A stretch of 64,000 nt of DNA, from IMG/VR virus record IMGVR_UViG_3300032093_014924, one strand, 5' to 3'. Source of the stretch: a virus (Duplodnaviria > Heunggongvirae > Uroviricota > Caudoviricetes). The notes below the pieces were generated by a model. It saw only the letters and a list, made by a program, of their open reading frames with translations. It did not search any database and had not been told where the DNA came from. Below are positions 1 through 64,000 of this stretch, one piece after another. The first letter of the stretch is position 1; each line of letters starts with the position of its first letter. The translations under genes and the position numbers were made by a program.

Positions 1-534
1 TCTAACCCATAATGGAGATTGTGTTACATCATCACCATAATATGAATTATTTTTACCAATATTAAAATTATAAACATTTGGTTTATATTTTAAATAATCA
101 TTCAAATCTTCTTCTATTTTTTCTAAATTAACCCCATATTTTTTTATAAATGTTTCATACCAAGTTTTTGTGATACCAGCATGACTGAAGACAAAATCAT
201 TATATTTATAACAGATATTAAGATAGTTTTTGTTAAATGCCTTATCTAACATTTCTTCTATCCTATATCTATATATGTGTTGATAACCACTATATTTTTC
301 GTATATGTTTTTCATATAATGGAAATCGTGATTACCTATCAATAAAATAACCTTATCTTCATTCTCTTCTTTAAATTTAATTAAATCTTTAAAGTTAGCA
401 TCTTGATGCTCATATGGAATATTAAAAGAATCAAAATAATCACCAATAAATACATATTTATCTGCGGATTCTTTTTTTACAATATCCAACCATACACCTC
501 TGCCATGCAAATCACCAATTACAACTATTTTCAT
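1..534 (-). CDS. Metallophosphoesterase / Ser-Thr phosphatase-like protein; partial, the 3' end runs off the window
   Basis: Minus-strand translation from the ATG at 532-534 reads MKIVVIGDLHGRG...FIGDYFD...LLIGNHDFHY, the calcineurin-like GDxHG/GDxxD/GNHD signature. Promoter motif directly upstream. Confidence 0.7.
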   Translation of the reverse strand, partial: MKIVVIGDLHGRGVWLDIVKKESADKYVFIGDYFDSFNIPYEHQDANFKDLIKFKEENEDKVILLIGNHDFHYMKNIYEKYSGYQHIYRYRIEEMLDKAFNKNYLNICYKYNDFVFSHAGITKTWYETFIKKYGVNLEKIEEDLNDYLKYKPNVYNFNIGKNNSYYGDDVTQSPLWVR

Positions 535-556
535 AATACAAATATACTAATAAAAT
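535..556 (-). promoter_or_regulatory. conserved upstream motif instance (TTAGTATATTTGTATT-ATG)
   Basis: Reverse complement of aatacaaatatactaataaaat directly 5' of the ATG at 532-534. Confidence 0.55.
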
Positions 557-557
557 C

Positions 558-836
558 CTAAAAATTACTGTTATGTGGTAAAATTATTTTAAAATTAAGT
601 AAAATAATTAATAACCCTGTCATAAACGATATAACATCTAAAATAGTTATATCATCAAAAATTTTCATATATAAAAAAAATAATCTGTTTTTAACACTTA
701 ATGGTAGTAAATTTGTAAATATCTTTAATACCTCTGATATTATATATGATAAAAATAATATTATAAAAAGATTAAAGTAAAACGATAACATTATAAAACA
801 TAAATTGATATGTATTGTGCTAACTTGTATCCACAA
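558..836 (-). CDS. hypothetical small membrane protein
   Basis: Hydrophobic 92-aa ORF on the dominant strand. Confidence 0.3.
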   Translation of the reverse strand: MWIQVSTIHINLCFIMLSFYFNLFIILFLSYIISEVLKIFTNLLPLSVKNRLFFLYMKIFDDITILDVISFMTGLLIILLNFKIILPHNSNF

Positions 837-1114
837 AAAGCACCTAATGTGGCTGAACCAGGTAAAACAATAAGTTTACCAAACATTGTTTCATATTTAT
901 TTCTATTAACAATATATGATATAAACATATAATATACAAAAAAATTTATGAATACCGCTAAATCATTGTTTTTGCTAATAAAAACAACTATCGAATTACC
1001 AAAAAACCCCCAAAGAAAATTAATAAGAGTTTCCTTAATTAATTCTATTGGTGATGTTATGGCATCAAATAACTTTATTTTATTTGTTAATATCTTTCTA
1101 CCCTTTTCTTTCAA
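791..1114 (-). CDS. hypothetical membrane protein
   Basis: 107-aa ORF with hydrophobic segments on the dominant strand. Confidence 0.35.
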   Translation of the reverse strand: MKEKGRKILTNKIKLFDAITSPIELIKETLINFLWGFFGNSIVVFISKNNDLAVFINFFVYYMFISYIVNRNKYETMFGKLIVLPGSATLGAFCGYKLAQYISIYVL

Positions 1115-1632
1115 CTTAAAATAACATTTATATTAAAATCTTTTATATTACCATTGATAATGTTTTCTTTCCCCCAAGCCTCAAACTTAGGAATGTGTTC
1201 AAGCCTGTCATCCCACATCTCAACATACTCAACATTTTCGTATTTCTTAATTAACTTATCCAAAATACTTAATTTAAATTTATCTGTACTACCACCATCA
1301 TTATAGTAATATTCATCAAAATGTAAATCATGTTTATCCAGAATCTTTTCAACATCACCAGACAACTTTTTAATCCTACCAGTCAGCAACACTACCAATA
1401 TTTTATCATTACCATAGTTCTCTTTGTAATCATCCACGACTTTTTTGTTAACATCAATATCAAATATTTCATCGTCAAGTGATTCTTTTCGACCCCACCA
1501 ACCACTATGTGGCCAATCTTTACCAGTTTTGTTTTTATACTCAATTTTACCATCTTCAGGTAATGGAGTATACGCAATGGTTTGGTCAAAATCAAAAACA
1601 GCAATCTTTTTTATATTTTCTACTTTCTTCAT
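1111..1632 (-). CDS. HAD-superfamily hydrolase (phosphatase/nucleotidase-like)
   Basis: N-terminal VFDFDQTIAY = HAD motif I DxDxT. ATGA start overlaps the downstream gene. Confidence 0.5.
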   Translation of the reverse strand: MKKVENIKKIAVFDFDQTIAYTPLPEDGKIEYKNKTGKDWPHSGWWGRKESLDDEIFDIDVNKKVVDDYKENYGNDKILVVLLTGRIKKLSGDVEKILDKHDLHFDEYYYNDGGSTDKFKLSILDKLIKKYENVEYVEMWDDRLEHIPKFEAWGKENIINGNIKDFNINVILS

Positions 1633-1684
1633 TTTTTTTATCTAAATTTAAGCTTATGTACACAAAAGTGTACATTTTCTTTTA

Positions 1685-2182
1685 CTATTTTGTTTTAGGT
1701 CTTATTATCGTAAACATTTTTTTACCATCTAATTTTGGCATAAATTCTGCTGTTGATACATTTTCTAATTTAACCAATAGATTAAGAAACAATGTTTTTG
1801 CGTTATCTATGTAATTCATTTCTCTACCCCTAAATTCCATAGTTATTTTAACTTTATGACCTTTATTTATAAAATCAATAATATGATTTATACGGTAATT
1901 TAAATCATTTTCAGAAATATTCGGACCTATTTTTATTTCTTTTAAATCTATTTTTTTAGGTTTATTGTTTTTATTTTGTTCATATAAAAATTTTTCATAT
2001 TTAAGTAATTTACAAAAACCAATATTATCATTGTTATCAATGTTAAAAAGAACTAAGTCCATATTTTGGGTATTAGCCAAAGATAGAGCCTCAGTTAATG
2101 ATATAACACCAATTTCTGGTAATCTTACTTGAGAAACTTTTATTTCTTCATTAATTAAATGTTTTTTTTCTTTGTTTTTCAT
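1685..2182 (-). CDS. infC: Translation initiation factor IF-3
   Basis: 165 aa. INEEIKVSQVRL, GVISLTEAL, DLVLF, KYEKFLYEQNK, KEIKIGPNISENDL and FRGREM align along the whole length with bacterial IF3 (GIVSLxEAL...DLV...YGKFxYE...KEIKxRP...FRGRE). Confidence 0.85.
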   Translation of the reverse strand: MKNKEKKHLINEEIKVSQVRLPEIGVISLTEALSLANTQNMDLVLFNIDNNDNIGFCKLLKYEKFLYEQNKNNKPKKIDLKEIKIGPNISENDLNYRINHIIDFINKGHKVKITMEFRGREMNYIDNAKTLFLNLLVKLENVSTAEFMPKLDGKKMFTIIRPKTK

Positions 2183-2388
2183 TATTTCAATTCAATAATA
2201 TAATTATCACTATTAAATAAATTTTTAGATATCGTATAACCTTTTTTATTAACTAAAAATATTAATTCATCTAATATTTCTTGGTTTACACCATTAATAT
2301 AAACTCTTTTAAGTTTATTATTAACCGATGTGTTAATAAATTGTTCAATCTTATCTATTGAAATATCATCTTTTATGTTTAATTCCAT
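2182..2388 (-). CDS. hypothetical protein
   Basis: 68-aa ORF abutting infC on the dominant strand. Confidence 0.4.
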   Translation of the reverse strand: MELNIKDDISIDKIEQFINTSVNNKLKRVYINGVNQEILDELIFLVNKKGYTISKNLFNSDNYIIELK

Positions 2389-2390
2389 GA

Positions 2391-4001
2391 TTAGTTAAAA
2401 AAAGTTGTAAAATTAACATCACCATCTTTATCACTCATAAAACAAATATGTTGAGCTTTACCATCATTGTGTATTATAACATGTGATTGTAACCAAGAAG
2501 AAGGTCCTAAGTTATAACTTAATCTAAGCTTTGTAGATGTTCCTACGGCTAAAGCACCATCTTTTCTTCCTGGTGTGTGATAATGGCCTAATATTATTTT
2601 GGTATTCAAACGCCTAAAATTTTCTAATGAGCCTCTTGAACCATTACTGGCTAAATCACCATGGACACCAAGTTCCCAACCACCTTTAACTTTATATGAT
2701 GATTTCCTATCTAATGTTATATATTTAGGATAAACTTTATTAATTAAATGTGGTATGACACCTTTTATTGCTGAACCACCATTAGAATATTGTTCTAACA
2801 ATATATCTGATAATTGCATGTATAATCTAGAATTTTTAAAAGTTGGTTGTTTTTTCCAATCTTCATTTTTCAACCATCTATCTAAAAAATCATCATGATT
2901 ACTTCTTACGATAACGACATTATCAAACTGTTCAAATGGTTTTAAACAATTCATTAATATATCTATTTCTTTGTTTAAATCATTCGTACCATTAATTTCT
3001 TTTCCATATTGAATAAAAGGGTCTTTAAGTTCATGGTGTGATATTGAATAACCATCAAACACATCGTGTAATACAACATGCTTTGGTTTAATTATTTTCA
3101 ATAAATCTAGGGTTTTATTTATTACATTTTGGTCATGATGACCAAAATGCATATCACCAAATACAATAGCTTCAATTGATTTTATTTTATTAACGACACC
3201 ATCTTGTACATTATAACATAAATCATTGAAAGAACCAGTTTTATCATCGGCTGTTACTTGTCTAACATAAAATACTTCATCATCTTTTATTTCAATAATA
3301 CAAAAACCAAATGTATGATGGAAATCACCTTTTTTACCAGCCTTAGAATCTGTATAGTTCTTAATTGTTAAGGCACCAGTTGACAACATCATTTTAGGGT
3401 GATTATTATCCAATACTGGAATCATCTCCATTTGAATTTTAGGTGCGCCAAAGATACATGTATTAACACCACTCAATGAATTAAGGCCACTCATTGGATT
3501 TACTGCTGTTGGTTGTATCTTAACATCTGACATAATAGACACATATTTATGAATATCATGTCTATTAGCATCAGAATATTTAATTATTTCTGGTGACCAT
3601 GTTTCTTCTTGTTTTATTTTATCACTAGCAGATAACGAAGTAGGGTTTTTATATCTTCCTAATATAACATGTATATCAGCATTTATTTCTTTAGCGTAGG
3701 CTTCTATATTCTCTAAAAATTTTTTATGAACATTTGTATTACTTTGTGCCCAAGTTATTATAAACCTTTGTTTATCTTTATCAAATTGCCTTTTTTTAGC
3801 TAACTCGTATTGCTCAGAAATTGGTTGTTCTTTTTCTTTTAAAAAGAATTTTTCTGCTACCCATTTTCTAATCGTTCTTTCAGACACTTCAAATAATTTA
3901 GATAACTCAATCGCTTTCTTTTCCCAAGACAAACCATTTTTATTTAAGTATGTCTCTTTAATCAACTCAATGTCTTTTTCATTTAATTCATTAAACCTCA
4001 T
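2391..4001 (-). CDS. HTH domain + calcineurin-like metallophosphoesterase
   Basis: N-terminal SERTIRKWVAEK helix-turn-helix-like segment. FGDMHFGHHD and C-terminal GHYHTPGR are metallophosphatase motifs. Confidence 0.55.
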   Translation of the reverse strand: MRFNELNEKDIELIKETYLNKNGLSWEKKAIELSKLFEVSERTIRKWVAEKFFLKEKEQPISEQYELAKKRQFDKDKQRFIITWAQSNTNVHKKFLENIEAYAKEINADIHVILGRYKNPTSLSASDKIKQEETWSPEIIKYSDANRHDIHKYVSIMSDVKIQPTAVNPMSGLNSLSGVNTCIFGAPKIQMEMIPVLDNNHPKMMLSTGALTIKNYTDSKAGKKGDFHHTFGFCIIEIKDDEVFYVRQVTADDKTGSFNDLCYNVQDGVVNKIKSIEAIVFGDMHFGHHDQNVINKTLDLLKIIKPKHVVLHDVFDGYSISHHELKDPFIQYGKEINGTNDLNKEIDILMNCLKPFEQFDNVVIVRSNHDDFLDRWLKNEDWKKQPTFKNSRLYMQLSDILLEQYSNGGSAIKGVIPHLINKVYPKYITLDRKSSYKVKGGWELGVHGDLASNGSRGSLENFRRLNTKIILGHYHTPGRKDGALAVGTSTKLRLSYNLGPSSWLQSHVIIHNDGKAQHICFMSDKDGDVNFTTFFN

Positions 4002-4022
4002 TATCAGTTTTTTTAGTAATAA

Positions 4023-4388
4023 TTATTTTATTTTTTTCCATTCACGAATATGGTATTTAGTTTTATATCGACCATATTCAATCTTACCAAGATAAAGTAT
4101 TATATCTAAGGCCATTGGTAATTCACTATATAATTTATCCCATTCAGCAATCTGTTCTTCTGTATATACAATATCACCAGTATCGTTTAATGGGTCAAAA
4201 TTAGTTGGTTTACCATTCAAGATTAAATCAATAGCATAATACAAATCATCTTCGCCAAATGGTGGTATAACTTCATCAAATTCATTTGTTGAAATACCGT
4301 TTATTATTTTGTCTTTACCTAAACTCCAATTAAGGTTTTTAAGTAATTTAACATGCTCTTCTTTTAACTCAAATTTTAATACACTCAT
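4023..4388 (-). CDS. hypothetical protein
   Basis: 121-aa ORF with ATGA overlap to the upstream gene. Confidence 0.4.
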   Translation of the reverse strand: MSVLKFELKEEHVKLLKNLNWSLGKDKIINGISTNEFDEVIPPFGEDDLYYAIDLILNGKPTNFDPLNDTGDIVYTEEQIAEWDKLYSELPMALDIILYLGKIEYGRYKTKYHIREWKKIK

Positions 4389-4699
4389 AGTTTATCATTT
4401 TTTTTAGTCGGGTCATACCATAAATATGTGGCTGTTAATTCTTCACCATCATTTATGTCTTTAATTGTCGCCAATTTTAAAAAGTCACCATCATATAAGA
4501 CAATACAATTGGGTTCGTCAGAATGGTTAAAAAAGGCCCCTAACGGTGTTCTAATATAACCATCTTCAAATCTAATATCTCTAACATGTGTTATACCGAG
4601 TATAACATTTTTTGGTATGTCATTCGTAGCGAATAATCCAAGTCCATCAATATTAGATGATTTAACAGTTAAAAACTCTGGTAATGGTCTATAATTCAT
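4385..4699 (-). CDS. SET-domain protein (putative lysine methyltransferase)
   Basis: 104 aa with GLGLFATNDIPKN, FFNHSDEPNC and GEELTATY, the SET core motifs GxG/NHSxxPN/ELTxxY. Size resembles minimal viral/bacterial SET proteins. Confidence 0.65.
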   Translation of the reverse strand: MNYRPLPEFLTVKSSNIDGLGLFATNDIPKNVILGITHVRDIRFEDGYIRTPLGAFFNHSDEPNCIVLYDGDFLKLATIKDINDGEELTATYLWYDPTKKNDKL

Positions 4700-4700
4700 A

Positions 4701-5993
4701 TTATCCTTTCACAACACCAAAACCAATGTTATCTCTTTCAGCCTCTATTTGAGAATGATAAAAACCTTTATAAGATTCTTTTATTAACTGAAGCGTATCT
4801 TCTAGACTCCACTCTACATTATCTATGGTCATATCTTTTATATTCTCAGACAAGTTATAAATAAACGCACCAGTTATTTTAGTCTTCTTACCATTTATTT
4901 TACCAGTGAGTAAATTATAAACTTCTTTAACTCTCCACTTTTCAGGTAAATAAAGTTCACATACTTTTCTTATTTGCTCATCTGTTAAGAAACCATAATC
5001 AATAATGAAATTAAATCTACCTGGTCTTTCAGCTGCTTTATCAACTAATTTTTTATCATTTGTTGACGCAATAAAACTTATTTTTTGTTTTTTAATACCA
5101 TCAAATATTGTTAAGAATTCACCCAAATTTTGAGTATAACCTCCAGTATCTCTTGACCCAATGAACAAATCAATATCATCCATTATGATAACAGCTTTGT
5201 CGAAGATATTACATGTTTCAATGATTGTTGCCAAATCAGACCCATCAACAAAATCTGGGATAATGAAAGTAGAATTAGGTAATAATTTTTTAGCTATTTC
5301 TCTAATTGTTTTAGTTTTACCTGTTCCTGGTTCACCATTCAACAAATATCTTAAATTACCACCTCTAGACACCACATTAACAAAATGGTCAATGAATTTG
5401 TTTTGAGTGTCATTTAACACTAGTAAATCATTATCACTATCATTGGTTTCAATTATTTCAATACCATGAAATGATGATTCATAAAATTTAACTTTAATTA
5501 CTTTGCCAACATATTTTGAAGAATTAAACGCTACCTTTTTCAATTTTTGAAAAATGTTATTAATTTCTTCATCCTTTATTTTCTTGTTTGTTGATATGTT
5601 TAAAAAACATTCAAAATCACCTCTACTGTTAACATATGCTCTAGTTTGAAAAATTAATAGATAATCATATTCTTTTAATTTACCCATAAACCAAAATGAT
5701 TCAGTATCTTCATGAACACCACCTTGTTCTAATTGTCCAATGTGATTAACTTTACCATATGTCATTACATTAACATCACTTTTATTTTTATTATCTTTAA
5801 AGCAAGATAATAAATATGAATTTATTACTGATAACTCAATAAAAGAAATTTTTTCTACTATTTGATTAACATTTGATAATCCATCGTCTGCGTCATCATC
5901 AATCCCAAGATTAAGTTTACTCATCTCATAAACCTCATGAGGCATGTCAAAATATTCGTCAATACTTCTGGTTTTAATTTTACCTTTTTTCAT
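4701..5993 (-). CDS. AAA+ ATPase
   Basis: Walker A LLNGEPGTGKTK and Walker B IIMDDIDLF. 430 aa. Confidence 0.7.
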   Translation of the reverse strand: MKKGKIKTRSIDEYFDMPHEVYEMSKLNLGIDDDADDGLSNVNQIVEKISFIELSVINSYLLSCFKDNKNKSDVNVMTYGKVNHIGQLEQGGVHEDTESFWFMGKLKEYDYLLIFQTRAYVNSRGDFECFLNISTNKKIKDEEINNIFQKLKKVAFNSSKYVGKVIKVKFYESSFHGIEIIETNDSDNDLLVLNDTQNKFIDHFVNVVSRGGNLRYLLNGEPGTGKTKTIREIAKKLLPNSTFIIPDFVDGSDLATIIETCNIFDKAVIIMDDIDLFIGSRDTGGYTQNLGEFLTIFDGIKKQKISFIASTNDKKLVDKAAERPGRFNFIIDYGFLTDEQIRKVCELYLPEKWRVKEVYNLLTGKINGKKTKITGAFIYNLSENIKDMTIDNVEWSLEDTLQLIKESYKGFYHSQIEAERDNIGFGVVKG

Positions 5994-6003
5994 TTTTTTT
6001 TAT

Positions 6004-6429
6004 TTAAATTAATTCTTTAATTACACTACTTACTAAATTATTATCAAAGTTTTTACCTTTATTCTCCTTATTGAATTTACCAATTAGGAAACCAGAATTT
6101 TTATTATCCCCAGATTGTATATAATCACTAATTATAGACCTAATTTCATTTTCTGTCATTGGTTTAGGTAAATAATCTTGTAAATAACTTAATTCCGTTT
6201 CATCATCAGATGACGATACATTTATTTTCTTTTTGTTTTCTATTGTCTCTTTAAGGTTTTTCTCAATAATCTTTAAAACCTTTAAAACATTTTCATCTGT
6301 TGATTCGATTAACTTTTTTTCTTGTGTTTCAATAGATGCTTTTAACAAACCTAAAAAGTTTTTCTTACCCATGTTTTTTTCTTTAAACGCTTGGATAAAA
6401 TCTTTACTGATTCTTTCTTTTATTAACAT
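6004..6429 (-). CDS. GatB/YqeY-like domain protein (tentative)
   Basis: 141-aa helical protein whose pattern resembles YqeY/GatB C-terminal domains. Weak. Confidence 0.35.
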   Translation of the reverse strand: MLIKERISKDFIQAFKEKNMGKKNFLGLLKASIETQEKKLIESTDENVLKVLKIIEKNLKETIENKKKINVSSSDDETELSYLQDYLPKPMTENEIRSIISDYIQSGDNKNSGFLIGKFNKENKGKNFDNNLVSSVIKELI

Positions 6430-6488
6430 ATTTTTTTAGTTACTTAATGCAAAGATACATAATATTTGCAAGCAAAACAAGTTTTTTT

Positions 6489-6698
6489 TTAATTTTGAAT
6501 AAGTTTTACTTTTTTATTCTTTAAATTAATTAATAATGAAACATATAGGTCATTATCTTTGTATAAGTCATTAAATAAATTAATATTCAATAAAGATTCG
6601 TTTATTGAATCAATAGTCTCACATTTGTCTATCTTATCTATCAAGATATTATATCTATTCAAAATATCTTTAGGCTTTTCGTCAAACATTCTTTTCAT
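6489..6698 (-). CDS. hypothetical protein
   Basis: 69-aa ORF on the dominant strand. Confidence 0.3.
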   Translation of the reverse strand: MKRMFDEKPKDILNRYNILIDKIDKCETIDSINESLLNINLFNDLYKDNDLYVSLLINLKNKKVKLIQN

Positions 6699-6933
6699 TT
6701 AATTTATTCAAATGAAAAATAGATGCCTTAATCAAATCATCTTTATCGTGATAACTATTATCATCAGCCAATTTAATTAACATACATAGTGTTTCACAAA
6801 CGCATGTTATGTCGTCCAAAATAATTTTTTTAGCTTCTTCTTTAGTTTCTGGTTGTTTGAAATCATCTGGTTTACCTATTTTTACAGGTATATCCCTTTC
6901 AGTGTCAATATCAATTATAAGTGTGTTTTTCAT
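6682..6933 (-). CDS. hypothetical protein
   Basis: 83-aa ORF. Promoter-motif variant GTAACAAATGTACTAAA directly upstream. Confidence 0.4.
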   Translation of the reverse strand: MKNTLIIDIDTERDIPVKIGKPDDFKQPETKEEAKKIILDDITCVCETLCMLIKLADDNSYHDKDDLIKASIFHLNKLNEKNV

Positions 6934-7033
6934 GTAACAAATGTACTAAATATATATAACAAAAAAAAGAAAAAACTATAAAAAATTATATTATTATTGA
7001 TATTTCAATAAAAAAAATATTATTTATTTTTAT

Positions 7034-7582
7034 TTGTTAAAATATTTATTAATAAATACATTAATTATGGATAAAATAACATTAGACCGAATTGCATTAC
7101 TACATCCTAAAGTAAGGGAAGAAGTTAGAGATATTTACGTGAATAAAATAACCCAAGCATTAACTGGTAGAGCAATATGTAGATTTGCTTATACTTTAAG
7201 AACATTTCAAGAACAAGATGCTTTATATGCTCAAGGTAGAACAAGATTATTTGATGCTAATGGTAATAGACTTGGTGTCGTAACTAAAGCTAAAGGTGGT
7301 CAATCTATTCATAATTTCGGTTTAGCTTTAGACATTGTTTTAATTGTTGATAATAAAACAGCTAGTTGGGACACTGTAATTGATTTTGATAAAGATGGTA
7401 AATCAGATTGGATGGAAGTTGTTAATATATTTAAATCACATGGTTGGATATGGGGTGGTGATTGGAAATCCTTTAAAGATAGGCCACATTTTGAAAAAAC
7501 ATTTGGTTATACTTGGCAACAGTTATTAGCAAAACACAATGCTAAAGATTTCATAAAAGGGACCAATTATGTTAATCTTTGA
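7034..7582 (+). CDS. Peptidase M15 family L-alanyl-D-glutamate peptidase (endolysin-type cell-wall hydrolase)
   Basis: SIHNFGLALD ... GGDW ... DRPHFE matches the SxHxxGxAxD ... DxxH zinc-ligand pattern of VanY/T5-type endolysins. One of the few plus-strand genes. Confidence 0.7.
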   Translation: MLKYLLINTLIMDKITLDRIALLHPKVREEVRDIYVNKITQALTGRAICRFAYTLRTFQEQDALYAQGRTRLFDANGNRLGVVTKAKGGQSIHNFGLALDIVLIVDNKTASWDTVIDFDKDGKSDWMEVVNIFKSHGWIWGGDWKSFKDRPHFEKTFGYTWQQLLAKHNAKDFIKGTNYVNL

Positions 7583-8049
7583 TTGATTACTTTTTTATAT
7601 ACGTCTAACCATTCTGGTAATCTTTCGTTTTCTTTAATAATATAATCTATCGCTTTTGTTTTTATGTATTTGTTATCTGCTTCATTAATCATTATCATAT
7701 ATGATTTTAAATTAATTGCAGATTCTTTAACATAATCTTCATAATTTAATTTGTCGGCTATTTTTAAATATTTTGCAATTAACCAACCAATATCCCAAGC
7801 ATTTATTTCCTGTTCTAATATTAAAAACTTACTGACATTTATATTTTTTTTTTCTATTTGAAATAAACTAACTGGTTGAATAACATGCCCCAATTCATGT
7901 AATAATGAAAAACATTTATTATTTATTGTTTGTTTGTTGTGTATTAAAATTATTTTATTTTCTAAATCAATATAAGTATCATTACTATTAAGATTAACAT
8001 CAATTAATAATTCTTTTTTCGCAAATTCATTTATTTTGTTTAACACCAT
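7567..8049 (-). CDS. HExxH metallopeptidase-like protein
   Basis: SLLHELGHVIQ = HExxH zinc-binding motif. 160 aa. Confidence 0.4.
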   Translation of the reverse strand: MVLNKINEFAKKELLIDVNLNSNDTYIDLENKIILIHNKQTINNKCFSLLHELGHVIQPVSLFQIEKKNINVSKFLILEQEINAWDIGWLIAKYLKIADKLNYEDYVKESAINLKSYMIMINEADNKYIKTKAIDYIIKENERLPEWLDVYKKVINQRLT

Positions 8050-8061
8050 ATATAATATCTT

Positions 8062-8226
8062 TTTTATTTTAATTTACCATTACCCCAATAGTATTCCCAA
8101 TAACCATGTCTGTTACCATTAACATAGTTTCCTTTATAATATAATTGACCATTAGAAAAATAGTGTTCCCAATAACCATGTGGTTGATTATTTTCATTTA
8201 TTGGTGTTATATTTTTTAAATTCATA
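8062..8226 (-). CDS. small MORN-repeat protein (not in the ORF track because it is under 60 aa)
   Basis: Manual translation MNLKNITPINENNQPHGYWEHYFSNGQLYYKGNYVNGNRHGYWEYYWGNGKLK carries YxNGxxxxxGxxxNGxxHGxW MORN repeats, paralogous to the next gene. Confidence 0.4.
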
Positions 8227-8458
8227 TGTAATATGTTTTAGATTTTAATTTACCAAAATATTCAAACCTCTCCCAATAACCATATGGTTTACCATTAAAA
8301 TATTTACCTTTATACATTATTGCACCATTACTATAATAAGATTCCCAATATCCATGAGGTTTATCATTAAAAAAATAACCTTTATACATTATGGCTCCAT
8401 TATCATAATACCATTCCCAATAACCATGTTTTTGGTTATTATCATTATATTGATTCAT
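8222..8458 (-). CDS. MORN-repeat protein
   Basis: Three tandem MORN-like repeats (HGYWEWYYDNGAIMYKGYFFNDKPHGYWESYYSNGAIMYKGKYFNGKPYGYWE). Confidence 0.5.
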   Translation of the reverse strand: MNQYNDNNQKHGYWEWYYDNGAIMYKGYFFNDKPHGYWESYYSNGAIMYKGKYFNGKPYGYWERFEYFGKLKSKTYYI

Positions 8459-8798
8459 TTTTTTTAATTAAATCCCTTAACCTAGCAGCTTCTTCATAGT
8501 TTTCTTCATCAACAGCTTTTTCTAGTAGTTTTTCCATATCAGGTTCTTCACTAATAAGACCTAATTTAACTAAAATAGTACCATTTATATCCCATGTTGT
8601 TTTTTCATATTTAACACCATCAATTTTTACTATTTCAACCTTAATTAAATTAGCCTTATTACCAACATCTTTAGAATCTAAACTTATATTTTTTTTAATA
8701 AAATCACTGATTTGTTGTATTTTATTATCAAGTTCAGCATCTTTTTTTATTTCCTCATCCCCAGAAAAAAAATCATTAAAAAGTTCGTCAAAAGTCAT
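8445..8798 (-). CDS. UVR-domain containing protein
   Basis: C-terminal YEEAARLRDLIKK resembles the UvrB/UvrC (UVR) motif. Confidence 0.35.
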   Translation of the reverse strand: MTFDELFNDFFSGDEEIKKDAELDNKIQQISDFIKKNISLDSKDVGNKANLIKVEIVKIDGVKYEKTTWDINGTILVKLGLISEEPDMEKLLEKAVDEENYEEAARLRDLIKKNESI

Positions 8799-9187
8799 AT
8801 TCTTATATTTTTAAAAAAGTTAATATTATATAAAAACAAATATACTAAAAAAAACATTATGCTCAAAATATACATAAACATTATTGTTATCCAATAATCA
8901 CCAGTTAACATATTAATTAAACTAACAACTATGTCATAACCAAAAGGATTAAAAAATAAAGCTAATGTTAACAACAAATTACCTAATTTGTTACCAATTT
9001 TTTTAAATGAAAAATAAGATAATCCAAACAATAGGGCCGACATAACGTATAATATACCCATTGTATGCCAATAATCTTTCGTTAATGTCATTAACTTGTA
9101 AACAACTATGTCGAACCCTAAAGGATTTAAAAAAGTTGATATACCTAAACATATAGTACCCATCTTTTTTTTCTCTATTACCATCAC
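8795..9187 (-). CDS. membrane protein with internal duplication (holin-like candidate)
   Basis: Two homologous halves (NPLGFDIVVYKLMTLTKDYW and NPFGYDIVVSLINMLTGDYW), each hydrophobic. 130 aa. Confidence 0.4.
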   Translation of the reverse strand: MMVIEKKKMGTICLGISTFLNPLGFDIVVYKLMTLTKDYWHTMGILYVMSALLFGLSYFSFKKIGNKLGNLLLTLALFFNPFGYDIVVSLINMLTGDYWITIMFMYILSIMFFLVYLFLYNINFFKNIRI

Positions 9188-9281
9188 AATCCATATTTAA
9201 ATAATTATTACCGAACAAAAAATATTATATATCTGTCCTTATGTATTTAATGCATTAATAAATATGAACTTAATTAAATAG

Positions 9282-9545
9282 TTATAGCTTTTTGCCCAAA
9301 TTAATAATTAATTCTTCTTCATCAGTTGATAATCTATGTTTGTTTTCAGATAATTTTAACAAAGCATTATAATAATCGCTATTTTCATACAAAGTAAGCT
9401 TTGACGTTAATACGCCATCTTTAATTATAACTGATTCATCTACATAACCATCTTCTTTTAGACATTTTAACAAATAATCGTAATCACGACTGTTCATTGC
9501 TGATAAAAAATCATCAATATCAATTTCAATTTCAACTGTTCTCAT
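9282..9545 (-). CDS. hypothetical protein
   Basis: 87-aa ORF on the dominant strand. Confidence 0.35.
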   Translation of the reverse strand: MRTVEIEIDIDDFLSAMNSRDYDYLLKCLKEDGYVDESVIIKDGVLTSKLTLYENSDYYNALLKLSENKHRLSTDEEELIINLGKKL

Positions 9546-10098
9546 ATTTTTCTTCTAATCTATTTAATTCTTCTCTTAATATTTCTTTGCTACTACCAGA
9601 ACTATATTTTGTTTCTGGGTCTAATTCTTTTATTCTATCAGCCAAATCTTTTCTTAAACCTTTATTATAAAATTCTGATTCTATCGCATTTGCTAAAAAC
9701 CAAGATTGTTTATCACCAGTTATTGATATTCTTAAATCATACCATTCCCATTTTGTCTTATAATCATAAATCATAAAACCTTTTGTTAATTTTCTATGTA
9801 AATTATATAACGTAAAGTTACGAACCCTTACAATAGAATTATCGTTACCAAATAAATGTAATAATCTAAGAAACCATCTAGGACACCATTTTGGCCTAGC
9901 CTTGTAATCCATAAAAATGACCAAAGGTTCCAATGCCTTAAACAACTCGTCTTTTTCATTCCAAGGTACAGAACCTAAATAAGAATATTTAGCATGAAAT
10001 GTTTTAGGGAAAAAAACGTTAATAATATGTAATATAGATATATCAATTGTATGAATCATACCTTTTTTTCGCCCTTTAAATAAAATTATGTCTTTCAT
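9532..10098 (-). CDS. hypothetical protein
   Basis: 188-aa ORF with the promoter motif abutting the ATG. Confidence 0.45.
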   Translation of the reverse strand: MKDIILFKGRKKGMIHTIDISILHIINVFFPKTFHAKYSYLGSVPWNEKDELFKALEPLVIFMDYKARPKWCPRWFLRLLHLFGNDNSIVRVRNFTLYNLHRKLTKGFMIYDYKTKWEWYDLRISITGDKQSWFLANAIESEFYNKGLRKDLADRIKELDPETKYSSGSSKEILREELNRLEEKYENS

Positions 10099-10120
10099 AT
10101 TACAAATATACTATTAAAAT
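10099..10120 (-). promoter_or_regulatory. conserved upstream motif instance
   Basis: attacaaatatactattaaaat abutting the ATG of 9532-10098. Confidence 0.55.
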
Positions 10121-10164
10121 AATAACCAAACAAAAAAATATAATGTTATTTAACTTATTTAAAT

Positions 10165-10401
10165 TTAATCTTTATCAGTTCCATAGATTTCTTCGTAGTA
10201 TTGTTCACCGTTCTGACAGTTTCGAGCATTAATTGGAAATCCATCGTAGGCGTTAATTATCTGCTCTCGTTCCATTTTCAGTGCCTCATTAAACACTTTT
10301 ACAACATCATGCTTCAGGTGATATCGAAGTTCTCCTGTTTCGGTTTCTTCGAGCAACTTTTCCCAAAGCCAGTCAACTGCGGTTTGTTGTTTACTTTCCA
10401 T
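10165..10401 (-). CDS. hypothetical protein on a G+C-rich island
   Basis: 78-aa ORF whose DNA is visibly more G+C-rich (about 40-45%) than its flanks. Confidence 0.45.
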   Translation of the reverse strand: MESKQQTAVDWLWEKLLEETETGELRYHLKHDVVKVFNEALKMEREQIINAYDGFPINARNCQNGEQYYEEIYGTDKD

Positions 10402-11263
10402 TTCTTTTTTTAAATTGTTTTAAATTTTCAATAGCGTGAAGTTTGTTTTCTGAAATCTGATTAAAAGGAACATTCATAATTTTACTAATATAACAGTATG
10501 TATTAAATGCAAAATCAATCATGTCTTCCTCACTATACATTCTTTCTTGTTGCCACTTAGCACCAAATTTTGCTGATTCCAAATCTGGATATGAATCTCT
10601 AATTGGAAAATGATATCTTTCATTTACATAATTTCTAAATGTTTCTTCAAGTGTTTCTTGTTTAGGTTCTTCTTTTGATGCCCATTCTCTTAATGTTTCA
10701 TTACTAAGTATAATACCACGGCAATCAATATCTGTACAAGTTGGTGTACAATGTTCTCTTATGATTAAATCTAAACCACACTTAGGACAGTTATTAATTA
10801 GTTTAGGTTCTTTGGGAATGATTATTTTGTAATAAAAACCATCTTTTAAATTGTCAGGTGTTTGTATAAATTCTACTTTAATTTCAACCTCCTCACAAGT
10901 AGGATTCTTAACAAACCATTCTGCAAATGTATTATCAATCTCTTGTACACCATCAGCAATAAGGGCTTGGTCTGTTGTTAGGATGATTTTTTTATATTCT
11001 GATTTATATTCAGGAAAATTAATCTTTACATTTTCAAAATCACTTAATATAAAAGGTTTTTGAGCAAATAATCCATAACACCAATCTCCTTCCTTAATTT
11101 CTTCATCAGAAGATGTAATGTAAATGTTTACTTCAGAATCACAAACTGAATTTTTGTACTCACTTGTAATTGTTAAAGCATTTTCAATTAAATGCAACCT
11201 ACTTGGTTTGTCTGTTGGTAATAAATGTAGATTTTTCATATTATTTCTTTTTAAATTGTTCAA
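10391..11263 (-). CDS. paralog family A, member 1 (long form, Cys-rich middle, conserved C-terminal module)
   Basis: C-terminus SAKFGAKWQQERMYSEEDMIDFA...LKQFKKRNGK. N-terminus MKNLHLLPTDKPSRLHL...YITSSDEEIKEGDW is shared with 12088-12837 and 13886-14485. Confidence 0.55.
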   Translation of the reverse strand: MNNLKRNNMKNLHLLPTDKPSRLHLIENALTITSEYKNSVCDSEVNIYITSSDEEIKEGDWCYGLFAQKPFILSDFENVKINFPEYKSEYKKIILTTDQALIADGVQEIDNTFAEWFVKNPTCEEVEIKVEFIQTPDNLKDGFYYKIIIPKEPKLINNCPKCGLDLIIREHCTPTCTDIDCRGIILSNETLREWASKEEPKQETLEETFRNYVNERYHFPIRDSYPDLESAKFGAKWQQERMYSEEDMIDFAFNTYCYISKIMNVPFNQISENKLHAIENLKQFKKRNGK

Positions 11264-11576
11264 ATAATTCTTTTGTAGAAAGGTAAGTATCTTTTCCGTT
11301 TAAATACTTAATCCACCATCCATTTTCTCTTGGAATTTCTTGCTTATCAATCCAATTAATAAAGTCTTCTATTTCACTATAACTTCTTTCTTGTTGCCAT
11401 TTAGCACCTGCAATAAAATCCGTAGAAGTTTCCCATCCCCAATTACCTCCGCTTGGAGCTATGTCATCATACATATCATCACATTGTTTTCTTGCATAAT
11501 TTTCAGCCGCTTCTTCAAGTGTTTCTTGTGTCATCTTATTTCTTTTTAAATTGCCTAAACCAATCTTTAATATCAA
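11241..11576 (-). CDS. paralog family A, member 2 (short form)
   Basis: IAGAKWQQERSYSEIEDFINWI...FEQFKKK. Confidence 0.5.
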   Translation of the reverse strand: MILKIGLGNLKRNKMTQETLEEAAENYARKQCDDMYDDIAPSGGNWGWETSTDFIAGAKWQQERSYSEIEDFINWIDKQEIPRENGWWIKYLNGKDTYLSTKELFEQFKKK

Positions 11577-11832
11577 AACTCCAATCCAAAGGAGATGTAT
11601 TTCTTACAGCCCTTCTATAATCAGATTGATGTTTTAATAGTATTTTAATTACTTCTTCCTCACTATACCTTCTTTCTTGTTGTATTTCAAGATAATCAAT
11701 ATATGTATTCAAATCTTTTGCATATTGATTGTTTGTATAGTCAGCAGGATGATAACTTTCCGTTCTAACACCTTCTAATGGTTTAGAATATTGATTGGGT
11801 CTTTTCATCTTATTTCTTTTTAAATTTTTCAA
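11536..11832 (-). CDS. paralog family A, member 3 (short form)
   Basis: LEIQQERRYSEEEVIKILL...FRQFKKK. Confidence 0.5.
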   Translation of the reverse strand: MKNLKRNKMKRPNQYSKPLEGVRTESYHPADYTNNQYAKDLNTYIDYLEIQQERRYSEEEVIKILLKHQSDYRRAVRNTSPLDWSFDIKDWFRQFKKK

Positions 11833-12085
11833 ATAATTCTTCTGTTGTATAGTATATCAGCTCTAAACCAATCCAATTATCTCTTTCTGTAGTTTGGAAG
11901 TCTTTAATTCTAATCCACTCAGCAAATTCAATTGCCTCACTATACCTTCTTTCTTGTTGCCATTTAGCACCATTTATAAAGGCTGTTCTTTCATAAGAAT
12001 TACTATCATGTTGACCATCCATAATTGATTCCCAATTTTCAGGATATAATCTTTCAGCAGCTTCTTCAAGTGTTTCTTTATTCAT
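11810..12085 (-). CDS. paralog family A, member 4 (short form)
   Basis: INGAKWQQERRYSEAIEFAEWI...FEKFKKK. Confidence 0.5.
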   Translation of the reverse strand: MNKETLEEAAERLYPENWESIMDGQHDSNSYERTAFINGAKWQQERRYSEAIEFAEWIRIKDFQTTERDNWIGLELIYYTTEELFEKFKKK

Positions 12086-12087
12086 AA

Positions 12088-12837
12088 CTATTTCTTTTTA
12101 AATTGTTCAAGCCATTTAGCAATATCTTCCCAACTTCCTTCTTCTACTAATTTAGGCGTATGTAATAATGATGCAATTATTCCCTCCACTTCTTTCTCAC
12201 TATACATTTTTTCTGATTGCCATTTAGCACCTAATTTAATACCACCTGATGTAAACTTAATAGACATTTCATTACCAAAATTTTTAGTTACTTCACTAAT
12301 AAATTCTTCAAGTGTTTCTTGTTTAGGTTCTTCTTTAATAAGATAACCTTCTTCATTAAAAAATAATTCATTACCATTTTCTGAAAATACCTTTGGGTGT
12401 GTTTTAGGTTCTTCACTTGGAATGATTATTTCGTAATCTAATTTCCATTCTCCTTTAGTTTGCCAAGATTCTACTTCAACTTCCTCACAAGTAGGATTCT
12501 TAACAAACCATTCTAAGAACTCATCATCAATAGCTTGTATACCATCTTTGATTAAGTCTTGGTCTGTTGTTAGGATGATTTTTTTGTAATAATCTTTATG
12601 CTCATTTACATTTGTATTTTGACTACCCAGTGTATCATACTTACATATAATATCTTCTCCAAAATGTTTATAATACATCCAATCTCCTTCTTTAATTTCT
12701 TCTGAATTAGTGATGTAGATGTGTTGTTTACCATCTGCTGTAGAATACCCACCTCTGGGAGCAAACCATAAAACTTCTTTACTATCTAGGCATAACCTAC
12801 TTGGTTTGTCCCTTGCTAATACGTGTATGTTTTTCAT
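12088..12837 (-). CDS. paralog family A, member 5 (long form)
   Basis: MKNIHVLARDKPSRL...YITNSEEIKEGDW...YKKIILTTDQDLIKDGIQAIDDEFLEWFVKNPTCEEVEV...LGAKWQSEKMYSEKEV...LEQFKKK. Confidence 0.55.
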   Translation of the reverse strand: MKNIHVLARDKPSRLCLDSKEVLWFAPRGGYSTADGKQHIYITNSEEIKEGDWMYYKHFGEDIICKYDTLGSQNTNVNEHKDYYKKIILTTDQDLIKDGIQAIDDEFLEWFVKNPTCEEVEVESWQTKGEWKLDYEIIIPSEEPKTHPKVFSENGNELFFNEEGYLIKEEPKQETLEEFISEVTKNFGNEMSIKFTSGGIKLGAKWQSEKMYSEKEVEGIIASLLHTPKLVEEGSWEDIAKWLEQFKKK

Positions 12838-13253
12838 ATTAAATTATTTAAAGTGTATTCAATAGCAGCTTCGTAGGCTTCTGTTGGTGAGTTATAATAA
12901 TTTCCTGGTTTACATATACGAGAAGGGTAATTATTTTTTGTTGAATCTTTTTTACCTGTTATATCAATACATTGATAGTAATATTCTTTTTGTATTGTTA
13001 TTGACACACTAATCCATATCCCATGCTTCTCATACAACCACATTACTACTTCTGCAATGGTTGGTGCTGAACAATAAAATTCACCTCCGTTATAATTCCT
13101 ACCCTCATAATAACCATGTCCGTTTTTAACTGGTTCTTGACCTCCTTGATGTAGATATACATCTCCACTTTCAGTATATCCTGAAGTACAGTATTTATCA
13201 AACCCTTTTTCTTTTAGCAACTTCGCTAATTCAAATTTTACTGGTGTTGTCAT
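12834..13253 (-). CDS. hypothetical protein
   Basis: 139-aa ORF with ATGA overlap. Confidence 0.4.
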   Translation of the reverse strand: MTTPVKFELAKLLKEKGFDKYCTSGYTESGDVYLHQGGQEPVKNGHGYYEGRNYNGGEFYCSAPTIAEVVMWLYEKHGIWISVSITIQKEYYYQCIDITGKKDSTKNNYPSRICKPGNYYNSPTEAYEAAIEYTLNNLI

Positions 13254-13453
13254 TTTAATTCAAGATTAAAGTTTAATTTAGTTTCATCATCTTTGAAAGA
13301 TTTCATTTCTGGAATATATTGTTCCATAACACACATTGAAGGTGTTTCTTCGTCTTCAAAATCAAAATGCTGTTCTAAACTCCCTTCATATTGATTCAGC
13401 CATTCAATAGCTTGTTCTTTGGTTTTAAAACCACTTAATGTTATTGTTATCAT
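13250..13453 (-). CDS. hypothetical protein
   Basis: 67-aa ORF with overlapping start and stop. Confidence 0.35.
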   Translation of the reverse strand: MITITLSGFKTKEQAIEWLNQYEGSLEQHFDFEDEETPSMCVMEQYIPEMKSFKDDETKLNFNLELK

Positions 13454-13734
13454 ACTTCAAATTTGTTATAGGTTTCTTCAAATGTGTTTATTATTGATTC
13501 TTTATCAACCGTATTACTTCCACATAATTCACAACTTCCTTTCCAATAATCAGGTTCAGCTTTTTCAGCAGCAGTTTCAAGAGCTTGTTTAATTACATTT
13601 TGAGTGTATTCATTAAGTTGTTCTGGTGTGAAGAAGTAGCCTTGTTGTAAACAGAATAAGTCATCAACTTTTCCTTTCATAGAAAGTGGGAATGTAGATT
13701 TAGGTAAATAAACTGTTTGTTTAGTTGGTTTCAT
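13450..13734 (-). CDS. hypothetical protein
   Basis: 94-aa ORF with elevated G+C. Confidence 0.4.
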   Translation of the reverse strand: MKPTKQTVYLPKSTFPLSMKGKVDDLFCLQQGYFFTPEQLNEYTQNVIKQALETAAEKAEPDYWKGSCELCGSNTVDKESIINTFEETYNKFEV

Positions 13735-13885
13735 TTTTCTAAATTATTAAATAATAAATTCAAAACACTTGTCACAAAGAATCCTATACCCATATACAAA
13801 ATTTGCTCAGGATTAGGTAAAAACATAAAAAATATACCAAATATTAGCATGCAAATATTTACCAAGTTTATCGTTTGTTTTCTGT

Positions 13886-14485
13886 TCATATTAATTTCAA
13901 TTTACCTTGTTCATCGAAAGTACATTCCCATTCTGTTTTTGGAAGCATGGTTTTTAAAAGAGATTCTTGTAACTGTTTAATAAATGATTCTGTAATAGTT
14001 TTGCCTATCATATTCCATACTAAAACTTCTCCAAATTTTTGCATATCCTCAATAGAAAACAATTTATCCTTTACAAGTTCTTGGTGTGCTTTGAAGCCTA
14101 CTTTATAACCTTTCCTTTCTCTTGGACTAAAACTATCTCTCCAACCAGGAGTTGTTTCATCAGGAAATTCTTCTTCAGCCATCTTTTCAACACTATAACC
14201 ATAAATAACTTCTTCTACTTCTGCTACAGTAAGTGGTTTAATATCAAGAAATACTTTAGAAGTATAATTACCATGATTCATATCTTCTAACGGTTGAGTT
14301 GAATGAGTAATTTTGTCCCAATGCTCTTGAATTGATACACGATTATTCTCAGTACAAATAATAGGTTTTTCTTTATATTGCTCACGATATTCTTTATTAT
14401 TATGAATAGCATAATCACCATTCTTTATTTCAGAATCATCTGTAACTATATAGTGCACGTCTTTTAAAATTTCAATCAGTTTCAT
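13886..14485 (-). CDS. hypothetical protein; N-terminus related to family A long forms
   Basis: HYIVTDDSEIKNGDYAIH is similar to the YITSSDEEIKEGDW module. 199 aa. Confidence 0.45.
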   Translation of the reverse strand: MKLIEILKDVHYIVTDDSEIKNGDYAIHNNKEYREQYKEKPIICTENNRVSIQEHWDKITHSTQPLEDMNHGNYTSKVFLDIKPLTVAEVEEVIYGYSVEKMAEEEFPDETTPGWRDSFSPRERKGYKVGFKAHQELVKDKLFSIEDMQKFGEVLVWNMIGKTITESFIKQLQESLLKTMLPKTEWECTFDEQGKLKLI

Positions 14486-14486
14486 A

Positions 14487-14687
14487 TTAATGTTTTTTAA
14501 AGAATTGAGTAAAAGCTCCTTTTACTGTAGAATAATCTTTTTCGTTTCCGTTATGAAACGAGATATGATAGCCATCAATAGCGTAGTTAATTTTATCTCC
14601 GTTACTATTTTCAACAGAAAAACCCATATCTAACACTTTTTCTAAACTTGCTGCTTCTTCTTTTGTGTATAGTTTATTTGTTCTCAT
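14487..14687 (-). CDS. hypothetical protein
   Basis: 66-aa ORF. Confidence 0.35.
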   Translation of the reverse strand: MRTNKLYTKEEAASLEKVLDMGFSVENSNGDKINYAIDGYHISFHNGNEKDYSTVKGAFTQFFKKH

Positions 14688-14716
14688 TATACCAGATTAA
14701 AAATTGATTAATTGCT

Positions 14717-15553
14717 TTAGGACTTATATTTCCAAATAAATCCTTTGTAATTTTTATATTTACCACTCGCTGCGTGGTTAATATTTGTTCGATTAAATCC
14801 TAATTTATCTTCAACTTCTTTAGAAGAAACCCACTCTTTAATAAAAGTTCCTTCTAAATCATATTGTAAGATATTTTTTGATTTTCTTCTCCTTTTTGTA
14901 ATATTTAAAATATTAGCAATTGCTTTTGTCGAACTATTGTATATTTTAATTATTTCTTTAACTGTTAATCCTTCTTTATAATAAAGATTTATAATATTTT
15001 CTTCGTCTTTTTCAGATAAGTTATATGATTTTATTAAATGTTTATAATCATCATATAAAACTCCTTGACTTGATAAATATTCATTTATCCAATGAGTTCC
15101 AGATTTTATCTTCCATAAAACCTTTAAATCTACTGTACTAAAAATTTTTTGGATTTCAGCAGTAGTTTTTCCAGAAATATATAAATCCCAAATTTTTAAA
15201 CAGTCTTCTAAAGAGGTTTTAGCTACTTGTATTTTAGTTTCTAATGATACTATTCTTGGTAACTCTTCTGTATTAGTTAAGTTGCAATTTAAACCTTTAT
15301 CTTTATTTAAAACATCATAGTAATCTTGCCAGTACCTTTCTCTTTTATTTAGTAAATTAATAGAACATTCTTCAACTATTTCAAATTTGTGGGTTTCCCA
15401 TCCGTATTTTAATACAGAATAATACAATCTTCTTTGTTTAGGTTCATTATATTTTTTGTATGTTTTATATCTTTTTGAGATGTTCTTACTTTGTCCGATA
15501 TAAATTTTACCAGAAGGTGAAGTGATTTTGTATATTCCACAAATTTTATCCAT
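14717..15553 (-). CDS. GIY-YIG homing endonuclease (I-TevI-like, free-standing)
   Basis: N-terminal GIYKITSPSGKIYIGQSKNISKR...YGWETHKFEI...ERYW = GIY-YIG catalytic module, followed by a C-terminal basic DNA-binding region. Canonical SD AAGGAGG 7 nt before the ATG, unlike the other genes. Confidence 0.8.
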   Translation of the reverse strand: MDKICGIYKITSPSGKIYIGQSKNISKRYKTYKKYNEPKQRRLYYSVLKYGWETHKFEIVEECSINLLNKRERYWQDYYDVLNKDKGLNCNLTNTEELPRIVSLETKIQVAKTSLEDCLKIWDLYISGKTTAEIQKIFSTVDLKVLWKIKSGTHWINEYLSSQGVLYDDYKHLIKSYNLSEKDEENIINLYYKEGLTVKEIIKIYNSSTKAIANILNITKRRRKSKNILQYDLEGTFIKEWVSSKEVEDKLGFNRTNINHAASGKYKNYKGFIWKYKS

Positions 15554-15683
15554 TACTAACCTCCTTTATTAAAAGTGTTCTAATATAAGAGGAAACAGAA
15601 AGCCCAAGAGATTTAGCTTTTTCTTGAACTTTCTTTTTTAGTTCTGAATCAATTCTAATTAAAATATCTTTTTCTTTTAGCAT
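15546..15683 (-). CDS. ribbon-helix-helix (CopG/Arc-like) small regulator; manual call, under 60 aa
   Basis: Manual translation MLKEKDILIRIDSELKKKVQEKAKSLGLSVSSYIRTLLIKEVSNG. Its stop overlaps the GIY-YIG start. Promoter motif upstream at about 15697-15720. Confidence 0.45.
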   Translation of the reverse strand: MLKEKDILIRIDSELKKKVQEKAKSLGLSVSSYIRTLLIKEVSNG

Positions 15684-15718
15684 AATTATAGTATTTTGAT
15701 TACTACAAATATACTACA

Positions 15719-16114
15719 TTATTTTGACATTTCCAAATTTTTATTATAAAATTTAAGAAAAGAATCAATTGCTTGTACTACTGCTTCTTTTTTAGTTTTA
15801 CCGACTGCTTCTGTTATATAATTTTCATCAGGTGTGTCACATATTTCTACACAATTAGAAAATATATCTATTTCATATCCTAATTTCTCAATAGCTTCAA
15901 CTACTTCCATTATCCAATTCCAATCTGAATGGAATTTTAGTTCTTTTTCAAATCTTTGAGCTTCTATTACATTGTGGTACATAACACCATGAAACATTTT
16001 TGAACCGATGTTTTTAGCATTACCAAAACCCCACGCTTCCGCATCTTCAGAATATATTGCATCTAAAAACTCAGCACACAGCTTATTATATTGTAAGATT
16101 TCTTCTTGTGTCAT
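15719..16114 (-). CDS. hypothetical protein
   Basis: 131-aa ORF. Confidence 0.4.
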   Translation of the reverse strand: MTQEEILQYNKLCAEFLDAIYSEDAEAWGFGNAKNIGSKMFHGVMYHNVIEAQRFEKELKFHSDWNWIMEVVEAIEKLGYEIDIFSNCVEICDTPDENYITEAVGKTKKEAVVQAIDSFLKFYNKNLEMSK

Positions 16115-16335
16115 AACTTATCGTTTTTTTCTTTTCTCATATCATTATAGTACGGTGCTTGATGTTTACCTACTTTATCTATTGCAGTAAATCCATCTAA
16201 AACTTTATCAGTTCTACCATGAACACAATAACCACAACAAGGAATGGTATTACACATCACCTTATCTGATATATTAGAAGTCCAAGCATTGCAATAAACA
16301 GGTTTGTTTTCAATCTTTATTTCTTCTTGTGTCAT
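16111..16335 (-). CDS. hypothetical Cys-rich small protein
   Basis: 74 aa with C..C....CC.YC.H. Preceded by the junction motif CTTAAAACTTGATATATG. Confidence 0.4.
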   Translation of the reverse strand: MTQEEIKIENKPVYCNAWTSNISDKVMCNTIPCCGYCVHGRTDKVLDGFTAIDKVGKHQAPYYNDMRKEKNDKL

Positions 16336-16622
16336 ATATCAAGTTTTAAGTTTGAAATGTAGTCTTTAAATTCTTCATTTGATAAACAATGCTTATAAGC
16401 TTTTTCAATCTCAGGAATCAATGGAGTTGATTGAGATAGGATTTCTTTTAATTCTTCTAATTTATCTTCAAACTGAAAATCATAATCACCTGTTTTTTGA
16501 GCAGATTGAATATGCTCTTGCATCTGTTTCTCCAATTCTTCTATTCTTTTTTGAATAGCGGTTTTTGAAATGATAATGAATTCCTCTTTCATTTTAATAT
16601 TCTTTAATTGTTGGATATTCAA
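16332..16622 (-). CDS. paralog family B, member 1
   Basis: IISKTAIQKRIEELE...LKEILSQSTPLIPEIEKAY...NLKLDI is shared with 18110-18388. Confidence 0.5.
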   Translation of the reverse strand: MNIQQLKNIKMKEEFIIISKTAIQKRIEELEKQMQEHIQSAQKTGDYDFQFEDKLEELKEILSQSTPLIPEIEKAYKHCLSNEEFKDYISNLKLDI

Positions 16623-16839
16623 TTACATCAATAAAATTCAAACATAGTTTTTTGTGGTCTAAAACTTCTTTTAACAACGTTTTTTTATCTTTATTATTAA
16701 AATAGTTATAAACGCTTCCATAACCCATATTTATTGTGAAGCCTAGTCGTTTCCAACCAAACCATCTTTTTTCTTCTATGTAGTTGTTAAGAACTTCGCC
16801 AGTTACTTTACTACATTTTTCTACATATCTAATTTTCAT
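16594..16839 (-). CDS. hypothetical protein (start trimmed to the internal Met to avoid a 125-nt overlap)
   Basis: The track ORF is 16594-16953. The internal MKIRYVEK start gives a near-abutting arrangement with 16829-17362. Confidence 0.3.
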   Translation of the reverse strand: MKIRYVEKCSKVTGEVLNNYIEEKRWFGWKRLGFTINMGYGSVYNYFNNKDKKTLLKEVLDHKKLCLNFIDVIEYPTIKEY

Positions 16840-17362
16840 AATAAACTGTTTTAAGTTGTTGTTCTTTCCAAAGTTGGAGGAGTTTTTTAGATGATTTACA
16901 ATCTTGCATTGTTGAATTAAACTCTTCTCTAAAATAAAACTCAGCAAACTCAATCATATCATCTTCACTAAAAGGATATGTTTGTTGGGATTTGTTGTAG
17001 CCTGTTTTGAAGCCGCTTAAATACTTTTCCCCTTCTGATGTCAATTGAATATCTGTACCATAAAATTCTTGCAAATCATTAATACAAATAATTTCAACCC
17101 CATCCACAACTTGTGGAATATCAATGTTTGAGTTGTTGGTTGCTATTACAAACCGATGATTTTTATTTCCAAATGTTCTAACCGAAGACTTGTATTCTTC
17201 TGTATTATAATTGACTATTTGTTCCATAATGATACCATCTTTAGGTATATGTACTAAATTGGTTTTATGTTCATCACTCACATAATAATCAAAACCATCT
17301 ATTGTAACCTTGTCACAAAAGGTTTCTATACCTGTTGTTTTATCTATTAATCTGTATTTCAT
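16829..17362 (-). CDS. hypothetical protein
   Basis: 177-aa ORF preceded by the CTTAAAACTTGATATATG junction motif. Confidence 0.4.
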   Translation of the reverse strand: MKYRLIDKTTGIETFCDKVTIDGFDYYVSDEHKTNLVHIPKDGIIMEQIVNYNTEEYKSSVRTFGNKNHRFVIATNNSNIDIPQVVDGVEIICINDLQEFYGTDIQLTSEGEKYLSGFKTGYNKSQQTYPFSEDDMIEFAEFYFREEFNSTMQDCKSSKKLLQLWKEQQLKTVYYEN

Positions 17363-17378
17363 ATATCAAGTTTTAAGA

Positions 17379-17615
17379 CTACCAACTTCTTCTAAATCTA
17401 TCAATAGCTTCACCAATCCAATTTCCATTACCTAATTCTTTGCCAGATTTATCAATATAAACATTACCACCACCAAAAGTATAAGTTGCATCTCTGTCTT
17501 TATATTCTTTTGTTTTTTCTTCAACACCCAATAATTTTTCTAACCAATTAGGTGTAAATGTTACTTCATAAATAAAGTAAGAATTTTCTTTTCTTTTTAT
17601 TTCTTTAATTTTCAT
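17379..17615 (-). CDS. hypothetical protein
   Basis: 78-aa ORF with the junction motif upstream. Confidence 0.35.
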   Translation of the reverse strand: MKIKEIKRKENSYFIYEVTFTPNWLEKLLGVEEKTKEYKDRDATYTFGGGNVYIDKSGKELGNGNWIGEAIDRFRRSW

Positions 17616-17618
17616 ATA

Positions 17619-17834
17619 TCAAGTTTTAAAATGTAAAAATGTATTATTAATAGCACAATAAATTATAAAAAATACTAAAGTCATCATAATCACCATAAAA
17701 GTTTGATACATAATATATAACTCATCAGTACTATCAAAAATATCTTTTATTTTGGTGTTTAATGAAGCGGCAATTAGTGTTAATACACTGTAAGTAGATA
17801 AAAGACTCATTAAAAAGATTATTATTAGTGTCAT
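17619..17834 (-). CDS. hypothetical small membrane protein
   Basis: 71-aa hydrophobic ORF with the junction motif upstream. Confidence 0.35.
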   Translation of the reverse strand: MTLIIIFLMSLLSTYSVLTLIAASLNTKIKDIFDSTDELYIMYQTFMVIMMTLVFFIIYCAINNTFLHFKT

Positions 17835-17844
17835 ATATCAAGTT

Positions 17845-18084
17845 TTAAGTTTGATGATAATATTTATTTGGTGGTGTTGGTTGGAAACCATTCAATGCTA
17901 ATATTTCTTCATAATACTCAGAATACTTTTCAAAATATTCATCACCATCTTCAAATGGGATGTCAACATAATAACAACTATAATCTGAGTTGGTGAATGT
18001 TTTATTACCTCTTGAACGTTCAACATCTACAATAGTTCTATCAATACCATCAGGAAATTTATACTTTTTGTTTTTCTTAATCAT
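17845..18084 (-). CDS. hypothetical protein
   Basis: 79-aa ORF. Confidence 0.35.
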   Translation of the reverse strand: MIKKNKKYKFPDGIDRTIVDVERSRGNKTFTNSDYSCYYVDIPFEDGDEYFEKYSEYYEEILALNGFQPTPPNKYYHQT

Positions 18085-18109
18085 TGTTTAAATTTTAATT
18101 AGTCAATCC

Positions 18110-18388
18110 TCATATATCAAGTTTTAAGTTTGTGATGTAGTCTTGTTTTGTGGTACAAGCATCTGTGCCTATTCCATAACACTCTCCTTCAAAGTAAGCC
18201 TTTTCAATCTCAGGAATTAAAGGGGTAGATTGTGATAAGATTTCTTTAAGAACTTTTATTATTGAATTATATCTATAACAATCATCAGTTCTACTTGGAT
18301 TAAATGCATATTCATCTCTTTTATTTTCCAACTCTGCTATTCTTTTTTGAATAGCTGTTTTTGAGATTATGATGTATTCGTTATTCAT
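18110..18388 (-). CDS. paralog family B, member 2
   Basis: IISKTAIQKRIAELE...LKEILSQSTPLIPEIEKAY...NLKLDI. Confidence 0.5.
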   Translation of the reverse strand: MNNEYIIISKTAIQKRIAELENKRDEYAFNPSRTDDCYRYNSIIKVLKEILSQSTPLIPEIEKAYFEGECYGIGTDACTTKQDYITNLKLDI

Positions 18389-18400
18389 TTTATAAAATAT

Positions 18401-18724
18401 TTAATTATCCAAACAAGCAAAACAATCAACACCGCATGTAAAATAATTTGTTTTAGTATCGTACATTATCTGTTCTATTTTTTCACGGATAACTTCTATG
18501 TTATTATTTTTTATTTGATGTGACACATTTTTAACTTTTTCTAACAAATTATCAAAATCTGTAGAATATCCGCTTATATAAAACCACTTACCAACACCTA
18601 AAACTGGGTCTCCTGTTATCCAAGAAGTTTTCATGTTATTATCAGAAGCAATTTTAAACAATAGTTTTGCTTCTGTAATATCTTTTGGCTTATTAAGCGT
18701 TATGTGAGATTCAAATTTAGTCAT
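18401..18724 (-). CDS. hypothetical protein
   Basis: 107-aa ORF. Confidence 0.4.
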   Translation of the reverse strand: MTKFESHITLNKPKDITEAKLLFKIASDNNMKTSWITGDPVLGVGKWFYISGYSTDFDNLLEKVKNVSHQIKNNNIEVIREKIEQIMYDTKTNYFTCGVDCFACLDN

Positions 18725-18729
18725 AATAA

Positions 18730-19173
18730 TTAATTATTAAGATTTTCAATATTAATTTTACAATCAGGAGTTTTAATACCTGCAATATTACATATATCTG
18801 CTGGATATTCATCAACGGTATGATGTCTTTCTGTTTGTTCACCAGATGCTATTCTATCTTTATAACGTTCATGTCTAAATTGTTGATACATATGACAGGC
18901 TATTCTAACATCATCTTGTACATCTTGTGTATTAAAAATAGATGGGTGTGATGGTGGGTTGTAATTAAAAACAGATTTAAGGTCATCCGCCCTATCCCTG
19001 AATTTGTCGGATATATCATCCTTCCATAGTTTAGATTGCAAACTATTACATAATGTAAGATTATCGAATTGAAATATTCCAACTCTACTATATAATTCAA
19101 GTGCACGTTCAATTAAACACGCTTCTTCAAATCCTAATTCAACTGTTATTTTCTTTCCCATATGTTTGTTCAT
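18730..19173 (-). CDS. hypothetical protein
   Basis: 147-aa ORF. Confidence 0.4.
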   Translation of the reverse strand: MNKHMGKKITVELGFEEACLIERALELYSRVGIFQFDNLTLCNSLQSKLWKDDISDKFRDRADDLKSVFNYNPPSHPSIFNTQDVQDDVRIACHMYQQFRHERYKDRIASGEQTERHHTVDEYPADICNIAGIKTPDCKINIENLNN

Positions 19174-19384
19174 AATATTCTACTGGTTCAAAAACATAAA
19201 AAACATTTCCATCTGAATCAACATCTCTTATTATTTGCATTTTATGTGCCATTTCAATCATCTCTTGCCTTTGTATTTTATACGCTTGTTCAATCAAATC
19301 CATAGAATCCGTTTTCAAAGCGTTAGAAAATCTTTTAGGTAAGTTTTCTAATAAAAAATCTAAACCTGTTTGTTTATTTTTCAT
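19139..19384 (-). CDS. hypothetical protein
   Basis: 81-aa ORF with the promoter motif abutting the ATG. Confidence 0.4.
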   Translation of the reverse strand: MKNKQTGLDFLLENLPKRFSNALKTDSMDLIEQAYKIQRQEMIEMAHKMQIIRDVDSDGNVFYVFEPVEYYEQTYGKENNS

Positions 19385-19405
19385 AATACAAAGATACTAA
19401 TAAAA
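19385..19405 (-). promoter_or_regulatory. conserved upstream motif instance
   Basis: aatacaaagatactaataaaa abutting the ATG of 19139-19384. Confidence 0.55.
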
Positions 19406-19432
19406 AATTATAAAACAAAATTTATTTTTTAG

Positions 19433-19578
19433 CAGTCAGGACAGGATTCGAACCTGTATGTAAACCTTTTATCAACTTACCTTTACCAAAGCGTTTCTGC
19501 GCAACCTACTTTGGATTTATGTTGGTAATTTACTCGTAAGTATAATTGCGTAGCGTCTACCAATTTCGCCACCTGACT
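19433..19578 (-). tRNA. long tRNA-like gene, type-II (Leu-like) acceptor/D/T arms with a roughly 60-nt extra insertion
   Basis: Minus strand reads AGTCAGG-TG-GCGA-AATTGGTAGA-CGC ... ACAGG-TTCGAAT-CCTGT-CCTGACT-G. The perfect 7-bp acceptor stem, canonical D and T arms and a GCGCAGAAACGC variable-arm-like hairpin support a tRNA. Total length is about 146 nt. Confidence 0.5.
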
Positions 19579-19806
19579 ATTTAGCACTCTATTTTATCCA
19601 ACTTACAAGTGCCGAGGCTGTCCTTGACTCCACCAGTTAGGCAATCATCAAGTTAGGAATAAACTATTGAGTGAATCACTACTAGTACACTCTTTCGGAG
19701 CAGATAGTCAATCTGAATAGAATCTTGTCCTATTATCAATCCTCTATGGTTATCACACCATTTCTCATCGTATAAGGCATACTATCCGTTGATTAGTCGG
19801 AACGTG

Positions 19807-19932
19807 TAGTCAGGACAGGATTCGAACCTGTATGAATAATGTTGCAAAACTTGGGAATGTATTTTATCGGTTTTACCAGCAACTTCTTCTAGTCCCATTT
19901 ACTTAGCGTCTGCTCTATTCCGCCACCTGACT
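19807..19932 (-). tRNA. long tRNA-like gene, paralog of the previous one (about 126 nt)
   Basis: CAGTCAGG-TG-GCGG-AATAGAGCAGA-CGC ... ACAGGTTCGAATCCTGT-CCTGACT-A. Same acceptor and T arm as 19433-19578 but a different middle. Confidence 0.45.
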
Positions 19933-19961
19933 GTTATTAGTTTCAATTTGAATTCTTATTA

Positions 19962-20702
19962 TTAAGCTGAAACTTCTTTTTTATTATTTAATAATTGATT
20001 AAATTCTTTTTGTCCATTAATTACTTTTTTAATAATCTCTTCAAATTTAATCTTACTAACGTTAATATTAAATTCAATATCATTACCTATACCAATCATA
20101 GTGGCAAAACAATCATGCTTAAATGTTAATGGGTTGAAATTAAAATAAATACCTTCGTTTTTAAAGTAATTTGATTGATATCCAATTTGGAAACTTCTAT
20201 ATAATGTTGTTTCATCACCACTAGTTGATGTAATAACACGATTAACTAATCCGTTATTTACCATTATCGGCATTAATTTAAAAAGCTTTTTATTAAATTT
20301 TGTTACCTCTTCAAAATAATTATTAGCGTAATTCAAATAAAAATATTCATCAGTTATTATATTTAAAACAACATGGAAATATTTTAATTCATTTCTAATT
20401 AATTCAATACATGGGTATTCTGGTTTTGAATAACCCATAGTTGAATAAGCTATAGATTTATCTATTTCAAATGTAACATTTTCTACTTTAACATTATCTA
20501 ATAATTCACCACCATTTTGGTAATCTAATTCGGTTCCTTCTGGGAAATCTTTTTCTTTTGGGTTGTGGCCAAAAGATATATCTATAGACCCTTCAATATT
20601 GTTATTCCGAAAATGAACCATATCCAAAACAGAATCTGTTTGTATTGCATATACATTAAAATTCTTAGATAGTAATGCTTTTCTTATTTCTCCGTATTTC
20701 AT
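19962..20702 (-). CDS. hypothetical protein
   Basis: 246-aa ORF with the promoter motif abutting the ATG. Confidence 0.45.
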   Translation of the reverse strand: MKYGEIRKALLSKNFNVYAIQTDSVLDMVHFRNNNIEGSIDISFGHNPKEKDFPEGTELDYQNGGELLDNVKVENVTFEIDKSIAYSTMGYSKPEYPCIELIRNELKYFHVVLNIITDEYFYLNYANNYFEEVTKFNKKLFKLMPIMVNNGLVNRVITSTSGDETTLYRSFQIGYQSNYFKNEGIYFNFNPLTFKHDCFATMIGIGNDIEFNINVSKIKFEEIIKKVINGQKEFNQLLNNKKEVSA

Positions 20703-20724
20703 ATTACAAAGATACTAATAATTT
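20703..20724 (-). promoter_or_regulatory. conserved upstream motif instance
   Basis: attacaaagatactaataattt abutting the ATG of 19962-20702. Confidence 0.55.
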
Positions 20725-20764
20725 TTAAAAAAACAAAAAAAAACTATAAATAACAAGAAAAAAT

Positions 20765-20995
20765 TTATTTATAGTATCTTTTAACTACCCCTACGCTTAC
20801 GTTTAACCATTTAATAACAAATAAATGTGTTATTTCTTTGTCATCGTTTATACCTTCCCAATTAAGTCTTTGGAAACCTATTGTTGGTGTGATGTACCAC
20901 ATACCTTCTTCACCAAAATGAAGACTTATGGTTTTAGTTAAGTTGAAGTCTCTTTGTATCAACATAATTTTATCTTTTTTTATCATCAACATCAA
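20765..20995 (-). CDS. hypothetical protein
   Basis: 76-aa ORF. Confidence 0.3.
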   Translation of the reverse strand: MMLMIKKDKIMLIQRDFNLTKTISLHFGEEGMWYITPTIGFQRLNWEGINDDKEITHLFVIKWLNVSVGVVKRYYK

Positions 20996-21545
20996 ACGCT
21001 TTTAATTTACCATCTTTTGAATAACCCATGTTCTCTGGTCTAATATCAGATGCGTCAACGCCTAAATATCTATATGCTCTAATGATATCATCTAAATCAT
21101 CCATAAATGATTGTAATTCATCAGATATTTGAATTTCATCAGTATCTAAATAGTCAAGGTATTGAATTGGTAACCCCTGTTCATCTAAATAATTTTGTAG
21201 TTCATAATACAAATCTTCAATACGTGAATTTTCTTCTAATTCTTCTAATATAATTAACATTTGTCCATTAATAATATCAGTTTTATATATCTTTGCTAAT
21301 GAGTTTAGTACAGGTATATCTTTACCTTCCATTTGTTTTGCTAAATTAAATTCATTTTTAGATGATGTCTTTTTTAAGACTCTACCATCATCACCAATTG
21401 AATATGCTTCACCAAAATCACCGCTACCAAGATAACTTAACTCATCTGGATTTATCCCGTTTTCATGATAAAAATCATTAATTGTTTTATCATTTTCATT
21501 TAAATACTCCATTAAAATAGTTTTAATAAGTTTTTTATTCCCCAT
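20970..21545 (-). CDS. minimal protein-kinase-like protein
   Basis: LGSGDFGEAY resembles the kinase glycine loop GxGxFG. ASDIRPENMGY resembles the catalytic loop D(L/I)KPEN. KAFDVD resembles DFG. 191 aa. Confidence 0.4.
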   Translation of the reverse strand: MGNKKLIKTILMEYLNENDKTINDFYHENGINPDELSYLGSGDFGEAYSIGDDGRVLKKTSSKNEFNLAKQMEGKDIPVLNSLAKIYKTDIINGQMLIILEELEENSRIEDLYYELQNYLDEQGLPIQYLDYLDTDEIQISDELQSFMDDLDDIIRAYRYLGVDASDIRPENMGYSKDGKLKAFDVDDKKR

Positions 21546-21811
21546 ATAATTTTTAATATATAAATATCTTAAAAAACGAAACTACAAAAAGAAATTGTGC
21601 CAATCTTATTGAAGAATTCTTTCTCAATAACTGATATATTCAAACCAAATATGGTTATTTCAAAACCTTTAAATAAATTAAATTTCTTGATTTTAAATAA
21701 CCATTTAAATACCTCATTTTTACAATATTTTTCGAATCTTACCTTTACCATATTTACTTTAAATATATGACCATTTACTTTTTTGTCAATTAAGTTTAAT
21801 TAAAATAATAC

Positions 21812-22135
21812 ATGGGATACATTTATTTAATTCTTGAAGTCGATGCTTTTGGTAACGAAAGATGCAAAATAGGTTTTACAAAAAACAATCCAGAAAAAAG
21901 AGTTAAATCTTTGCAAACTGGTAATTCAAATAATATATCATTATTGAAAACATTCGAAACTAAAAATTATAAACTTCTTGAAAAATGGTTACATGGAAAA
22001 TTCTATAGCCAAAAAACTGAAGCTAATAACGAATGGTTCCAATTAACTAATGAAGAAATTAATAATTTCACCATAACCTGTAAAGAATATGATGAAATTA
22101 TTAATTCATATAACGAAAAAGTTAATTTAATTTAA
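21812..22135 (+). CDS. T5orf172 / GIY-YIG-like DNA-binding domain protein
   Basis: GYIYLILEV...CKIGFTKNNPEKRVKSLQTGN matches the T5orf172 pattern GYVYxL...KIGxT...R...L.TG. Plus strand. Confidence 0.5.
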   Translation: MGYIYLILEVDAFGNERCKIGFTKNNPEKRVKSLQTGNSNNISLLKTFETKNYKLLEKWLHGKFYSQKTEANNEWFQLTNEEINNFTITCKEYDEIINSYNEKVNLI

Positions 22136-22177
22136 TTTTTTTTAATGTTATCACTATTTATATTAAAAAAAATATAA

Positions 22178-22324
22178 ATGGGAAAACAAATTAAATCTTC
22201 AGGTTCTTCATCATTATTAACCAAACCAAGGGTTCGCAGAAAAGGAATTCACGCTAAAAGCAAAGCAAGTAGAGGCAAAAAAACTAAAAATTATTTAAAA
22301 AGATATCGAGGCCAAGGCAAATAA
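22178..22324 (+). CDS. small highly basic protein (manual call, 48 aa)
   Basis: MGKQIKSSGSSSLLTKPRVRRKGIHAKSKASRGKKTKNYLKRYRGQGK has an Arg/Lys-rich composition like nucleic-acid-binding or ribosomal-type small proteins. Confidence 0.3.
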   Translation: MGKQIKSSGSSSLLTKPRVRRKGIHAKSKASRGKKTKNYLKRYRGQGK

Positions 22325-22546
22325 TTAAAGATTCGATATATCTTTTAATATGTTTTGATTGTTTTTAATGAAACCATAAAACATCTGTTGCATCAATGGT
22401 GGTATTAAATTACCATCAACATACACAACATAATTTAATACGCCAATCTCTTGACCTTTCTTTAAAGTTATTTCATTAGTTAATGAAACATCTTCTGTTA
22501 ATTTGTACCTTACATTATTTATTTCCATATTATTTCTTAGCATCAT
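22325..22546 (-). CDS. hypothetical protein
   Basis: 73-aa ORF. Confidence 0.3.
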   Translation of the reverse strand: MMLRNNMEINNVRYKLTEDVSLTNEITLKKGQEIGVLNYVVYVDGNLIPPLMQQMFYGFIKNNQNILKDISNL

Positions 22547-23801
22547 ATTCTGGGTTCATATATTTACAAGATAAGTCATTACTAAAATGTGTCCTAATAA
22601 CAACACCTTCAATAACTCTACCTTGTTCTTTTTCTTTTGCAATAATTGAATCACAAAACTGACATAATTCTTCATATGAAGATGGTTTAACCAATTCTGG
22701 TTTTGTGTATTCCAAACCTAAAGCGACACATACAGTTTCAAGATTAAATTCACTTGAATAGTTTAATCTTTTTGAAAAACCTTCAGATAAATTATCAATA
22801 CCAAACATTCTAAGTGTTTGTTTTTTATTAGAATCTGGATTATATTTGTTACCAGAACCCTTTAACCCCTGACCATAAATTTCACCTCTAAATGCTAATT
22901 CCAAACCATGTGTTTTACAATATTCTAATCCTTTATCAATTAAACCACTTGAATACGCTAAATCAACCCAAGAATCTTTTACATCAACAAAAATTGGGGT
23001 TAATGAATCAAGTTCTTCATTTGTTCTGAAATCATTTAACGCATCACAATACCAACCCTTTTCTTTCGTTTCTGGGTTAATATATTTATGATAATTGTTG
23101 TTATTAGCATCAAAATAATTTGTAATCGCTTTTTGTTCAAGTTTTTTCTCTAAACTTCTTGAACACACACCAACCTTATATTCACCATCAATAAGTTTAA
23201 AATATGTCGTGTGTGATGAACCATCATGTTTAATTGTAACACCAAACACTGTGTTACCATCACATAACTTCATAACCCTTGATTTAAGGTTTGAATAATT
23301 TTCTTCATCCGTTTTATATAAGAAAGATGGGAAATCACCAGCAATCAAACCAGAACCAGCTGTTTCAGGTTCTTCATATTTTGTAATACCAAGAATTTCT
23401 GTTATATCATCAGTATCTGAATCTTTACCAATAAATGAATCAACTTCACTCTTTGGTAATAAAACACCAAAAGAATAGATAGGGTCTGTTGATTCAGCAA
23501 ATGAGAAATTAAATTTAATTGCCCTAACCCTATTGTTTTTACCTAACCTGCTTTTCTTAGGGTCATTATCTGGCATTGTAAAACTATTGAATAATCCAAT
23601 GTCTGATAAGCAATAATCAGGTTGAATATAACAGGCTTTTGACCCTATTTCATATAACCCTTTTTGTGCAATGACATTGTACCCACATTCATCACCATTC
23701 TTAAACTTAAAGTTGATTACTTGGATACTATTAGCCTCTTCACCATTCTTGTATACAGGAATGATTTTATTTACTTCAACAATTTCAACTGGTTTTATCA
23801 T
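22530..23801 (-). CDS. ATP-dependent nucleic-acid ligase (KxDG nucleotidyltransferase; RNA-ligase-like)
   Basis: GVTIKHDGSSHTTYF = motif I KxDG of the covalent nucleotidyltransferase superfamily. 423 aa. Confidence 0.5.
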   Translation of the reverse strand: MIKPVEIVEVNKIIPVYKNGEEANSIQVINFKFKNGDECGYNVIAQKGLYEIGSKACYIQPDYCLSDIGLFNSFTMPDNDPKKSRLGKNNRVRAIKFNFSFAESTDPIYSFGVLLPKSEVDSFIGKDSDTDDITEILGITKYEEPETAGSGLIAGDFPSFLYKTDEENYSNLKSRVMKLCDGNTVFGVTIKHDGSSHTTYFKLIDGEYKVGVCSRSLEKKLEQKAITNYFDANNNNYHKYINPETKEKGWYCDALNDFRTNEELDSLTPIFVDVKDSWVDLAYSSGLIDKGLEYCKTHGLELAFRGEIYGQGLKGSGNKYNPDSNKKQTLRMFGIDNLSEGFSKRLNYSSEFNLETVCVALGLEYTKPELVKPSSYEELCQFCDSIIAKEKEQGRVIEGVVIRTHFSNDLSCKYMNPEYDAKK

Positions 23802-23947
23802 ATTTCTTTTTTTTTTACAAAGTTACTAAAAAGTTTTTTAATGTGCAAATATTTTTTTTATTATAGGATTAAAATTAAGATATATTTATTTCTTCTATCC
23901 AAAAATTTTCATTTGGAAAATCTCTTTTATATTGAATGCGTAAAACC

Positions 23948-25299
23948 CATAAGTCTTTAGCTTATGTGATATAAGCACTACAAAAATACAAATAAATAAA
24001 CAAATAAACAAATAAATATTTTTTTTTCTTAAAATATGTCTTTTTTAATATTATCATATATTTATCATATATAGAGTTAATCTGATAAATAATGTTAAAA
24101 TCATATAAATATAAACTTAAACCAACTAATGAACAAATTGTTTTATTGAATAAACACTTTGGTTCAATTAGGTTTATATATAATTATTTTTTAAATGAAA
24201 GAAAACATGAATATGAAACAAACAAAAACTCAATTAATTATTATGATAACGCTAAATCATTAACTGAATTAAAAAAACAAGATAATTATTCATGGTTAAA
24301 AGAAATTAATTCACAATCATTACAGGATTCATTAAAAAATTTAGAAACAGCTTATAAGAATTTTTTTAGATTCAAAAAAGGTTTTCCTAAATTTAAATCT
24401 AAACACGATAAAAATAGTTTTACAATACCTCAATTTGTTAAATTAAATAAAAATGAATTATCTATACCTAAATTTAAAGACCCTATTAAAGTCATTATAG
24501 ATAGAAAATTTAATGGTTTAATTAAACAATGTACTATTTCAAAAACACCAACAAATGAATATTTTGTATCTATTTTGGTTGAAACTGAACATAATAAATT
24601 ACCAAAAACTAACAAATCTGTTGGTATTGATTTAGGTATTAAAGAGTTTGTTATAACATCTGATGGTTATAAATATAAAAATAATAGATACACAAAAACA
24701 TACGCTAAAAAACTTAAAGAACATCAACAACATTTAAGCAGAAAAATAAAAGGTAGTAACAGATATAATAAACAAAAATTAAAAGTGGCCACTATTCATA
24801 AGAAGATAACCAATTCTAGAATAGATAATCTACATAAAATATCCACAGATTTAATTAAAAAATATGATTTAATTGTATTGGAAGATTTAAATATTAAGGG
24901 TATGGTTAAAAATCATAAATTATCTAAACATATTTTAGATGTTTCATGGGGAAAATTTGTAACAATGTTACGTTATAAATCTGAATGGAATGATAAAAAA
25001 ATAGTTAACATAGATAGGTTTTTTCCTAGTAGTAAAACATGTAATTGTTGTGGTTATATTAATCAAAATTTAAAATTAAATATTAGAGAATGGGTTTGCC
25101 CATCATGTAATACTAAATTAGATAGAGATTTAAACGCAAGCATAAATATCCTTAAAGAAGGAAATAAGATATTATCGTCAGGAACTGACGATTACAGACG
25201 TGGAGATGAAATAAGACCAACATCCGTTGGCACAATCGGTGAAACGTCTAAAATTCTTAACAATATTGTTAAGAAACCCATTGGTCTTTAGCCAATGGG
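23948..25299 (+). mobile_element. IS200/IS605-family (IS1341-like) TnpB-only insertion element
   Basis: The only large plus-strand gene in its neighbourhood. Flanked by two related hairpins with an identical TCTTTAG loop: CATAAG-TCTTTAG-CTTATG at 23948-23966 and CCCATTGG-TCTTTAG-CCAATGGG at 25277-25299. Confidence 0.6.
24092..25291 (+). CDS. tnpB: TnpB (OrfB_IS605) RNA-guided endonuclease-family transposase accessory protein
   Basis: N-terminal YKYKLKPTNEQ, central RuvC-like region, and C-terminal CNCCGY...CPSCNTKLDRDLNASINI zinc ribbon + RuvC-III signature. Confidence 0.85.
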   Translation: MLKSYKYKLKPTNEQIVLLNKHFGSIRFIYNYFLNERKHEYETNKNSINYYDNAKSLTELKKQDNYSWLKEINSQSLQDSLKNLETAYKNFFRFKKGFPKFKSKHDKNSFTIPQFVKLNKNELSIPKFKDPIKVIIDRKFNGLIKQCTISKTPTNEYFVSILVETEHNKLPKTNKSVGIDLGIKEFVITSDGYKYKNNRYTKTYAKKLKEHQQHLSRKIKGSNRYNKQKLKVATIHKKITNSRIDNLHKISTDLIKKYDLIVLEDLNIKGMVKNHKLSKHILDVSWGKFVTMLRYKSEWNDKKIVNIDRFFPSSKTCNCCGYINQNLKLNIREWVCPSCNTKLDRDLNASINILKEGNKILSSGTDDYRRGDEIRPTSVGTIGETSKILNNIVKKPIGL

Positions 25300-25533
25300 T
25301 AGTTCATCTATAGTGTTTATTAAAGCCATATGTGGAATATGTCTACCAATCAACACAGACCATATTAATTCACGTTTTTGATTTAAATCCCAAACAAAAT
25401 CACGCTGTAAGTTCTTACCTCTTGTTTCTAAGAAAACATCCCAATCAATATTTAATTGTTTAAAGTACTTTACGCTTGAGCAAGCTTCTTCAACTTTTAG
25501 ACCAATATTTCTAAGTTCTTTTATAGTTTTCAT
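25288..25533 (-). CDS. hypothetical protein
   Basis: 81-aa ORF. Its 3' end runs into the right-end hairpin of the IS. Confidence 0.35.
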   Translation of the reverse strand: MKTIKELRNIGLKVEEACSSVKYFKQLNIDWDVFLETRGKNLQRDFVWDLNQKRELIWSVLIGRHIPHMALINTIDELPIG

Positions 25534-26654
25534 TTTTTTAAATGTTCGTATAACCTCTTGTTATCAAAGTCTTTAAGGTATTCTTCTGGTGATGGTGTTT
25601 TACCGTCAATCAAAGAGAAAAACATATTTGAAAATAACATTAAATTATTCTCTGAACAAACTTTAAATACATTTGTGGCGTAATTTTTACGTTCTTCTTT
25701 TGTGTTGTTCTTAGGTTTAAATTCATATAAAACATACCAATAATGATTTAACGCACGTATTAACCCATAATACTTTTCTCTTAGTTCAAGTATCTCATTT
25801 TCACGTTCTTTGAATGTTGATATGAATTCTTCAACTTCATTATTCTTTATTATCCCCAATATATTATAAAAAGATAATTTATCTTTTAAATGGTGAACCA
25901 AAACATATTCAGGATTCTTTAATTTAACTCTGTTAAAATCATTATCAACAATAACATACCCCTCTTCTGAAAATGGCATATTTTCAAAAGTCTTAACCAA
26001 AGAATCTATGTTCTTATTTAGGTCATATTCAGTCACCACAGGGATATTTATTTGTTTTGATACTTCCATTACATCATTGTAAGATAATTCGTTTAAGGTC
26101 TTTAAATCCCTTATTGTTAATAATGTTAGTGAAGATTCAGAATGTGGTTTAACAACAATATTATAAGGTGTCATTAATTCAAAAACATAACTAAAACCTT
26201 TTGTTAATTTATTTTCAGTTAAACCATATTTTGAAGCTGTATTCCAAAACAGTTGATTAAATGTTAAATCTAACATTCCATTAACATTCCCTTCACCTTC
26301 AGCAGTTCCTGTTGTTGCAGCAAACCACTTATCTTTATTCCAATCGTAGTGTAAATTAATTAAAGAACCATCACACTTCTCAAGGATTCTTGCGGTATTC
26401 CAATTAATTGTATGAGCATTAGTTTCACTATGATTAAAGAATTTTTTAAAAGCCATACCAATAACTTTCCATGTGTCTAATTCGAGAATTAATCCACGAC
26501 ATTCTTGAACTTCTTCCAAAGCCATTATTACTGGTGATGATAATTGGTCATACTTTAATATGACTTTATCATAGTATAACTTATGTTTTAACTCTAAATC
26601 AGATACGGTTTTTTCTAACCCATCTCTATTTAACTTTTCAACTATTTTTAACAT
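25530..26654 (-). CDS. rnlA: RNA ligase 1 family (T4 RnlA-like)
   Basis: RILEKCDGSLINL = KxDGSL motif I, as in T4 Rnl1 (KEDGSL). 374 aa. Confidence 0.6.
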   Translation of the reverse strand: MLKIVEKLNRDGLEKTVSDLELKHKLYYDKVILKYDQLSSPVIMALEEVQECRGLILELDTWKVIGMAFKKFFNHSETNAHTINWNTARILEKCDGSLINLHYDWNKDKWFAATTGTAEGEGNVNGMLDLTFNQLFWNTASKYGLTENKLTKGFSYVFELMTPYNIVVKPHSESSLTLLTIRDLKTLNELSYNDVMEVSKQINIPVVTEYDLNKNIDSLVKTFENMPFSEEGYVIVDNDFNRVKLKNPEYVLVHHLKDKLSFYNILGIIKNNEVEEFISTFKERENEILELREKYYGLIRALNHYWYVLYEFKPKNNTKEERKNYATNVFKVCSENNLMLFSNMFFSLIDGKTPSPEEYLKDFDNKRLYEHLKK

Positions 26655-26660
26655 TTTATT

Positions 26661-26966
26661 TTAATTATCTTTAAAGTTTTGTTCTTCGCCATCTAAATTA
26701 TTAAAATATTTTAGTATCTCTGAAATTCTTATGTTTTTTTCTTCAAGGTCATCCATAATCCTTTTTGCAGCATACATTGATGAAATTAACCCATATTCTT
26801 CGACATCTTTTTCATCTAACATAACACCAGCGATAAATATTAATAAACTACCAGCTTTATTAACACAATAATCACCAGTTTCATGGCTTTCTTTACATAA
26901 AGAAGTTCCCATTTCAAATAATTTTGAGCTTATTTCGGCTCTACGTTCTAACATATTATTTTCCAT
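26661..26966 (-). CDS. hypothetical protein
   Basis: 101-aa ORF with the promoter motif abutting the ATG. Confidence 0.4.
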   Translation of the reverse strand: MENNMLERRAEISSKLFEMGTSLCKESHETGDYCVNKAGSLLIFIAGVMLDEKDVEEYGLISSMYAAKRIMDDLEEKNIRISEILKYFNNLDGEEQNFKDN

Positions 26967-26988
26967 ACTACAAAGGTACTAATAATTT
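26967..26988 (-). promoter_or_regulatory. conserved upstream motif instance
   Basis: actacaaaggtactaataattt abutting the ATG of 26661-26966. Confidence 0.5.
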
Positions 26989-27004
26989 TATTAATAATAC
27001 AAAA

Positions 27005-27931
27005 TTATTTTTTCAAAATGTTTTTAACCACGCCAGTTAATTTAATTGGTTTAATTTTTTCCCAATCAGTTATATCATTACTCATTTTAGGTGAACCATC
27101 TGGACTAATAGCTATAGTTATATGTGGTATATTTTTTTTTGATTCATATCCACTTACTTCTATGGCAATTGCTTTATCTGATATACCTAATTTATTACCT
27201 TGTAATATCACTTCTTTATCCAAATCTTTTTCATTCTCAACACCTTTTCCAAATTGAATTGTCATATGATGTGCATAAACTTTCCAATCTTCAGGTATGA
27301 TATCTGAAAACATATTAATCAATTTATTATGTGATTCTTCATCCAATACAACTGCTGAATATAACACATCATCTTTTTTACCCATATCTTTGCTATTAAT
27401 CACTTTTTCAATTGTTATTGGGTTATGTGTCTTATATTTATCAATCATTGATTTAATCTTATCTAAAGGCACATTATGTGTATTTCTTTTGGCCAATTCT
27501 TCTGCTGTTAATCCACCAGTACCGATATTAATAAATTTTATGTTCTTATCATCGTAACCCATTTCTAATGCAGCCATAACATATTGTTTTGGTTCACTTG
27601 GGCTTAAATTGGTATTATCAATTATAACTGGTGTAATACCATCTTTCATAGATTTTATAGCGTTTTTAAGATTTTGTTTATGCATATTACTTAATGGTCC
27701 AAAATCTTTATTTGCCATCATATTATTAAAGAATTCGTTATAATCACCAGTAGCTTCAATTAAATCATCTGTTGAATGGATAATACCATTACCAACTATA
27801 GATTTAGCTTTTGTGCTTTTACCGCTACCAGGTATACCAACCATTATAATCAATTCTTGATTATCTCTGGTTATTGGAACATTTATTATATTTGTTCCGT
27901 TCAATTGTTCTAATATATTTCTTATTTTCAT
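27005..27931 (-). CDS. P-loop kinase, polynucleotide-kinase-like
   Basis: IIMVGIPGSGKSTKA Walker A near the N-terminus, as in T4 Pnk. No HAD motif is visible in the C-terminal part. Confidence 0.45.
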   Translation of the reverse strand: MKIRNILEQLNGTNIINVPITRDNQELIIMVGIPGSGKSTKAKSIVGNGIIHSTDDLIEATGDYNEFFNNMMANKDFGPLSNMHKQNLKNAIKSMKDGITPVIIDNTNLSPSEPKQYVMAALEMGYDDKNIKFINIGTGGLTAEELAKRNTHNVPLDKIKSMIDKYKTHNPITIEKVINSKDMGKKDDVLYSAVVLDEESHNKLINMFSDIIPEDWKVYAHHMTIQFGKGVENEKDLDKEVILQGNKLGISDKAIAIEVSGYESKKNIPHITIAISPDGSPKMSNDITDWEKIKPIKLTGVVKNILKK

Positions 27932-27948
27932 ATGTTTTTAAAATAAAA

Positions 27949-28030
27949 CGAATGTTCTCAGGGACATCAGGTAGTTAACCTTAATAACAGATGGTTGCAA
28001 CCACTATTAAATGAGTTTGAGAACATTCAT
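27949..28030 (-). ncRNA. structured 5' leader / small RNA candidate downstream of a promoter motif and upstream of the kinase gene
   Basis: Promoter motif at 28031-28052. Long-range stem GAATGTTCTC (27950-27959) with GAGAACATTC (28019-28028). Perfect palindrome GGTTGCAACC at 27993-28002. 7-codon uORF MNVLKLI. Confidence 0.3.
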
Positions 28031-28052
28031 TATTACAAATATACTATTAATA
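28031..28052 (-). promoter_or_regulatory. conserved upstream motif instance driving a structured leader
   Basis: tattacaaatatactattaata. Followed by a uORF/hairpin instead of a long gene. Confidence 0.5.
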
Positions 28053-28077
28053 ATATAATTAAACAAAAAAATATTTT

Positions 28078-28175
28078 AGTTGCGTGATATTTTTATCCTA
28101 AAATACTGTTGTAATTAAATACATAGCAATTAGTTATAAAAATGTATTGCGTATAACCTATTGTTATGTGTAATA
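28078..28175. repeat. about 100-bp dispersed repeat, copy 1
   Basis: Near-identical to 46158-46258 (gtgatatttttat.ctaaaatactgt.gtaattaaatacata.caattagttataaaaatgtattgcgtata.cct.ttgttatgtg). Confidence 0.7.
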
Positions 28176-28180
28176 ATTTT

Positions 28181-28693
28181 TTACCCACCCACTTTTGATA
28201 TTCTTATAGATAAGGTATTTACTTTTAATCCTAAAACATCTTCAATTTTATCAAAGGTTTTGGATTCTATTATCTTTTTATTTGAATTTTTAGGTGATTT
28301 ACCACCAGCAATAACACCTTCTTCATCATGTAATAAATCAGCAAGTTCATCATAATTAGGATTATCTAATTCATATGAAATGCTAACTGGTTTTGAATTT
28401 CCATATTTATATCCATAAACCTCCATAACATAATTAACACCACTTATCAACCACTCTTTAATTTCGAATTGGTTCTCACCAAAAAATCTTTGAAAATGAA
28501 GTATAATGTTGTTTGGTGTGCCTTGTAATTGAAAATTAGGATTTTCTCCGTTATAATCATCATATGAAATCCATTTGAATATATCTATAAGTTCTTCTCT
28601 ATCTTTTAAAATATCTAATTTTAGATTCTTACGACTCTCATTCAAATTAAACCTTTTGAATGTATCTATCAATCTTCTCATTTCTTTACTCAT
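28181..28693 (-). CDS. hypothetical protein
   Basis: 170-aa ORF. Confidence 0.4.
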   Translation of the reverse strand: MSKEMRRLIDTFKRFNLNESRKNLKLDILKDREELIDIFKWISYDDYNGENPNFQLQGTPNNIILHFQRFFGENQFEIKEWLISGVNYVMEVYGYKYGNSKPVSISYELDNPNYDELADLLHDEEGVIAGGKSPKNSNKKIIESKTFDKIEDVLGLKVNTLSIRISKVGG

Positions 28694-28742
28694 AGTTTTA
28701 TCTTTATATATAAATAGTTAAAAACTAAAATCCAACGCACTT

Positions 28743-29228
28743 TTATTTTATTAATTCAAATTCACCTTTATTATTTCTTTTCCACAACTTGAAATTTTTA
28801 GAATCACGATATTCTGGTTTCAAAACACCAACATTTGAACTATCATTCAAGTTATCATAATTTTTACGATTCCAATTTGGTTGGAAAGCACTATCTGGTA
28901 ATTCGGTTGTAATCAAATATGGATGTTGTTCAAATCCGTGAAATATTGACCCCTTTTTAAAGTTTGGTGAATGTTGATTAACAAATGTAGCAAAAGGACC
29001 TATCTTTTCTATATTAAACTTACTTAAATCTTCTTTTTCACCTATAAAGTCACCACCACTTTTTAAATGATTTATTAATTCATCAGAAGAGGTAGCATGT
29101 GTCCAAATATTAGGTTTTTGTTTAAAAATTTCATTCCTTTTAAATCTATCAAATATGCCTTCATTAAACTCTTGTTGTTCAATAAATTCTCGTATCTTAG
29201 TTTTAATCACTTGTTTAAAATCTTTCAT
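28743..29228 (-). CDS. hypothetical protein
   Basis: 161-aa ORF. Confidence 0.4.
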   Translation of the reverse strand: MKDFKQVIKTKIREFIEQQEFNEGIFDRFKRNEIFKQKPNIWTHATSSDELINHLKSGGDFIGEKEDLSKFNIEKIGPFATFVNQHSPNFKKGSIFHGFEQHPYLITTELPDSAFQPNWNRKNYDNLNDSSNVGVLKPEYRDSKNFKLWKRNNKGEFELIK

Positions 29229-29262
29229 CTTTTATTTTATATATAGATATTCAGAATTAAAA

Positions 29263-30849
29263 TTAACCAAAAAAATTAGTAATGTTTTTTAATTTAACCT
29301 TCGTATCATCTTTAATTGTTATTTCATTTTCCCAAGGATGCAAAACAAATGTTCTCATAGTCTCATAATAATCTATATTTGATGTTGGTGTTTCAACTTC
29401 TATCAAATAAACATCATCTTCTTCCAAATTTTTATCTAGCTTTCTCGCATTTTGGTATAAATAATCTAACATTTCTTCATGAAAATCTTCTGTACTTAAG
29501 ACATAATGATGTCCAAAATTATTCTTATTTAACTTATCTGGGTTTTTTATATAAACAACCCTATACAATATTATTGATGATTGTTTTTGAATTGTTTTCA
29601 AATCATATATTTTATCTTTTATGAATTTTTTTGGGTTATCTACTTTGTCACCAATAATATCTAATAACACATCTAATCTATGACCAAAAATATTTGTGTT
29701 TAATATATCAATAATTGGATTGCTATTAAATAAGACATATGATTCAAATTTTTCACCATCTTTTTGTTCAATTATTATTAAACCATCATATCCTCTACTT
29801 TGAAAAGTTTTTTTAATATCACCATCAAAATCTAATCTAATTAATTCCCATAAAGAATTATTTTGATTCTTAGTTAAAAGTTTTGATGGAAAATATTGTT
29901 TTGTCTCTTTATAGAATGTTTTACTATCAATTTTATTTGTACCTAGTGACCTTAAATCTAATAATTTAGATGTATCTATCTTTAATCCTGTAACGCCATC
30001 TTCATTTCCTTTAGCATACATTAACGCATATCTAAAAATTGGTGTTAAATAAAAATAATTGTTATTATCAAAAGTTATGTTATCTAATTTATAACCAGAT
30101 TTATTACCGTGATATAATGTTTTTAATTCTTCAGTTAAAATTATGTTTTCATTTAAATTTTGTTTTGTTTTTATTTTGACTTTTGATGGGTCTAAAACCA
30201 TTCTAACTGTTGATTTAATAGTACCACCATGATATGAATCCAAAACACCAATAACATCTATACAATCAAAATTTAAAATGTTCCCTATTGCTCCTATAAC
30301 ATCTGTTTTAATTCCTTTATCATTATAATAATAATTAAACATTGATATTAATTCATCAATTCTTTCTTCAGATATACCAGCATTAATAAAACCATTTTTA
30401 ACTTTATCTAAACTAATATAACTAAATCTATCACCAATTGCTATTATCTTAACTATTTTATCACAATCAACATCAACTTCATACACTTTTTCAATAGCGT
30501 TTTGATAATCAAAAGCTCTTTTAGCATCAGCATATGTTTTAGCAACAGAATATTTGTCAGTTATGAATAATGGTTTGTTATACGAATAATAATCTTTAAA
30601 ATTAGAAACTTTATTTAATAAACTAAAATATAATTCTTCATCACCTGAAATTTTAGCTTTATTCATTTTTTCTTGTAATTTATCAAGAGCTTTAGGGTTA
30701 TTAACATATTCTACTCTAATAGTTTTATTAGTAAAACCACCTTCTTTTTCTATTTCTCTAGAATCATAAGTACCATGAAACCAACCTTCTAATAATATAT
30801 TAGTGTTCAAATATTTCCTTAATGATTCTTTAATATATGTTTTATTCAT
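29263..30849 (-). CDS. hypothetical protein (528 aa)
   Basis: Long uninterrupted ORF with no recognised motif. Confidence 0.45.
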   Translation of the reverse strand: MNKTYIKESLRKYLNTNILLEGWFHGTYDSREIEKEGGFTNKTIRVEYVNNPKALDKLQEKMNKAKISGDEELYFSLLNKVSNFKDYYSYNKPLFITDKYSVAKTYADAKRAFDYQNAIEKVYEVDVDCDKIVKIIAIGDRFSYISLDKVKNGFINAGISEERIDELISMFNYYYNDKGIKTDVIGAIGNILNFDCIDVIGVLDSYHGGTIKSTVRMVLDPSKVKIKTKQNLNENIILTEELKTLYHGNKSGYKLDNITFDNNNYFYLTPIFRYALMYAKGNEDGVTGLKIDTSKLLDLRSLGTNKIDSKTFYKETKQYFPSKLLTKNQNNSLWELIRLDFDGDIKKTFQSRGYDGLIIIEQKDGEKFESYVLFNSNPIIDILNTNIFGHRLDVLLDIIGDKVDNPKKFIKDKIYDLKTIQKQSSIILYRVVYIKNPDKLNKNNFGHHYVLSTEDFHEEMLDYLYQNARKLDKNLEEDDVYLIEVETPTSNIDYYETMRTFVLHPWENEITIKDDTKVKLKNITNFFG

Positions 30850-30853
30850 AAAG

Positions 30854-31516
30854 TTAACTATAATATTTTTCTAGCGTATCATGGTCAAGACCATAATCAA
30901 TTAAAACAATAGTATCTTGACCATTTCTTTTAACTAAACCATAAGAAGACAATTTCATTAAATCCCCAACAGGTACGTTAAAATTACCTAAATATTGAAA
31001 AATATCATAAGCGAATTCATCTTCCCATAAATCTTGAATAGCTTGTTCTAAACCATCTATATGTCTAACATTTCTATTATTTGGTTTTAAACTACCGTAA
31101 TAATAATTATTTATTGCTAATGAATATAATCCGAAACTATATCCATTAACTTGTTTAAATATTTTTTCAGTTACTGGTCTAGCTAATTCCATCTCAACCC
31201 ATAAATAATCTTCATGATAATCAAAAACTTTAGCTAAAATGCTTTCAATAACATATTCCTTAGAATAATCAACCTCAACTTCATTTTGTGCTAACCCCTT
31301 TTTATTTCTGGCTAATTTCAAAACCTTTTCATCATCAATTTTATATACGATTCTACTAGTGCCACTAGATATCCTTTTTAAATGTTCACTACAATAATTA
31401 ACCCTATCTTTAAAAGTTGTTAGGGATTTAAATTTATCCATATTAAAACTTTCTGGATAATCTTCATCCAATAAACTTTCTCTTAATAATGTTTTAATTA
31501 TTATTTTTGTTTCCAT
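30854..31516 (-). CDS. hypothetical protein
   Basis: 220-aa ORF. Confidence 0.4.
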   Translation of the reverse strand: METKIIIKTLLRESLLDEDYPESFNMDKFKSLTTFKDRVNYCSEHLKRISSGTSRIVYKIDDEKVLKLARNKKGLAQNEVEVDYSKEYVIESILAKVFDYHEDYLWVEMELARPVTEKIFKQVNGYSFGLYSLAINNYYYGSLKPNNRNVRHIDGLEQAIQDLWEDEFAYDIFQYLGNFNVPVGDLMKLSSYGLVKRNGQDTIVLIDYGLDHDTLEKYYS

Positions 31517-31595
31517 GATAATAAATATCTTTAAAACAAAAAAAATATACCCAAATTAATGAGTATATTTTTTTTGTTGTTCTATATTATTGATA

Positions 31596-32399
31596 TTATC
31601 GTTTACCAACATTTTTAAGTAATGTTAATTGTTCAGAACTAAAAACATTCCCCTCACCATAACTACCATTCCACTTTTCAATGTATTGTTGAGTCAACAA
31701 CATTGGTGATAGTGACCTTTCTTTAAGAGCATATGCATCGGCTTCAGCTTTAGCTTGAGTTACTTTAATCTCAGCTTGTGCTTTAGCTTCAACAAGCTTG
31801 TTTTGGGCACTAAGTCCATCTTGTATCGCCTTATTTTTGGCCTCAATAGCTTGAACAATCGTAGGTGGATATTGCATACCAGATGTCATTTGCTCAAGCT
31901 TAAAACCTTCTTTTTGTAAAGTACTATCAAGCATCATTTGAACCATGTTTTCAAATGTTGCCCTATTAGAAATAACACTATCTGTTGTGAAAGAATTAAA
32001 TTGAATCCTAAACGCATCCCTTACATAATTGTAAATAGTTGTGTTAACAATCTCTGATAGCTCCTTACGATATTTCGTAAAAATAACTGGTGAATGTCCA
32101 TCAATAACTTTAATACTTAAAGTTGGGTCAACTGTAAACACTGAACCGTCTTTAGCATTAACAGTGAACGCTTCGTAATCAACTGTTTGAACAAATGTTG
32201 GGAATTCATATACACTCGTTGTTAATGGATTATAAAACTGCCAACCAGTTACAAGAGCAACACCATCAACACCTTTATCGGATGCTACAAGATTAACTTT
32301 AACACCCTCATGTCCAGCATCAATCCGAGAACATGCACAACCTTGCATTATCAAAAATGCACCGAAAATTAAAAAAATTGTTTTTACTGACTTTTTCAT
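31596..32399 (-). CDS. SPFH/band-7 domain lipoprotein
   Basis: Signal peptide + lipobox (LIMQGCAC). SPFH-like core and C-terminal coiled coil (KAQAEIKVTQAKAEADAYA). Higher G+C than the flanks. Confidence 0.5.
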   Translation of the reverse strand: MKKSVKTIFLIFGAFLIMQGCACSRIDAGHEGVKVNLVASDKGVDGVALVTGWQFYNPLTTSVYEFPTFVQTVDYEAFTVNAKDGSVFTVDPTLSIKVIDGHSPVIFTKYRKELSEIVNTTIYNYVRDAFRIQFNSFTTDSVISNRATFENMVQMMLDSTLQKEGFKLEQMTSGMQYPPTIVQAIEAKNKAIQDGLSAQNKLVEAKAQAEIKVTQAKAEADAYALKERSLSPMLLTQQYIEKWNGSYGEGNVFSSEQLTLLKNVGKR

Positions 32400-32402
32400 G
32401 AA

Positions 32403-32588
32403 TTAAAATTGTTTTAAATAAAATTTGATTGTTTTGTATAAGGCTATCATTAATACTCCGCTAGCCAATGCGGATAAAAGAACTAAATAATCTGAACTTG
32501 AAGAAAAACCTTCTAAAATTAAAGTCCAAATCATAAACACAACTACCAATAAAATTGGTATGGATGACATTAAATATATTTTTTTCAT
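32403..32588 (-). CDS. small membrane protein
   Basis: 61 aa with two hydrophobic helices. Promoter motif abuts the ATG. Confidence 0.4.
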   Translation of the reverse strand: MKKIYLMSSIPILLVVVFMIWTLILEGFSSSSDYLVLLSALASGVLMIALYKTIKFYLKQF

Positions 32589-32610
32589 AATACAAAGTTA
32601 CTAATTATTT
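32589..32610 (-). promoter_or_regulatory. conserved upstream motif instance
   Basis: aatacaaagttactaattattt abutting the ATG of 32403-32588. Confidence 0.5.
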
Positions 32611-32634
32611 TGTTAACTAACAATTTTTTTTTTT

Positions 32635-32913
32635 TTAAAGTTTTTCGAATTCTTTTTCTAATCGAGATAACTTTGAATTTAATTCTTGTTTTTTGTTATC
32701 TAACAAACATTTAATATCTTCATTTGAAAAATTTAAATCAAATAAAATAGTGTCCTTAAAAGTAGTCATCCTGTTTAAACCAGTGACCACTAGTTGTAGA
32801 CTACAACAATTAAATAATTTTTCAAGTTTTCTTAATTCAGTTTTAACTAAAGATATCTCATCTTTAATAGCCTGTATTTCTTTGAATTTTTCTTCTGTCA
32901 TATTTTTAACCAA
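32635..32913 (-). CDS. hypothetical coiled-coil protein
   Basis: 92-aa ORF. Confidence 0.35.
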   Translation of the reverse strand: MVKNMTEEKFKEIQAIKDEISLVKTELRKLEKLFNCCSLQLVVTGLNRMTTFKDTILFDLNFSNEDIKCLLDNKKQELNSKLSRLEKEFEKL

Positions 32914-33148
32914 TTTTTTTTTCTTTATTGAACCATTCTTCTAATGTTAAAAATGAATATTCTATTTCATCTAATTTATCTTTTTCAACATAAACGCCTA
33001 AAATATCACATCCGTATTCCGATTTTTGAAGTTTTTTTATCTGATTATAAATAAACTCAATTAAATCATTACATTCAAAAGGGATAATTAAATCGTAACC
33101 ATATGTGTAGTTATCGGTTACATAATATTTAAAAATGCATTTAATCAT
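32906..33148 (-). CDS. hypothetical protein
   Basis: 80-aa ORF. Confidence 0.35.
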   Translation of the reverse strand: MIKCIFKYYVTDNYTYGYDLIIPFECNDLIEFIYNQIKKLQKSEYGCDILGVYVEKDKLDEIEYSFLTLEEWFNKEKKIG

Positions 33149-33238
33149 GCGATGTTATTATATACTTTAGCCCAAATTTCAATTACTTTATCCCTAGTTT
33201 GACATGGTTTTAACTTTGACCACCTATCAATCCATTCT

Positions 33239-33511
33239 TTAATCTCTTTCTTCGTCATTTTCTGGTAGATATTCTTCGATTAATGTTTCTTCATCTAAAG
33301 ATGAAAAACCATTTGGGCCATCAAGATATGAAAAGGCTAATGTAGCTAAACCAATTCTAAGCCCATCCATTTCTGTTCTAATATCTTCTGGTTCGATTAT
33401 TATTTCTGAATTAAATGTATCATATTTTTTAATAGAGTTATTTAATTTTTTGGTTAATGAATTATAATCTATAATTAACCTTTTTCTCAAACCATCCATA
33501 GAAACTTCCAT
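33239..33511 (-). CDS. hypothetical protein
   Basis: 90-aa ORF. Confidence 0.35.
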   Translation of the reverse strand: MEVSMDGLRKRLIIDYNSLTKKLNNSIKKYDTFNSEIIIEPEDIRTEMDGLRIGLATLAFSYLDGPNGFSSLDEETLIEEYLPENDEERD

Positions 33512-33522
33512 ATTTTTTTTAT

Positions 33523-34014
33523 TTAATTATTTAAAATAATTTTAGCAAATGCTGTATCTGATTTCATTTTTTCCATTAATTCAGAACTTGACATATTTTT
33601 AGCTTCATTTAATATTTTTTCTTTCTGATTATTAATGTTTAACTCCACTTTAGCATCAGAAGCCATGTTCTTTAATTCAGTCACAACAAAACTAGTTAAT
33701 TCATGTGGTATCTGCCTAGCTGTTGAATCTGTGGTTAAGAAATTTAACGTTTCCCCACCAGCAACAATTAATAAAGCATCTTTTTTAGAAGGTGTTGCTA
33801 TTTGTAATAACCAAAATAAAATACAAAAAGGATAAGACCACCACATCCATTTTCTTGACATTCTTTGGTTATCTTCATCTTCAGAGTTCTTATTAAAAAG
33901 ATAACATATTGTTGATATGACAGATATTAAAGTGAAAATAACTATCATAGTACCAAAAAAATATTTGGCATTGTCGGCTACCGTTAGCCAATAAAATAAT
34001 TGTGTGTAATTCAT
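33523..34014 (-). CDS. membrane protein
   Basis: Two N-terminal TM helices. 163 aa. Confidence 0.4.
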   Translation of the reverse strand: MNYTQLFYWLTVADNAKYFFGTMIVIFTLISVISTICYLFNKNSEDEDNQRMSRKWMWWSYPFCILFWLLQIATPSKKDALLIVAGGETLNFLTTDSTARQIPHELTSFVVTELKNMASDAKVELNINNQKEKILNEAKNMSSSELMEKMKSDTAFAKIILNN

Positions 34015-34040
34015 AAGTGATTTATTTTTAAATGTTTTAG

Positions 34041-34112
34041 TAGCCCCACTTGGAATTGAACCAAAAACTAATTCTTAGAAGGAATTTGTTATATCCGTTT
34101 AACTATAGAGCC
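34041..34112 (-). tRNA. tRNA-Arg(UCU) candidate
   Basis: Minus strand: GGCTCTA-TA-GTTA-AACGGATA-TAAC-A-AATTC-CTTCTAA-GAATT-AGTT-TTTGG-TTCAATT-CCAAG-TGGGGCT-A. The acceptor stem needs three G-U pairs, so confidence is moderate. Confidence 0.45.
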
Positions 34113-34123
34113 ATGTTTAATTG

Positions 34124-34197
34124 TGGGCCTCACAGGACTTGAACCTGTAACCCCTTGATTATGAGTCAAGTGCTCTAACCGCTTGAGCTAGAGGCCC
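34124..34197 (-). tRNA. tRNA-Met/Ile2 (CAU anticodon)
   Basis: GGGCCTC-TA-GCTC-AAGCGGTTAGA-GCAC-TTGAC-TCATAAT-CAAGG-GGTT-ACAGG-TTCAAGT-CCTGT-GAGGCCC-A gives a clean cloverleaf. Promoter motif at about 34204-34225 immediately upstream. Confidence 0.8.
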
Positions 34198-34203
34198 TAA
34201 ATT

Positions 34204-34225
34204 ATAATACAAAGATACTATTAAT
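34204..34225 (-). promoter_or_regulatory. conserved upstream motif instance upstream of tRNA-Met
   Basis: ataatacaaagatactattaat lies 7-12 nt from the tRNA 5' end. Confidence 0.5.
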
Positions 34226-34247
34226 ATTATTAATAAACAAATATTAT

Positions 34248-34706
34248 TTATTCTTTTTTTATCAAAGTTAATGAAAGATAAATTAAATCTATTGTTTTAA
34301 CTCTAGTTATAACATCTTTTCTATTAGTGCGTCTATATAACTCATATGGGTCTTTATTACTACCAATTTCTTTACCTTTAATTTTTTCGTCTATGAAATG
34401 TTGTAACTTTTCTTTTTCGACTATTATCCAATAATCTTCAGTTTCAAACGCAAAATAATCAGCCTCACCAAATAACCATGATTTCTCACCTCTAACATTT
34501 TTAAGTTCAACCCAATGAAAATTTTCATTATATCTAGGGTCATATCTAGCCCCTTTTTTCATTGATTTAACATCTATCTTGGCACTTATTGTTAAATCAA
34601 AATGTAAATACATATCATCTTCTCTAGATGATGGTGTTACATTAGTGAAAAGTTTCGCAAACTCACTTTCCTTTAACTTGCCAATTATGAATTCTTTGTT
34701 ATTCAT
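34248..34706 (-). CDS. hypothetical protein
   Basis: 152-aa ORF. Confidence 0.4.
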   Translation of the reverse strand: MNNKEFIIGKLKESEFAKLFTNVTPSSREDDMYLHFDLTISAKIDVKSMKKGARYDPRYNENFHWVELKNVRGEKSWLFGEADYFAFETEDYWIIVEKEKLQHFIDEKIKGKEIGSNKDPYELYRRTNRKDVITRVKTIDLIYLSLTLIKKE

Positions 34707-34710
34707 TTTT

Positions 34711-35214
34711 TTAACTTTCTATGTTTTTAATTGAATCGTAATAATTTAATAATTCCTTTTCAGTTTTAAAATATTTAATGTTTATTGGTTCATAGTTAAC
34801 CATTTCTCTACCTTTTATTATTATACCGTTATAACCTAACTTTAACATTTCTTTTTCGATAGTTGTATTTTGTTCAAAAAAACTTCTACTATAGCCCTGT
34901 CCATTTTCTTTACAGAAATTATCGATTAAATTTTGAATTAGTAATTCAGCGTTATTTAATCCATTAACTATTTTTGGTTTTGTTGGTTTAGCATTAACAA
35001 CATAATATAAGTCACCATATTGTTTTGCCATTGCTTTATTACTCAAAGGTACTGTATATAATCCATTACCAAGCGAACCATAAACTTCATTTGGTTTCCC
35101 AAATTCTTTAATCCCTCTGTAGGTGACATTATTACGTTTCCATTTTGAGTAATCCTCTATTGATTCGTTAAGATAATTCGTTAACATTTTTTTAATTGTT
35201 ATTAGTTGGTTCAT
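34711..35214 (-). CDS. hypothetical protein
   Basis: 167-aa ORF. Confidence 0.4.
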   Translation of the reverse strand: MNQLITIKKMLTNYLNESIEDYSKWKRNNVTYRGIKEFGKPNEVYGSLGNGLYTVPLSNKAMAKQYGDLYYVVNAKPTKPKIVNGLNNAELLIQNLIDNFCKENGQGYSRSFFEQNTTIEKEMLKLGYNGIIIKGREMVNYEPINIKYFKTEKELLNYYDSIKNIES

Positions 35215-35251
35215 ATTAATTAATTTATATATAAATATTTTAATTAATCAA

Positions 35252-35443
35252 TTATCTCTTATTATCTAGACAAATATATATTAAAACTTTACCGTGTTCC
35301 CTTATTATTATTAAATCTTTATGATAACCCATTTCAATAGCCTTTTTTTTATATCTATCATAAACGGAATCAAAATTTTTTAAAAAGGTTTTGTTCTTTT
35401 CTACACCTATTTTTTTTATATTTCCACCACAATTAATACTCAT
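35252..35443 (-). CDS. hypothetical protein
   Basis: 63-aa ORF. Confidence 0.3.
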   Translation of the reverse strand: MSINCGGNIKKIGVEKNKTFLKNFDSVYDRYKKKAIEMGYHKDLIIIREHGKVLIYICLDNKR

Positions 35444-35523
35444 TAATTATAAGTAGTTATGACATAAAAAAAAACCACCATACAAATGGAGGTTTTTTTT
35501 ATTTAAAAAGATAAGTTAAAAAA

Positions 35524-35772
35524 TTAAGAATTTAGTGAATTGTATTCTTTAACTAATGTTCTGAATTCTTGATAGGATTCTCTTGTAACCGCACGATTTT
35601 TGTAATTGTCAGACAATCTTGATTTAATCGTGTAGACATAGTTTCTACCAAAGTTTGCTCTTCTTGATGCTTCAGAAAGTGAAATTTTGCGCTTAATAGC
35701 GTTTTTCAAAATTTTAATTCCATTTTCGACACTAATCTGTGTCTTGCTTCTTTGTTGATTTTTTGTACTCAT
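35524..35772 (-). CDS. hypothetical basic protein
   Basis: 82-aa ORF with the promoter motif about 20 nt upstream. Confidence 0.4.
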   Translation of the reverse strand: MSTKNQQRSKTQISVENGIKILKNAIKRKISLSEASRRANFGRNYVYTIKSRLSDNYKNRAVTRESYQEFRTLVKEYNSLNS

Positions 35773-35834
35773 AACTATTTAATTTTTTTATAATACAAAT
35801 ATACTACATTAAACAAAAGAAAACAAATTTTTTT

Positions 35835-36218
35835 TTAATAATCGTCACCATCAGATGAAAATAGATAATTATCATCATCATAATTATCGTCATCACCAGT
35901 TTCAATATCTAAATCATCATCTGATAAAATAATCTTTAGATAATCTTCATCTATAAAATAACCAAACTTTAACCCAAATAAATTATTAATTGTGTTAAAT
36001 TCTTCGTCAGTAATTTCTTTAAATTCAATTTTATTTAAATAGTCTTCACCATCAACAAAGTCAGCATAATCAAACTCAGATAAATTATAAGAAAAACTCC
36101 AAGTTATTGACATAGCTAAGCTCTCATAACGTTCCATGTCTTTATCTGACATTAATTTTAATCCGAAGACATCTATGTTATTAATGTTATCAGTATAAAT
36201 TGCTAAATATTTACTCAT
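35835..36218 (-). CDS. highly acidic protein
   Basis: 127 aa, Asp/Glu-rich C-terminus (DDDLDIETGDDDNYDDDNY). Confidence 0.4.
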   Translation of the reverse strand: MSKYLAIYTDNINNIDVFGLKLMSDKDMERYESLAMSITWSFSYNLSEFDYADFVDGEDYLNKIEFKEITDEEFNTINNLFGLKFGYFIDEDYLKIILSDDDLDIETGDDDNYDDDNYLFSSDGDDY

Positions 36219-36268
36219 GTTTGCTTTTTTATAATATAAATATGTATTTTAATTAAAAAAAATAAATA

Positions 36269-37183
36269 TTATTTAATTGTTTTTTTAAAGTTATCTGTTT
36301 CTAACGATGTTATTTTATTACCAAGTTCTTGACTAGGTTTAAGATTAAATTTATCCATTACTTCTTGTGAATTAACAGACAATTCAAAATCTATAAAAGC
36401 ATCAACTAACTTTTTATCTAAATTATTTATTTGACCGAATTTTTTTATTTGTTCATCATTCAATGTTATATTTTTTTGCATCTTTTTTAATGCTACGGCT
36501 GTATCAATACTTATATTTAAAAAACTAAGTAAAAATTGAATGTTTCTTATCTCATCAATAGTGTATCTTAATTCATTTAATTTGTTACCAATGTTTTTAG
36601 GGTTATTTAATTTTAATAAAGTTGATATTGTTATGATATAATCATCTGTTAAGTTTTTGAAATTCTTATTAATATTAAGTTTAGGAAAAATCCAATCAAA
36701 TAAATTATATCTATCTATTAAAGATAGAAAGAAAGAAACATTTTTAGCTGATTTAATTCCTTTAATAAATTCATCTTTTACTCTCTCAGCAGATATACCT
36801 TCTAAACTAGCATCTTTTTGTAATGCTTCATCTGTTTGTTGGTCTATATCACTATCTAATCTGGCTGAGAATCTTAGAACTCTTAAAATCCTAAGTCTAT
36901 CTTCATTGAATCTATCTTCTGGTTTACCAACGGTTCTAATCACACCATTTTTTATATCTTCAATACCACCAACAAGGTCAACAATTTCTTTATTTTTAAT
37001 ATCGTAAAATAAAGCATTTATTGTTATATCTCTTCTTAGCACATCTTGATATATATCTGTGAATTCGACTGAATCTGGTCTTCTTTTATCAGCTAAAGTT
37101 TTTTCATAATCTTCAAATTCTTTTTTAAAGAATTCTTTAGCTATTTGTTCCCAATTTTCCATTTTAATTATTTTAATTTCCAT
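36269..37183 (-). CDS. CCA-adding tRNA nucleotidyltransferase, C-terminal portion (neck/body), separate ORF
   Basis: ADKRRPDSVEFTDIYQDVLRRDITINALFYD = the conserved RRD(F/I)TINA motif that follows the head domain. Begins with its own ATG overlapping the end of the GIY-YIG gene. Confidence 0.7.
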   Translation of the reverse strand: MEIKIIKMENWEQIAKEFFKKEFEDYEKTLADKRRPDSVEFTDIYQDVLRRDITINALFYDIKNKEIVDLVGGIEDIKNGVIRTVGKPEDRFNEDRLRILRVLRFSARLDSDIDQQTDEALQKDASLEGISAERVKDEFIKGIKSAKNVSFFLSLIDRYNLFDWIFPKLNINKNFKNLTDDYIITISTLLKLNNPKNIGNKLNELRYTIDEIRNIQFLLSFLNISIDTAVALKKMQKNITLNDEQIKKFGQINNLDKKLVDAFIDFELSVNSQEVMDKFNLKPSQELGNKITSLETDNFKKTIK

Positions 37184-37875
37184 TTATAACCACCACACTT
37201 ATTTCTATTACCATTTATTACCGACCAAATATTGCCTTGACTCAACCCTAATTCTTTTGCTGCTGCTGTTGCACTAACCCATTCTTTAATTAATTCACTA
37301 TCTTTAGATAATTGTAATACTGGTGTTGCGTTCCAAGACAAAGTACCTTTTTTGGTTTCTGATATTTGTTTTTTAGTCTCTTCGCTGTGTTTATTACCAG
37401 TATTTCTACCAGGTTTACCAATTAATGATTGACTTATTTTTTCTCTTGTTATATTACTAACCTCCCTATTTTTATTGTTTTGACTGATTTTATTCCTATA
37501 CTCTAACGACCTTATGTGACCAGAAACACCATCGCCTCCATTGGTAAGGTTGGTTAATGGACCATTTTTTAAATCATTCCTACCAATAACTAATATTAAT
37601 TTTTTTTCTAACTCGAAAGCATCAACTTCAAATATATTTTCACTAATTTTTAAAATTATTGGTTTTAAACCAATATTTATTATTTTATTAATTTTTCTAA
37701 TTTTATATGTGTTATTATCACACTTCATCCTATTAGGGTTTAAGTGTTCTAAGCATCTTTTGTAACATCCCTTTCCAACATAAAATGGTTCATATTCAAA
37801 TTTATAATCACCATATGTAAATTCACCTTTTTTTCTTGGGTCTAGGTAAACATAGACATAATATTTTGATTCCAT
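37168..37875 (-). CDS. GIY-YIG homing endonuclease inserted within the CCA-enzyme gene
   Basis: YVYVYLDPRKKGEF...FYVGKGCYKRCLEHLN = GIY-YIG module, with C-terminal NUMOD-like basic repeats. Located between the two halves of the CCA enzyme. Confidence 0.75.
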   Translation of the reverse strand: MESKYYVYVYLDPRKKGEFTYGDYKFEYEPFYVGKGCYKRCLEHLNPNRMKCDNNTYKIRKINKIINIGLKPIILKISENIFEVDAFELEKKLILVIGRNDLKNGPLTNLTNGGDGVSGHIRSLEYRNKISQNNKNREVSNITREKISQSLIGKPGRNTGNKHSEETKKQISETKKGTLSWNATPVLQLSKDSELIKEWVSATAAAKELGLSQGNIWSVINGNRNKCGGYKWKLK

Positions 37876-37919
37876 GACATTCTTTTTATTATAAATATCA
37901 TGGATTAATCTAAAAGTCG

Positions 37920-39485
37920 CTATTTCATTAATTTAGTTAAAAATTTTTCGTAACTACCATTATTTAAACGTTTTAAATAATCTTTAAACCCTTCTAAATC
38001 ATAACCTTTATATTGGTCTATTCTGAATGTGGCTATTTCATATTCATCACTATCTGTTATAACATTAATGACACCAAATGCTTTTCCTGTTGCTATTGTT
38101 TTATAACCGTTTTCTTGTAATATGTTTTCAATATCATCTGGTTTAGCATTTGTTGCTAAATCATAATCTTTTGGTTCTTTATTTAGTAAAACATCCCTTA
38201 CTGAACCACCAACAAGATATAAATCATAACCATTCTTAACAAAAATATCTTTAATATCTATTATGTCCTTTGGTAAGTTAATATCATATTTAATTCTTAT
38301 TTCAGATGAAGTATTTAATTTATTTTCGTTTTCGGTAAAAAATTGTTTATATTCATCATCTTCTTTCACGTTATTTAATAAACGTTCTTCTTCATCATTT
38401 AATGGTCTATTTATGTTTTTTAAAATCAATTCTTGATGTTTTTCATCATACTTCCAAAAATCTTCTAAAATATCTTCTAATATAGTTACATCATTTACTT
38501 TAATGTTTTCATCATAAATTAATTTAATATAACCATCATCAATCATTTTTTTAACCATTTTATAATGTGGTAATTTTTCTAATAAACCATTCTTAAATTT
38601 AATTGGTAATGAATTATAATAAACTTTTTTTAAGTTTTCATCTAACTCATCTAATTGATAAGGTTCAAAATAATATTCAAAATTTTTTATATAAATTATT
38701 TTTTCATTATTTTTTAATTTATTAAAAAAATCAATACTTAATTTATCACCAGCTAAAGCATCTGAACGCATATTTGGGAAATTAGTTATCACATCACGTT
38801 TTATTTTACAAAATAGTTCTGGGTTTTTAACTTCTACTGGATTAGACGATAGTTTAGATAAATCATATATAACAGACCCGTGTAATGTATTATCATACCC
38901 ATCTATACCGCTAACATTAACACCATTAAAACCATTGTACTCCATTATTCTTGTTGACATGGATGCTAAATTGGTTTTGTTCTTCATGTCATTTGCGGCT
39001 TCTTTAACCATATTTATATATTCACGATATTTTGGAATATTTAAACCTAGGTATTGTGCATTATTTATTATTTTTAAATAAATAATTTTGAATTTGTTAT
39101 CCATTTCAAATTTGCTATCATAAACTCTAACAACTAAATAAAAACTTTCATTTATTAGTTTTAATGTTTTAAATAACATTTCAGCATGGTCTGGTGATTT
39201 AACCCTAAATAAATTTTTATAAATATCAAAATCAACACGATAAATATTATCTTTTATTTTAGTTAATTCTTTTTTTGAGTTATCGGAATCATCAAAATTT
39301 TCACAACTATAAGTAGAAAAATAAAGACCAGAACCAAAATGCCCAGTTCCACGACCTTGCATACGAAATAAATTATCTGAACCATATGGTCTTATATTTT
39401 CTACATTTTCTATATCACCTTTATGGTAATTAAATTCCGTTTCGTTTAATAAGTTTCTTAATTTGAATTTAATATAGTTTTTCAT
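37920..39485 (-). CDS. Unknown about 400-aa N-terminal domain fused to the CCA-adding enzyme head domain (N-terminal half of the split nucleotidyltransferase)
   Basis: C-terminal 90 aa YDLYLVGGSVRDVLLNKEPKDYDLATNAKPDD...GKAFGVINV...EYEIATFRIDQY = class-II polymerase-beta head domain (GGxVRD, DxD, ATFR). The ORF stops immediately after. Confidence 0.7.
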   Translation of the reverse strand: MKNYIKFKLRNLLNETEFNYHKGDIENVENIRPYGSDNLFRMQGRGTGHFGSGLYFSTYSCENFDDSDNSKKELTKIKDNIYRVDFDIYKNLFRVKSPDHAEMLFKTLKLINESFYLVVRVYDSKFEMDNKFKIIYLKIINNAQYLGLNIPKYREYINMVKEAANDMKNKTNLASMSTRIMEYNGFNGVNVSGIDGYDNTLHGSVIYDLSKLSSNPVEVKNPELFCKIKRDVITNFPNMRSDALAGDKLSIDFFNKLKNNEKIIYIKNFEYYFEPYQLDELDENLKKVYYNSLPIKFKNGLLEKLPHYKMVKKMIDDGYIKLIYDENIKVNDVTILEDILEDFWKYDEKHQELILKNINRPLNDEEERLLNNVKEDDEYKQFFTENENKLNTSSEIRIKYDINLPKDIIDIKDIFVKNGYDLYLVGGSVRDVLLNKEPKDYDLATNAKPDDIENILQENGYKTIATGKAFGVINVITDSDEYEIATFRIDQYKGYDLEGFKDYLKRLNNGSYEKFLTKLMK

Positions 39486-39519
39486 ATATAATAAATATAT
39501 ATCTTAAACTATTAAATTA

Positions 39520-40407
39520 TTAACAACCAAAAAAATCTTTTAAATCTTCATTTTTTTTAAGGTCTCTTATCGCAAACTCTATTATTTTTTTAATTCTTAT
39601 AGTTGTCATATTATACTCTTCTGACATTTGTTTAATTGTTAATTGTTTATAGTCATACAAACCATAATAATGACAAATAATAACTCTACTTATAGGGTTT
39701 AAAGAATATATTACCTTTTTTAATACTTCGTTTGATTCTTTTTCTTCACTATCTACTTCAAAATCATTGTGTTTGAATAAATAATCATTTTCTTCAGTTA
39801 TTAATGATTTAGTAACAACACTAGATTTAATAGCCATCAATACACTATTTTTTATTCTATCTGTACCAATATCAGAATTATTAATAACATATTCGTAATC
39901 AAGTTCATGACCACATTCTTTCTCCATTTTTGCTTTCAAATTATTTATTATTTTAATTTTAGGCATAATGTTTGAAGATATGTTAGCTACATATAAATTT
40001 TCATTTAAAAACAATAAAATTCTTTTTCTTATATGCCAAATAGCATATGAAATAAATTTATTATCTGAATCTGTTTTGAATTGTTCAATAGCTTCACTTA
40101 AGCCAATATTGCCCTCACATATCAATTCTTCAACACCAATATCACCACTGGTTATTTTTTTAGCATATGTTCTTGCAACAGAAACAACAAATAAAAGATT
40201 ATGATTTATTATTTTATCTTTTATTTTTTTTCTGTCTAATTCATCAGTTGTCTCAGACAACTTTATGAATAGTTCTTTTTCTTCTTCTTTGGTTAAAGGT
40301 TTAAGCTTTTCAATTTGACTGTAATAAGCTTTTAAAGATTCTTTAGATAATGTGTTTACAAAAAAATCATCATTACCAAGTCTTTTTTTACCGAAATCTG
40401 TTATCAT
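39520..40407 (-). CDS. Sigma-70 family RNA polymerase sigma factor
   Basis: Region 2 FISYAIWHIRKRI and region 4 LTIKQMSEEYNMTTIRIKKIIEFAIRDLKK. Confidence 0.7.
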   Translation of the reverse strand: MITDFGKKRLGNDDFFVNTLSKESLKAYYSQIEKLKPLTKEEEKELFIKLSETTDELDRKKIKDKIINHNLLFVVSVARTYAKKITSGDIGVEELICEGNIGLSEAIEQFKTDSDNKFISYAIWHIRKRILLFLNENLYVANISSNIMPKIKIINNLKAKMEKECGHELDYEYVINNSDIGTDRIKNSVLMAIKSSVVTKSLITEENDYLFKHNDFEVDSEEKESNEVLKKVIYSLNPISRVIICHYYGLYDYKQLTIKQMSEEYNMTTIRIKKIIEFAIRDLKKNEDLKDFFGC

Positions 40408-40470
40408 ATACTTTATTTATTTAATACAAAGATATTAAAAAATACGATACGAAACAAATTTTTTTTTAGA

Positions 40471-40977
40471 TTACTTGAATAATAAATTCCCTAAATTTAT
40501 CGCTCTACGTTGAAAATTTTCATACGTATCATTATTTTCAATAATGATATCTGCACATAATGAATCAATATCAAAAGAATCTTTTGATTCAAATGGTAGC
40601 CTTTTACTACCATCAACCCATATAACTAAATTAAACACATTTTGTCTTAAACACTCTTCTATCTCATCTCTACTTCTCATACCAACATAAATGTCGTTAT
40701 TTTTCATGATTTCTTTAGCTAATCTAGCTTTGTCATCTTTATTATACTCACTTATTAAATTAAACCATTCTGCTCTATGTTTAAACCTATCGTTAAAACA
40801 TTCTTTAACACTACTATAACCATATAAATCTTTTAATTTATCATATATGAATATGTCAGCACATGCTTCAGATGAAGATGTGTATTTTAAACCAAACTGC
40901 TCATTAAAAATTTCAGCTAGTGAGTCTTTTCCCCATCTAGCTGAACCAATTAAACATAACTTAACGTTTTTACCCAT
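40471..40977 (-). CDS. P-loop NMP-kinase-like protein (dNMP kinase candidate)
   Basis: LCLIGSARWGKDSLAEIF resembles the T4 gp1 dNMP kinase N-terminus (LSGVKRSGKDTTADFI). Weak. Confidence 0.35.
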   Translation of the reverse strand: MGKNVKLCLIGSARWGKDSLAEIFNEQFGLKYTSSSEACADIFIYDKLKDLYGYSSVKECFNDRFKHRAEWFNLISEYNKDDKARLAKEIMKNNDIYVGMRSRDEIEECLRQNVFNLVIWVDGSKRLPFESKDSFDIDSLCADIIIENNDTYENFQRRAINLGNLLFK

Positions 40978-41178
40978 TAAAAACCTAGAAACTTATAAAT
41001 TTCTTTATAATAATAAGATACAACACCAATTATACTATAAAATATAATGTAATCATACCAATGATAACCAATAGGTTTAATAAAGATAAATAAAATGGTT
41101 ATCGGACATGTCAATAACCAACACTTAAATAGTTCTTTTAAAAAGTTTTTCATATTTTTTTTATGTTTAAATTAATTG

Positions 41179-41256
41179 TAATCAGGACAGGATTCGAACC
41201 TGTAATAGACGCTCCTTAGAGTCCGCTATCTTGGCAACCAATTCCGCCACCTGACT
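41179..41256 (-). tRNA. tRNA-like gene (paralog of the Leu-like family; the anticodon arm does not fold canonically)
   Basis: AGTCAGG-TG-GCGGAATTGGTTGCC ... ACAGG-TTCGAAT-CCTGT-CCTGATT-A. It shares the acceptor and T arm with the other family members, but I could not find a 5-bp anticodon stem. Confidence 0.35.
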
Positions 41257-41386
41257 AAGAAAATAACTAATGAGGTCTTCGTTTCTCCTAGCTGGCCCAC
41301 TTGAATATTTCTATTCTTGCCCGACTCGAACGGGAATGCTAGCAACCCAATCCAGCTTGCTCTTTTCAGAGTCATTAGTTATTTTT

Positions 41387-41489
41387 GTTGTTAGGACAGG
41401 ATTCGAACCTGTACGCAGTATCTTAATTACAGGCTCTTTTCACGATACTGCCGAGCCATGCGTGCGTCTACCAATTCCGCCACCTAACT
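41387..41489 (-). tRNA. long type-II tRNA-like gene (Leu-like), about 103 nt
   Basis: AGTTAGG-TG-GCGG-AATTGGTAGA-CGC ... ACAGG-TTCGAAT-CCTGT-CCTAACA-A. The middle 50 nt contains a 9-bp stem CGCAGTATC/GATACTGCG. Confidence 0.45.
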
Positions 41490-41757
41490 TCCACCCCACC
41501 TTGAGATTACTGGTGAGTAGATGTATCGGTTTTCTTTCTTTCAATAAACCTGTGGGTCTTACCCTCTTAAAATTAGTCAAACTACTTGGAGCCTCTGTTA
41601 CCTAGCTTTATTCCAAAGAGACTGGCGTTTTATAGAGCTATAACCAGTTTCTACCAAAATGTGATAGTCTTCTTTATAGATATTAGGATGTCCAGTCTAA
41701 TACCCTATTCATTGTTTAAGTCTTGAATTAAAGACTCTGAGTATCTCTTACTCATTG

Positions 41758-41843
41758 TAGTTAGAGTGGGGGTCGAACCCACAAGGGCGTTTCTGCCCAC
41801 AAGATTTTAAGTCTTGCATGTTTTCCTATTTCATCATCTAACC
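41758..41843 (-). tRNA. tRNA-Leu(UAA)
   Basis: GGTTAGA-TG-ATG-AAATAGGAAAA-CAT-G-CAAGA-CTTAAAA-TCTTG-TGGGCAGAAACGCCCTTG-TGGG..TTCGACC-CCCAC-TCTAACT-A. Anticodon UAA, long variable arm, canonical T loop. Confidence 0.7.
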
Positions 41844-41974
41844 ATTTTATTATTTACAGGATAGCGTTAGTTGACTTTATCTATTTTGAATTTGAATGTA
41901 ACTTTTGCTGAATCTATCCTTTAAAATAATTTATATTACAAATTTACTAACTTTTTAACATTAAAACAATTTTT

Positions 41975-42050
41975 TTTATTTTTATACCCTATATGGTATT
42001 AATTTATTTGTTTTATTATTTTTATACCCTATAGGGTAATATTTTTAGTT
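41975..42050. repeat. tandem direct repeat containing the palindrome TACCCTATAGGGTA
   Basis: Two copies of tttttatttttataccctatA(t/g)ggta about 37 bp apart. Lies in the about 400-bp non-coding leader between a promoter motif (about 42204-42224) and the tRNA cluster. Confidence 0.6.
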
Positions 42051-42203
42051 ATTTACAGAATCGGTTTTTCGGGTTGAATTTAAAAGATTCATCGATAATT
42101 TAATTTTGCTGAAATAATTCTTCAAAATAACTAAAATAATTTCAAAGTGGGTTTCTATAATTTTGCATAATTATTCTTTTTTGTTTTGCTGTAACCACTT
42201 TTT

Positions 42204-42224
42204 ATAATACAAATATACTAACCT
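42204..42224 (-). promoter_or_regulatory. conserved upstream motif instance driving the tRNA-cluster leader
   Basis: ataatacaaatatactaacc, with no ATG-initiated gene downstream. About 360-nt leader, then tRNA-Leu(UAA). Confidence 0.5.
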
Positions 42225-42257
42225 TTACCTCATGAAAACAAATTTATTTTCTGTTTT

Positions 42258-42500
42258 TTATGTAATTATTTGATTATTAACCAATTTAAAATCTACTTTA
42301 GGTTTAAGTTCTGTTAAAACAACTATTATTTGTTGTTTTTCTATTTTTGAAATATCATAAATTACATTAACCACTTCGTAATATATATCATTAAAGAAAA
42401 GTAATTCATTTTTTTTAGGAATAACATTCATTTGGATATCATTTTTTAAAATCTTCCAATTTACATCTATAAACCTTATATTATTTTTTTTCTTAAACAT
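42258..42500 (-). CDS. hypothetical protein
   Basis: 80-aa ORF. Confidence 0.35.
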   Translation of the reverse strand: MFKKKNNIRFIDVNWKILKNDIQMNVIPKKNELLFFNDIYYEVVNVIYDISKIEKQQIIVVLTELKPKVDFKLVNNQIIT

Positions 42501-42625
42501 AAGTCAAATTTACTACATTTTTTTAATTAATGAACGATATTTATTAATAAATAACATTTAGCTAAATAATTTAAATCATGAAAAATCAAGTAAGAGAATG
42601 TGGTTGTAAAAAATAACCATGTATT

Positions 42626-42646
42626 AAGGGGATTTTAAATCCCCTT
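42626..42646 (-). terminator. hairpin AAGGGGAttttaaATCCCCTT, likely an intrinsic terminator
   Basis: Perfect 8-bp G+C-containing stem followed by a T/A run, immediately 3' of ORF 42654-42911. Confidence 0.5.
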
Positions 42647-42653
42647 AATTATT

Positions 42654-42911
42654 TTAAATGTTTTCAATATTTTCATTTTGGGTTGTATCTTTTTTTGTTC
42701 TTCTACTAGAAAATTGTTCGGATGCTGTAAACCCTAAACCACCTAACACAATCCAAGCCATATATTCATATATAAACTCGTTTACAGTGTATTCAAAGAA
42801 TAAATCTGATATAAACCCTATAGCCATAAAAATAAACGCCATTAAGGTCACAAAACGCTTACTTGATACTTTATTCTCAACCAATAATAATGACATAAAG
42901 AACTTTCCCAT
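42654..42911 (-). CDS. small membrane protein
   Basis: 85 aa with two TM helices. Confidence 0.4.
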   Translation of the reverse strand: MGKFFMSLLLVENKVSSKRFVTLMAFIFMAIGFISDLFFEYTVNEFIYEYMAWIVLGGLGFTASEQFSSRRTKKDTTQNENIENI

Positions 42912-42964
42912 AATATTTAATTTATTTATAAATATGCTGAAATAAAAAAAACCTTACAAAATAA

Positions 42965-43317
42965 TTGTAAGGTTTTTAGTGGAGCGAGTCGGAGTTGCAC
43001 CAACGTGTTGGTTATTCTTCAATACCTTTCTACATGTTTATAATGGTTTTCTAACCATTCAAAATACATCAAATTTGTTAAGTTCTCTGATTAGAAACTA
43101 ATGGACTACCATTATGTTGTAGAAAATACTACAATTAAGTAAGTTATTACTATCAGCGATATCAGGCTACCGCAAGCTCTCCAGCGAAGCTACATGTAAC
43201 TTCGTTAAGGAAATTTTCAGAAACAACTAAATCGTTGCCATTTGTTTGTTTTGATAGGGTATTTAAGTGTTTCCATCTAACACTACATGCTTAATACTTA
43301 CGACTATAACCAGTCGA
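42965..43317 (-). ncRNA. ssrA: tmRNA (SsrA)
   Basis: Minus-strand 5' end GGGGCGAUAUUAGAAUCGACUGG... is near-identical in pattern to the bacterial SsrA 5' end GGGGCUGAUUCUGGAUUCGACGGG. The 3' end ...GGUGCAACUCCGACUCGCUCCA is the T-arm-like + acceptor strand pairing with GGGGCGA. A candidate internal tag ORF ...FAGELAVA-UGA ends with a typical hydrophobic (A/L/V)A tag. Promoter motif about 14-19 nt upstream. Confidence 0.8.
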
Positions 43318-43330
43318 TTCTAATATCGCC

Positions 43331-43350
43331 CCATTGTTTTAATAATTATT
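43331..43350 (-). promoter_or_regulatory. conserved upstream motif instance upstream of tmRNA
   Basis: ttattacaaatatactaaaa about 14 nt 5' of the GGGG start of ssrA. Confidence 0.5.
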
Positions 43351-43399
43351 ACAAATATACTAAAAGATACAAATAAAAACAAATATTATTTAATAAATA

Positions 43400-43924
43400 T
43401 TATGTGTATTTATCAATAATAGTTTTAAACATGTAATAATATGTGCTAATAGTTGTTTTAGCACCGTGAGTACTAACATTATTAAATTCATTTTTAATAA
43501 CATCAGAAATATTGTTTATGGTTGATGCTTTTTCTATAAATGAAAAACCCTCCCTTTCTTGAAATATGATTAACGCTTTTCTAACGCTGTACGTGCCGTA
43601 AAAAGAAAACGGCATATAGTTTGATTTTATCCAATCCCACATGTCATTAGGGTTGTTTGTGTTTGGTGCTTCTTGATGACAATCTTTACATAGAAGAACA
43701 TAGTTGTCAGGTGAATCACTACCACCTAAACTATGTGGAACTATATGACATCTTTCTAATGAAGGGGTTTTATGTGATTTTCTAAATCTGTCATCACCAC
43801 AATTCCAACAGTGTGTGTGTGCATCGGCCCAATCGAAATTTAATTCTAGTTCACTTATATTACTATTTTTTATCCAGTAATCAGCAATATGTTTTATAGT
43901 TGTTTTACAATATCTTGTCGCCAT
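43400..43924 (-). CDS. HNH homing endonuclease
   Basis: HCWNCGDD...CHIVPHSLGGSDSPDNYVLLCKDCHQ = HNH motif with zinc-binding cysteines. Confidence 0.75.
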   Translation of the reverse strand: MATRYCKTTIKHIADYWIKNSNISELELNFDWADAHTHCWNCGDDRFRKSHKTPSLERCHIVPHSLGGSDSPDNYVLLCKDCHQEAPNTNNPNDMWDWIKSNYMPFSFYGTYSVRKALIIFQEREGFSFIEKASTINNISDVIKNEFNNVSTHGAKTTISTYYYMFKTIIDKYT

Positions 43925-43933
43925 TATTATTAA

Positions 43934-44650
43934 TTATTTTTTTCTACTTATTACCGAATCAATAATACCATATTTAAGTGCTTCATCAGCATTCAACCAA
44001 AGGTCCCTGTCAGCATCTTTCATAACTTGTTTTGCAGTTTTGTTTGTGTACTCACCAAGCAACCCAAATAATATTTCATTATATTTCTCAGTTTCAGCAA
44101 TTGTTAATCGCATGTCTTGAATAGTACCCCCCATTGAAGAAGAAACTTGGTGTAGCATAACTCTACTGAAACTTAAACTATACCTTTTACCTTTGGTTCC
44201 AGCACCTAATAATACACTACCCATACTAGCGGCCATACCTGTGTTTATAGTGACGATATCAGAAGATATATAACCAATAACATCAACAATTGATAAACCA
44301 CTTTTAACGCTACCACCAGGTGTATCAATATGTAGAGTAATATCTTTTGTTTCCATATTATCAAGAAACATTAATTGTGCTTGAACAACCGTGCTCATCC
44401 TATCGTTAACTGGTCCAGCTAACCATATAATCCTATCCATCATCATTCTATCAAACACTGACATTAGTGTTGCTCTGAATTCTCTTTCTTCCAAAATCAT
44501 CGGTGATAAAGAACCAAATACATTTACATTTGAATAAATGTTTTCTTGCAGTTTTTCCCAATAATATAGTTGCATACTGCTTATGCCCATGTGTTTTGTT
44601 GCATAAGATTTGAATTCTTCATGCATACCAGTGTCTACTAAATTTTCCAT
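43934..44650 (-). CDS. clpP: ATP-dependent Clp protease proteolytic subunit ClpP
   Basis: DRIIWLAGPVND...TPGGSV...NTGMAASMGSVLLGAG...MLHQ gives a full-length match to the ClpP fold, with a catalytic Ser (GMAASMGS) and His (LHQ). Confidence 0.85.
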   Translation of the reverse strand: MENLVDTGMHEEFKSYATKHMGISSMQLYYWEKLQENIYSNVNVFGSLSPMILEEREFRATLMSVFDRMMMDRIIWLAGPVNDRMSTVVQAQLMFLDNMETKDITLHIDTPGGSVKSGLSIVDVIGYISSDIVTINTGMAASMGSVLLGAGTKGKRYSLSFSRVMLHQVSSSMGGTIQDMRLTIAETEKYNEILFGLLGEYTNKTAKQVMKDADRDLWLNADEALKYGIIDSVISRKK

Positions 44651-44657
44651 TTTTTTT

Positions 44658-44909
44658 TTAATTGTTTAAACTTCTAACATAAATTGGTGTATTTTCACCT
44701 AGCCAAGCACCTAAAATATTAAAATGATAATATTCTTCGGCTTCATCATATGACATATCATATTTATCGATTAATATTGATAACATTTTTTCTACATCAT
44801 ATGTTACAACTGGGTTTAAATTAATTCTTTCCGCAATACCTATTATTGCATCATCAAACCCATCACACATTAGTGCTTCTGGATTAATCAATTCTATCTG
44901 TTCTTTCAT
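44658..44909 (-). CDS. hypothetical protein
   Basis: 83-aa ORF. Confidence 0.35.
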   Translation of the reverse strand: MKEQIELINPEALMCDGFDDAIIGIAERINLNPVVTYDVEKMLSILIDKYDMSYDEAEEYYHFNILGAWLGENTPIYVRSLNN

Positions 44910-44912
44910 ATT

Positions 44913-45104
44913 TTATTTAATAACTTCAATTTTAATTATTCTATCATCAGAAGAAAAATTTAACGGACTATCGTTAAAATTATCTGATATAAATCTATAT
45001 GCTGCTGTTGGATTACAATTAAATTCGTCATGAAATGTTTTCTCGTCAATCATTTCTGTACAATCAAACTCAACTGTTATTCTAAAACCAATATTCTTTT
45101 CCAT
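44913..45104 (-). CDS. hypothetical protein
   Basis: 63-aa ORF. Confidence 0.3.
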   Translation of the reverse strand: MEKNIGFRITVEFDCTEMIDEKTFHDEFNCNPTAAYRFISDNFNDSPLNFSSDDRIIKIEVIK

Positions 45105-45106
45105 GA

Positions 45107-45643
45107 TTAATTATTAAAGCATTTCCTACATATAGGTATATAAGTTTTTTTATCACCGATATACATCAAATCAGTATTATTAACCATTCTTTTAGAATAG
45201 TTTGCCAAATTTTTCTTACAGACCATACAAATTGAATTAATCTTATCAACTTTATCAGCAATTGAAAATAATTTAGACATTGTTATAAACGGATTTCTTT
45301 CATAATCCAAATCTAAACCACTTATTATTATTCTTTTACCTTCATCAGCCATTCTTAATACAATCTTGTATAAATCTTCATCAAAGAATTGAGCTTCATC
45401 TATTGCAATAACTTCATAATCTTTACTCTTATTGTAGATATCATCAATGTTATCGACAACAACAGCTTGTAATTCACCACATAAATCATGTGTTGCTATT
45501 GCATTATTTTCCTTTTCGTTTCTACTATCAATGTTAGGTTTGAAAACAATGAAACTTGTTTCAGAAATTATAACTCTTTTAATTCTTCTAATCAACTCTT
45601 CTGTTTTACCTGAAAACATAGGGCCACAAATAACCTCAATCAC
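45107..45643 (-). CDS. tdk: Thymidine kinase
   Basis: MIEVICGPMFSGKTEELIRR (P-loop) ... IAIDEAQFF ... C-terminal Cys-pair zinc ribbon (CMVC...CRKC). Confidence 0.85.
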   Translation of the reverse strand: MIEVICGPMFSGKTEELIRRIKRVIISETSFIVFKPNIDSRNEKENNAIATHDLCGELQAVVVDNIDDIYNKSKDYEVIAIDEAQFFDEDLYKIVLRMADEGKRIIISGLDLDYERNPFITMSKLFSIADKVDKINSICMVCKKNLANYSKRMVNNTDLMYIGDKKTYIPICRKCFNN

Positions 45644-45645
45644 TA

Positions 45646-46086
45646 TTACCTCCCTGTTCTACTTAAAGATTCGTCTTCAGATTGGTTTTCAGCATCGTAA
45701 AGACTTTTAATTGTTTCTCTAACATTTTCAATAACTTCAAATGTATGTTTTCTTAAGATACCGCTATGAGCCAAAAAGTCTGGTTCAGTAATTAATACTT
45801 TATCTTTATCCATGTCATAAGCGATATATGCTACAGCTTCTTCAGCAACAATCATTTTTTGCACATCGGTTAATTGTTCAAAAATGTTTTGATTAATAAT
45901 AATGATAACATCATCACCAGTTCTGTACTTTAACAAATCATTAGCCCTCATAACTTTAAAAATCTTTTTTGATTTGTTATCTGCTAATAACTTAATGTTT
46001 ACACTTGGTGGTAATGTTGATTGGTTAACAACCACTTCATCAAATAAACTTTCAATGTCCTCATAAGGTTCTTCAAATCTTGCCAT
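45646..46086 (-). CDS. hypothetical protein
   Basis: 146-aa ORF with the promoter motif upstream. Confidence 0.4.
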   Translation of the reverse strand: MARFEEPYEDIESLFDEVVVNQSTLPPSVNIKLLADNKSKKIFKVMRANDLLKYRTGDDVIIIINQNIFEQLTDVQKMIVAEEAVAYIAYDMDKDKVLITEPDFLAHSGILRKHTFEVIENVRETIKSLYDAENQSEDESLSRTGR

Positions 46087-46123
46087 AATTACTTTTTTTT
46101 TAACTTGTTATTTATAATACAAA

Positions 46124-46146
46124 TATACTAATAATAATCGAACTAA
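46124..46146 (-). promoter_or_regulatory. conserved upstream motif instance
   Basis: ataatacaaatatactaataata upstream of 45646-46086. Confidence 0.5.
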
Positions 46147-46157
46147 ACAAAAAAATG

Positions 46158-46258
46158 TTTTAATTTCGTGATATTTTTATTCTAAAATACTGTCGTAATT
46201 AAATACATATCAATTAGTTATAAAAATGTATTGCGTATAGCCTGTTGTTATGTGCAAG
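46158..46258. repeat. about 100-bp dispersed repeat, copy 2
   Basis: Near-identical to 28078-28175. Confidence 0.7.
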
Positions 46259-46259
46259 G

Positions 46260-46544
46260 CTACAGTTCAATTTCAATCAAAGATGTTTCGACAAGTTCAA
46301 ACCAGCATTGATTATATGAACCGCTACCATCATCTTCCCAATTTCTTTTAAAGCCAAGCATATACCATTCTTCTGCCTTTAAATCTTTAGTATCAATTTC
46401 ATTAACCGATTCCCAAAGTTTATCAAAATCTTTTTTTACCAATGTTTCATTATCTCCAATTGAAGCAACTCTCAAATCAAATTCTTCAAAAGAAATTGAG
46501 CCATCAACTACGCTACTGTGTGTATAAATTTCAACGTAAATCAT
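46260..46544 (-). CDS. hypothetical protein on a G+C-rich island
   Basis: 94-aa ORF with distinctly higher G+C codon usage. Confidence 0.4.
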   Translation of the reverse strand: MIYVEIYTHSSVVDGSISFEEFDLRVASIGDNETLVKKDFDKLWESVNEIDTKDLKAEEWYMLGFKRNWEDDGSGSYNQCWFELVETSLIEIEL

Positions 46545-46714
46545 TTCATTTCAAATTAAATTTAGTGCTGATAAACCGCCCAGCACATAACATCGGTTTG
46601 GCAAAATTGGGGTTGACTTTTTTCTATCATTTTTTGTAGTTATTTAAACATTAGTAATTTTTATCTGTTTTTGTAGGTATTATCACACACTTCACCAAAC
46701 TGTAGTCATTAGGT

Positions 46715-46897
46715 TTAATCATTAATTTGTTTTGAATCATCTATTGGTTTCACATCTGGAAGTTCGTTTATCCCCTGTTTTCCAATTGACTCAATAACAT
46801 TCAACATTGGATGGTCTTTATCCATTTCAGTAAGTCCATCTAATAGACCACTCTCTTCCCATTTTTTGATAATTTCTTCTTTTCGTTTATTTTCCAT
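46715..46897 (-). CDS. hypothetical protein
   Basis: 60-aa ORF, G+C-rich. Confidence 0.3.
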   Translation of the reverse strand: MENKRKEEIIKKWEESGLLDGLTEMDKDHPMLNVIESIGKQGINELPDVKPIDDSKQIND

Positions 46898-46985
46898 ATT
46901 TATATTTTTTACAAAGGTAAAACAAATTAATGACTAAACCTAACAAATGATAAACAACATTAAAACGATTGTTTATCATCGGACG

Positions 46986-47324
46986 TTATAAGCCATTTTG
47001 ACGAGCTACTACAACCATTCCGACCTCTGGATGATATTGGATAGCACATTTATATTCAGCAGCTAATTGATAAAACTTTTCAAGAAACTCCTTATGCTTA
47101 CCTTCTGGAGTGTTGTGGTTAAGTTCAATCCTTTGCCCTTCTAAACTTGCTTTTCTTAACCCTATTTCAATTCCGTGTTTAATTCCTCTATCCCAAGTTT
47201 CTCTCATTTCAACTTTAGAGTATTTATGAGTTCCAAAAAGCAAACTTAATCCGCTTTCTTTTTCTTGAAAAGATGTATCTCCTTTCATTTCTTCTCTGAA
47301 AATGTGTTCAATTCGTAAGTCCAT
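46986..47324 (-). CDS. hypothetical protein (G+C-rich island)
   Basis: 112-aa ORF. Confidence 0.4.
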   Translation of the reverse strand: MDLRIEHIFREEMKGDTSFQEKESGLSLLFGTHKYSKVEMRETWDRGIKHGIEIGLRKASLEGQRIELNHNTPEGKHKEFLEKFYQLAAEYKCAIQYHPEVGMVVVARQNGL

Positions 47325-47478
47325 TTATTTTTGATTTGTGAAGAAAAACGGCTTATAACAGCACATTGCCAAAAGTGGCGGTTTAGTGCTAATATCAACT
47401 GTTGTGCTTCGGTTTAACATTTGTGTTTATATCAAGTTTAGTGCTTCGATTTCGCCACCTTCGGCAATCTGCGGAACG

Positions 47479-47736
47479 TTATAGGTAATGCTTGACGAAC
47501 CTATCTACTTTTGCTTGGCATTCTGCTTTACCTAAAAATTTTTGATACCATACCATTTGTTTAGTCTTTGTTTCAATTACAGCAATATCCATAATTAACC
47601 CTTCATCACTTCCATATTCTAATGATTTAATTGCATCTTCAATAGTATTATGTTCATTATAATCAGTAACACCGAATCTATCAAAAATTGAAACAAAAGC
47701 ACTACCTATAACAACAGGTTGTTTATTACTACTCAT
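47479..47736 (-). CDS. hypothetical protein
   Basis: 85-aa ORF. Confidence 0.35.
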   Translation of the reverse strand: MSSNKQPVVIGSAFVSIFDRFGVTDYNEHNTIEDAIKSLEYGSDEGLIMDIAVIETKTKQMVWYQKFLGKAECQAKVDRFVKHYL

Positions 47737-47744
47737 TTTTTTAG

Positions 47745-48737
47745 TTATTCGGTTATATTGTTTTCAATAATTCTTAATTTATTTATCACTTCTTTTTGTT
47801 CTTCTGTTATGCTTTTTGGTATTGATATATCAGCAATAACAAATAAATCACCACGTGAATTGCTTTTAAATTTATTTAATCCTTTTTGTGGTATTCTAAA
47901 CATTTTATTTAATTCAGTATGTTCTGGTATGTTAATTCTTATTTTACCACCATCAATCGTTTCTATATCTATTTTATCACCTAATACTAATTGGTCATAT
48001 CTTAGCTTAACATTTAACTTTAAATCATCACCAGACCTAACATACGTGTCATGTGGTAATTCTTTAATTCTGACGATTAGATTACCATTTATACCATTCC
48101 TAACAGCATTACCTCTACCATTTATATTAAAACCCATATTTTCAAAAACACCTTTTGGTATTTCTAATTCTATTTCGTCTGTTATCTTTTTAGTACCACT
48201 ACCATTACAATCACCACAAACATCCTCATAAACAATACCATCACCTTCACAAACATTACAAGTTGTTGCTTGTTGGAAATAACCAAATGGTGTTTGTGTT
48301 ACATTAATAATAACACCATCACCATTACATTTAGGGCAAGTCTTAGAATTTGTACCACCATGACCATTACATGTTTTACAACTATCCAATCTATCAAATC
48401 TATATTTGTTTTTTACACCATTATGTATCTCGTTAAGATTTAATTTAATTTCTAATAAAACATCACTACCAATCTTTTGTGGTTTCGCAAAATCATTAAA
48501 ATCAAATATTGAACGTCTTTTTTCTGTACCAAATCTATCATAATTTGACCTTTTTTCATCATCAGATAATACACCATAAGCCTCAGATATGTCTTTAAAT
48601 TTTTCTTCAGCTTCTTTGTTGTCAGGATTCTTATCTGGATGATATTGCTTTGCCAACGTTCTATAGGCTTTTTTAATCTCATCCTTTGTTGCATCTTTAG
48701 CAACGTTTAAAATAGCATAATAATCTTTCTTTGACAT
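47745..48737 (-). CDS. dnaJ: DnaJ (Hsp40) chaperone
   Basis: J domain DYYAILNV...[16 protein letters not shown]. Four CxxCxGxG zinc-finger repeats. C-terminal substrate-binding domains. Confidence 0.85.
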
Positions 48738-48792
48738 AGCTTTATTTACTTTTTAACAAAAATACTATATATTTATGATATAAACAAACAAA

Positions 48793-49449
48793 ATGACATA
48801 TAGAGTAGTTTTATTAAGTAATGGTGAATATAAAAAAACCTTGTATAGATGTAAAACAAGGGAATCAGCTTTCATAAAATTCCATAAATTAAAAAAAGCT
48901 AATAATGTTTATTTCCCTAAAAAATACTTAAACACAAAAAAAATAAAACCAGTTAAGTTTCAAATATGTGTAACTAAACCTACTGAAGATACAGATACTT
49001 TTAGATTACTAAGAGATGATTATGGTAAAGTATATGTAGAAAAACCATTAGGTGATTGGACTATATTACATTCTGATTCATACGAAGTTGAAGAAAAATT
49101 CTGGATATTCGGACATGACTCTAAAAAAAATAGACCAACAATTAAAGAAATTGTTAAAAAACTAATGGTTAACGCATATTCAGCTAAATTAGTGAAACAA
49201 GTAATCGTAGTTAATAACAAATTAGTTATTTATAACGAAACAGACTTTGATTTAGTCCTATGCAAAAACACTGAAGATGCACAAAGATTACATCATACAC
49301 TACATAAGATAGCCAAAAAACATAGATATAGACATCTTATGTTTATGGGCACTGCCAGTAAATATATGATAAGTGTTATGTATGACTTAATAGTTGAAAA
49401 AACAGGTTGGGATTACCCAAAAGTTAGAAGAATGACCACAAGACCTTAA
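48793..49449 (+). CDS. hypothetical protein (plus strand)
   Basis: 218-aa ORF divergent from dnaJ. Confidence 0.4.
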   Translation: MTYRVVLLSNGEYKKTLYRCKTRESAFIKFHKLKKANNVYFPKKYLNTKKIKPVKFQICVTKPTEDTDTFRLLRDDYGKVYVEKPLGDWTILHSDSYEVEEKFWIFGHDSKKNRPTIKEIVKKLMVNAYSAKLVKQVIVVNNKLVIYNETDFDLVLCKNTEDAQRLHHTLHKIAKKHRYRHLMFMGTASKYMISVMYDLIVEKTGWDYPKVRRMTTRP

Positions 49450-49450
49450 A

Positions 49451-49915
49451 TTAACTTTCAAGTGGTTTAGTGGAATCAATTGAAAAAGTAGTTTTTATAT
49501 CATTAATAATACCATTTATCCTTTCCATATCTGGTTCTGAAACAATTACAGGGTTTATACACTCAATTCTTTCAACACCATCTGTTGGTAAAAAGAATGC
49601 TAAAACATTTGATTGTTTCTCATGTAACATTCTATTAACAGATTCAGCAAAAGGACCAATAATTTCTTTATTAGCCATTAAATCCCTATCAAGATAAAAA
49701 ACTAAAATTAATGGATGTGGATTAGTAAATTCTTTTTCAATAACATCACTTAACTTGTAATCCTCACCTTCAAAATAATTTGATAGATATTCATTAACTA
49801 TATTGTTAACCTCTTTCTTATCTTTAGCGATTGTTGCTTGTACATTAACTTTATTATGACGATAATAAACGATAATGTCACTATTGCTTAATTGTTTAAT
49901 TACTATTCTTTTCAT
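49451..49915 (-). CDS. hypothetical protein
   Basis: 154-aa ORF. Confidence 0.4.
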   Translation of the reverse strand: MKRIVIKQLSNSDIIVYYRHNKVNVQATIAKDKKEVNNIVNEYLSNYFEGEDYKLSDVIEKEFTNPHPLILVFYLDRDLMANKEIIGPFAESVNRMLHEKQSNVLAFFLPTDGVERIECINPVIVSEPDMERINGIINDIKTTFSIDSTKPLES

Positions 49916-49918
49916 ATC

Positions 49919-51349
49919 TTACAAACTTATTTTTGAATATCTTTCTGAGTTAACAATATCTAACATTATTTTTTCTGGTGAATAGTCAACATCACCTAAA
50001 ATATTTTTAAGTAATGTTGGTGAAAAACCACTAACTAAACAAACACCACTCTTATCGTATTTTACTGGGAAATTATTATTAGCACCATTTAAATTCCAGT
50101 AAATAACACTAGGCATTTTATAACCAGCATCATTATACATCCTTTCAATCATCTCTTGTGCAGATGTATTATATTTAACACCTTGATTAAACTGCATATC
50201 TGACAATATCACAAGTGTATCTGGCATTTCATCAGCTGAAACTTTGTTTTTAACAGCTGAATTTAATACTAAATTGAAAACACTCTCTAAATTGGTTGAC
50301 ATACCCCAATGAGAATTGCTCATTTGGATAAACCTTTCACTTAAAGTACCTTTAAGTATTTCTAATGTCGGTGATGATGAAAATGTAACAAAACCATCTT
50401 TAAATAACCCTTGATTTCTTTCAGAAATGTATATACCTAAAGATATAGCAACATCTAAACATGTTATTGTTTTACTACTACCAGCAGGACATGACATAGA
50501 ACCAGAAACATCTACGATAGGTAATAGTCTTTTTTTATTACCTTCCATATAATTAGGTAATGAATTCCATTGAACATCCGCACCATCTTTATTACCATAA
50601 CGCATATTTTTAATAATATCGTATGGATATACTGCACCAGCTTTAATAGTGGTTTTACCTGTCTTAACATCATTAATAAAAGATAAAAATCTTTCTTTAT
50701 CATGTCTAATAAATACTGACATGTAATCACTCATGGCTTTTGATGGTATTTTATTATATTCAATAGAACCCCATTTATTAGAACACATAAGTTGTTCAAC
50801 AGTATTTGACAAGTCACTTAGTAATATTCTATATTCTTTAGGTGACAATCCTAAACTTTTTCTAATTTGATTAGCCCAACGTTTTTTATCTTTATTATTA
50901 ACATTAGGTCTTGGTAACCATTTTGCACATAACCCGTCTTTGGCTTTTAAACCCTCTCTAATGAGCGTTAATACGTTATCCTTTGCCTTGGTATCAATCA
51001 AAGGTAACATGTCATCCCATCGCCCATATTCGCTAATTAAATGGATATTATTAATTAACGTATTTAAATCGTTATCAGCAAGGTAAGTAATAACATCTTT
51101 AAAGATTTGACGTTCACCTGCACCTTCTCTTACATCACGACTCCAAAATAAAATTTTAAGTGCTATTAATTTATTCTCATGGTATGCTTTAATGAAGTTA
51201 TTCATCAACGTTTGCTTATTGTGTTTACCTCTTAACGCACCAATACTGAAAAACAAATCAACACAATGATTGCTTGTCGTACTATTAGCCAACATACCAT
51301 TTGTTGTTAGCGTATCATTACTTGTCATACCGTTAAATAAGTTACTCAT
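49919..51349 (-). CDS. vWA-domain protein, possibly Ro60/TROVE-like
   Basis: C-terminal LPIVDVSGSMS...TFSS...SDM = von Willebrand A MIDAS motif (DxSxS...T...D). The N-terminal about 260-aa helical domain is of uncertain identity. Confidence 0.4.
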   Translation of the reverse strand: MSNLFNGMTSNDTLTTNGMLANSTTSNHCVDLFFSIGALRGKHNKQTLMNNFIKAYHENKLIALKILFWSRDVREGAGERQIFKDVITYLADNDLNTLINNIHLISEYGRWDDMLPLIDTKAKDNVLTLIREGLKAKDGLCAKWLPRPNVNNKDKKRWANQIRKSLGLSPKEYRILLSDLSNTVEQLMCSNKWGSIEYNKIPSKAMSDYMSVFIRHDKERFLSFINDVKTGKTTIKAGAVYPYDIIKNMRYGNKDGADVQWNSLPNYMEGNKKRLLPIVDVSGSMSCPAGSSKTITCLDVAISLGIYISERNQGLFKDGFVTFSSSPTLEILKGTLSERFIQMSNSHWGMSTNLESVFNLVLNSAVKNKVSADEMPDTLVILSDMQFNQGVKYNTSAQEMIERMYNDAGYKMPSVIYWNLNGANNNFPVKYDKSGVCLVSGFSPTLLKNILGDVDYSPEKIMLDIVNSERYSKISL

Positions 51350-51420
51350 AAGTCGTTTTTAAATCTTTATACAAAGATACTACATTTTAAACCTAAAAAA
51401 CAAATTTTTTTTAAAAAAAA

Positions 51421-51645
51421 TTAAGGTAATTTAACAAATTTAACTAATATCCCATCAATCTCTACCTCAAACTCATCATTTGGTGTGAATGTCTTAGAAT
51501 ATTGATTAGTTTGTCTGAATAATTCTTCGTTTAACGCTGTATGTTCTTGATTTGTAAGGCTATAAGTTAAAGTTAACCCATTTTTATAGATATTAGGTTC
51601 TTGGATAATAGCTGATATTGTTTCTATTAGTTTTTCGTAAGTCAT
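51421..51645 (-). CDS. hypothetical protein
   Basis: 74-aa ORF. Confidence 0.35.
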   Translation of the reverse strand: MTYEKLIETISAIIQEPNIYKNGLTLTYSLTNQEHTALNEELFRQTNQYSKTFTPNDEFEVEIDGILVKFVKLP

Positions 51646-51647
51646 GA

Positions 51648-51869
51648 TTAAATTGTTTTGAAAAAATTTTTAATTGATTCTTTTAATTTAACGTACCATG
51701 GTTTTTTTATTATTTTTATGGTTGTTAAATTTTTTTTCATTTCATCACCTAAACCATTTTTTAATTCGTTAATGAATTGTTGTTTTTTTAAAGAAGTCAA
51801 ATACTCGTCATTTTTTGCTTCTTTTTCAAGTTTTTTAAGCTCTCTTACTAATAAGTCTTTATTATTCAT
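51648..51869 (-). CDS. hypothetical protein
   Basis: 73-aa ORF. Confidence 0.35.
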   Translation of the reverse strand: MNNKDLLVRELKKLEKEAKNDEYLTSLKKQQFINELKNGLGDEMKKNLTTIKIIKKPWYVKLKESIKNFFKTI

Positions 51870-52399
51870 ATTTTAATTATTTTTTCTTTCATATCACGGT
51901 ATAAAGGTAACGGTATTCTTTTTTTTGAGAACCATCCACATTTTAGATTTTCATCATCTAATTTAGCTTTAAATTCATCTTCAGTAAAACCTTCATAATA
52001 ATGAAATGTAACCCCATCATCATTTTTAACCACATTTATTTTTTTAAAATCAATTATATCAGGGTTTATTGAGATTTCTTCTTTTATTTCTCTCTTTAAC
52101 CCTTCTAAAATATCTTCATTTTTTTCTATATGTCCAGCAACACATGACCAAGTTGGTTTTTTATCATTTCTTAATAATAAGAATATTCTATCAGTTGATA
52201 AACATTTAATAAGTACTCCAGCGGCAACATTTGGTTTTGTTGAATAATTATTAGAATTATCATGACCACATTTATGGCAAACATATTTATCATGTTCATC
52301 AGAGTCTACTGTATTCCAAGACCAACCACAGCTTGAGCAATTAACTATTTTATTTATTTCTTCTTTTAATAGTTTAGTTATTATAATTTTGTTGTCCAT
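51866..52399 (-). CDS. NUDIX hydrolase with N-terminal zinc ribbon
   Basis: GHIEKNEDILEGLKREIKEEISI = Nudix box Gx5Ex7REUxEExGU. N-terminal CSSCGW...CHKCGH. Confidence 0.7.
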   Translation of the reverse strand: MDNKIIITKLLKEEINKIVNCSSCGWSWNTVDSDEHDKYVCHKCGHDNSNNYSTKPNVAAGVLIKCLSTDRIFLLLRNDKKPTWSCVAGHIEKNEDILEGLKREIKEEISINPDIIDFKKINVVKNDDGVTFHYYEGFTEDEFKAKLDDENLKCGWFSKKRIPLPLYRDMKEKIIKI

Positions 52400-52481
52400 A
52401 TGATTTATTTATTTATTTATTTAAATAAATATTTACAAATATACTAAAAAAAATATAATTTATATATAGTTAACAAAGATT

Positions 52482-52808
52482 ATGAACACATTATTATTTA
52501 TTTTACTTTCTTATGGTATAACAAATATTTTATTATTTGGTAGTATTTTCTCTGGTTGGAGAAATTTTTGCTTAAAATATAGCCCTAATTTTTTTGGTAA
52601 GTTATTCACTTGTCCTATGTGTCTTTCGACATGGGTTGGTTTTATTCTATCTTATTTTTTTTCTTATTTAAATTATGAAACACCATTTACAACATATGGT
52701 GTTGATATTTTGTATCTAAAGATTTTCTTAGATGGTTGTTTTACTAGCGGTTGTGTTTGGTTAATTCATAATTTTGAAGAAGCGTTTGAAAGACACCACA
52801 AAAAATAA
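52482..52808 (+). CDS. membrane protein (plus strand)
   Basis: 108 aa with three hydrophobic helices, followed by a terminator hairpin. Confidence 0.4.
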   Translation: MNTLLFILLSYGITNILLFGSIFSGWRNFCLKYSPNFFGKLFTCPMCLSTWVGFILSYFFSYLNYETPFTTYGVDILYLKIFLDGCFTSGCVWLIHNFEEAFERHHKK

Positions 52809-52815
52809 AATAAAA

Positions 52816-52842
52816 AAACCACATTAATTATGTGGTTTTTTT
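52816..52842. terminator. bidirectional intrinsic terminator AAACCACATtaatTATGTGGTTTTTTT
   Basis: 7-bp stem + T-run between convergent genes 52482-52808(+) and 52828-53430(-). Confidence 0.6.
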
Positions 52843-53430
52843 ATTCTTCAACATTTTTCTGTTTATTTCAGCTCTTTTTTCTTCCTCTATCATTTCAAGT
52901 TCTTCTTCACTTAATTGAAGAGGATTACCATGTTCATCTAAATATGGTATTTCATTTATAACATTTGTAGATTCTTCATTAATGGTTTCTTCGTAATAAG
53001 TATCATTTGTAATAGGTTCTGGTGTTTCTTCATTTATTGATGTATTATCAATCATTGGTAGAAAGTCATCATCATGAGAATTAAAAACAAATTTTAACTC
53101 TTTTAATTTCTCTAATGAATTTTCTTTAAATAATTTTTTTAACTCATTAAACTTTACTTTTAACAATTCTTGTTTCTTTTCATGTTCAATGTTTAAATTA
53201 ATTATTTTTCTAACATTCTCTAATAATTCATCAATACCTATTTCATTTGTTTCGCTATAAAACATAAAATAGTTGACTTCATCATTACCTTTTACTTTTT
53301 TAATTTTTGGGTCGTTTGTAACAACCCAATCATTTTTAAATACAACATCTATAAGCGGTTTACCATCTAAGTATCTAATACCTATAACATAAGGTTGTAA
53401 TGATTCTAATGTTTTTTGGATGTTAGCCAT
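52828..53430 (-). CDS. hypothetical protein, acidic C-terminus
   Basis: 200-aa ORF. Confidence 0.4.
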   Translation of the reverse strand: MANIQKTLESLQPYVIGIRYLDGKPLIDVVFKNDWVVTNDPKIKKVKGNDEVNYFMFYSETNEIGIDELLENVRKIINLNIEHEKKQELLKVKFNELKKLFKENSLEKLKELKFVFNSHDDDFLPMIDNTSINEETPEPITNDTYYEETINEESTNVINEIPYLDEHGNPLQLSEEELEMIEEEKRAEINRKMLKNKKTT

Positions 53431-53437
53431 ATTAAAT

Positions 53438-53644
53438 TTAAAAAAGCGTGATTAAAACAGTTAATACATATGATATTGATAATCCTAATAAAATTAATGA
53501 TTTTTCACTTAATTTATATTTAACTGGTTCTATTTGTTCATCTGTATTATTACTATTGACTATAATTGTTTGAAACAAAAAATAACCATGTCTTACAATA
53601 TTCAATATTGATAAGAAAAACAAAATCATTAATATTTTATCCAT
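53438..53644 (-). CDS. small membrane protein
   Basis: 68 aa with two TM helices. Confidence 0.35.
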   Translation of the reverse strand: MDKILMILFFLSILNIVRHGYFLFQTIIVNSNNTDEQIEPVKYKLSEKSLILLGLSISYVLTVLITLF

Positions 53645-53664
53645 GATATAAAAATATGATAGTA

Positions 53665-53886
53665 TTAGTTATTTTTCTTTGCGTCAGATACATTAACCCT
53701 TAAAGTTTGTGCTAATGCTTTAACTTCTTGCATACCTTTTCTAAGTCTGGTACCAGCAGATTTGTTTTCTTTTTCAAAGAATTTGTTTGCATCATTTTCT
53801 AATGATAGGATTAAGTTTTTTAGTTCTAGAAATGTTTCCATAAATTTTAATTTAATTATTGTTATTATTGTTATTATTTTCGTCAC
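53665..53886 (-). CDS. hypothetical protein
   Basis: 73-aa ORF. Confidence 0.3.
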   Translation of the reverse strand: MTKIITIITIIKLKFMETFLELKNLILSLENDANKFFEKENKSAGTRLRKGMQEVKALAQTLRVNVSDAKKNN

Positions 53887-54079
53887 GTTTTAACATATTT
53901 GTTAATTTGTTTAAATTATGTTCTAACGTGTTTATTTTGCTTAATTGTTCTTTAATTTTACTTATTTTTTCATTAATGTCAATATTTGAATTCATTAACC
54001 TCTCTAATTCGTCTTCTGACTTCAATATATCAGAAGTTAATTCCATAGTTAAGATTTGAAATACCCTATTATAATCCAT
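53852..54079 (-). CDS. hypothetical coiled-coil protein with poly-Asn tail
   Basis: 75 aa. Promoter motif abuts the ATG. Confidence 0.4.
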   Translation of the reverse strand: MDYNRVFQILTMELTSDILKSEDELERLMNSNIDINEKISKIKEQLSKINTLEHNLNKLTNMLKRDENNNNNNNN

Positions 54080-54100
54080 ATAACAAATATACTAACTTTA
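54080..54100 (-). promoter_or_regulatory. conserved upstream motif instance
   Basis: taacaaatatactaactttaa abutting the ATG of 53852-54079. Confidence 0.5.
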
Positions 54101-54121
54101 ATTCAGTATATCAATACTTTT

Positions 54122-54538
54122 TTAATCTTTTTTTTCTAATATCTTATATATTTCAATTAAGACATCTAATTCAGATTTAGTTTTTGGTTTAACATAATCA
54201 AAAACATCTAACCAAAACTTTAAACTTTTTTTATCGGTATAATCACTATCTTTATTAGTGTTATTATAAAAAGTTTCATTTAGAAACTGAAAAAAATATT
54301 CCTTTGATTTTTCATTTGTTAAATGAAAACCTTCTTTTAAAAAATTATCTACGTTTTTATCCCAACACCAATCATAATGTTTTTTCTGTTGTTTTTTATT
54401 TGTTATATCATCACCTAAATAAGTGTCATATATTAACATTAATAATGATTGTACAAAATCACTATATAATTCACATCTTTCAAATTTTATATTATTTGCT
54501 ATATATGTGACATTTATGTTATTATTGTTTGTTCCCAT
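54122..54538 (-). CDS. hypothetical protein
   Basis: 138-aa ORF. Confidence 0.4.
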   Translation of the reverse strand: MGTNNNNINVTYIANNIKFERCELYSDFVQSLLMLIYDTYLGDDITNKKQQKKHYDWCWDKNVDNFLKEGFHLTNEKSKEYFFQFLNETFYNNTNKDSDYTDKKSLKFWLDVFDYVKPKTKSELDVLIEIYKILEKKD

Positions 54539-54592
54539 TATTAATATATAATTTAAATAAAATTATTTATTAATAAATAGTTAAAACAAACA

Positions 54593-54622
54593 AAAAACCC
54601 CTACATTTGTAGGGGTTTTTTT
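54593..54622. terminator. intrinsic terminator CCCCTACAtttgTAGGGGTTTTTTT
   Basis: 7-bp G+C stem flanked by an A-run and a T-run (bidirectional), 3' of ORF 54625-56736. Confidence 0.6.
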
Positions 54623-54624
54623 AA

Positions 54625-56736
54625 TTAATCTAATCCTGAATCTTCTTGCGAATCTTCAATCGCTGTAAATATTCTTTCAGCCCTATTTTTAGAAGTAGCA
54701 TACCTGTCTAAAAACTGGCTAGGTACTGAATACATCGTATTTCCTTTTTTTACGATATATTCACTAGGATTGTCAGCGTTTCTTAATAACATCGCCTTAT
54801 TAGAATCACCTATAAAATTTTCTGGTGATTTTTCTTTGTTTAAATCAACATCAGATGGTTCTAATTCTATCATAGAATCATCTTCTATTTCTGGTTTATC
54901 TTCTATTTCTAATTCCTCATCTTCTGTTTCCTCTTCAGTATCAGTTTCATCTTCTTCTTCATCTTCTTCTTCATCATCTAATGTTACTTCATAAACAATG
55001 TCATCTAAATCCTCTTCACGGTAAAATCTGTTCTCTTCGTCAGAATAGCTATAATTATCTTCTACATCTTCTACATCTTCTTCATCTTCTCTGTCTTCTA
55101 AATCCGCTTTTCTTTTTTCATCACCTCTTGTCATAGCATTCCACCATTCGTCATCTTCATCTTCATCTTCGTCTTGGTTCCAAGGTGCTCTAGGGTCATA
55201 CTCAGCGCCTGGAGGGTAATTACTCTCACTAACTTCAATTTCATATATGTTTTCATCAATATCACCGTCCATATCTTCGTATATACCTTCATCCATACCT
55301 TCATACATACCTTCGTACATATCTTCGTGCATATCTTCGTACATACCTTCGTACATGTTTTCATCCATATAATCAAGTTCATCAAGATTCATACGACCTT
55401 CTGTTGACATATAATCAGATTCTTTAATATGTTTTTTAGCTTCAGGTGCTTGTTTTACTTTATTCTTTGGCATCTCTGTTGTTTCTTTTTTAACAGCAGA
55501 CATTTTTGTTTTACCTGAGTTAATATGTTTTGTTGCTTCAGGTGCTTTTTTAGTAACTTCGTCAAAATTACCTTCATTATAGTCAGCTTGTGATTCTATA
55601 TTTTTACCAGAAGAACTTTTAAGTGGTTTTTTAGCTTCAGGTGCTTGTTTTTTAGCTTTATCTGGATTACCAGCTGTTGCCTTTGCTATTGGGGTGTCTT
55701 TGCTAACAGAACCATGAATGTGTTTTGTTGCTTCAGGTGCTTTTTTAGTAACTTCATCCCAATTACCTTCTGTTGCTTTAACACCTTCCATATCAGAACC
55801 TTCACTTAATAGTTTTTTTGTTTTATCTAAAATACTACCAAATACTTTATTCTCATTAATTCTTTCATTACCTTTAACAATACCTAAAGTATCTTGTGAT
55901 TTATAACCAAAAAGTTGTTTCATTCTTGTGATATCTTCATTAACTAAATTTTTATCTGAAGCTACTAATACAACTGGTTTACCATTATTTGAACCTTCCC
56001 ATCTGATTCTGTAACTTTCATTACCATCAGTCATTTCAAATACTTTATTATTAGTTTTATATGATTCTGGTATTAATTTTAAAGCATTACCTAAACCATT
56101 AAATTCTTTTTTAAACTTAAGTCTTTTCATTTTATTGTTTTCTGTTAATTTATTATTATTCTCTTTATTTTCAAACATTGAATGTTTAACAATAGTTTTA
56201 TTACCTTTATTAGATTCTGTTGTACTTTCAACATCGTCACCAAAACTATAAATACCTTTTTCAGCTTTTATTCTTTTATCAAAAGATGATTTTGATATTC
56301 TATTAAAATTTTTACCAAAATCATCTGAAGATGCACCAAATGTTTCTTGAGCATTACCTACTTCTTTACCACCTTTGTTACCCATTCTAGTAGAACCTTC
56401 GATTGCTTCTTTATTTCTTTTTTTAAATCCTTCGCTTGGTTCTCTATCATATTCTAACATCTCCATACCATTTCTTATTTCAATTTCATTATGGTATTCA
56501 ACTTCATCTTCATTTGTGTAATTAAATTTATTTACAGGTATTTTATCACCACCAGCTTCTTCTTTACCTAAACCTTTTTCATAGTTAGTTAATTCTTTAC
56601 TAGTATCAGATAACCCTTTTTTATTTATCTTATTATTTTGATTTCTTATAGAATTATTCATAGAAATGGCTGGTGTGGCATCTTCAGATATGAATAAACT
56701 ATGTAATTTTTGTTGTATTTTGTTTTTATTACCCAT
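54625..56736 (-). CDS. large repetitive acidic protein (703 aa)
   Basis: Internal repeats GN(W/F)DEVTKKAPEATKHI (x3-4) and (E/D)(G/D)MYE(D/G)M (x8). Long Asp/Glu tracts. Possible virion or decoy protein. Confidence 0.5.
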   Translation of the reverse strand: MGNKNKIQQKLHSLFISEDATPAISMNNSIRNQNNKINKKGLSDTSKELTNYEKGLGKEEAGGDKIPVNKFNYTNEDEVEYHNEIEIRNGMEMLEYDREPSEGFKKRNKEAIEGSTRMGNKGGKEVGNAQETFGASSDDFGKNFNRISKSSFDKRIKAEKGIYSFGDDVESTTESNKGNKTIVKHSMFENKENNNKLTENNKMKRLKFKKEFNGLGNALKLIPESYKTNNKVFEMTDGNESYRIRWEGSNNGKPVVLVASDKNLVNEDITRMKQLFGYKSQDTLGIVKGNERINENKVFGSILDKTKKLLSEGSDMEGVKATEGNWDEVTKKAPEATKHIHGSVSKDTPIAKATAGNPDKAKKQAPEAKKPLKSSSGKNIESQADYNEGNFDEVTKKAPEATKHINSGKTKMSAVKKETTEMPKNKVKQAPEAKKHIKESDYMSTEGRMNLDELDYMDENMYEGMYEDMHEDMYEGMYEGMDEGIYEDMDGDIDENIYEIEVSESNYPPGAEYDPRAPWNQDEDEDEDDEWWNAMTRGDEKRKADLEDREDEEDVEDVEDNYSYSDEENRFYREEDLDDIVYEVTLDDEEEDEEEDETDTEEETEDEELEIEDKPEIEDDSMIELEPSDVDLNKEKSPENFIGDSNKAMLLRNADNPSEYIVKKGNTMYSVPSQFLDRYATSKNRAERIFTAIEDSQEDSGLD

Positions 56737-56775
56737 ACTTTTTTTATTAATAAATATTGTATAATTTAAATAAAG

Positions 56776-59217
56776 TTAATTTATTTTATTTTTTTTAGCC
56801 TGTTCAGCTTCTTTATCAATCATATTTATTATGAATTCAGAAACTTTAGATATAATTTCTAAATTATTTTGAATTTTTTCTTTATTAGCTTTCCAAAGTG
56901 CCAAATAAGTTGAATGATGTTTAACTGGTAAATCATAATGTTTTAATACAACATAAGATACACTTTCAGCTTGTAATTCAACCAATTCATTTTTTTCTTT
57001 ACCTTCACCATTATCAATATAATATATTGATGATTTTTTCCAATGCATTAATTCATGTGCTATTTCATGTATCATTGTTGATAATCTAGCAACACCAGTT
57101 ACGCTAGAAGTTAAATTAATATGGTCACCTGCCGAATAACCTTTCTCACCACTTTTAGAATCTGAAGATGTTACTTTAATTCCCATATTATTAGCTATAT
57201 CTTTAACATATTCAAATAATTCATCAGCTGTTTCTGATGGTGTGTTATCTCCCCACCATTGTGGCGTTTCTGGTATTTCACCTTCTGGACTTGTGGCTTC
57301 AGTATCGGCAATATCAAATACAGGTACTGCTCTAAATCCGCTAACATCTTTTTTGAAACCCAATTCATCACCAATTTCTTCATCTGAATCTTTTGTCTTT
57401 GTTATTATTGGTGCTAAAATAAAAATACTTTTAGCACCCTTTTTAACTTGTCTATTTTTTTCTTGCCATTTTTTATATGATGCTACACGTGTTGCATTTG
57501 GATTTTGTATAAAAATTAACATTCTATTATAGAAACTATAATTATGAAATTTAGAAAAAAATGTTAAATATCTTCTTATTTCAGCAGATAAAGCTTTTTC
57601 ATCTGTAGCGTTAGCTAAATCATTAATATACATTTCAATTTTGCTTTTTAATAATGATTTTTTATCAGTAGCCGAATTATCAATCGCTTCTTCTAATTCT
57701 TCTAAACTATCTACAATATATTCAACTTTATTTACTAATGATAGTGTTTTTTTAGCAATATCCATTTTATCTTTACTTATCACCCAATTACTACCATTCC
57801 ATTGAAAACCATTTTGTTTTAAAATATTTTTATTTGTAAATGTCTCTTGACTAGCTGCTTTACCTTCTAAATCAGATATTACAATTAATTCATTTTTTTC
57901 TTTATTAATTTGTAATTTTAAAGCCTCATTTAAAGATGGTGAAATTATATTACCTTTAGTTTTCTTTATCTTAACAACATTATCAATAGCACCAGTACTA
58001 CAACCACTACCAGCTGGTTTATTATTAAGTTTAACACAATCATTGAATTCTACAAATCCGCCATCAGGATATTGTGTTTTTTTCTGTGCTTTTGTTTTTT
58101 TAACTGGTTTAAAAGTGCCATCTCTGTTAATCCCTATTAAAGCATTTGTATCATATGGACCAACACTATCAGTACCTTGTGTTGTTTCATAAACTACTGG
58201 TATTTTACCAGCTATTGTTGGTCTGGTTATCGGTTTGCTAAATAATCCAGTGTATTGTCCAGAAGAACCAGCAGTAGTTATTTCATTTATATCTTCTTCT
58301 TCTTCTTCTTCTTCTTCTTCTTCTTTTTCTCTTTTTTCTAATTCTTTTTTTCTTATATCAGCTATCTTAGCTAATAATTCTTCTCTATTAGTTTTTTTCT
58401 TATTTGAATCTATTCCCCTAGCTTTTTGTAAATCACCTTTAAATTTTTGCCATACATCACTAAACTCAGATTCTATTATAGACATTAAATGTTTATCTTT
58501 TTCATATATTTTTTTTAACTCATTTAATACATTTTCATCAATTAATTTTTCTTGGCCATCATCTTTATATTTCAATTTACAACTACCATCTTCATGTATC
58601 TCCATAATGAAGTCAGCATTCTCATATAAATTTCGTGATTTTTTGGCACTCTTTACTAGTCTATACCAAAGCTGCGGAAATTCTTTTTCGTTTGGTTCTA
58701 ATATAACTTTAAAACCGTTTTCAAGACTTTTAAGCGCATCATCTTTAGTAGAATGGATTCTATTGACAATGTATTTATTTTCGTCAACATCAAATACTAA
58801 AACATTTTGTTCAACCAAAGATTTAACAACACTACCAAAAGTTAAATTCTTTTCTGATAATATACTAGGAAACTCAATATCTGAAACATTAATATGCTGT
58901 GCTTTACCATTTTTCTGTAATTCTTTTATTTCATCAATATATAAATAATTAAGAAAATTTTCAGACAATTTTTTGTAATCAATCTTTGACTCGTTTTCCA
59001 TTATTTGTTTTCCGACTTTATCTATATTTGACACACTAGGATTTGTTCTTTTTGGTTTAATTGTGTTTGAATACGTTATAGGTTCTATCTCACCCTCACT
59101 AAAATATTTTTTAAATAATTTATCAACTCTTGTTTCACCACCTTTTACTTTAGGCGATTTATTCAAATTTTCTTTTATAAGATTATATTGTTCTTTGGTT
59201 ATTTTTATTCTTTTCAT
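56776..59217 (-). CDS. ArdC-like protein (ssDNA-binding N-domain + HExxH metalloprotease) with long N-terminal extension
   Basis: YLTFFSKFHNYSFYNRMLIFIQNPNATRVASYKKWQEKNRQVKKGAKSI matches the ArdC-N/DUF1738 pattern. Downstream MIHEIAHELMHW is a zinc metalloprotease motif. Poly-Glu tract E11 at the middle. Confidence 0.5.
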   Translation of the reverse strand: MKRIKITKEQYNLIKENLNKSPKVKGGETRVDKLFKKYFSEGEIEPITYSNTIKPKRTNPSVSNIDKVGKQIMENESKIDYKKLSENFLNYLYIDEIKELQKNGKAQHINVSDIEFPSILSEKNLTFGSVVKSLVEQNVLVFDVDENKYIVNRIHSTKDDALKSLENGFKVILEPNEKEFPQLWYRLVKSAKKSRNLYENADFIMEIHEDGSCKLKYKDDGQEKLIDENVLNELKKIYEKDKHLMSIIESEFSDVWQKFKGDLQKARGIDSNKKKTNREELLAKIADIRKKELEKREKEEEEEEEEEEDINEITTAGSSGQYTGLFSKPITRPTIAGKIPVVYETTQGTDSVGPYDTNALIGINRDGTFKPVKKTKAQKKTQYPDGGFVEFNDCVKLNNKPAGSGCSTGAIDNVVKIKKTKGNIISPSLNEALKLQINKEKNELIVISDLEGKAASQETFTNKNILKQNGFQWNGSNWVISKDKMDIAKKTLSLVNKVEYIVDSLEELEEAIDNSATDKKSLLKSKIEMYINDLANATDEKALSAEIRRYLTFFSKFHNYSFYNRMLIFIQNPNATRVASYKKWQEKNRQVKKGAKSIFILAPIITKTKDSDEEIGDELGFKKDVSGFRAVPVFDIADTEATSPEGEIPETPQWWGDNTPSETADELFEYVKDIANNMGIKVTSSDSKSGEKGYSAGDHINLTSSVTGVARLSTMIHEIAHELMHWKKSSIYYIDNGEGKEKNELVELQAESVSYVVLKHYDLPVKHHSTYLALWKANKEKIQNNLEIISKVSEFIINMIDKEAEQAKKNKIN

Positions 59218-59219
59218 CT

Positions 59220-59471
59220 TTAATTTGTTTTATTGTCTAAATTATTAATCCAAGTTGCTCTTTTTATCCATAATGTTTTATATAATTGTGTTAAAACATT
59301 TTTTGTAATGTCAACAATTTTATCCTCAAGCTCTTTATCATTTTTGTAACGGTCTTTAATTATTTTCTCTATTTTTGATTCAAATGACTTTGAGTCAATA
59401 AAGTTTTTTAGCTCTTTTGTTACATCTGATTTTTTAAGCTCTTCTTTTATTAATATTTTATTTCTATCCAT
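59220..59471 (-). CDS. hypothetical protein
   Basis: 83-aa ORF. Confidence 0.35.
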   Translation of the reverse strand: MDRNKILIKEELKKSDVTKELKNFIDSKSFESKIEKIIKDRYKNDKELEDKIVDITKNVLTQLYKTLWIKRATWINNLDNKTN

Positions 59472-59512
59472 TGTTAAAATAACTTAACAATAAATATAAT
59501 TTATAAATAAAA

Positions 59513-59540
59513 AAACCCATATAAATGGGTTTATTTTTTT
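59513..59540. terminator. hairpin AAACCCATataaATGGGTTT + T-run
   Basis: 8-bp stem followed by TATTTTTTTATTTTT. Confidence 0.5.
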
Positions 59541-60106
59541 ATTTTTATGTTATTTGTTACAGTTATTGTATCTCCTATACATTGGCTATATACAGCAGCC
59601 CTATAATGTGGTTTAAGTTTAATAAGTTTAAAGAAATACTTTTTATCCCAATCTTTATATATAAATGTTGTTAACGTATCATTAAAAGTGGTTTTATCAA
59701 AAAATATTGTATCTTTATTAATAAATCCAGAAAAACCATAACATTTTTGATTGAAATCGAAAGTTAATCTTTTTCTTAAAGTATCGACTTTAAGTGTTGT
59801 TGATTTAATCGTAGTATCTTTATAATTATAGGTTGTTTCAACAATATTTGTTACATTCTTAGTCTTAATGTTTATCTTTTCAGCAAGACTATCTAATCTA
59901 GGATATAAAGCTTTTAATTCATTTACTGTATATTCTTGTTGTCTAGATTTATCTAAAATCAAACTATTTACATTTTCTGTAAACCTTTTTCTCTCTTCTT
60001 TCTCATTAGTATATAAATTATATAAAAAATAAAGAGATGTTGACAATAACATTATCAACCCAATTAATATTATTAATATTTTATTGCCTATTGACATTGT
60101 ATTCAT
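59531..60106 (-). CDS. membrane-anchored protein
   Basis: N-terminal TM helix (ILIILIGLIMLLSTSLYFLY). 191 aa. Confidence 0.4.
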   Translation of the reverse strand: MNTMSIGNKILIILIGLIMLLSTSLYFLYNLYTNEKEERKRFTENVNSLILDKSRQQEYTVNELKALYPRLDSLAEKINIKTKNVTNIVETTYNYKDTTIKSTTLKVDTLRKRLTFDFNQKCYGFSGFINKDTIFFDKTTFNDTLTTFIYKDWDKKYFFKLIKLKPHYRAAVYSQCIGDTITVTNNIKIKK

Positions 60107-60557
60107 TTGTTAATTTTAAAGACCATTCTTTTGCCCAAACATCATAATAGCCTTTTAATTTTGTTAATATTGTATTTACTTCATTAGTTAATTCAACATT
60201 TTTCATTGTTGTTTCAATCTCACCACTAGCTAAAGACATTTTAAAGTTAATACCACTTTCACCATAGTTTTTATTTAAAAAAGACCCTTCTAATAACACA
60301 TCATTATCTTTAACATAAATTTTGAAATTAGTTATTTTAACTCTTGGGTCAATAGTGTTTTGTAGTTTGGTTAACTCTTCTTTAAATAATGGGTCACCTT
60401 CTTTTGGTGCTATAGTATCTTTTTGGTCGTCAGGTATTGGTTTCATATCTGGACCAGTTATCGGTTCTTCGACCTCATTTATTAATTTTTTATAACCACT
60501 TCTTATGACATTCATCATTTTTTTTGTCATGTCATGTTCATTTATAATTTCTTTCAT
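60081..60557 (-). CDS. hypothetical protein
   Basis: 158-aa ORF. Confidence 0.4.
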   Translation of the reverse strand: MKEIINEHDMTKKMMNVIRSGYKKLINEVEEPITGPDMKPIPDDQKDTIAPKEGDPLFKEELTKLQNTIDPRVKITNFKIYVKDNDVLLEGSFLNKNYGESGINFKMSLASGEIETTMKNVELTNEVNTILTKLKGYYDVWAKEWSLKLTNEYNVNRQ

Positions 60558-61165
60558 AGTTCTATTTTATCTTTAAATATATCAAATTTCCAATTAGGGT
60601 TTAAATCTGTAAAATGTTTTTCAATATTACTTTTATATAACACACCTTCAAAGTCATATAAGTCATCTATTTTAGTGTTATGAGCAACAACTAATTTAGG
60701 TATATTTAAGTCACTACATAATGTTCTAACTAATTTTATTGCGGATTCTAATTGTTCATCATTGTATGGTGCCCAATAAACATAATCTCTCCATTTTTTT
60801 TCCATTATACCATCAATTTTACCATAATATTTTTCATTAAACCAATTTGTGTATTCATTTTTCTTATTATCTTTTGTTAACCAACCAATATTTTCTATTA
60901 ATATAACGACAGATTTAGTGTTTTGGTCTGGATTATTAAAATATCTTGAATAATACTTTGGGTCAAAATGTTGATAAATTTTACCCTTTTTATCTATGGT
61001 AAAAGAAGCTGTTTTTTTATATTTACCATTATAACGTGTTTCCCAACCAAAAACATGTCTCATACCATCATTAAAAGTGTTACCTAAAACAATTTGTTTT
61101 TTTTCACTTTCTAATGGGACATATTTATTTACATCTAATTTATACGTTTTGTCATCTATTATCAT
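60554..61165 (-). CDS. N-acetylmuramoyl-L-alanine amidase (amidase_2/PGRP-like) candidate
   Basis: Order of motifs: GMRHVFGWET ... ASFTIDKKGKIYQHFD ... NTKSVVILIENIGW ... YNDEQLESAIKLVRTLC ... VVAHNT. This parallels T7-lysozyme-type amidases (H...YHF...NSIGIE...Q...L...HHE). Confidence 0.45.
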   Translation of the reverse strand: MIIDDKTYKLDVNKYVPLESEKKQIVLGNTFNDGMRHVFGWETRYNGKYKKTASFTIDKKGKIYQHFDPKYYSRYFNNPDQNTKSVVILIENIGWLTKDNKKNEYTNWFNEKYYGKIDGIMEKKWRDYVYWAPYNDEQLESAIKLVRTLCSDLNIPKLVVAHNTKIDDLYDFEGVLYKSNIEKHFTDLNPNWKFDIFKDKIEL

Positions 61166-62421
61166 TTATATCGTTTAAAAATAACTTTATCTTTATTACC
61201 ATCTCTAATTATTTTATTTGCGCCTATTGATTCAATCATGTTATTTCCTTTTGGCATAGGTACATTAACTGAATAACCTCTGTTTTGCTCTTTTATTTCT
61301 TTAATATCTTCTAAAGTTATTTTATTCTTTTTTGGTTGGTCTTTAACCTCTTCTTCTTTTATTTTTTCTTCATTTTTATTTTCTTCTATTTGCTCTTCTA
61401 TTTGTTCTTCTATTTGCTCTTCTATTTGTTCATTTTGTTCTACATATTCATCTTCTTCTATTTTTGTTGCATTTTCCTCTATAGTTTTTTCTACAATAGG
61501 TTCAACAATTACTTCTTTTTCATTGTTTTTTTTACTATTGATAACTTTAGTTATACTATCTAATAAATTAGCTTTATTAAATAGTTTATTAACTTTTTTT
61601 TCTTGCTTGTTTTTAGGTTCTGTATGCTCATTTCTTTCTATTTGTAATACTTTGTTAGCAATTAATATTAAAGCAACAGCCAGAGGGTCAAAAACGAAAA
61701 TAAATAGTAATATCAATATATTAACTATTTTTGACATTTCTTGATTAGTTAATTCAGATAAATATTTTAATGGACCTATTTCACCAGCTATTTCACTATT
61801 AGCATTTAGTTCCAATGCTTTAATTGTAAAAGTATTTATTGAATCAGATAAAACATTATTTTTTTTATTTAATTCATCTATCTCATTATTTAATCTCTGT
61901 ATTTCATCATTTGATGATTTAATATCATTTCTAGCGTTATTTCTACCTAAATTATTTTTAGCGTTATCTAATCTATTTTCTTGAGTTGACCTTAATGCTG
62001 ATAATTGTTCAATTCTTTTATTTTTACTTTCAATAATTTTTTGATTATCATCAACACTTTTTTCAATAATAGCTTTTTTACTATCCAAAACATTTATTTC
62101 TCCTTGATGTATTTCAAGTTTGTTAGCTGTTTTTTGATAAGCGTTTGATAAAAACCCATAAATACCTATTGAAGTTATAGCCATTAAAACTAATATACTT
62201 ATCGTTAAATAAATTTTTAATCCATTGGCTATTTTATCCCAATAATTATGTAATGCTGTTGTAGCAATAATTTTACTTATTTCTAATACACTGGCCATTA
62301 TAATAACAGCAACACTGGCACCAGCAAACAACTGACTTAATCCAAAAACAGAAAAATATGCTGCACAAGCTGCAACAACTAACGCAAAAAATAATATTAT
62401 ATAACTAAATCTAATTTTCAT
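61162..62421 (-). CDS. membrane protein with coiled-coil and EEQIEEQI repeat
   Basis: N-terminal and central TM segments, long coiled coil, (EEQI)x4 repeat. 419 aa. Confidence 0.45.
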   Translation of the reverse strand: MKIRFSYIILFFALVVAACAAYFSVFGLSQLFAGASVAVIIMASVLEISKIIATTALHNYWDKIANGLKIYLTISILVLMAITSIGIYGFLSNAYQKTANKLEIHQGEINVLDSKKAIIEKSVDDNQKIIESKNKRIEQLSALRSTQENRLDNAKNNLGRNNARNDIKSSNDEIQRLNNEIDELNKKNNVLSDSINTFTIKALELNANSEIAGEIGPLKYLSELTNQEMSKIVNILILLFIFVFDPLAVALILIANKVLQIERNEHTEPKNKQEKKVNKLFNKANLLDSITKVINSKKNNEKEVIVEPIVEKTIEENATKIEEDEYVEQNEQIEEQIEEQIEEQIEENKNEEKIKEEEVKDQPKKNKITLEDIKEIKEQNRGYSVNVPMPKGNNMIESIGANKIIRDGNKDKVIFKRYK

Positions 62422-62458
62422 AATCTTAATTATTTATAAATATATAAAACGAAAAAAA

Positions 62459-63298
62459 TTATTCATTAATTAGTGAATATAATTCACCTGAATTGTACCT
62501 TAATTTACGTAACGAACTTTCTTTTATTTGACGTATTCTTTCTTTTGTTAGGTTATATTTTTCACCAATAGCTTCTAATGTCATACTTTCAACATCTGGA
62601 TTTAAACCAAAATAAGATATGATAATGTCTTTTTCTCTTTCATCCAAAATATTAAGAATATTCACTATACCATTTTTTATATCTGAAGTTAATTCATATT
62701 TATCTTCTTCTTTTTCATCAATCCCTATCAAATCAATTAATTCATCATTGTTATCATTAACAAAATCATTTAATGATTTATTTTGATTATACACTGATAA
62801 ACCAAGATGTTCAGCCTCATTTGTTAATTCTTCATTTTCATAGTTAAAATTATCGTATTTTTTTAACTCTTTTAATATTTCTTTATTTAAATTAGATAAT
62901 CTGTTTATAACATTTGTTGGTAATCTTACCGTTCTAGCGTTTTCGTTTAGACTATTGATTATTGATTGTCTTACCCACCAAACAGCATAAGAAATGAATC
63001 TAAAACCCATTGTGTGGTCAAATTTCTTAGCTGCTTTTAATAAACCATAATTACCTTCATTTATTAAATCATTTATCGGTAAGCCTTGATTTTGATATTC
63101 TTTAGCTATTGTTACAACAAATTTTAAATTTGCTTCCACTAAACTTTTAACGGCATCTTCATCACCGTTTTTTATTCTTTCAGAAAGAATTATCTCTTCT
63201 TCTTTTGTTATTACTTTACTTTTTCTTAAATCTTTAAAATATAAATTTAAATTGTTTAAAGAATCTTTTTCATAAAAAATTTGATTATTTTTTTTCAT
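62459..63298 (-). CDS. Sigma-70 family RNA polymerase sigma factor
   Basis: Region 2 FISYAVWWVRQSIINSL, region 3, region 4 MTLEAIGEKYNLTKERIRQIKESSLRKLR. Confidence 0.75.
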   Translation of the reverse strand: MKKNNQIFYEKDSLNNLNLYFKDLRKSKVITKEEEIILSERIKNGDEDAVKSLVEANLKFVVTIAKEYQNQGLPINDLINEGNYGLLKAAKKFDHTMGFRFISYAVWWVRQSIINSLNENARTVRLPTNVINRLSNLNKEILKELKKYDNFNYENEELTNEAEHLGLSVYNQNKSLNDFVNDNNDELIDLIGIDEKEEDKYELTSDIKNGIVNILNILDEREKDIIISYFGLNPDVESMTLEAIGEKYNLTKERIRQIKESSLRKLRYNSGELYSLINE

Positions 63299-63322
63299 TA
63301 ATTACATTTATTACATATTTTG

Positions 63323-63877
63323 TTATTTTGATAATAAAGTAAGCAGTCTTTTATCTAAATCGCTTAATTTATCAACACCCTTATCTATTAATTCGTTAAA
63401 TAAAGCTTCTTTCTCATCTTTTGATAAAGATGATATAAATTCGGTTATATCTATTTTATGGTTATTAAAAATTATTTTATCATTTGTTTTATTATAACCA
63501 TTTATTTCATCACCATGTTTTATTTCATGGATTTCAGGAATGTCATTAGTATCGTTTATGTCATTAATAAAATTTTTAGACATTTCATCCAAATCAATAT
63601 CACCTAAAAAACTAAATAAACCATTTTCAACAGTTTTATCTTGTAAATTAAAAGAAGTAACATCCTCATTTAACTCAAAAATAAAATAATTATTTTTACA
63701 TGTTTTCAACAAATTTTTCATTTCTTTTGGTGTCATAATTGTTGAAAAAGTTGCAATATATAAACCAGTAGTGTATATATAATTAATTTTAACCTCACTA
63801 ATTTTATTTAGTTCTTCAAATGCAACTTCTTTATCAAACTTACCCAATAAAATCAAACAATAATTCTTAAATATCAT
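63323..63877 (-). CDS. hypothetical protein
   Basis: 184-aa ORF with the promoter motif abutting the ATG. Confidence 0.4.
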   Translation of the reverse strand: MIFKNYCLILLGKFDKEVAFEELNKISEVKINYIYTTGLYIATFSTIMTPKEMKNLLKTCKNNYFIFELNEDVTSFNLQDKTVENGLFSFLGDIDLDEMSKNFINDINDTNDIPEIHEIKHGDEINGYNKTNDKIIFNNHKIDITEFISSLSKDEKEALFNELIDKGVDKLSDLDKRLLTLLSK

Positions 63878-63898
63878 AATACAAATATACTATTTTTT
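63878..63898 (-). promoter_or_regulatory. conserved upstream motif instance
   Basis: aatacaaatatactattttt abutting the ATG of 63323-63877. Confidence 0.55.
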
Positions 63899-64000
63899 TA
63901 AAAATAAAACAATTATTTAATAATAACATTAGATATGTTATTATTTTTTGTTACGGTAATAACATTATTTGCCCAATCTTTTACCATATCATTATGCGTT

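Follow-up and report, generated by a model that had tools for sequence, protein, structure and literature searches.

What does a phage do with tRNA-shaped genes in which unrelated sequence stands where the anticodon arm should be? The 64,000-nucleotide stretch of DNA analysed here (the window), from a Caudoviricetes virus (IMG/VR record IMGVR_UViG_3300032093_014924), carries four such elements of 78-146 nt, all on the minus strand, termed A to D below. Common to all four are the acceptor stem, the T arm and a D arm of the tRNA-Leu type (together the shell), and their middles are unrelated. A preliminary description of the locus, made by reading the letters alone, had seen four over-long, Leu-like tRNA paralogues with a common acceptor and T arm and differing centres, and had offered small BHB-like introns, tRNA-derived regulatory RNAs or decoys for anticodon nucleases as explanations. 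To that picture the present analysis adds the minus-strand orientation, structured RNAs between the elements and a large family elsewhere.

Anatomy of the four elements

The paralogy is borne out by module matches. The 3′ module (ACAGGTTCGAATCCTGTCCT) is present in the window in four exact copies (0 mismatches), against 0.00 expected from shuffles, and the 5′ module (AGTCAGGTGGCGGAAT) in four copies with at most one mismatch, against 0.05 expected; the two are always paired, and in order. The D arm joins the acceptor and T arms as a common part. The consensus consists of a 7-bp acceptor stem (AGTCAGG/CCTGACT) and a T arm (ACAGG-TTCGAAT-CCTGT) with a 5-bp stem and a 7-nt T loop, from which the acceptor departs by an A1·A72 mismatch in C and a G2·U71 wobble in D. 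Elements A and D have A as discriminator, B has G, and in C the base is ambiguous. The sequences of A to D also confirm that the centres are over-long and differ from copy to copy. A 5-bp anticodon stem with a 7-nt loop and a Leu anticodon (NAG or YAA) is found in none of the four, and the Rfam tRNA model (gathering score 29 bits) aligns their anticodon region as a local insertion. ARAGORN in default mode calls none of them.

Element A (19932-19807, minus strand; 126 nt, being 125 nt plus the discriminator A at 19807) has the consensus acceptor AGTCAGG/CCTGACT, a canonical T arm, a 74-nt middle and a D-loop variant, AAUAGAGCAGA, without GG; the Rfam tRNA model gives no match to it even at E<=5. 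The same D-loop variant is present in 7 further viral contigs, where it accompanies different middles and different yet complementary acceptor stems. Element B (19578-19433, minus strand; 146 nt, being 145 nt plus the discriminator G at 19433) combines a canonical tRNA-Leu D arm with a 95-nt middle and scores 34.7 bits against the Rfam tRNA model, with insertions of 41 nt and 38 nt. No copy of its middle was found in the fetched loci or in the metagenome scan, where a single chance match lay in GC-rich bacterial coding DNA.

Element C (41489-41388, minus strand; 102 nt) likewise has a canonical tRNA-Leu D arm, together with a 51-nt middle and the mismatched acceptor AGTTAGG/CCTAACA, and scores 32.5 bits with a 37-nt insertion. 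Its middle contains the interleaved helices GGCUC/GAGCC and GCAGUAUC/GAUACUGC, which, read by eye from this one sequence, make a pseudoknot possible. Against dinucleotide shuffles, the middles of elements A, B and C show no gain in folding (z = -0.2, +0.1 and -0.5, respectively). In element D (41256-41179, minus strand; 78 nt, being 77 nt plus the discriminator A at 41179) the D arm is remodelled, and a bulged hairpin, capped by a UAAG tetraloop, occupies the place of the anticodon arm; the element scores 28.4 bits, just under the gathering score, and as a whole folds with z = -2.06. Copies of D that are 95-96% identical occur at two other loci, the similarity being limited to the 81-86 nt of the element and the flanks being different. 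Orthologues of A and B were not detected, nor was an orthologue of the middle of C among viral contigs, so conservation is demonstrated for none of these three middles in their own right.

Neighbouring RNAs and genes

The elements lie in two RNA clusters, within which they alternate with other RNA modules on the same strand. Between A and B lies a structured non-coding RNA of 228 nt, sp_AB (19579-19806, minus strand), which has homologues at six other loci; of the 41 pairs that RNAalifold predicts in it, 22 show compensatory changes, and a tRNA or shell element always adjoins the module at a distance of 2-8 nt. The second cluster begins with a genuine tRNA-Leu(UAA) (41757-41843, minus strand), recognised by ARAGORN and scoring 54.1 bits in Rfam, whose acceptor (GGTTAGA) and D arm (TGATGAAATAGGAAAACAT) are unlike the shell of the elements. 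It is separated from C by sp_LeuC (41490-41756, 267 nt, minus strand), a structured non-coding RNA with homologues at 12 loci, 33 predicted pairs (14 with compensatory changes) and tRNAs or shell elements on either side across gaps of 1-8 nt. Neither sp_AB nor sp_LeuC has an Rfam match at E<=5. The spacer between C and D, sp_CD (41257-41387, ~130 nt, minus strand), is closed by a 12-bp stem and contains GAAA-capped hairpins and a T-arm-like CCCGUUCGAGUCGGG; its minimum free energy is -34.8 kcal/mol (z = -2.29), and it has no homologue in the fetched loci and no Rfam match.

Among the protein-coding genes of the window, one at 37920-39485 (minus strand) encodes a nucleotidyltransferase (Pfam PolyA_pol head domain, E = 4e-20; PHROG tRNA nucleotidyltransferase). 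This CCA-adding-type enzyme may complete the 3′ ends of tRNAs and shell elements that lack CCA. A T4-like RNA-repair set is also encoded, as are two RNA ligases, and a tmRNA (42977-43332) and a sigma-70 factor give the window a bacterial context. For a DUF2828/DUF7788 ‘RNA-binding’ protein considered as a Ro60 relative, there was no PDB match at the sequence level. The window DNA is AT-rich, and promoter and terminator scans were uninformative.

The elements are not decoding tRNAs and very probably not interrupted ones

As decoding tRNAs the elements fare poorly. Besides the four of the window, which ARAGORN passes over, 41 of 219 family members are called among the matches listed, only 11 of them as Leu, and Rfam tRNA scores of shell elements are 30-45 bits, against mostly 48-77 bits for neighbouring tRNAs. 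Allowing for introns does not rescue them. For the 219 members among the matches listed, ARAGORN in intron mode returns 23 isotype classes, many with A34 and with introns at varying positions, so that the anticodons are essentially random. In the window, the default intron mode calls B alone. The call is an implausible Asp(atc), in which a stem is mismatched, the intron takes up 50 nt and the variable region 27 nt; under relaxed settings A is read as Pro(ggg) and C as Phe(aaa). With intron detection included, then, no clean canonical tRNA of normal length is found at any of the four positions. More generally, tRNA finders assign arbitrary isotypes to such elements, in intron mode including ‘Stop’, SeC and Pyl.

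Could they nevertheless be functional tRNA-Leu genes, interrupted by BHB, group I or other introns whose removal would yield decoding tRNAs? The shell does resemble tRNA-Leu, the 11 members called as tRNA-Leu need no intron (among the matches listed), a CUUAAG-type loop is kept in some middles and the window encodes two RNA ligases. Against this stand the random isotypes and intron positions, the many middles of 17-25 nt that cannot hold an anticodon arm, and insertions in the D loop at three loci. Nor is a group I or other Rfam intron found near the window elements (E<=5), or any Rfam intron or other family in the middles across 88 kb of related loci, which contain 43 long elements, and at 17 to ~150 nt the middles are too short for a group I intron core. 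The hosts, to judge by the tmRNA and sigma-70, are bacterial, and BHB splicing is, to our knowledge, not known in bacteria. We therefore consider interrupted tRNAs very improbable, and the suggestion of small BHB-like introns finds no support, in particular given the inconsistent isotypes, the variable intron positions and those middles that are only 17-20 nt long.

A large family in uncultured phages

The same shell is found in more than 220 uncultured viral contigs, on the basis of two scans that each returned at least 120 loci. Shell elements sit in phage tRNA gene arrays, with 1-6 or more copies per locus. Among the matches listed there are at least 219 distinct elements, whose middles form 162 singletons and 24 clusters; in all, at least ~186 unrelated middles can be counted, ranging roughly from 17 to 150 nt, and those of 17-20 nt are a minority among the matches listed. 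Length sets the lineage apart. Of 243 AGTCAGG-type shells, 183 are longer than 92 nt, while the other tRNA-shaped genes at the same loci pass that length in 16 of 307 cases (among the matches listed); long middles are therefore specific to this shell lineage.

Outside these contigs the shell is rare. None of 50,697 deposited phages has it, nor is there a close relative of the phage of the window among them, and a search of 185,579 species genomes turned up the 3′ module in just 15 scattered MAG contigs. The family is thus virus-specific and essentially absent from cellular genomes. Mimicry of a host tRNA-Leu by the whole shell was considered and rejected on the same counts, E. coli having only the D arm in common. 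A search by synteny, through the flanking 246-aa protein, gave no relatives, and full-text searches of the literature found no prior description; the family is large and apparently undescribed.

Conservation of the shell and its putative processing signals

Nucleotides 5-26 of the shell match the annotated tRNA-Leu genes of all 5,426 E. coli genomes at 100% identity, which holds for B and C; these two elements carry the tRNA-Leu D-arm nucleotides U8, A14, A15, G18G19 and A20a. Among the matches listed, U48 is present in 163 of 181 family elements and A73 in 209 of 229. The stems vary in a compensatory fashion, both in the T arm (GATGG/CCATC, ACTGG/CCAGT, GCTGG/CCAGC) and in the acceptor (AGCCAAG/CTTGGCT, ATTAAAG/CTTTAAT, GGTTGGG/CCCAACC, AAGACAG/CTGTCTT), with the qualification that some of these examples come from a custom scanner that required pairing, which makes the covariation partly circular. 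The compensatory changes, together with the kept tertiary-contact nucleotides (U8, A14, G18G19, U48, T loop), point to selection on the RNA fold and, as far as sequence comparison can tell, indicate that the shell is under selection at the RNA level.

The flanks resemble those of genuine tRNAs nearby, with U at -1, C74 and no encoded CCA. Among the matches listed, U-1 is found in 197 of 229 shell elements (189 of 276 neighbouring tRNAs), C at +2 in 222 of 229 (274 of 276) and an encoded CCA in only 3 of 229 (32 of 276).

The conserved part of the elements is also the part that suffices for leucyl-tRNA synthetase (LeuRS) in the laboratory. E. coli tRNA-Leu without its anticodon and variable arms is still charged, provided that A73 and the contacts joining the D loop to the T loop are present (PMC9976931, citing Larkin 2002; PMC2377443). 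The minimal substrates described there (Larkin et al., 2002, via PMC9976931; Aquifex, PMC2377443) have in common with the elements the acceptor with A73, the D and T arms, and the contacts U8-A14, G18-U55, G19-C56 and U54-A58; they are deletion constructs, whereas the elements are natural. Unlike these substrates, B has G73, C a 1-72 mismatch and A no G18G19, which makes uniform leucylation of the four window elements doubtful. By analogy, members of the family may possibly be leucylatable; we know of no natural LeuRS substrate that lacks an anticodon.

Middles and possible mobility

The middles give a more divided picture. Column shuffles yield 2.7 ± 1.7 compensatory pairs, whereas 10 are seen in the middles themselves, a number that none of 100 shuffles reaches; this signal stems from 13 small clusters and could be due to no more than selection for folds that are self-contained and do no harm. 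Their mean folding z is only -0.76 relative to mononucleotide shuffles. Specific middles are nonetheless kept at 80-100% identity in phages that have nothing else in common, and the sequences suggest that the middles are not mere filler. Apart from weak k-mer enrichments, no motif is common to them. At the gathering level Rfam matches none of them, whether in the window or across 88 kb of related loci, and the window middles have no antisense target within the window, where complementary runs of 8-13 nt stay within the shuffle range.

The distribution of the elements is cassette-like and mosaic. Elements that are 93-98% identical constitute the sole similarity between otherwise unrelated loci of 5-13 kb, syntenic loci with spacers 62-97% identical have unrelated middles, and one middle is found behind different D-loop variants; the sequences compared are all metagenome assemblies, in which repeated shells could in principle give chimeric joins. 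Phages thus seem to exchange the elements as cassettes. SegB-like endonuclease genes are present in 6 arrays among the matches listed, and homing endonucleases have been documented to spread phage tRNA regions (PMC6409571).

Proposed function and alternatives

The reading that we prefer, and to which we give a probability of about 55%, is that A to D each encode a scaffold RNA that derives from tRNA-Leu, does not decode, is processed in the manner of a tRNA and carries an exchangeable insert. Together with the adjacent tRNAs and structured RNAs they would form dense RNA operons, co-transcribed from the minus strand, and would then be excised by the tRNA maturation machinery, with RNase P cutting at U(-1)/A1 and 3′ trimming following at A73-C74. 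CCA would be supplied by a CCA-adding enzyme, of which the phage encodes one. The shell (7-bp acceptor, U8, tRNA-Leu D arm, U48, T arm and A73) is predicted to fold as the top half and elbow of a tRNA and would confer processing, stability and probably LeuRS recognition, since LeuRS needs neither the anticodon arm nor the variable arm. The element-specific insert (17 to ~150 nt) would replace both of these arms and be displayed as the payload-like part. Constant shell arms and tight packing would let co-infecting phages recombine elements or inserts into a cassette-like patchwork, and homing endonucleases in the arrays may stimulate the exchange. Among the earlier suggestions, that of tRNA-derived regulatory RNAs is compatible with the data and comes nearest to this conclusion.

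We also entertain a more tentative extension, in which the shell is dual-purpose. It would serve both as an RNA chassis, chargeable by LeuRS and handled by RNase P and the CCA enzyme, and as a pair of DNA homology arms, possibly homing-endonuclease targets, through which payloads of structured RNA pass between unrelated phages; the elements would then be integron-like cassettes of non-coding RNA, whose payloads might act as aptamer-like or decoy parts in phage-host or phage-phage conflict.

Two further readings deny the elements any use to the phage. If they were decaying tRNA-Leu pseudogenes without function, the missing anticodon arm, the low ARAGORN and Rfam scores and the unstructured look of the middles of A to C would follow; yet the shell stays near-invariant over more than 220 contigs in which middles and flanks are randomised, its stems change in a compensatory manner, A73, C74 and U-1 are kept as in functional tRNAs, and whole elements are conserved across unrelated genomes. 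This reading is strongly disfavoured, and we give it almost no weight. Selfish, MITE-like DNA, with conserved ends that serve a trans-acting recombinase or homing endonuclease as recognition or homology sequences, a tRNA likeness left over from its ancestry and a spread that brings the phage nothing, would fit the near-identical elements in unrelated loci, the similarity that stops at element boundaries, the 7-bp inverted repeat formed by the ends, the SegB-like and HNH genes in or near the arrays and the documented spread by homing endonucleases (PMC6409571). It sits badly with an RNA fold that is apparently maintained through compensatory acceptor and T-stem changes and kept tertiary-contact nucleotides. 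Target-site duplications are absent, the flanks (U-1; A and C at +1/+2) are as in ordinary tRNAs, and copies in one genome differ in their middles, unlike a burst of MITEs. Real tRNAs and spacer RNAs nearby are shuffled likewise, so that mobility is not specific to the element ends, and we regard selfish DNA as quite improbable, if somewhat less so than decay.

The remaining readings grant the shell a role and deny one to the insert. The less unlikely of the two is that the shell alone acts as a decoy or sponge, a tRNA top half with a CCA or leucyl end that titrates some factor recognising tRNA acceptor ends or elbows (LeuRS, EF-Tu, RNase P or a host defence toxin that acts on the 3′ ends of tRNAs by cleavage or modification, for instance), while the middle folds harmlessly and copies raise the dose. 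The shell is indeed conserved far more strongly than the middles, arrays hold multiple copies, most members keep the complete LeuRS identity set, and the middles have no common motif or Rfam identity and little or no excess stability. The tRNA repair and maintenance genes of the window are typical of phages engaged in tRNA-centred conflict, and given the T4-like RNA-repair set a role in such conflict between phage and host remains plausible. Decoys for anticodon nucleases, as the preliminary description had them, are in any case unlikely because the elements have no anticodon loop. A pure decoy, however, would be expected to shrink to 17-20 nt in the middle, where up to ~150 nt is costly as filler; specific middles are 80-100% identical, with compensatory changes, in phages otherwise unrelated; and the factor to be titrated has no identified candidate. 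We hold a shell-only decoy to be possible, at odds clearly below those of the scaffold reading. Less probable again is that the elements are processing punctuation only, RNase P and 3′ signals that free sp_AB, sp_LeuC, sp_CD and mRNAs from polycistronic transcripts, in the manner of mitochondrial tRNA punctuation, and have no function as free RNAs. Neither RNase P nor 3′ processing needs an anticodon arm, the spacer RNAs always lie within 1-8 nt of a tRNA or shell element, shell elements and genuine tRNAs swap freely at such positions, and the spacing in phage T4 is alike (tRNA-Arg, 1 nt, rnaD, 6 nt, rnaC). Punctuation leaves unexplained the uniform Leu-type shell (A73, U48, exact tRNA-Leu D arm) and the conserved, covarying middles of orthologues; many elements, including B and D on their 3′ sides, adjoin ORFs and not structured RNAs, and the real tRNAs of the same arrays would already suffice.

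Implications

If the scaffold reading is right, a large unannotated class of phage non-coding RNA, with more than 220 contigs and at least ~186 insert types, would be added to those known, and the ‘tRNA scaffold’ of RNA engineers would have a natural counterpart. The family would also offer a natural test of whether RNAs without an anticodon are leucylated in vivo and of what use a charged, non-decoding mimic might be. For genome annotation, arbitrary isotype calls could end up as false entries when suppressor tRNAs or codon reassignment are surveyed in phages. Finally, phage tRNA arrays pack tRNAs, shell elements and two new structured RNA families into a mosaic, which suggests that they are hot-spots where RNA genes in general are exchanged.

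Comparison with known systems

Several known RNAs resemble the elements in part. Non-decoding tRNA shapes recruit RNase P or RNase Z, so setting the ends of the RNAs next to them, and receive CCA in the vtRNA-miRNA units of MHV68, in the mascRNA of MALAT1 and in mitochondrial punctuation. These systems are eukaryotic or herpesviral and have no hypervariable insert in a constant shell, whereas the neighbours of the elements are structured RNAs of bacterial phages. The Y-RNA module of YrlA and the tRNA-Other of Bacillus cereus are non-decoding mimics of the D/T elbow that are handled by tRNA enzymes, and some are phage-encoded. The two ends of YrlA pair into the Ro-binding stem, on the anticodon side of a tRNA-like module with a closed acceptor end. 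In the elements this topology is reversed, the ends forming the acceptor stem; tRNA-Other keeps its anticodon arm, and neither has cassette-like middles. The window contains no Rfam match of the Y-RNA type.

Like the elements, tmRNA joins a tRNA mimic of acceptor and T arm to a large RNA domain in place of the anticodon arm, and it is processed by RNase P and aminoacylated. It differs in its reduced D loop, G3·U70 alanine identity, tag ORF and four pseudoknots, where the elements lack an ORF and possess a complete D arm of the Leu type; the tmRNA model (RF00023) matches only the genuine tmRNA of the window, 1.5 kb away, and none of the four. In the engineered tRNA scaffold of Ponchon and Dardel, the anticodon stem-loop is swapped for an insert, and the product is processed and protected in E. 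coli (PMC3753655). The combination of acceptor, T and D arms with an insert is as in the elements. The engineered version is based on tRNA-Lys3 or tRNA-Met and places its insert on a retained anticodon stem, whereas the elements are natural and Leu-type, and their insert also replaces the variable region and sometimes sits in the D loop.

A natural precedent in setting is the pair of ‘species 1’ and ‘species 2’ RNAs of phage T4 (rnaC and rnaD), whose function is still unknown after 50 years (PMC3014915, PMC9697503). They are 119-139 nt long, lie inside the phage tRNA cluster on the same strand and adjoin tRNAs at 1 and 6 nt, in agreement with the 1-3 and 4-8 nt of the loci described here, and the 3′ end of rnaC forms a tRNA-type T arm with an acceptor-like strand. 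The elements show no homology to rnaC or rnaD, the best local alignment covering only an 11-nt T-loop core (GGTTCGAATCC). Furthermore, the acceptor stem of rnaC is imperfect and a D arm of the tRNA-Leu kind is missing from it, and the T4 RNAs are single-copy, with no known family of constant shell and hypervariable middle and no reported mobility. The family described here may at last allow the species 1 and species 2 RNAs of T4 to be approached by comparison.

Anatomy of the elements

The four tRNA-shaped elements of the window, all on the minus strand, combine a constant tRNA-Leu-like shell (acceptor stem, D arm and T arm) with a middle that replaces the anticodon and variable arms. Element A (19932–19807) has a 74-nt middle and a D loop without GG; element B (19578–19433) a 95-nt middle and a discriminator G, not A; element C (41489–41388) a 51-nt middle and an A1.A72 mismatch; and element D (41256–41179) a 30-nt middle, a G2.U71 wobble and a remodelled D stem, with a bulged hairpin bearing a UAAG tetraloop in the place of the anticodon arm. 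Read on the minus strand, their 5′ ends follow AGT(C/T)AGGTGGCG(G/A)AAT and their 3′ ends ACAGGTTCGAATCCTGTCCT(G/A)A(C/T)(T/A). In the window, a 20-nt 3′ module has exactly four mismatch-free occurrences (0.00 in shuffles) and a 16-nt 5′ module four times at ≤1 mismatch (0.05 in shuffles), paired in the same order every time. Sequence reading and these module matches confirm the coordinates, common ends and over-long, dissimilar centres reported in the preliminary description of four Leu-like tRNA paralogues, including its gene boundaries.

The shell consists of a 7-bp acceptor stem (A1-U72), U8, the D arm GGCGGAAUUGGUAGACGC, position 48, the T arm ACAGG-UUCGAAU-CCUGU and the 3′ acceptor strand. 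Between D arm and T arm it keeps one base at position 48, usually U; the middles, unrelated among A–D, are placed from position 26 to the T stem, at the site of the anticodon and variable arms. In all 5,426 complete E. coli genomes, annotated tRNA-Leu genes match shell nucleotides 5–26 at 100% identity, which makes the D arm of the shell the canonical one of bacterial tRNA-Leu. Since the acceptor stem, D arm and T arm of the window's tRNA-Leu(UAA) all differ from the shell, A–D are not recent copies of that gene.

Size and distribution of the family

Searches of IMG/VR identified at least 120 loci with an exact match to the 24-nt 3′ module and at least 120 with the 5′ module, the latter mostly on contigs not in the 3′-module set; all comparison sequences are metagenome assemblies. 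Among the matches listed, extracted elements range near-continuously from ~60 to ~200 nt, and of the loci, each ≤15 kb, 109 hold a single copy, 30 hold two, 12 hold three and 8 hold four to six. The 219 distinct elements among these matches comprise 162 singleton middles and 24 small clusters, or ~186 unrelated insert types. Family elements sit in phage tRNA gene arrays, mixed with normal tRNAs. Dense shell arrays among ordinary tRNAs were seen in three viral loci (L176 at ~5100–8200, at least seven in 3 kb; L010, six in 5 kb; L022, four in 1.9 kb). In cellular genomes (185,579 species of bacteria and archaea, one genome each) the 3′ module was present in 15 contigs only, all from MAGs of scattered phyla and mostly from freshwater projects by title, which fits mis-binned phage DNA. 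Of 50,697 deposited phage genomes, not one had both shell halves together, and no close deposited relative of the window was found.

In 2.17 Mb, 550 tRNA-shaped genes were picked out by a generic scanner that allowed lengths to ~260 nt and asked for U8, A14, GG in the D loop, D and T arms with a D stem, and an acceptor of 7 bp with complementary strands. Genes with the AGTCAGG-type shell exceeded 92 nt in 183 of 243 cases, whereas 291 of the 307 with other acceptor stems measured ≤92 nt; the long-middle trait belongs to the AGTCAGG-type lineage. The remaining 16 long genes are mostly diverged relatives with Leu-type D arms and A73, whose acceptors differ but are still fully complementary (AGCCAAG/CTTGGCT, ATTAAAG/CTTTAAT, GGTTGGG/CCCAACC, GACCGAG/CTTGGTC). 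Searching with the D-loop variant of A added further acceptors (AAGACAG/CTGTCTT, TACTACG/CGTAGTA), and the 5′-anchored set contained compensatory T stems (GATGG/CCATC, ACTGG/CCAGT, GCTGG/CCAGC, GTAGG/CCTAC) with canonical T loops. These compensatory stem changes argue for selection on the RNA fold, an argument that is partly circular since the scanner required pairing. Over-long tRNA-shaped genes with class-I-type (non-Leu) D arms (L173, 269–375; L214, 1939–2083, minus; L167, 1708–1814, minus) hint at rarer parallel shell lineages.

Decoding capacity and introns

In the window scan, ARAGORN called tRNA-Arg, tRNA-Met and tRNA-Leu(UAA) only, and none of A–D. The Rfam tRNA model scored B at 34.7 bits and C at 32.5 bits, with a large local insertion in both alignments, and D at 28.4 bits, just under the threshold of 29; A gave no match to it even at E ≤ 5. 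ARAGORN with intron detection returned no clean canonical tRNA for A–D: its default intron mode gave nothing for A, C and D, and its one call, for B, was an implausible tRNA-Asp(atc) whose 50-nt intron comes with a mismatched anticodon stem and a variable region of 27 nt. At relaxed thresholds, A became Pro(ggg) and C became Phe(aaa).

Among the 219 distinct members, ARAGORN called 41 by default (11 as Leu, the remainder as scattered isotypes or '???') and 168 in intron mode, in 23 isotype classes including Stop, SeC and Pyl and with varying intron positions, which is the pattern expected from overfitting to a good shell. The earlier proposal of small introns is thus not supported by these calls, whose isotypes and positions are inconsistent. 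Some family middles are just 17–20 nt, too short for an anticodon arm. Membership in canonical tRNA-Leu fails on the anticodon arm, and membership in intron-containing tRNAs on restoration. In three elements (L095, 3737–3917; L063, 5786–5953, minus; L047, 11578–11683, minus) the D loop carries an extra hairpin besides the middle insert, so the shell accepts insertions at more than one site.

Maturation signals and leucine identity

The flanks of shell elements resemble those of ordinary tRNAs in the same loci, with T at −1 in 197/229 and 189/276 genes, respectively, A at +1 (the discriminator) in 209/229 and 191/276, C at +2 in 222/229 and 274/276, and a full encoded CCA in 3/229 and 32/276. 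The end-processing context is therefore common to shell elements and the genuine tRNAs beside them, and CCA would have to be completed on the shell elements; a gene for a nucleotidyltransferase with a CCA-adding-type head domain lies in the window, 1.7 kb from the second cluster. U occupies position 48 in 163 of 181 elements, and the conserved shell set (A73, U8-A14, A15-U48, G18G19, U54/U55/C56/A58) is the set of leucine identity determinants for bacterial LeuRS. E. coli tRNA-Leu stripped of its anticodon and variable arms can still be charged as long as A73 and the D/T-loop contacts stay in place (Larkin 2002, via PMC9976931; Aquifex, PMC2377443). Retention of this set makes leucylation of shell RNAs plausible; in A, B and C one leucine-identity determinant is off in each.

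Evidence for function of the middles

Several results speak against functional middles. Those of A, B and C show no gain in folding over dinucleotide shuffles (z = −0.2, +0.1 and −0.5), and the family mean is z = −0.76 against mononucleotide shuffles. No motif common to the middles was found, all 99 gathering-level Rfam matches in 88 kb with 43 long elements were tRNA, and no antisense targets of the window's middles rose above chance within the window. On the other side, the composition of the middles leans to purines on the sense strand (A 0.34, G 0.22, T 0.27, C 0.17), and the background is symmetric. Orthologous pairs keep 79–100% identity in the middle, with random-level identity in the 250 nt to each side. 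Pooling 13 orthologous clusters gave 10 compensatory base-pair changes versus 2.7 ± 1.7 in column shuffles, with 0 of 100 shuffles reaching 10, and 2 incompatible cells versus 7.3 expected; between e15 and e50, for example, GTTGAA...TTCAAC is replaced by GAGCAA...TTGCTC around a conserved loop. Purine skew, orthologue conservation and compensation together indicate that at least some middles are structured RNAs under selection, a conclusion that does not extend to A, B and C specifically.

Neighbouring structured RNAs

The 228-nt spacer between A and B (sp_AB; 19579–19806, minus) has homologues in at least six viral contigs, and 22 of its 41 predicted pairs show compensatory changes. The 267-nt spacer between tRNA-Leu(UAA) and C (sp_LeuC; 41490–41756, minus) has homologues in 12 loci, 14 compensatory pairs among 33 predicted, an invariant 5′ hairpin AAUGAGUAAGAGAUACUCAG and a 3′ block CUACUCACC.GUAAUCUCAAGGUGGGG. 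Neither matches Rfam, and covariation identifies both as conserved RNAs of predicted structure. Both always adjoin tRNAs or shell elements, at 1–3 nt from the neighbour upstream and 4–8 nt from the one downstream; for sp_AB the gaps run from 2 to 8 nt. The spacer of ~130 nt between C and D (sp_CD; 41257–41387, minus) is rich in hairpins: a 12-bp stem closes it, and it contains two GAAA tetraloops and a T-arm-like CCCGUUCGAGUCGGG. Its fold is stronger than that of shuffles (z = −2.3), and it has no homologue among the fetched loci.

This tight layout points to 19433–19932 as a compact operon of tRNA-like, structured and tRNA-like RNA; it is flanked by two minus-strand ORFs, and no terminator-like site was detected within it. 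Upstream of tRNA-Leu lies an AT-rich stretch of 414 nt (41844–42257, minus; no ORF ≥40 aa, fold z = −1.84), a possible location of promoter or regulatory sites of the RNA cluster; a palindromic motif, UACC(C/A)UAUAGGGUAUAAAAAUAA, occurs in it twice.

Cassette-like distribution

In many pairs of 5–13-kb loci, the sole nucleotide or tblastx similarity is a 100–125-nt element, 93–98% identical, which begins and ends within 1–5 nt of the tRNA-like ends (L117/L141, L044/L234, L054/L185, L090/L107 and L151/L159). Element D, too, recurs in L062 and L176 at 95–96% identity, while the flanks differ. Shell, sp_AB and shell follow one another in both the window and L093, with shells ~100% and spacers 72% identical, whereas their middles (74 vs 18 nt and 95 vs 61 nt) are unalignable. 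Homologues of sp_AB and sp_LeuC (62–97% identical) are bordered by shells with unrelated middles or by genuine tRNAs; in L046 and L206 the spacers are 97% identical, and the upstream gene is tRNA-Thr in one and a 112-nt shell element in the other. The e56-cluster middle stands behind differing D-loop and T-loop variants.

SegB-type GIY-YIG endonuclease genes (36–40% identity to T4 SegB) occur in at least six arrays, one ending ~130 nt upstream of a shell element (L040), and the spread of phage tRNA regions by homing endonucleases is documented (PMC6409571). On the simplest reading of these comparisons, co-infecting phages would recombine at conserved shell or tRNA sequences, the survivors being junctions that leave the tightly packed modules intact.

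Genomic context

The window (26.6% G+C) carries a tmRNA (42977–43332, minus; Rfam 48.5 bits, just over the gathering score of 47, no ARAGORN call) with an HNH endonuclease gene immediately upstream (43400–43924, minus). An RNA-repair block (22530–27931) encodes an RNA ligase (phrog_968; 22530–23801), an Rnl1-family RNA ligase (25530–26654) and an AAA_33 kinase-like protein (27005–27931); it is split by the sole large plus-strand gene, a TnpB/OrfB_IS605 transposase (24092–25291), which suggests an IS605-type insertion. A 476-aa DUF2828 and DUF7788 protein (49919–51349, minus) matches the PHROGs category 'RNA-binding protein' (E = 1.6e-151); a suspected kinship to Ro60/TROVE gained no sequence-level match in PDB. 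Also on the minus strand are genes for a sigma-70-family factor (39520–40407), a ClpP protease (43934–44650) and a full-length DnaJ (47745–48737). Such a gene set marks a phage that puts much into maintaining RNA, as would be expected if tRNAs are contested, and gives no more than circumstantial support to a role of the elements in tRNA-centred conflict.

Interpretation

The anatomy and evolutionary pattern of the family are surprising and robust. Its members are very probably non-decoding, tRNA-shaped RNA genes under selection. The fuller reading, that they are tRNA-Leu-derived scaffold RNAs with exchangeable inserts, we put at somewhat better than even (about 0.55).

A decoy or sponge acting through its shell only would suit the constant shell and the shuffle-like folding of the middles of A, B and C, and would leave the compensatory changes in other middles unexplained; we consider it unlikely. 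Pure processing punctuation, to which the close packing could be credited and the conserved middles could not, is a distinctly weaker candidate. Selfish DNA is weaker still, with the cassette-like distribution on its side and the maintained RNA stems against it. Interrupted tRNAs, suggested by the tRNA-Leu-like shell and contradicted by the intron-mode calls, are very improbable, and equally so are pseudogenes, which the missing anticodon arm might suggest and orthologue conservation opposes.

Comparison with known systems

No account of such a family turned up in full-text searches of the literature, and shell elements belong to none of the known systems compared. The spacer RNAs share the layout of T4 (tRNA-Arg / 1 nt / rnaD / 6 nt / rnaC), and T4 rnaC carries a tRNA-type T arm and has an 11-nt T-loop core only in common with the shell; membership in T4 rnaC/rnaD failed the homology test. 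Membership in YrlA failed on topology, and that in MITEs on the target-duplication test. Shell elements resemble the tRNA-like domain of tmRNA, of which they are not members since the tmRNA model test failed, as well as minimalist LeuRS substrates and viral and cellular tRNA-like processing modules. Non-decoding tRNA mimics are a known kind, whereas a natural, widespread series of constant shell and variable insert with cassette-like distribution is not. Shell elements work like the engineered tRNA scaffold, in which acceptor, T and D arms are kept, an insert replaces the anticodon stem-loop, and the product is processed and protected in bacteria (PMC3753655).

Follow-up and report, generated by a model that had tools for sequence, protein, structure and literature searches.

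A phage gene cluster encoding a kinase-2H protein and two RNA ligases: a probable RNA-break repair module with a TnpB passenger

To our knowledge, phage RNA repair is understood in biochemical detail almost only from T4, whose Pnkp fully removes the 3′ phosphate. In T4, a Pnk-fold kinase with a P-loop, an Asp general base and a lid Arg works beside Rnl1 and a second ligase, Rnl2. Among eukaryotes, fungal and plant Trl1 has the order LIG-KIN-CPD with the ligase fused in cis, and vertebrate CNPase combines a kinase-like with a 2H domain. RNA repair kits of jumbo phages are known from comparative genomics (PMC7824862).

We analysed a gene cluster at positions 22530-27931 of a viral DNA of 64,000 nucleotides; this whole stretch is called the window below. 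The original prediction had read the cluster as the T4 anticodon-nuclease counter-defence set. Both ligases, the kinase and the TnpB element were recovered at the stated coordinates, each with homology well in excess of chance. The catalytic residues and the gene order conserved across viral contigs uphold an RNA end-healing and sealing kit. It is not the T4 set, because 3′ healing is of the 2H kind, the second ligase is of the Rnl5 type and a conserved small protein comes in addition. The likeness to T4 lies in the Pnk-fold kinase with its P-loop, Asp general base and lid Arg, in an Rnl1-type ligase sharing 11 of 12 T4 residues and in a second ligase of nick-sealing type, all of them phage-encoded. 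In contrast, T4 heals 3′ ends with a DxDxT (HAD) phosphatase and obtains 2′-OH/3′-OH termini, whereas 2′-PO4/3′-OH is the product expected here, and T4 Pnk R38 and Rnl1 K119 are without counterparts. The cluster is probably a module with which the phage repairs RNA breaks ('heal and seal'). Its features are:

27005-27931, minus strand: two-domain end-healing protein, 308 aa, N-terminal kinase and C-terminal 2H cyclic phosphodiesterase (CPD)
aa ~20-170 of the 308-aa protein: T4-Pnk-like 5′-OH polynucleotide kinase domain with P-loop
aa ~176-308 of the 308-aa protein (nt 27008-27406): predicted 2H cyclic phosphodiesterase domain, HHMTI (H222, T224) and PHITI (H270, T272)
26661-26966, minus strand: conserved small helical protein, 101 aa, between the kinase-CPD and Rnl1 genes
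25530-26654, minus strand: Rnl1-type ATP-dependent RNA ligase, 374 aa, motif I nucleophile K93 (KCDGSL)
22530-23801, minus strand: putative Rnl5-family (DraRnl/NgrRnl-type) RNA ligase, 423 aa, nucleophile K191 (KHDGSS), E307 (RGEIYG), E398 (EGVVIR), K413
1111-1632, minus strand: HAD_SAK_1 phosphatase, 173 aa (Pfam HAD_SAK_1, E 9.4e-16), 21 kb from the module

The predicted end-healing protein and its neighbours

Residues K38, S39, D55 and R149 of the 308-aa protein correspond to K15, S16, D35 and R126 of T4 Pnk and are invariant across 43 relatives. The position of T4 Pnk R38 is occupied by I58, which is likewise invariant in the family. The Pnk-like P-loop kinase had been correctly predicted and placed; the second domain (aa ~176-308) had been missed. 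Both HxT motifs of this second domain are invariant in the relatives, including stand-alone homologues, and its top Foldseek match was 6u05, described as 'Crystal Structure of Fungal RNA Kinase'. Pfam tRNA_lig_CPD matched 39 of the 43 relatives; the protein itself scored 18.8 bits, under the threshold of 23. When PDB sequences were searched with a profile of the C-domain, no match was obtained. Taken together, the motifs, the relatives and the predicted fold argue that the C-terminal part is a 2H phosphoesterase. A Pnkp was considered as well and ruled out, because the C-terminal 130 aa lack DxDxT and are predicted to fold as 2H instead.

The phage 2H enzyme Acb1 degrades CBASS signals. By analogy, the 2H domain might degrade host immune signalling nucleotides rather than RNA ends, with the kinase partner acting on small molecules, which we regard as very unlikely. 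We favour RNA-end healing by the two fused domains. As in the 308-aa protein, a kinase or kinase-like domain precedes a 2H domain bearing two HxT motifs in Trl1 KIN-CPD and in CNPase; unlike in Trl1, the ligase is encoded here by a separate gene. The 2H enzymes ThpR and Trl1-CPD yield a 2′-PO4 product (PMC4201822, PMC1920235), and from their chemistry the product of the phage domain is predicted to be 3′-OH/2′-PO4.

The order kinase-CPD, small protein, Rnl1 recurs in uncultivated viral contigs and is restricted to viral contigs. IMG/VR contains 271 related stretches by our count; a search of 50,697 phage records gave no full-length match, and 185,579 species genomes gave only one. In 69 related loci the downstream flank reached 4 kb or more, and 62 of these had Rnl1, encoded on the same strand with a median offset of +1.5 kb. 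Of 80 related loci, 61 encode a homologue of the small protein (~25-40% identity), again on the same strand, the median position being +622 bp from the end of the kinase gene. These homologues are 83-140 aa long, and their alignment revealed a conserved N-terminal core of ~75 aa and a variable, often acidic tail. The 101-aa protein had no significant sequence match in Pfam, NCBIfam or PDB. It belongs to the repair module.

The HAD phosphatase that had been proposed at 1111-1632 was confirmed as HAD_SAK_1. In one relative (L073) its homologue is embedded in the module, with kinase-CPD on one side and Rnl1 on the other; in another (L099) it lies ~1.8 kb downstream of kinase-CPD. The enzyme may be what removes the 2′- or 3′-phosphate left after ring opening.

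The two RNA ligases

The RnlA-like ligase with KCDGSL was found exactly where it had been predicted, and its homology to Pfam and T4 Rnl1 sequences is far beyond chance. It covered the full Pfam model RNA_lig_T4_1 (PF09511) with an E-value of 1.9e-17 (64.3 bits, gathering cut-off 28.3) and matched T4 Rnl1 structures over aa 45-336 (phmmer, E 9e-14). The score against the NCBIfam equivalog TIGR02308 was 77 bits over model positions 33-339 of 373, below the cut-off of 242. Of 12 checked T4 Rnl1 residues, R54, K75, F77, K99, D101, G102, E159, E227, G228, K240 and K242 are identical, K119 being the exception. Motif I (K93, D95, G96), III (E159), IV (E231, G232) and V (K244, K246) all align with T4 Rnl1, and the N-terminal ATP-contacting residues R53, K71 and F73 are those of T4 R54, K75 and F77. 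In T4, tRNA specificity comes from the C-terminal domain of Rnl1; here, phmmer aligns the phage protein with T4 Rnl1 as far as aa 336 of 374.

The T4 ligase gp63 also catalyses tail-fibre attachment, and the PHROGs family matched by the phage protein is named 'RNA ligase and tail fiber protein attachment catalyst' (phrog_562, E 6e-42). Such a name would suit a protein that is mainly a virion assembly factor with an incidental kinase neighbourhood. This is extremely improbable: all adenylyltransferase residues are kept, and in the 62 of 69 loci linkage is with genes for healing enzymes rather than structural proteins.

We favour a sealing role for the Rnl1-type ligase. A RxxR after motif V and an Asn in motif I have been proposed to bind the 2′-PO4 in Trl1, a trifunctional tRNA ligase of the Rnl6 type (PMC6379707). 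These residues are absent from the 374-aa ligase: its motif I reads KCDG, and NPEYVLVHHLKDK, the stretch after motif V, contains no RxxR. In the literature, we found no statement of an Rnl1-type ligase accepting a 2′-PO4 end.

The second KxDG ligase (KHDGSS) is likewise real and correctly placed; its assignment to the T4 set did not hold, being Rnl5 rather than Rnl2. An N-terminal OB-like domain is fused to the nucleotidyltransferase domain, without an appended C-terminal domain. K191, D193, G194, S195, S196, E307, E398 and K413, from motifs I, III, IV and V, do not vary across 41 sequences, and K191 aligns with NgrRnl chain position 171 (KLDGSS). The NCBIfam equivalog TIGR02306 matched only aa 40-233 with 53.5 bits (cut-off 151.15). 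In comparison with Rnl5 of Naegleria gruberi and Deinococcus radiodurans (TIGR02306), the ligase is phage-encoded and exceeds them in length by ~80 aa, and it has an insertion at aa ~220-295, between motifs I and III. Judged by its sequence, it is a divergent Rnl5 member. It was found in none of the 80 related loci examined and is therefore not part of the conserved module; it is a lineage-specific addition.

Proposed function and genomic setting

We infer the substrates, the order of steps and the purpose of the module as follows. A ribonuclease cut would leave a 2′,3′-cyclic phosphate and a 5′-OH, the model case being a host anticodon nuclease acting on tRNA. The 2H domain would open the cyclic phosphate, most likely to 3′-OH/2′-PO4, and the N-terminal T4-Pnk-like kinase of the same protein would phosphorylate the 5′-OH. 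The ends would then be sealed by the Rnl1-type ligase, encoded two genes downstream of the 308-aa protein. The 2′-phosphate may first be removed by the phage HAD_SAK phosphatase, or it may stay at the junction. The conserved small protein probably works alongside the healing and sealing enzymes. The Rnl5-type ligase, which this lineage has in addition, would close nicks in RNA duplexes by analogy with NgrRnl, whose PDB entry describes a nick-sealing RNA ligase.

A role in countering PrrC/RloC/VapC-like tRNA nucleases, as originally suggested, is plausible from T4 biology. The translation-rescue genes around the module, namely tmRNA, tRNAs, CCA enzyme, IF3 and HAD_SAK, would fit such a role. 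The predicted CCA enzyme (its gene is split by an endonuclease-bearing insertion) and Nudix protein (51866-52399) were both recovered, and the vWA/Ro60-like candidate at 49919-51349 is a DUF2828/DUF7788 'RNA-binding protein'. The count of seven tRNA genes could not be reproduced: we found three canonical tRNAs, two aberrant tRNA-like hits and one tmRNA. No Tpt1/KptA was present among ~60 of the window's ORFs scanned against Pfam.

The two aberrant hits are tRNA-Leu-like genes, one of 146 and one of 102 nt. Their acceptor, D and T arms are good, their anticodon and variable regions are oversized, and a compensatory change distinguishes the acceptor stems of the two copies. Together with the Trl1 (splicing) type of healing chemistry, these genes raise the idea that the kit is used for processing RNA of the phage itself rather than for escape from host defence, by joining the halves of these insertion-bearing genes or by upkeep of phage tRNA and tmRNA, much like tRNA splicing of the yeast kind (2H CPD, kinase and ligase). 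However, no splicing endonuclease was found, ARAGORN gave mutually inconsistent intron models for the 146-nt gene and nothing for the 102-nt gene, fold z-scores were unremarkable, and the distances of the two genes from the module are 3 and 13 kb. We judge this idea highly improbable and prefer the repair of RNA breaks.

If the enzymes work as predicted, a T4-type ligase is paired with the healing chemistry of yeast tRNA splicing in a widespread, uncultivated phage group, and this pairing would add a third natural way of combining healing with sealing specificities. This raises the question whether the Rnl1 ligase seals 2′-phosphate ends itself or whether the HAD_SAK phosphatase or the small protein bridges the two steps. 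The enzymes are also candidates for new RNA-end tools. These uncultivated jumbo phages would have all three Trl1 activities encoded by neighbouring genes, namely an Rnl1-like ligase, a kinase and a 2H CPD, with kinase and CPD fused in the eukaryotic order. A bolder proposal, in our view unlikely, is that the Trl1/CNPase healing unit could have a viral relative, or even its source, in this module, that the module may leave a 2′-phosphate at the repaired junction and so block re-cleavage by a transesterifying host nuclease (repair that immunises), and that the small protein could be an adaptor letting the Rnl1-type ligase accept such ends.

The TnpB element and the inter-ligase island

The cluster had been described as interrupted by a TnpB element. 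The element indeed lies within the cluster, in a variable island; no repair gene is broken by it. The features of this island are:

23930-25306, plus strand: IS200/IS605-family TnpB-only element, ~1.38 kb, between the two ligase genes
23946-23968: left-end hairpin of the element, CCCATAAG-TCTTTAG-CTTATGTG
24092-25291, plus strand: tnpB (NF038281 IS200_TnpB, 438.7 bits, cut-off 425)
25277-25299: right-end hairpin of the element, CCCATTGG-TCTTTAG-CCAATGGG
25307-25322, plus strand: flank adjoining the right end, TCTATAGTGTTTATTA
25307-25533, minus strand: codons 1-76 of a DUF262/GmrSD_N-like accessory gene (172 aa when intact) truncated by the IS, weak GmrSD_N match
23864-23929, minus strand: accessory-island remnant, 3′ end of a 93-aa gene, left over after a probable 766-bp loss beside the IS left end

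The ends of the element were set by comparison with related copies, and empty and filled sites were compared. DNA homology searches retrieved 6-11 related copies from other viral contigs; the homology starts after TTTA and stops exactly at TAGTTCA. The right end here is ...GGGTAGTTCA, with 25306 as the last base, and a TAM-like TTTTA lies directly outside the left end (23925-23929). The hairpin loop TCTTTAG is common to both ends, and the stems vary among the copies yet remain complementary. As in other IS200/IS605 TnpB-only elements, the hairpins are sub-terminal, the right end overlaps the end of tnpB, and insertion occurred directly 3′ of a short T-rich motif without target duplication. In contrast to those elements, insertion here appears coupled to a 766-bp flanking deletion.

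TnpB matched three Pfam TnpB domains. D180 (GIDLG), E264 (LEDLN) and D346 (DRDLNA) may be read as the RuvC D-E-D triad, and C317-C320 and C336-C339 form the zinc-finger motif. No TnpA (Y1 transposase) was found inside the element, tnpB being alone between the ends 23930-25306, and the element is non-autonomous. In canonical TnpB elements, the flank at the right end is the guide segment of the omega-RNA. In an IS-free sibling, the allele has TTTTA|TCTATAGTATTTATTA: the TAM-like motif stands directly before a sequence that matches the 25307-25322 flank with one mismatch. From TnpB biology, this flank would be the guide, and an omega-RNA and a TAM are likewise to be expected.

The ATG of the accessory gene overlaps the Rnl1 stop codon (ATGA), and the listed 81-aa ORF (25288-25533) continues beyond the IS boundary, into the right end of the element. 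L110 and L115, IS-free siblings 99.5% identical to the window up to 25303, carry an intact 172-aa gene at the same place (precomputed Pfam GmrSD_N), and L009 has a 174-aa homologue with 57% identity. On the other side, window positions 23934-23059 are 95% identical to L115 3552-4425, L115 2786-3551 is without counterpart in the window, and TTTTATATTG (10 nt) is common to both deletion end-points. Near-identical phages present three allelic states of the island, the siblings holding intact and island-free alleles. The junction sequences fit a scenario in which the element entered codon 76 of the accessory gene, beside the TTTTA motif, after which the 766-bp flanking deletion would have occurred at the 10-nt microhomology. 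The three alleles offer a natural before-and-after record of a TnpB insertion, with the TAM-like motif and the matching target in the siblings. All repair genes are intact, and the element is a passenger. Read on the minus strand, the hairpins inside the IS are terminator-like, and they could reduce read-through into the Rnl5 gene.

Kinase-2H protein, its partner genes and the two ligases

All four ORFs named in the original prediction were found in place. The locus reads as follows (− and + denote the strand):

27005-27931 (−), 308-aa protein, here called kinase-CPD (CPD, cyclic phosphodiesterase)
26661-26966 (−), small protein of 101 aa
25530-26654 (−), Rnl1, RNA ligase of 374 aa (KCDGSL)
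23930-25306 (+), TnpB-only IS200/IS605 element (IS)
22530-23801 (−), Rnl5, RNA ligase of 423 aa (KHDGSS)

Residues 26-168 of the 308-aa protein align with the kinase domain of T4 Pnk (E 7.5e-7), and the counterparts of T4 Pnk K15, S16, D35 and R126 are invariant across 43 relatives; at the position of R38 the family has an invariant isoleucine. The expected Pnk-like kinase was thereby borne out, but it makes up only half of a two-domain protein. The remainder (residues ~176-308) carries two invariant HxT motifs, HHMTI and PHITI, and its best Pfam match is the fungal tRNA-ligase CPD model. The window protein scores under the threshold of this model (E 1.3e-3), which matches 39 of the 43 relatives (best 3e-7) and is precomputed for many database homologues. 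The top Foldseek match for the AF2 model of the protein (pLDDT 89) was PDB 6u05 (entry title 'Crystal Structure of Fungal RNA Kinase'); their alignment of 438 columns, with a target of 413 residues, suggests that the predicted fold matches across both domains. A profile of the C-terminal domain returned only noise from the PDB sequences, so that its assignment as a probable 2H domain (two HxT motifs) is based on the motifs, on the relatives and on the fold prediction.

Lacking the DxDxT phosphatase, the 308-aa protein is not a T4-type Pnkp. In its kinase-2H architecture it agrees with the Trl1 healing unit and with CNPase. Characterised 2H RNA cyclic phosphodiesterases, namely ThpR (PMC4201822) and the Trl1 CPD (PMC1920235), leave a 2′-phosphate, and by analogy the window domain would do likewise.

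The full-length architecture is nearly confined to viral contigs. We found 271 related stretches in IMG/VR and about 970 clusters in the metagenome protein set, compared with one full-length copy among 185,579 species genomes. This copy lies on a contig (PLXT01000115.1, 170,662 bp) binned as a Methanobacterium MAG, which may be a mis-binned viral contig. When the 308-aa protein was searched by tblastn against 50,697 deposited phage records, the kinase half alone matched, at no more than 33% identity. The 2H-like domain by itself spreads wider than the fusion, both as ~130-aa stand-alone proteins and within larger ones of 1100-2300 aa, and is therefore mobile. Copies of this ~120-aa C-terminal domain of kinase-CPD, at 42-51% identity, are found in P0157, P0161, P0164, P0166, P0192 and others.

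Gene order was compared across 80 IMG/VR loci encoding kinase-CPD relatives of 49-63% identity. At 70 of the 80, kinase-CPD is followed on its own strand by an Rnl1 homologue; where at least 4 kb of downstream sequence was available, the figure was 62 of 69, and the offset had a median of 1.5 kb. The small protein has a homologue between the two genes at 61 of the 80 loci; the 423-aa Rnl5 ligase was found at none of the 80. In more distant contexts the order is unchanged, at times with an inserted Nudix gene, and in one related contig (L073) kinase-CPD and Rnl1 flank the homologue of the window's own HAD_SAK_1 phosphatase. A core of ~75 aa (…ERRLELSxKFLEMGxAL…SMFSAKK…) is conserved in the small protein, whose tail is variable and acidic. 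The protein had no match in Pfam, NCBIfam or the PDB sequences, the PDB profile search giving noise, and a word-index homologue search returned only three near-identical proteins. The identical protein occurs on contigs of up to 293 kb.

Rnl1 covers the whole Pfam RNA_lig_T4_1 model (E 1.9e-17) and matches T4 Rnl1 structures (E 9e-14). T4 Rnl1 residues R54, K75, F77, K99, D101, G102, E159, E227, G228, K240 and K242 have identical counterparts, K119 being the sole residue checked that has none. Rnl5 is related to the Naegleria RNA ligase (E 6e-15); in an alignment of 41 relatives its motif I residues K191, D193, G194, S195 and S196 are invariant, as are R305, G306, E307, E398, G399 and K413. 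Since catalytic residues are kept in both, the outcome that the original prediction named as refuting it, ligases without motifs III-V, did not occur. Both score under the NCBIfam equivalog cut-offs and are divergent. In a relative of 50-54% identity (L007 11378-13306 and L008 6394-8322) the Rnl1 gene is broken directly behind motif I, with query residues 1-98 on one ORF and 97-372 on another, both in one frame; the latter ORF has a weak Intein_splicing match. We read this as a mobile insertion at the ligase active site.

A heal-and-seal reading of the module

The best-supported reading of these genes is a heal-and-seal RNA repair pathway, in which the 2H domain would open a 2′,3′-cyclic phosphate, the kinase domain would phosphorylate the 5′-OH and Rnl1 would seal the healed ends. 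The 2′-phosphate could be removed by the HAD_SAK_1 phosphatase of the window (1111-1632, −), the small protein could help, or the phosphate could stay at the junction. RxxR and a motif-I asparagine have been proposed as the 2′-PO4 site of Trl1 (PMC6379707); window Rnl1 has neither. No statement on Rnl1 or T4 Rnl1 sealing 2′-PO4 ends was found in PMC1920235, PMC6379707 or PMC10946426, and no Tpt1/KptA was seen in a subset of ~60 window ORFs scanned.

The proposal of a T4-type counter-defence set holds for the likely mode of working, which resembles that of T4 Pnkp/Rnl1, but fails on composition, as kinase-CPD is without the Pnkp phosphatase domain. Neither does the system belong with Trl1, with which it shares the kinase-2H architecture, because its ligase is a separate protein, Rnl1-like in type. 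Defence evasion is the likeliest purpose by analogy with the T4 paradigm (PMC1920235, PMC10946426) and with surveys of RNA repair in jumbo phages (PMC7824862). The tmRNA, tRNAs, CCA-adding enzyme, IF3, YqeY, HAD_SAK_1 phosphatase, Nudix and phrog_850 'RNA-binding protein' of the window fit a phage that protects translation.

This kind of system is known, since jumbo phages have been predicted to carry RNA repair kits of PNK, 2H and ATP-dependent ligases (PMC7824862). That source mentions phage 2H enzymes and PNK-HAD fusions, while a term search did not find the wording 'kinase-2H'; our literature search found nothing specific on a phage kinase-CPDase. Together with its constant partner genes, the fused kinase-CPD appears to form a distinct, uncharacterised variant, which would be of greater interest if the 2′-phosphate route or an evolutionary link to Trl1 proved true.

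The TnpB element between the ligase genes

Comparing the IS with 6-11 copies related to it, on other viral contigs, fixed its ends at 23930-25306. Homology begins directly after a TTTA motif and finishes at …GGGTAGTTCA. The hairpins at both ends share the loop TCTTTAG, and their stems vary between copies yet stay complementary. TnpB scores above the NCBIfam IS200/IS605 cut-off and retains its catalytic motifs; TnpA is absent from the element.

Siblings of 95-100% identity show three alleles between the ligase genes:

Allele (a), Rnl1 and then, 55 bp on, the Rnl5 gene
Allele (b), Rnl1 followed by an island with a 172-aa DUF262/GmrSD_N gene, two genes for 74 and 93 aa and, in some cases, an HD gene
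Allele (c), that of the window, with the IS, in five or more samples

Written in the orientation of the window, the intact allele has the sequence CATTTTTA / TCTATAGTATTTATTAAAGCC. The right IS junction of the window is …GGGTAGTTCA / TCTATAGTGTTTATTAAAGCC and the left one CTCTTTTA / TATTGAATGCG, where the sibling has CTCTTTTATATTGGTTATC. In the simplest history the IS would first have entered codon 76 of the 172-aa gene, on the 3′ side of TTTTA; a loss of 766 bp would have followed between two copies of TTTTATATTG, of which one is native and the other arose at the junction. An 81-aa ORF is thus the genuine 5′ end of the 172-aa gene, running into the IS; the idea that this ORF is spurious antisense of the element was rejected, its first 76 codons being the true gene start. 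Likewise, the IS was rejected as sole cause of the 1.67-kb difference from the related contig L001, the island being a second polymorphism. Whether or not the island is present, Rnl1 is the same except for its two final codons. The toolkit described as interrupted by TnpB does have the IS between its ligase genes, but no repair gene is damaged.

The flank in the putative omega-RNA guide position is identical at 15 of 16 positions to the intact sibling allele, where the stretch adjoins a TAM-like motif (TTTTA+TCTATAGTATTTATTA). As the putative guide flank still matches this allele, TnpB-driven homing among co-infecting siblings is conceivable. Further putative-guide matches, with up to four mismatches allowed, were AT-rich noise only. 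On the minus strand the IS interior contains terminator-like hairpins, which could lower read-through into the Rnl5 gene. A promoter scan was uninformative, with fewer sites than in shuffled sequence.

The source phage and its other genes

The window has a G+C content of 23-30%, and its minus strand holds nearly every ORF. Phage-type and translation-related genes include sigma factors, ClpP, DnaJ, thymidine kinase, amidase, homing endonucleases, tRNAs and a tmRNA. Near-identical DNA was found in metagenome assemblies only, one contig (L108, JGI 3300005527) being 100% identical across 6.3 kb. Related contigs are as long as 220-370 kb, and megablast of region 22000-28500 gave no DNA-level match among the 50,697 deposited phage records. 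Together these identify the source as an uncultivated large (jumbo-type) phage.

The emphasis on translation and proteostasis in this region is reinforced by phage copies of IF3 (1685-2182), a YqeY (GatB-like) domain protein (6004-6429), ClpP (43934-44650) and a full DnaJ (47745-48737). The phage-encoded tmRNA (42977-43332, −) scored 48.5 bits in Rfam (gathering score 47, E 4e-16); ARAGORN made no call. Two tRNA-Leu-like genes, 19433-19578 (−, 146 nt) and 41388-41489 (−, 102 nt), lie barely above the Rfam threshold (34.7 and 32.5 bits). Both have good acceptor, D and T arms and oversized anticodon and variable regions, and their acceptor stems differ by a compensatory C:G to U:A change. Intron models for these aberrant genes were set aside, ARAGORN results being inconsistent.

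An insertion of ~928 bp (about 37094-38021), which holds a GIY-YIG/NUMOD endonuclease ORF (37168-37875), divides the CCA-adding enzyme gene (36269-39485) into an N-part of 521 aa (37920-39485) and a C-part of 304 aa (36269-37183); in L001 the gene is intact (768 aa). Rfam found no group I intron here, and the arrangement may be an intron or a plain split. Further mobile-endonuclease-type genes are:

21812-22135 (+), T5orf172/MUG113 type, just past the Rnl5 gene
14717-15553 (−), GIY-YIG/NUMOD1 protein
43400-43924 (−), HNH protein

Indels relative to sibling contigs (e.g. 28000-29263, 33522-32908 and 34252-34706) indicate a mosaic population. Two other proteins, the first with a weaker metallo-phosphoesterase match, possibly have early or anti-defence functions:

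2391-4001 (−), 536-aa protein, phrog_1745 'DNA transfer protein' (E 2e-147)
56776-59217 (−), 813-aa protein with an ArdC N-terminal domain

Follow-up and report, generated by a model that had tools for sequence, protein, structure and literature searches.

Among the systems closest to the locus described here, ISDra2 of Deinococcus radiodurans carries both tnpA and tnpB and derives its guide RNA from the 3′ end of tnpB together with the right end (RE) of the element. Its omega-RNA ends with -6G, -5U, -3C, -2A and -1A before the guide, and its target-adjacent motif (TAM) is the T-rich 5-mer TTGAT. IS608 of Helicobacter pylori has subterminal hairpins on one strand and inserts 3′ of a short target, TTAC; bases at the foot of each hairpin, on the 5′ side, are complementary to its cleavage sites. 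TldR proteins, which are nuclease-dead relatives of TnpB, have lost the RuvC catalytic residues or are truncated at the C-terminus, and they lack transposon ends. The IS1341 group is defined by tnpB alone between hairpin-bearing ends, with neither inverted terminal repeats nor duplication of the target (PMC13565253). IS200/IS605 tnpB elements have also been annotated in phages (PMC2853527 among the sources). Virulent or large phages with such elements include Campylobacter phage CPt10 (ISCaje), Clostridium phage c-st (OrfB), the Lak megaphages and cyanophage A-1(L).

The element that we describe occupies positions 23931–25307 (±1 nt, 1377 bp) of a 64,000-nucleotide stretch of viral DNA (the window), and is very probably a structurally complete, non-autonomous IS200/IS605 insertion sequence of the IS1341 group in an uncultured huge phage. 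Its residence in a phage sets it apart from ISDra2. The overall class is already known, this is an ordinary kind of insertion sequence, and its annotation is routine; the ends, TAM, guide and omega-RNA region can now be placed with a precision of one or two bases. What is new is a natural filled/empty polymorphism of a TnpB element in one phage. The features of the locus are as follows.

23875–23934, minus strand: remnant of a 93-aa ORF, its last ~20 codons (L054 positions 3552–3611 align to window 23934–23875)
23926–23930, plus strand: TTTAT target site and putative TAM, abutting the left end on its 5′ side, register uncertain by 1 nt
23931–24091, plus strand: left end (LE), with linker, subterminal hairpin, AT-rich spacer, imperfect (ACAAATAA)n repeat at 23979–24021 and ATATTTAT box
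23946–23968, plus strand: LE subterminal hairpin CCCATAAG-TCTTTAG-CTTATGTG, 6 bp plus an interrupted outer pair
24092–25291, plus strand: tnpB coding sequence, 399 aa, from Pfam, phrog and structure matches
25166–25307, plus strand: predicted omega-RNA (reRNA) scaffold, from fold and covariation, with 3′ tail GUUCA(U)
25277–25299, plus strand: RE subterminal hairpin, doubling as the last predicted omega-RNA stem
25288–25533, minus strand: truncated DUF262/GmrSD_N-like gene, 81 aa, residues 1–76 native, last codons and stop supplied by the RE of the element
25300–25307, plus strand: RE tip TAGTTCA(T) and element end, from the conserved tip, flank divergence and homology breakpoints
25308–25323, plus strand: predicted 16-nt guide/target CTATAGTGTTTATTAA, by position, directly 3′ of the RE

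TnpB and assignment to the IS1341 group

TnpB scores above the cut-off for all three of the Pfam families HTH_OrfB_IS605, OrfB_IS605 and Cas12f1-like_TNB, and it matches phrog_506 (E = 3e-135) as well as the ISDra2 TnpB structures 8bf8, 8exa and 8h1j (E = 7e-81, 40.5% identity over 375 aa). The HTH, the RuvC-type OrfB_IS605 domain and the zinc-ribbon TNB that characterize the IS1341 group follow one another in the same order as in ISDra2. The RuvC triad, D180/E264/D346, is intact and aligns with ISDra2 D191/E278/D361, and a CCCC zinc finger (C317/C320/C336/C339) is likewise common to the two proteins; the triad and the four zinc cysteines are kept in 11 of 11 relatives. Judged by its residues, TnpB is catalytically intact, and by homology with ISDra2 it is predicted to carry out TAM-dependent, RNA-guided cleavage of dsDNA. 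The gene is under purifying selection among relatives (dN/dS 0.10–0.27), even against a 93%-identical copy, L067 (dN/dS 0.105), and 22 contigs carry the identical, intact ORF.

Phage-encoded TldRs exist and the predicted guide points into a phage gene, so one could imagine a TldR-like, nuclease-dead TnpB that serves the phage as an RNA-guided transcriptional repressor. We consider this extremely unlikely and rejected the TldR class, as the D/E/D triad and zinc finger are intact, the protein shows no truncation against ISDra2 TnpB, and both transposon ends are present. Moreover, the guide match in the element-bearing genome is preceded by TTCAT and not by a TAM.

The assignment to the IS1341 group draws also on the ends of the element. 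Subterminal hairpins lie on the same strand at both ends, and terminal inverted repeats are absent in that, palindromes aside, the two ends are not inverted copies of each other. The element lies 3′ of a short conserved target without target-site duplication, with the caveat that the studied copy also bears an adjacent deletion of ~770 bp. There is no tnpA, with just 161 nt between the left boundary and the start codon of tnpB. Two other classes were set aside: the autonomous IS605 group (tnpA plus tnpB), for want of a Y1 HUH transposase gene, and the IS607 type (a serine-recombinase TnpA and ends without IS200/IS605 hairpins), as no recombinase is adjacent and hairpins of the IS200/IS605 type are present. 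The sequence-only reading, which had called this a TnpB-only IS605-family element with matched terminal hairpins, is upheld; none of the refutation tests run, on the catalytic triad, on a second copy and on end hairpins in relatives, contradicted it. It had also taken tnpB for the only long plus-strand gene. This is true in so far as tnpB is the longest plus-strand ORF, but other real plus-strand genes exist, for example a T5orf172/MUG113 gene at 21812–22135 and a 218-aa ORF at 48793–49449. The window also encodes GIY-YIG, HNH and T5orf172 genes.

Element ends, target motif and predicted omega-RNA

The two hairpins share a TCTTTAG loop and lie where they had been placed by eye, at 23948–23966 (CATAAG-TCTTTAG-CTTATG) and 25277–25299 (CCCATTGG-TCTTTAG-CCAATGGG). 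They overlap a 24-nt direct repeat, AAACCCAT[AA/TG]GTCTTTAGC[TT/CA]ATG, found at 23943–23966 and 25274–25297, and the four positions at which its copies differ compensate one another within the stem. Two matches to the degenerate 24-mer are present in the 64-kb window, against an expectation of 0.01. Two further GTCTTTAGC 9-mers (32148 and 60229) lie inside coding sequence and form no hairpin, and a stem-TCTTTAG-stem scan of the whole window returned no additional convincing copy. As ssDNA the RE hairpin is strong (−10 kcal/mol, z −5.7), and GAA at 25273–25275 pairs with TTC at 25303–25305 in the RE DNA fold. The tnpB TAG stop (25289–25291) falls within the loop of this hairpin, which bears out the proposed overlap of hairpin and stop codon. 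The LE hairpin is weak as ssDNA (−3.2 kcal/mol, z −2.1) because a C·T mismatch breaks its outer stem.

These end hairpins are conserved in relatives, with covariation. More than 12 related copies, all phage-borne, have hairpins with a TCTTTAG loop and many compensatory changes in the stems, and eight distinct stem sequences, all still complementary, occur among relatives. The LE hairpins of the relatives have 8-bp stems, again with compensatory changes, and the identical loop. Hairpins around a gene of opposite orientation could serve as bidirectional terminators, and several of the predicted omega-RNA stems score as terminator-like on the minus strand. That the hairpins are phage regulatory elements of this kind, or a repeated intergenic motif, bracketing a captured tnpB is nonetheless very improbable: the motif is found at only two positions in the 64 kb, it accompanies tnpB in unrelated contexts, both are absent from the empty allele, and no T-run follows either hairpin.

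The TAM that had been sought next to the left end is readable as TTTAT, which lies 15–19 nt 5′ of the LE hairpin in 13 independent insertion contexts; the two bases that follow it vary (AT, AG, GT, AA, TA, CC). Like TTGAT of ISDra2 it is a T-rich 5-mer, differing at one position. The left boundary is ambiguous, in that the element begins with ATTG, the same 4 nt that come after the left TTTAT in the empty allele. The alternatives TTTATAT| and TTTA| were dropped in favor of TTTAT| because positions 6–7 vary among contexts, because the empty allele reads TTTAT|CTATAG, and because the ISDra2 scaffold has an extra base after GUUCA. On the right, TAGTTCA directly follows the RE hairpin in 14 loci and the flanks diverge beyond it, with no shared motif of the TTTAT kind in the right flanks. 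The truncated DUF262 gene ceases to align with its relatives at 25306–25309, and homology to the element-free allele ends at 23934 on the left and resumes at 25303–25308 on the right. Within the LE, the ATATTTAT box (24058–24065) lies 27–34 nt ahead of the ATG and recurs upstream of the ATG in relatives, and it may represent a promoter; a scan for sigma-70 promoter-like sites showed no enrichment.

The last ~140 nt of the element, over the 3′ end of tnpB and the RE hairpin, form a conserved, covarying structure of the omega-RNA type, as judged from fold and alignment. The omega-RNA region proposed from the letters alone proved to be structured when 25150–25306 was folded (−49.2 kcal/mol, z −5.9), with stems at 25174–25192, 25197–25201/25244–25248, 25217–25230, 25254–25275 and 25276–25300. 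In a 12-sequence alignment, 17 of 37 pairs have changed on both sides and still pair, and 92.5% of alignment cells are paired, compared with 25–46% when the partners are slid; none of 500 shuffles reaches the observed pairing values. In the studied copy there is no flaw in the RE hairpin, the tail or any predicted omega-RNA stem. The 5′ limit of the scaffold was estimated by aligning the protein with that of ISDra2, whose scaffold measures 116 nt. Rfam returned no omega-RNA family in an E-value scan of 23500–25800 or in a gathering-threshold scan of the window, in which the only matches were tRNAs, tmRNA and one chance snoRNA match.

On structure and covariation, the locus has the OMEGA arrangement of a predicted structured RNA over the tnpB 3′ end and RE with the guide outside the element, as in ISDra2. 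The GUUCA(N) tail is homologous to the ISDra2 omega-RNA end, and both elements have GAA at the 5′ foot of the last hairpin, whose loop is the 7-nt UCUUUAG here and a UUUA tetraloop in ISDra2. Unlike in ISDra2, no sequence could be assigned as the partner of the GUUCA tail in a pseudoknot. RNAalifold paired the GUUC of the tail with GAAU at 25088–25091; we did not accept this as a pseudoknot because that site is ~215 nt upstream, in invariant coding sequence, and shows no covariation. GAA at 25241–25243 and at 25182–25184 are candidate partners of the tail. The predicted guide, CTATAGTGTTTATTAA, is unique in the window, its length of 16 nt being taken from ISDra2.

Filled and empty alleles of one phage

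Four metagenome contigs of the same phage, each from a different sample, lack the element (L054, L059, L082 and L083). The flanks of filled and empty alleles are 99.5% and 95.7% identical, the left flank differing by 4.3%. Relative to the element-free contigs, the element replaces ~770 bp comprising codons 77–172 of the DUF262/GmrSD_N gene, a 74-aa ORF and most of the 93-aa ORF, which is complete in the element-free allele. This contradicts the view that the element was simply inserted between two ligase paralogs; nor is paralogy of the flanking ligases detectable (BLASTP E = 0.37), and their RNA-ligase families differ (phrog_968 and phrog_562). Full-length DUF262 homologs have 172–176 aa with an IDGKQRL motif, and tblastn found the C-terminal part of the gene nowhere else in the window, its homology ending at the element boundary. 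Both breakpoints in the empty allele directly follow TTTAT. The insertion is not clean, and one junction must be secondary. A search through the 93-aa ORF for a simple-insertion intermediate, with the element plus the 770 bp, found only more empty alleles.

The empty alleles carry TTTAT followed by CTATAGTATTTATTAA, which is the predicted target with one mismatch at position 8 (window 25315). The change is synonymous, present in all four empty contigs, and the sole difference within ~760 nt of the junction. The element-bearing allele is found in ~21 of the 23 contigs that encode an identical neighboring Rnl protein, and the junctions are identical, at one site, in each of 10 distinct contigs that bear the element. 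A mobile element is expected to be polymorphic for presence and absence and to have copies in differing contexts; both are observed here. Other candidate empty sites were rejected: relatives sought through the Rnl1-like ligase are only 50–54% identical and have other downstream genes, and the window is not an empty site for the L067 and L071 insertions, whose flanks are not homologous to it. An exact search with the right flank of copy L002 returned the same contig only.

By homology with ISDra2 and IS608, we propose that the element entered single-stranded phage DNA 3′ of TTTAT inside the DUF262 gene, with a Y1 transposase supplied in trans that would recognize both TCTTTAG-loop hairpins. The cleavage sites would pair with bases at the 5′ feet of the hairpins much as in IS608, the left TTT of TTTAT with AAA and the right TTC of TTCAN with GAA; unlike in IS608, no TnpA is present and the target and end sequences differ. 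The ~770 bp to the left would have been lost after insertion, probably between the 10-nt repeat TTTTATATTG (target plus start of the left end) and an identical sequence upstream. Guided by the 16 nt outside the RE, a TnpB–omega-RNA complex would cut DNA wherever CTATAGTGTTTATTAA follows TTTAT. The element-free allele would be such a target and would be repaired from the element-bearing copy (homing or retention), and the occupied allele would be immune because the RE puts TTCAT in the place of the TAM.

Insertion and excision would each give defined joints. A simple insertion would have the left junction …CGTCATTTTTAT|ATTGAATGCG…, and the circle junction of the excised element would read …TAGTTCAT|ATTGAATGCG…, also written …GGGTAGTTCAT|ATTGAATGCGTAAAACCC…. 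Precise excision would leave …AATCTCTTTTAT|CTATAGTG…; a scan of metagenome_contigs gave no match to this joint and is uninformative, since a control pattern taken from the left end of the element was missing from both that collection and viral_contigs, neither of which contains this phage.

Relatives, absence of TnpA and possible routes of spread

Relatives are numerous, beginning with the 93%-identical copy, a second copy of the kind that had been asked for, which lies in a different phage context. At identities of at least 77%, more than 120 clusters (clustered at 90%) were found on phage contigs of up to 325 kb, and many relatives sit in unrelated flanks; P0035 and P0089 were rejected as multi-context copies, as the short contigs of each share one context. 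Across 185,579 species genomes of bacteria and archaea, the best match reaches 57% identity, and close relatives occur on phage-like contigs only. The locus matches the definition of the IS1341 group, with a lineage so far known only from phage-like metagenome contigs.

The description of the element as non-autonomous is supported by searches for TnpA, which was found neither in the window nor next to relatives. No Y1_Tnp was found among window ORFs of at least 85 aa with E < 1e-12, a crude HUH/Y motif scan of the window gave no TnpA, and none appears in the gene tables around ~25 related loci. The gap from LE to ATG is only ~125–160 nt. For a large lineage that occurs on phage contigs only and always without a transposase, one has to ask what moves the element.

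Even as a structurally complete element, the studied copy may no longer transpose, given its weak LE hairpin with the C·T mismatch and its identical junctions in 10 contigs. A separate reading goes further. An immobile relic, a fixed passenger that can no longer be excised and whose TnpB has no current role and has not yet decayed, would account for the weakened LE hairpin, for the occurrence of the element at one site with the same junctions in every contig that bears it, and for the adjacent deletion, by which the locus is rearranged. It would also fit the end decay seen in related copies, which affects the RE tip of L067 and the LE arms of L001, which are mismatched, and extends to L078, which lacks an LE hairpin. 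We regard the relic reading as distinctly unlikely, as an identical intact TnpB ORF on 22 contigs, purifying selection even against the 93%-identical copy, and a perfect RE hairpin, tail and set of omega-RNA stems all stand against it.

Another reading dispenses with TnpA altogether. The element could be a phage-adapted homing or competition device that spreads by cutting co-infecting element-free relatives, recombinational repair copying it in together with the adjacent deletion to the benefit of the phage. Such a device would be akin to the free-standing homing endonucleases of T4-like phages, and the logic of Seg/Mob genes may match, in that the nuclease cuts the co-infecting allele and is copied with its flanks; the resemblance would be functional only, as recognition here would be by RNA guide and TAM and not by protein. 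The proposal overlaps the mechanism set out above and differs from it in TnpA independence and benefit to the phage. The lack of TnpA in the window and at ~25 loci, the distance to the best bacterial or archaeal match, the dominance of the element-bearing allele, and the end-decayed copies that keep an intact TnpB (L067 and L078) are all consistent with it, as are the four empty contigs, which keep TTTAT and the target with the synonymous change at position 8 of the guide. Spread without TnpA is reported for plasmids and, between co-infecting phages, only proposed so far (PMC13565253). We nonetheless consider the homing device somewhat unlikely. The LE hairpin lies outside the omega-RNA and is conserved with compensatory changes across the family, which argues for continuing selection by a hairpin-binding transposase, and the many unrelated sites, each beside TTTAT, are predicted by transposition and not by homing alone. 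Furthermore, the position-8 SNP would fall in the guide by accident with a chance of ~5–7%, and it may be linked to a haplotype, given the divergence of the left flank.

A more specific form, rather unlikely in our estimate, is that the locus is a natural snapshot of an RNA-guided gene drive. A TnpA-less element would have spread to ~90% frequency by cutting empty alleles, carrying the ~770-bp deletion with it, and the surviving empty alleles would be resistant through a synonymous seed mismatch (G>A, guide position 8). If so, the phage-restricted TnpB radiation would follow the lifestyle of a homing endonuclease and not that of a bacterial insertion sequence. With its TAM and one-mismatch target, the filled/empty pair makes TnpB homing between phages testable with defined sequences.

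In comparison with known phage-borne IS200/IS605 elements, the present one stands at some distance. None of 50,697 phage records gave a megablast match to a 24-kb query, and distant blastn of phage records matched tnpB genes only, at 64–67% nucleotide identity over parts of tnpB. The copy in cyanophage A-1(L) is identical to host copies, in contrast to the present one, for which no close bacterial copy was found. A compact TnpB of 399 aa, an A/T-rich TAM and more than 100 natural variants with alignable omega-RNAs offer material for engineering comparisons.

Ends and boundaries of the element

The element is framed by two hairpins with a common loop, which are present exactly as the sequence-only reading had described them, including the overlap of the right hairpin with tnpB, whose TAG stop codon lies inside the hairpin loop.

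Features of the element copy in the window
23948-23966: left hairpin, CATAAG-TCTTTAG-CTTATG
24092-25291, plus strand: tnpB open reading frame, 399 aa, between the two hairpins
25174-25192; 25197-25201/25244-25248; 25217-25230; 25276-25300: predicted omega-RNA stems (consensus structure)
25254-25275: predicted fifth omega-RNA stem (single-sequence fold; covariation by eye)
25277-25299: right hairpin, CCCATTGG-TCTTTAG-CCAATGGG
25308-25323: predicted guide, CTATAGTGTTTATTAA, assigned by position

A repeat finder recovers both hairpins as one 24-nt direct repeat, AAACCCAT[AA/TG]GTCTTTAGC[TT/CA]ATG (23943-23966 and 25274-25297), whose copies show four differences, compensatory within the stem; the window has two matches to the degenerate pattern, versus 0.01 expected. 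Scanning the whole window for stem-TCTTTAG-stem arrangements gave no other convincing copy, and the two other GTCTTTAGC 9-mers fall in coding sequence and form no hairpin. The left hairpin, with a C.T mismatch, folds as DNA at only -3.2 kcal/mol. Between this hairpin and tnpB, the spacer carries at 23979-24021 an imperfect tandem repeat of 8 nt, (ACAAATAA)n. Near it, 217 nt upstream of the ligase-like gene, several short contigs of the same phage stop, which suggests that assemblies break within this stretch.

Related copies are found at 17 loci in IMG/VR (TnpB 43-86% identical), and the architecture is the same in every relative whose contig extends to the ends: the ATG is preceded at about 125-160 nt by an 8-bp hairpin with loop TCTTTAG, and another such hairpin covers the stop codon. 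The end hairpins are conserved even where their stems vary, as each variant is still complementary (CCCACGAA/TTCGTGGG, CCCACAAA/TTTGTGGG, CCCAACCA/TGGTTGGG, CACGGAAA/TTTCTGTG, CACAGAAG/CTTCTGTG, CACATTAG/CTAATGTG, CCCATCGG/CCGATGGG and CCTAATTA/TGATTAGG). TAGTTCA (TAATTCA once) always directly follows the right hairpin, with unrelated flanks beyond. In 13 independent contexts TTTAT, the target-adjacent motif (TAM) at the left end, stands 15-19 nt ahead of the hairpin; two variable bases (AT, AG, GT, AA, TA or CC) follow it, and all sequence further left is unrelated. Judged from sequence, the element is a transposon-ended unit whose hairpin ends are the transposon ends.

The ISDra2 omega-RNA carries -6G, -5U, -3C, -2A and -1A before its guide (PMC10097598), and the corresponding tail of the element reads G-U-U-C-A-N. 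Because of this match and the conserved TTTAT, we take the element to end at 25307 and to begin at 23931, directly after TTTAT, for a predicted length of 1377 bp with each boundary good to +/-1 nt. At both ends the triplet at the hairpin's 5' foot matches, by complementarity, the three opening bases of the cleavage motif: AAA with TTT of TTTAT on the left, and GAA with TTC of TTCAN on the right, where the pairing is present in the DNA fold. The same complementarity between foot triplet and cleavage motif exists in IS608.

No Y1_Tnp domain was found among window ORFs of at least 85 aa (every Pfam hit below 1e-12 listed), and neither a crude HUH/Y motif scan nor the gene tables around related copies revealed a Y1 transposase; the element is therefore non-autonomous, in line with the absence of TnpA noted earlier. 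The left hairpin lies outside the omega-RNA, yet it is conserved with compensatory changes across the family, which argues that the family is still under selection by a hairpin-binding transposase. An additional copy, 93% identical and in a different context (locus L067), has degraded hairpins and a mutated tip, and tnpB is intact in the copies with decayed ends (the window, L067, L001, L005 and L078). Individual copies have decayed at their ends: in L067-L070 the tip is TCGTCCA, not TAGTTCA (right end, 4190-4215 of L067); the left end of L001 has mismatched arms from two different stem variants; that of L005 has a 17-nt insertion in the hairpin loop; and L078-L081 have no left hairpin. Close relatives (at least 77% identity, >120 90%-clusters) are on phage-like contigs, and species-representative bacterial and archaeal genomes held no relative above 57%.

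TnpB and its predicted omega-RNA

The window has 26.6% G+C, and its minus strand holds nearly all genes other than tnpB. The TnpB domains HTH_OrfB_IS605, OrfB_IS605 and Cas12f1-like_TNB all exceed Pfam cut-offs, and the protein matches phrog_506 ('transposase') at 3e-135. ISDra2 is the closest characterised relative, and the alignment with its solved TnpB (8bf8/8exa/8h1j) runs end to end (E = 7e-81, 40.5% identity, 375 residues). Here D180 (GIDLG), E264 (VLEDL) and D346 (DRDLN) correspond to ISDra2 D191, E278 and D361, leaving intact the RuvC D/E/D triad, whose loss would have refuted the sequence-only reading, and C317/C320/C336/C339 align with the zinc cysteines. All seven residues are present in ten relatives, and pairwise dN/dS of tnpB between relatives and the window copy is 0.10-0.27. 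A ATATTTAT box is conserved across the family 27-40 nt ahead of the tnpB ATG (24058-24065 in the window; same position in L001, L002, L007, L009, L013, L067, L071, L072 and L078); this box, which includes the TAM sequence TTTAT, may serve as the -10 element of the tnpB promoter.

The candidate omega-RNA at the right end is predicted to be structured: 25150-25306 folds at -49.2 kcal/mol versus -27.8 +/- 3.6 for shuffles (z = -5.9). In a consensus structure from 12 aligned right-end regions, 17 of the 37 pairs still pair despite changes on both sides, and 92.5% of cells are paired compared with 25-46% after partners are shifted by 1-3 columns; none of 500 shuffles attained even one of the observed measures. 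The 116-nt ISDra2 scaffold, read together with the protein alignment, would put the 5' limit near 25166. Rfam contained no family matching the region, and the predicted guide occurs once in the window.

At the sequence level, the element shows all the defining features tested for the IS1341 group of the IS200/IS605 family (PMC13565253). As phage elements bearing tnpB are already on record (PMC2853527; cyanophage A-1(L) preprint), and TnpA-independent homing has been shown for plasmids and proposed for co-infecting phages (PMC13565253), the element type is already known and this copy is new.

Empty alleles and the guide target

The interpretation as a TnpB-only IS605-family element inserted between two ligase paralogs holds with two corrections, as the flanking ligases have no detectable paralogy and the element replaced phage DNA instead of merely entering between the two genes. 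An exact-sequence look-up of the neighbouring Rnl1-like ligase returned two element-free contigs, L054 and L059, and a later look-up two more, L082 and L083. The order in L054 and L059 is ligase, a 172-aa DUF262/GmrSD_N gene, a 74-aa ORF, a 93-aa ORF and a 423-aa ligase-like gene; L082 has an extra HD_4-domain gene (4363-4878, plus strand) before the latter. L054 is 99.5% identical to the window up to 25303 and 95.7% identical from 23934 leftwards, with 766 bp between the aligned flanks where the element stands in the window. It follows that the 81-aa ORF beside the element is what is left of the DUF262 gene, its first 76 codons, read on into the element's right end, and its homology to full-length DUF262 relatives (172-176 aa, IDGKQRL motif) ends exactly at the element boundary.

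In the empty allele both breakpoints fall just after TTTAT, the left between CTCTTTTAT and ATTGGTTATC and the right between CATTTTTAT and CTATAGTA. We infer that the element would have inserted after the right-hand TTTAT, within the DUF262 gene, and that about 770 bp would later have been lost between the 10-nt repeat TTTTATATTG, which is the target plus the element's first four bases, and an identical upstream sequence. Insertion at the left TTTAT followed by a rightward deletion is the alternative, and it would make the TTTAT at the right breakpoint a matter of chance. No intermediate was found among the contigs looked up. Filled and empty alleles differ by 4.3% left of the element, in the 423-aa ligase-like gene (window 21837-23934 versus L054 3552-5646), and by only 0.5% to its right, suggesting that a recombination boundary lies at the locus.

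If it works like its ISDra2 homologue, TnpB with its omega-RNA would cut DNA with the guide sequence after a TAM, and the element-bearing genome, with TTCAT at the TAM position, would be spared. The four empty contigs come from four samples, and all carry TTTAT and then CTATAGTATTTATTAA, which is the target with one mismatch, synonymous, at position 8 (window 25315); this position is G in the window and in 10 of 10 distinct element-bearing contigs. The mismatch is the sole difference within about 760 nt of the junction, and from the flank SNP density an accidental SNP in the 16-nt target has a chance of about 5-7%, so that the coincidence is suggestive only. TnpB-driven homing, with resistant empty alleles surviving, fits both the mismatch and the presence of the element in about 21 of 23 contigs with identical ligase. 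Plain linkage of the position-8 SNP to its haplotype fits as well, because the left flanks of the two alleles are themselves diverged by 4.3%. The main asset of the locus is a natural pair of filled and empty alleles for which the TAM, the guide and a target with one mismatch are defined.

The host phage and its variable loci

The identical TnpB protein is encoded on 22 metagenome contigs, in one common context throughout, and the contigs reach 236-293 kb. The window also encodes tRNAs, a tmRNA, ClpP, DnaJ, IF3, sigma factors and several homing-endonuclease-type genes, and from this gene content and the contig sizes the host genome is that of an uncultured huge phage. IF3 (N and C domains) is joined by YqeY among the cell-like genes, which also include ClpP, DnaJ, thymidine kinase, sigma-70-like factors and a NUDIX hydrolase. 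The T5orf172/MUG113 and HNH genes listed below are nuclease genes of a selfish type.

Other genes in the window
21812-22135, plus strand: T5orf172/MUG113 (GIY-YIG-like) gene, 1.8 kb left of the element
34040-34197 and 41757-41843, minus strand: tRNA-Arg(TCT), tRNA-Met(CAT), tRNA-Leu(TAA)
39523-40407, minus strand: sigma-70-like factors
42977-43332, minus strand: tmRNA (48.5 bits, cut-off 47 bits)
43403-43924, minus strand: HNH endonuclease gene, adjoining clpP and tmRNA
43937-44650, minus strand: ClpP
45110-45643, minus strand: thymidine kinase
47748-48737, minus strand: full DnaJ
51869-52399, minus strand: NUDIX hydrolase

Two unusually long Rfam tRNA matches of 146 and 102 nt (19433-19578 and 41388-41489, minus strand), not called by ARAGORN, may be intron-containing or degenerate tRNAs. 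A tRNA nucleotidyltransferase/PolyA_pol gene is apparently split (36272-39485, minus strand): ORF 37923-39485 (minus strand) has positions 3-77 of the head-domain profile at its end, ORF 36272-37183 (minus strand) begins with positions 69-126 and adds the RNA-binding domain, and the two are separated by a homing-endonuclease gene of GIY-YIG/NUMOD type (37171-37875). Either an intron that carries the endonuclease or the splitting of the gene by a homing endonuclease could account for this arrangement. Downstream of the Rnl1-like ligase, related phages have a variable hotspot: L024 carries a GIY-YIG gene there (8370-9128, minus strand), L026 has, by sequence motifs only, a probable HNH endonuclease gene (6096-6530, minus strand), and the extra HD_4-domain gene of L082 falls in this region as well. 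In L025, from a related phage, the polynucleotide-kinase homologue (2314-2865, 3763-4140) is broken between residues 185 and 182 by about 900 nt, which suggests an intron or inserted element.
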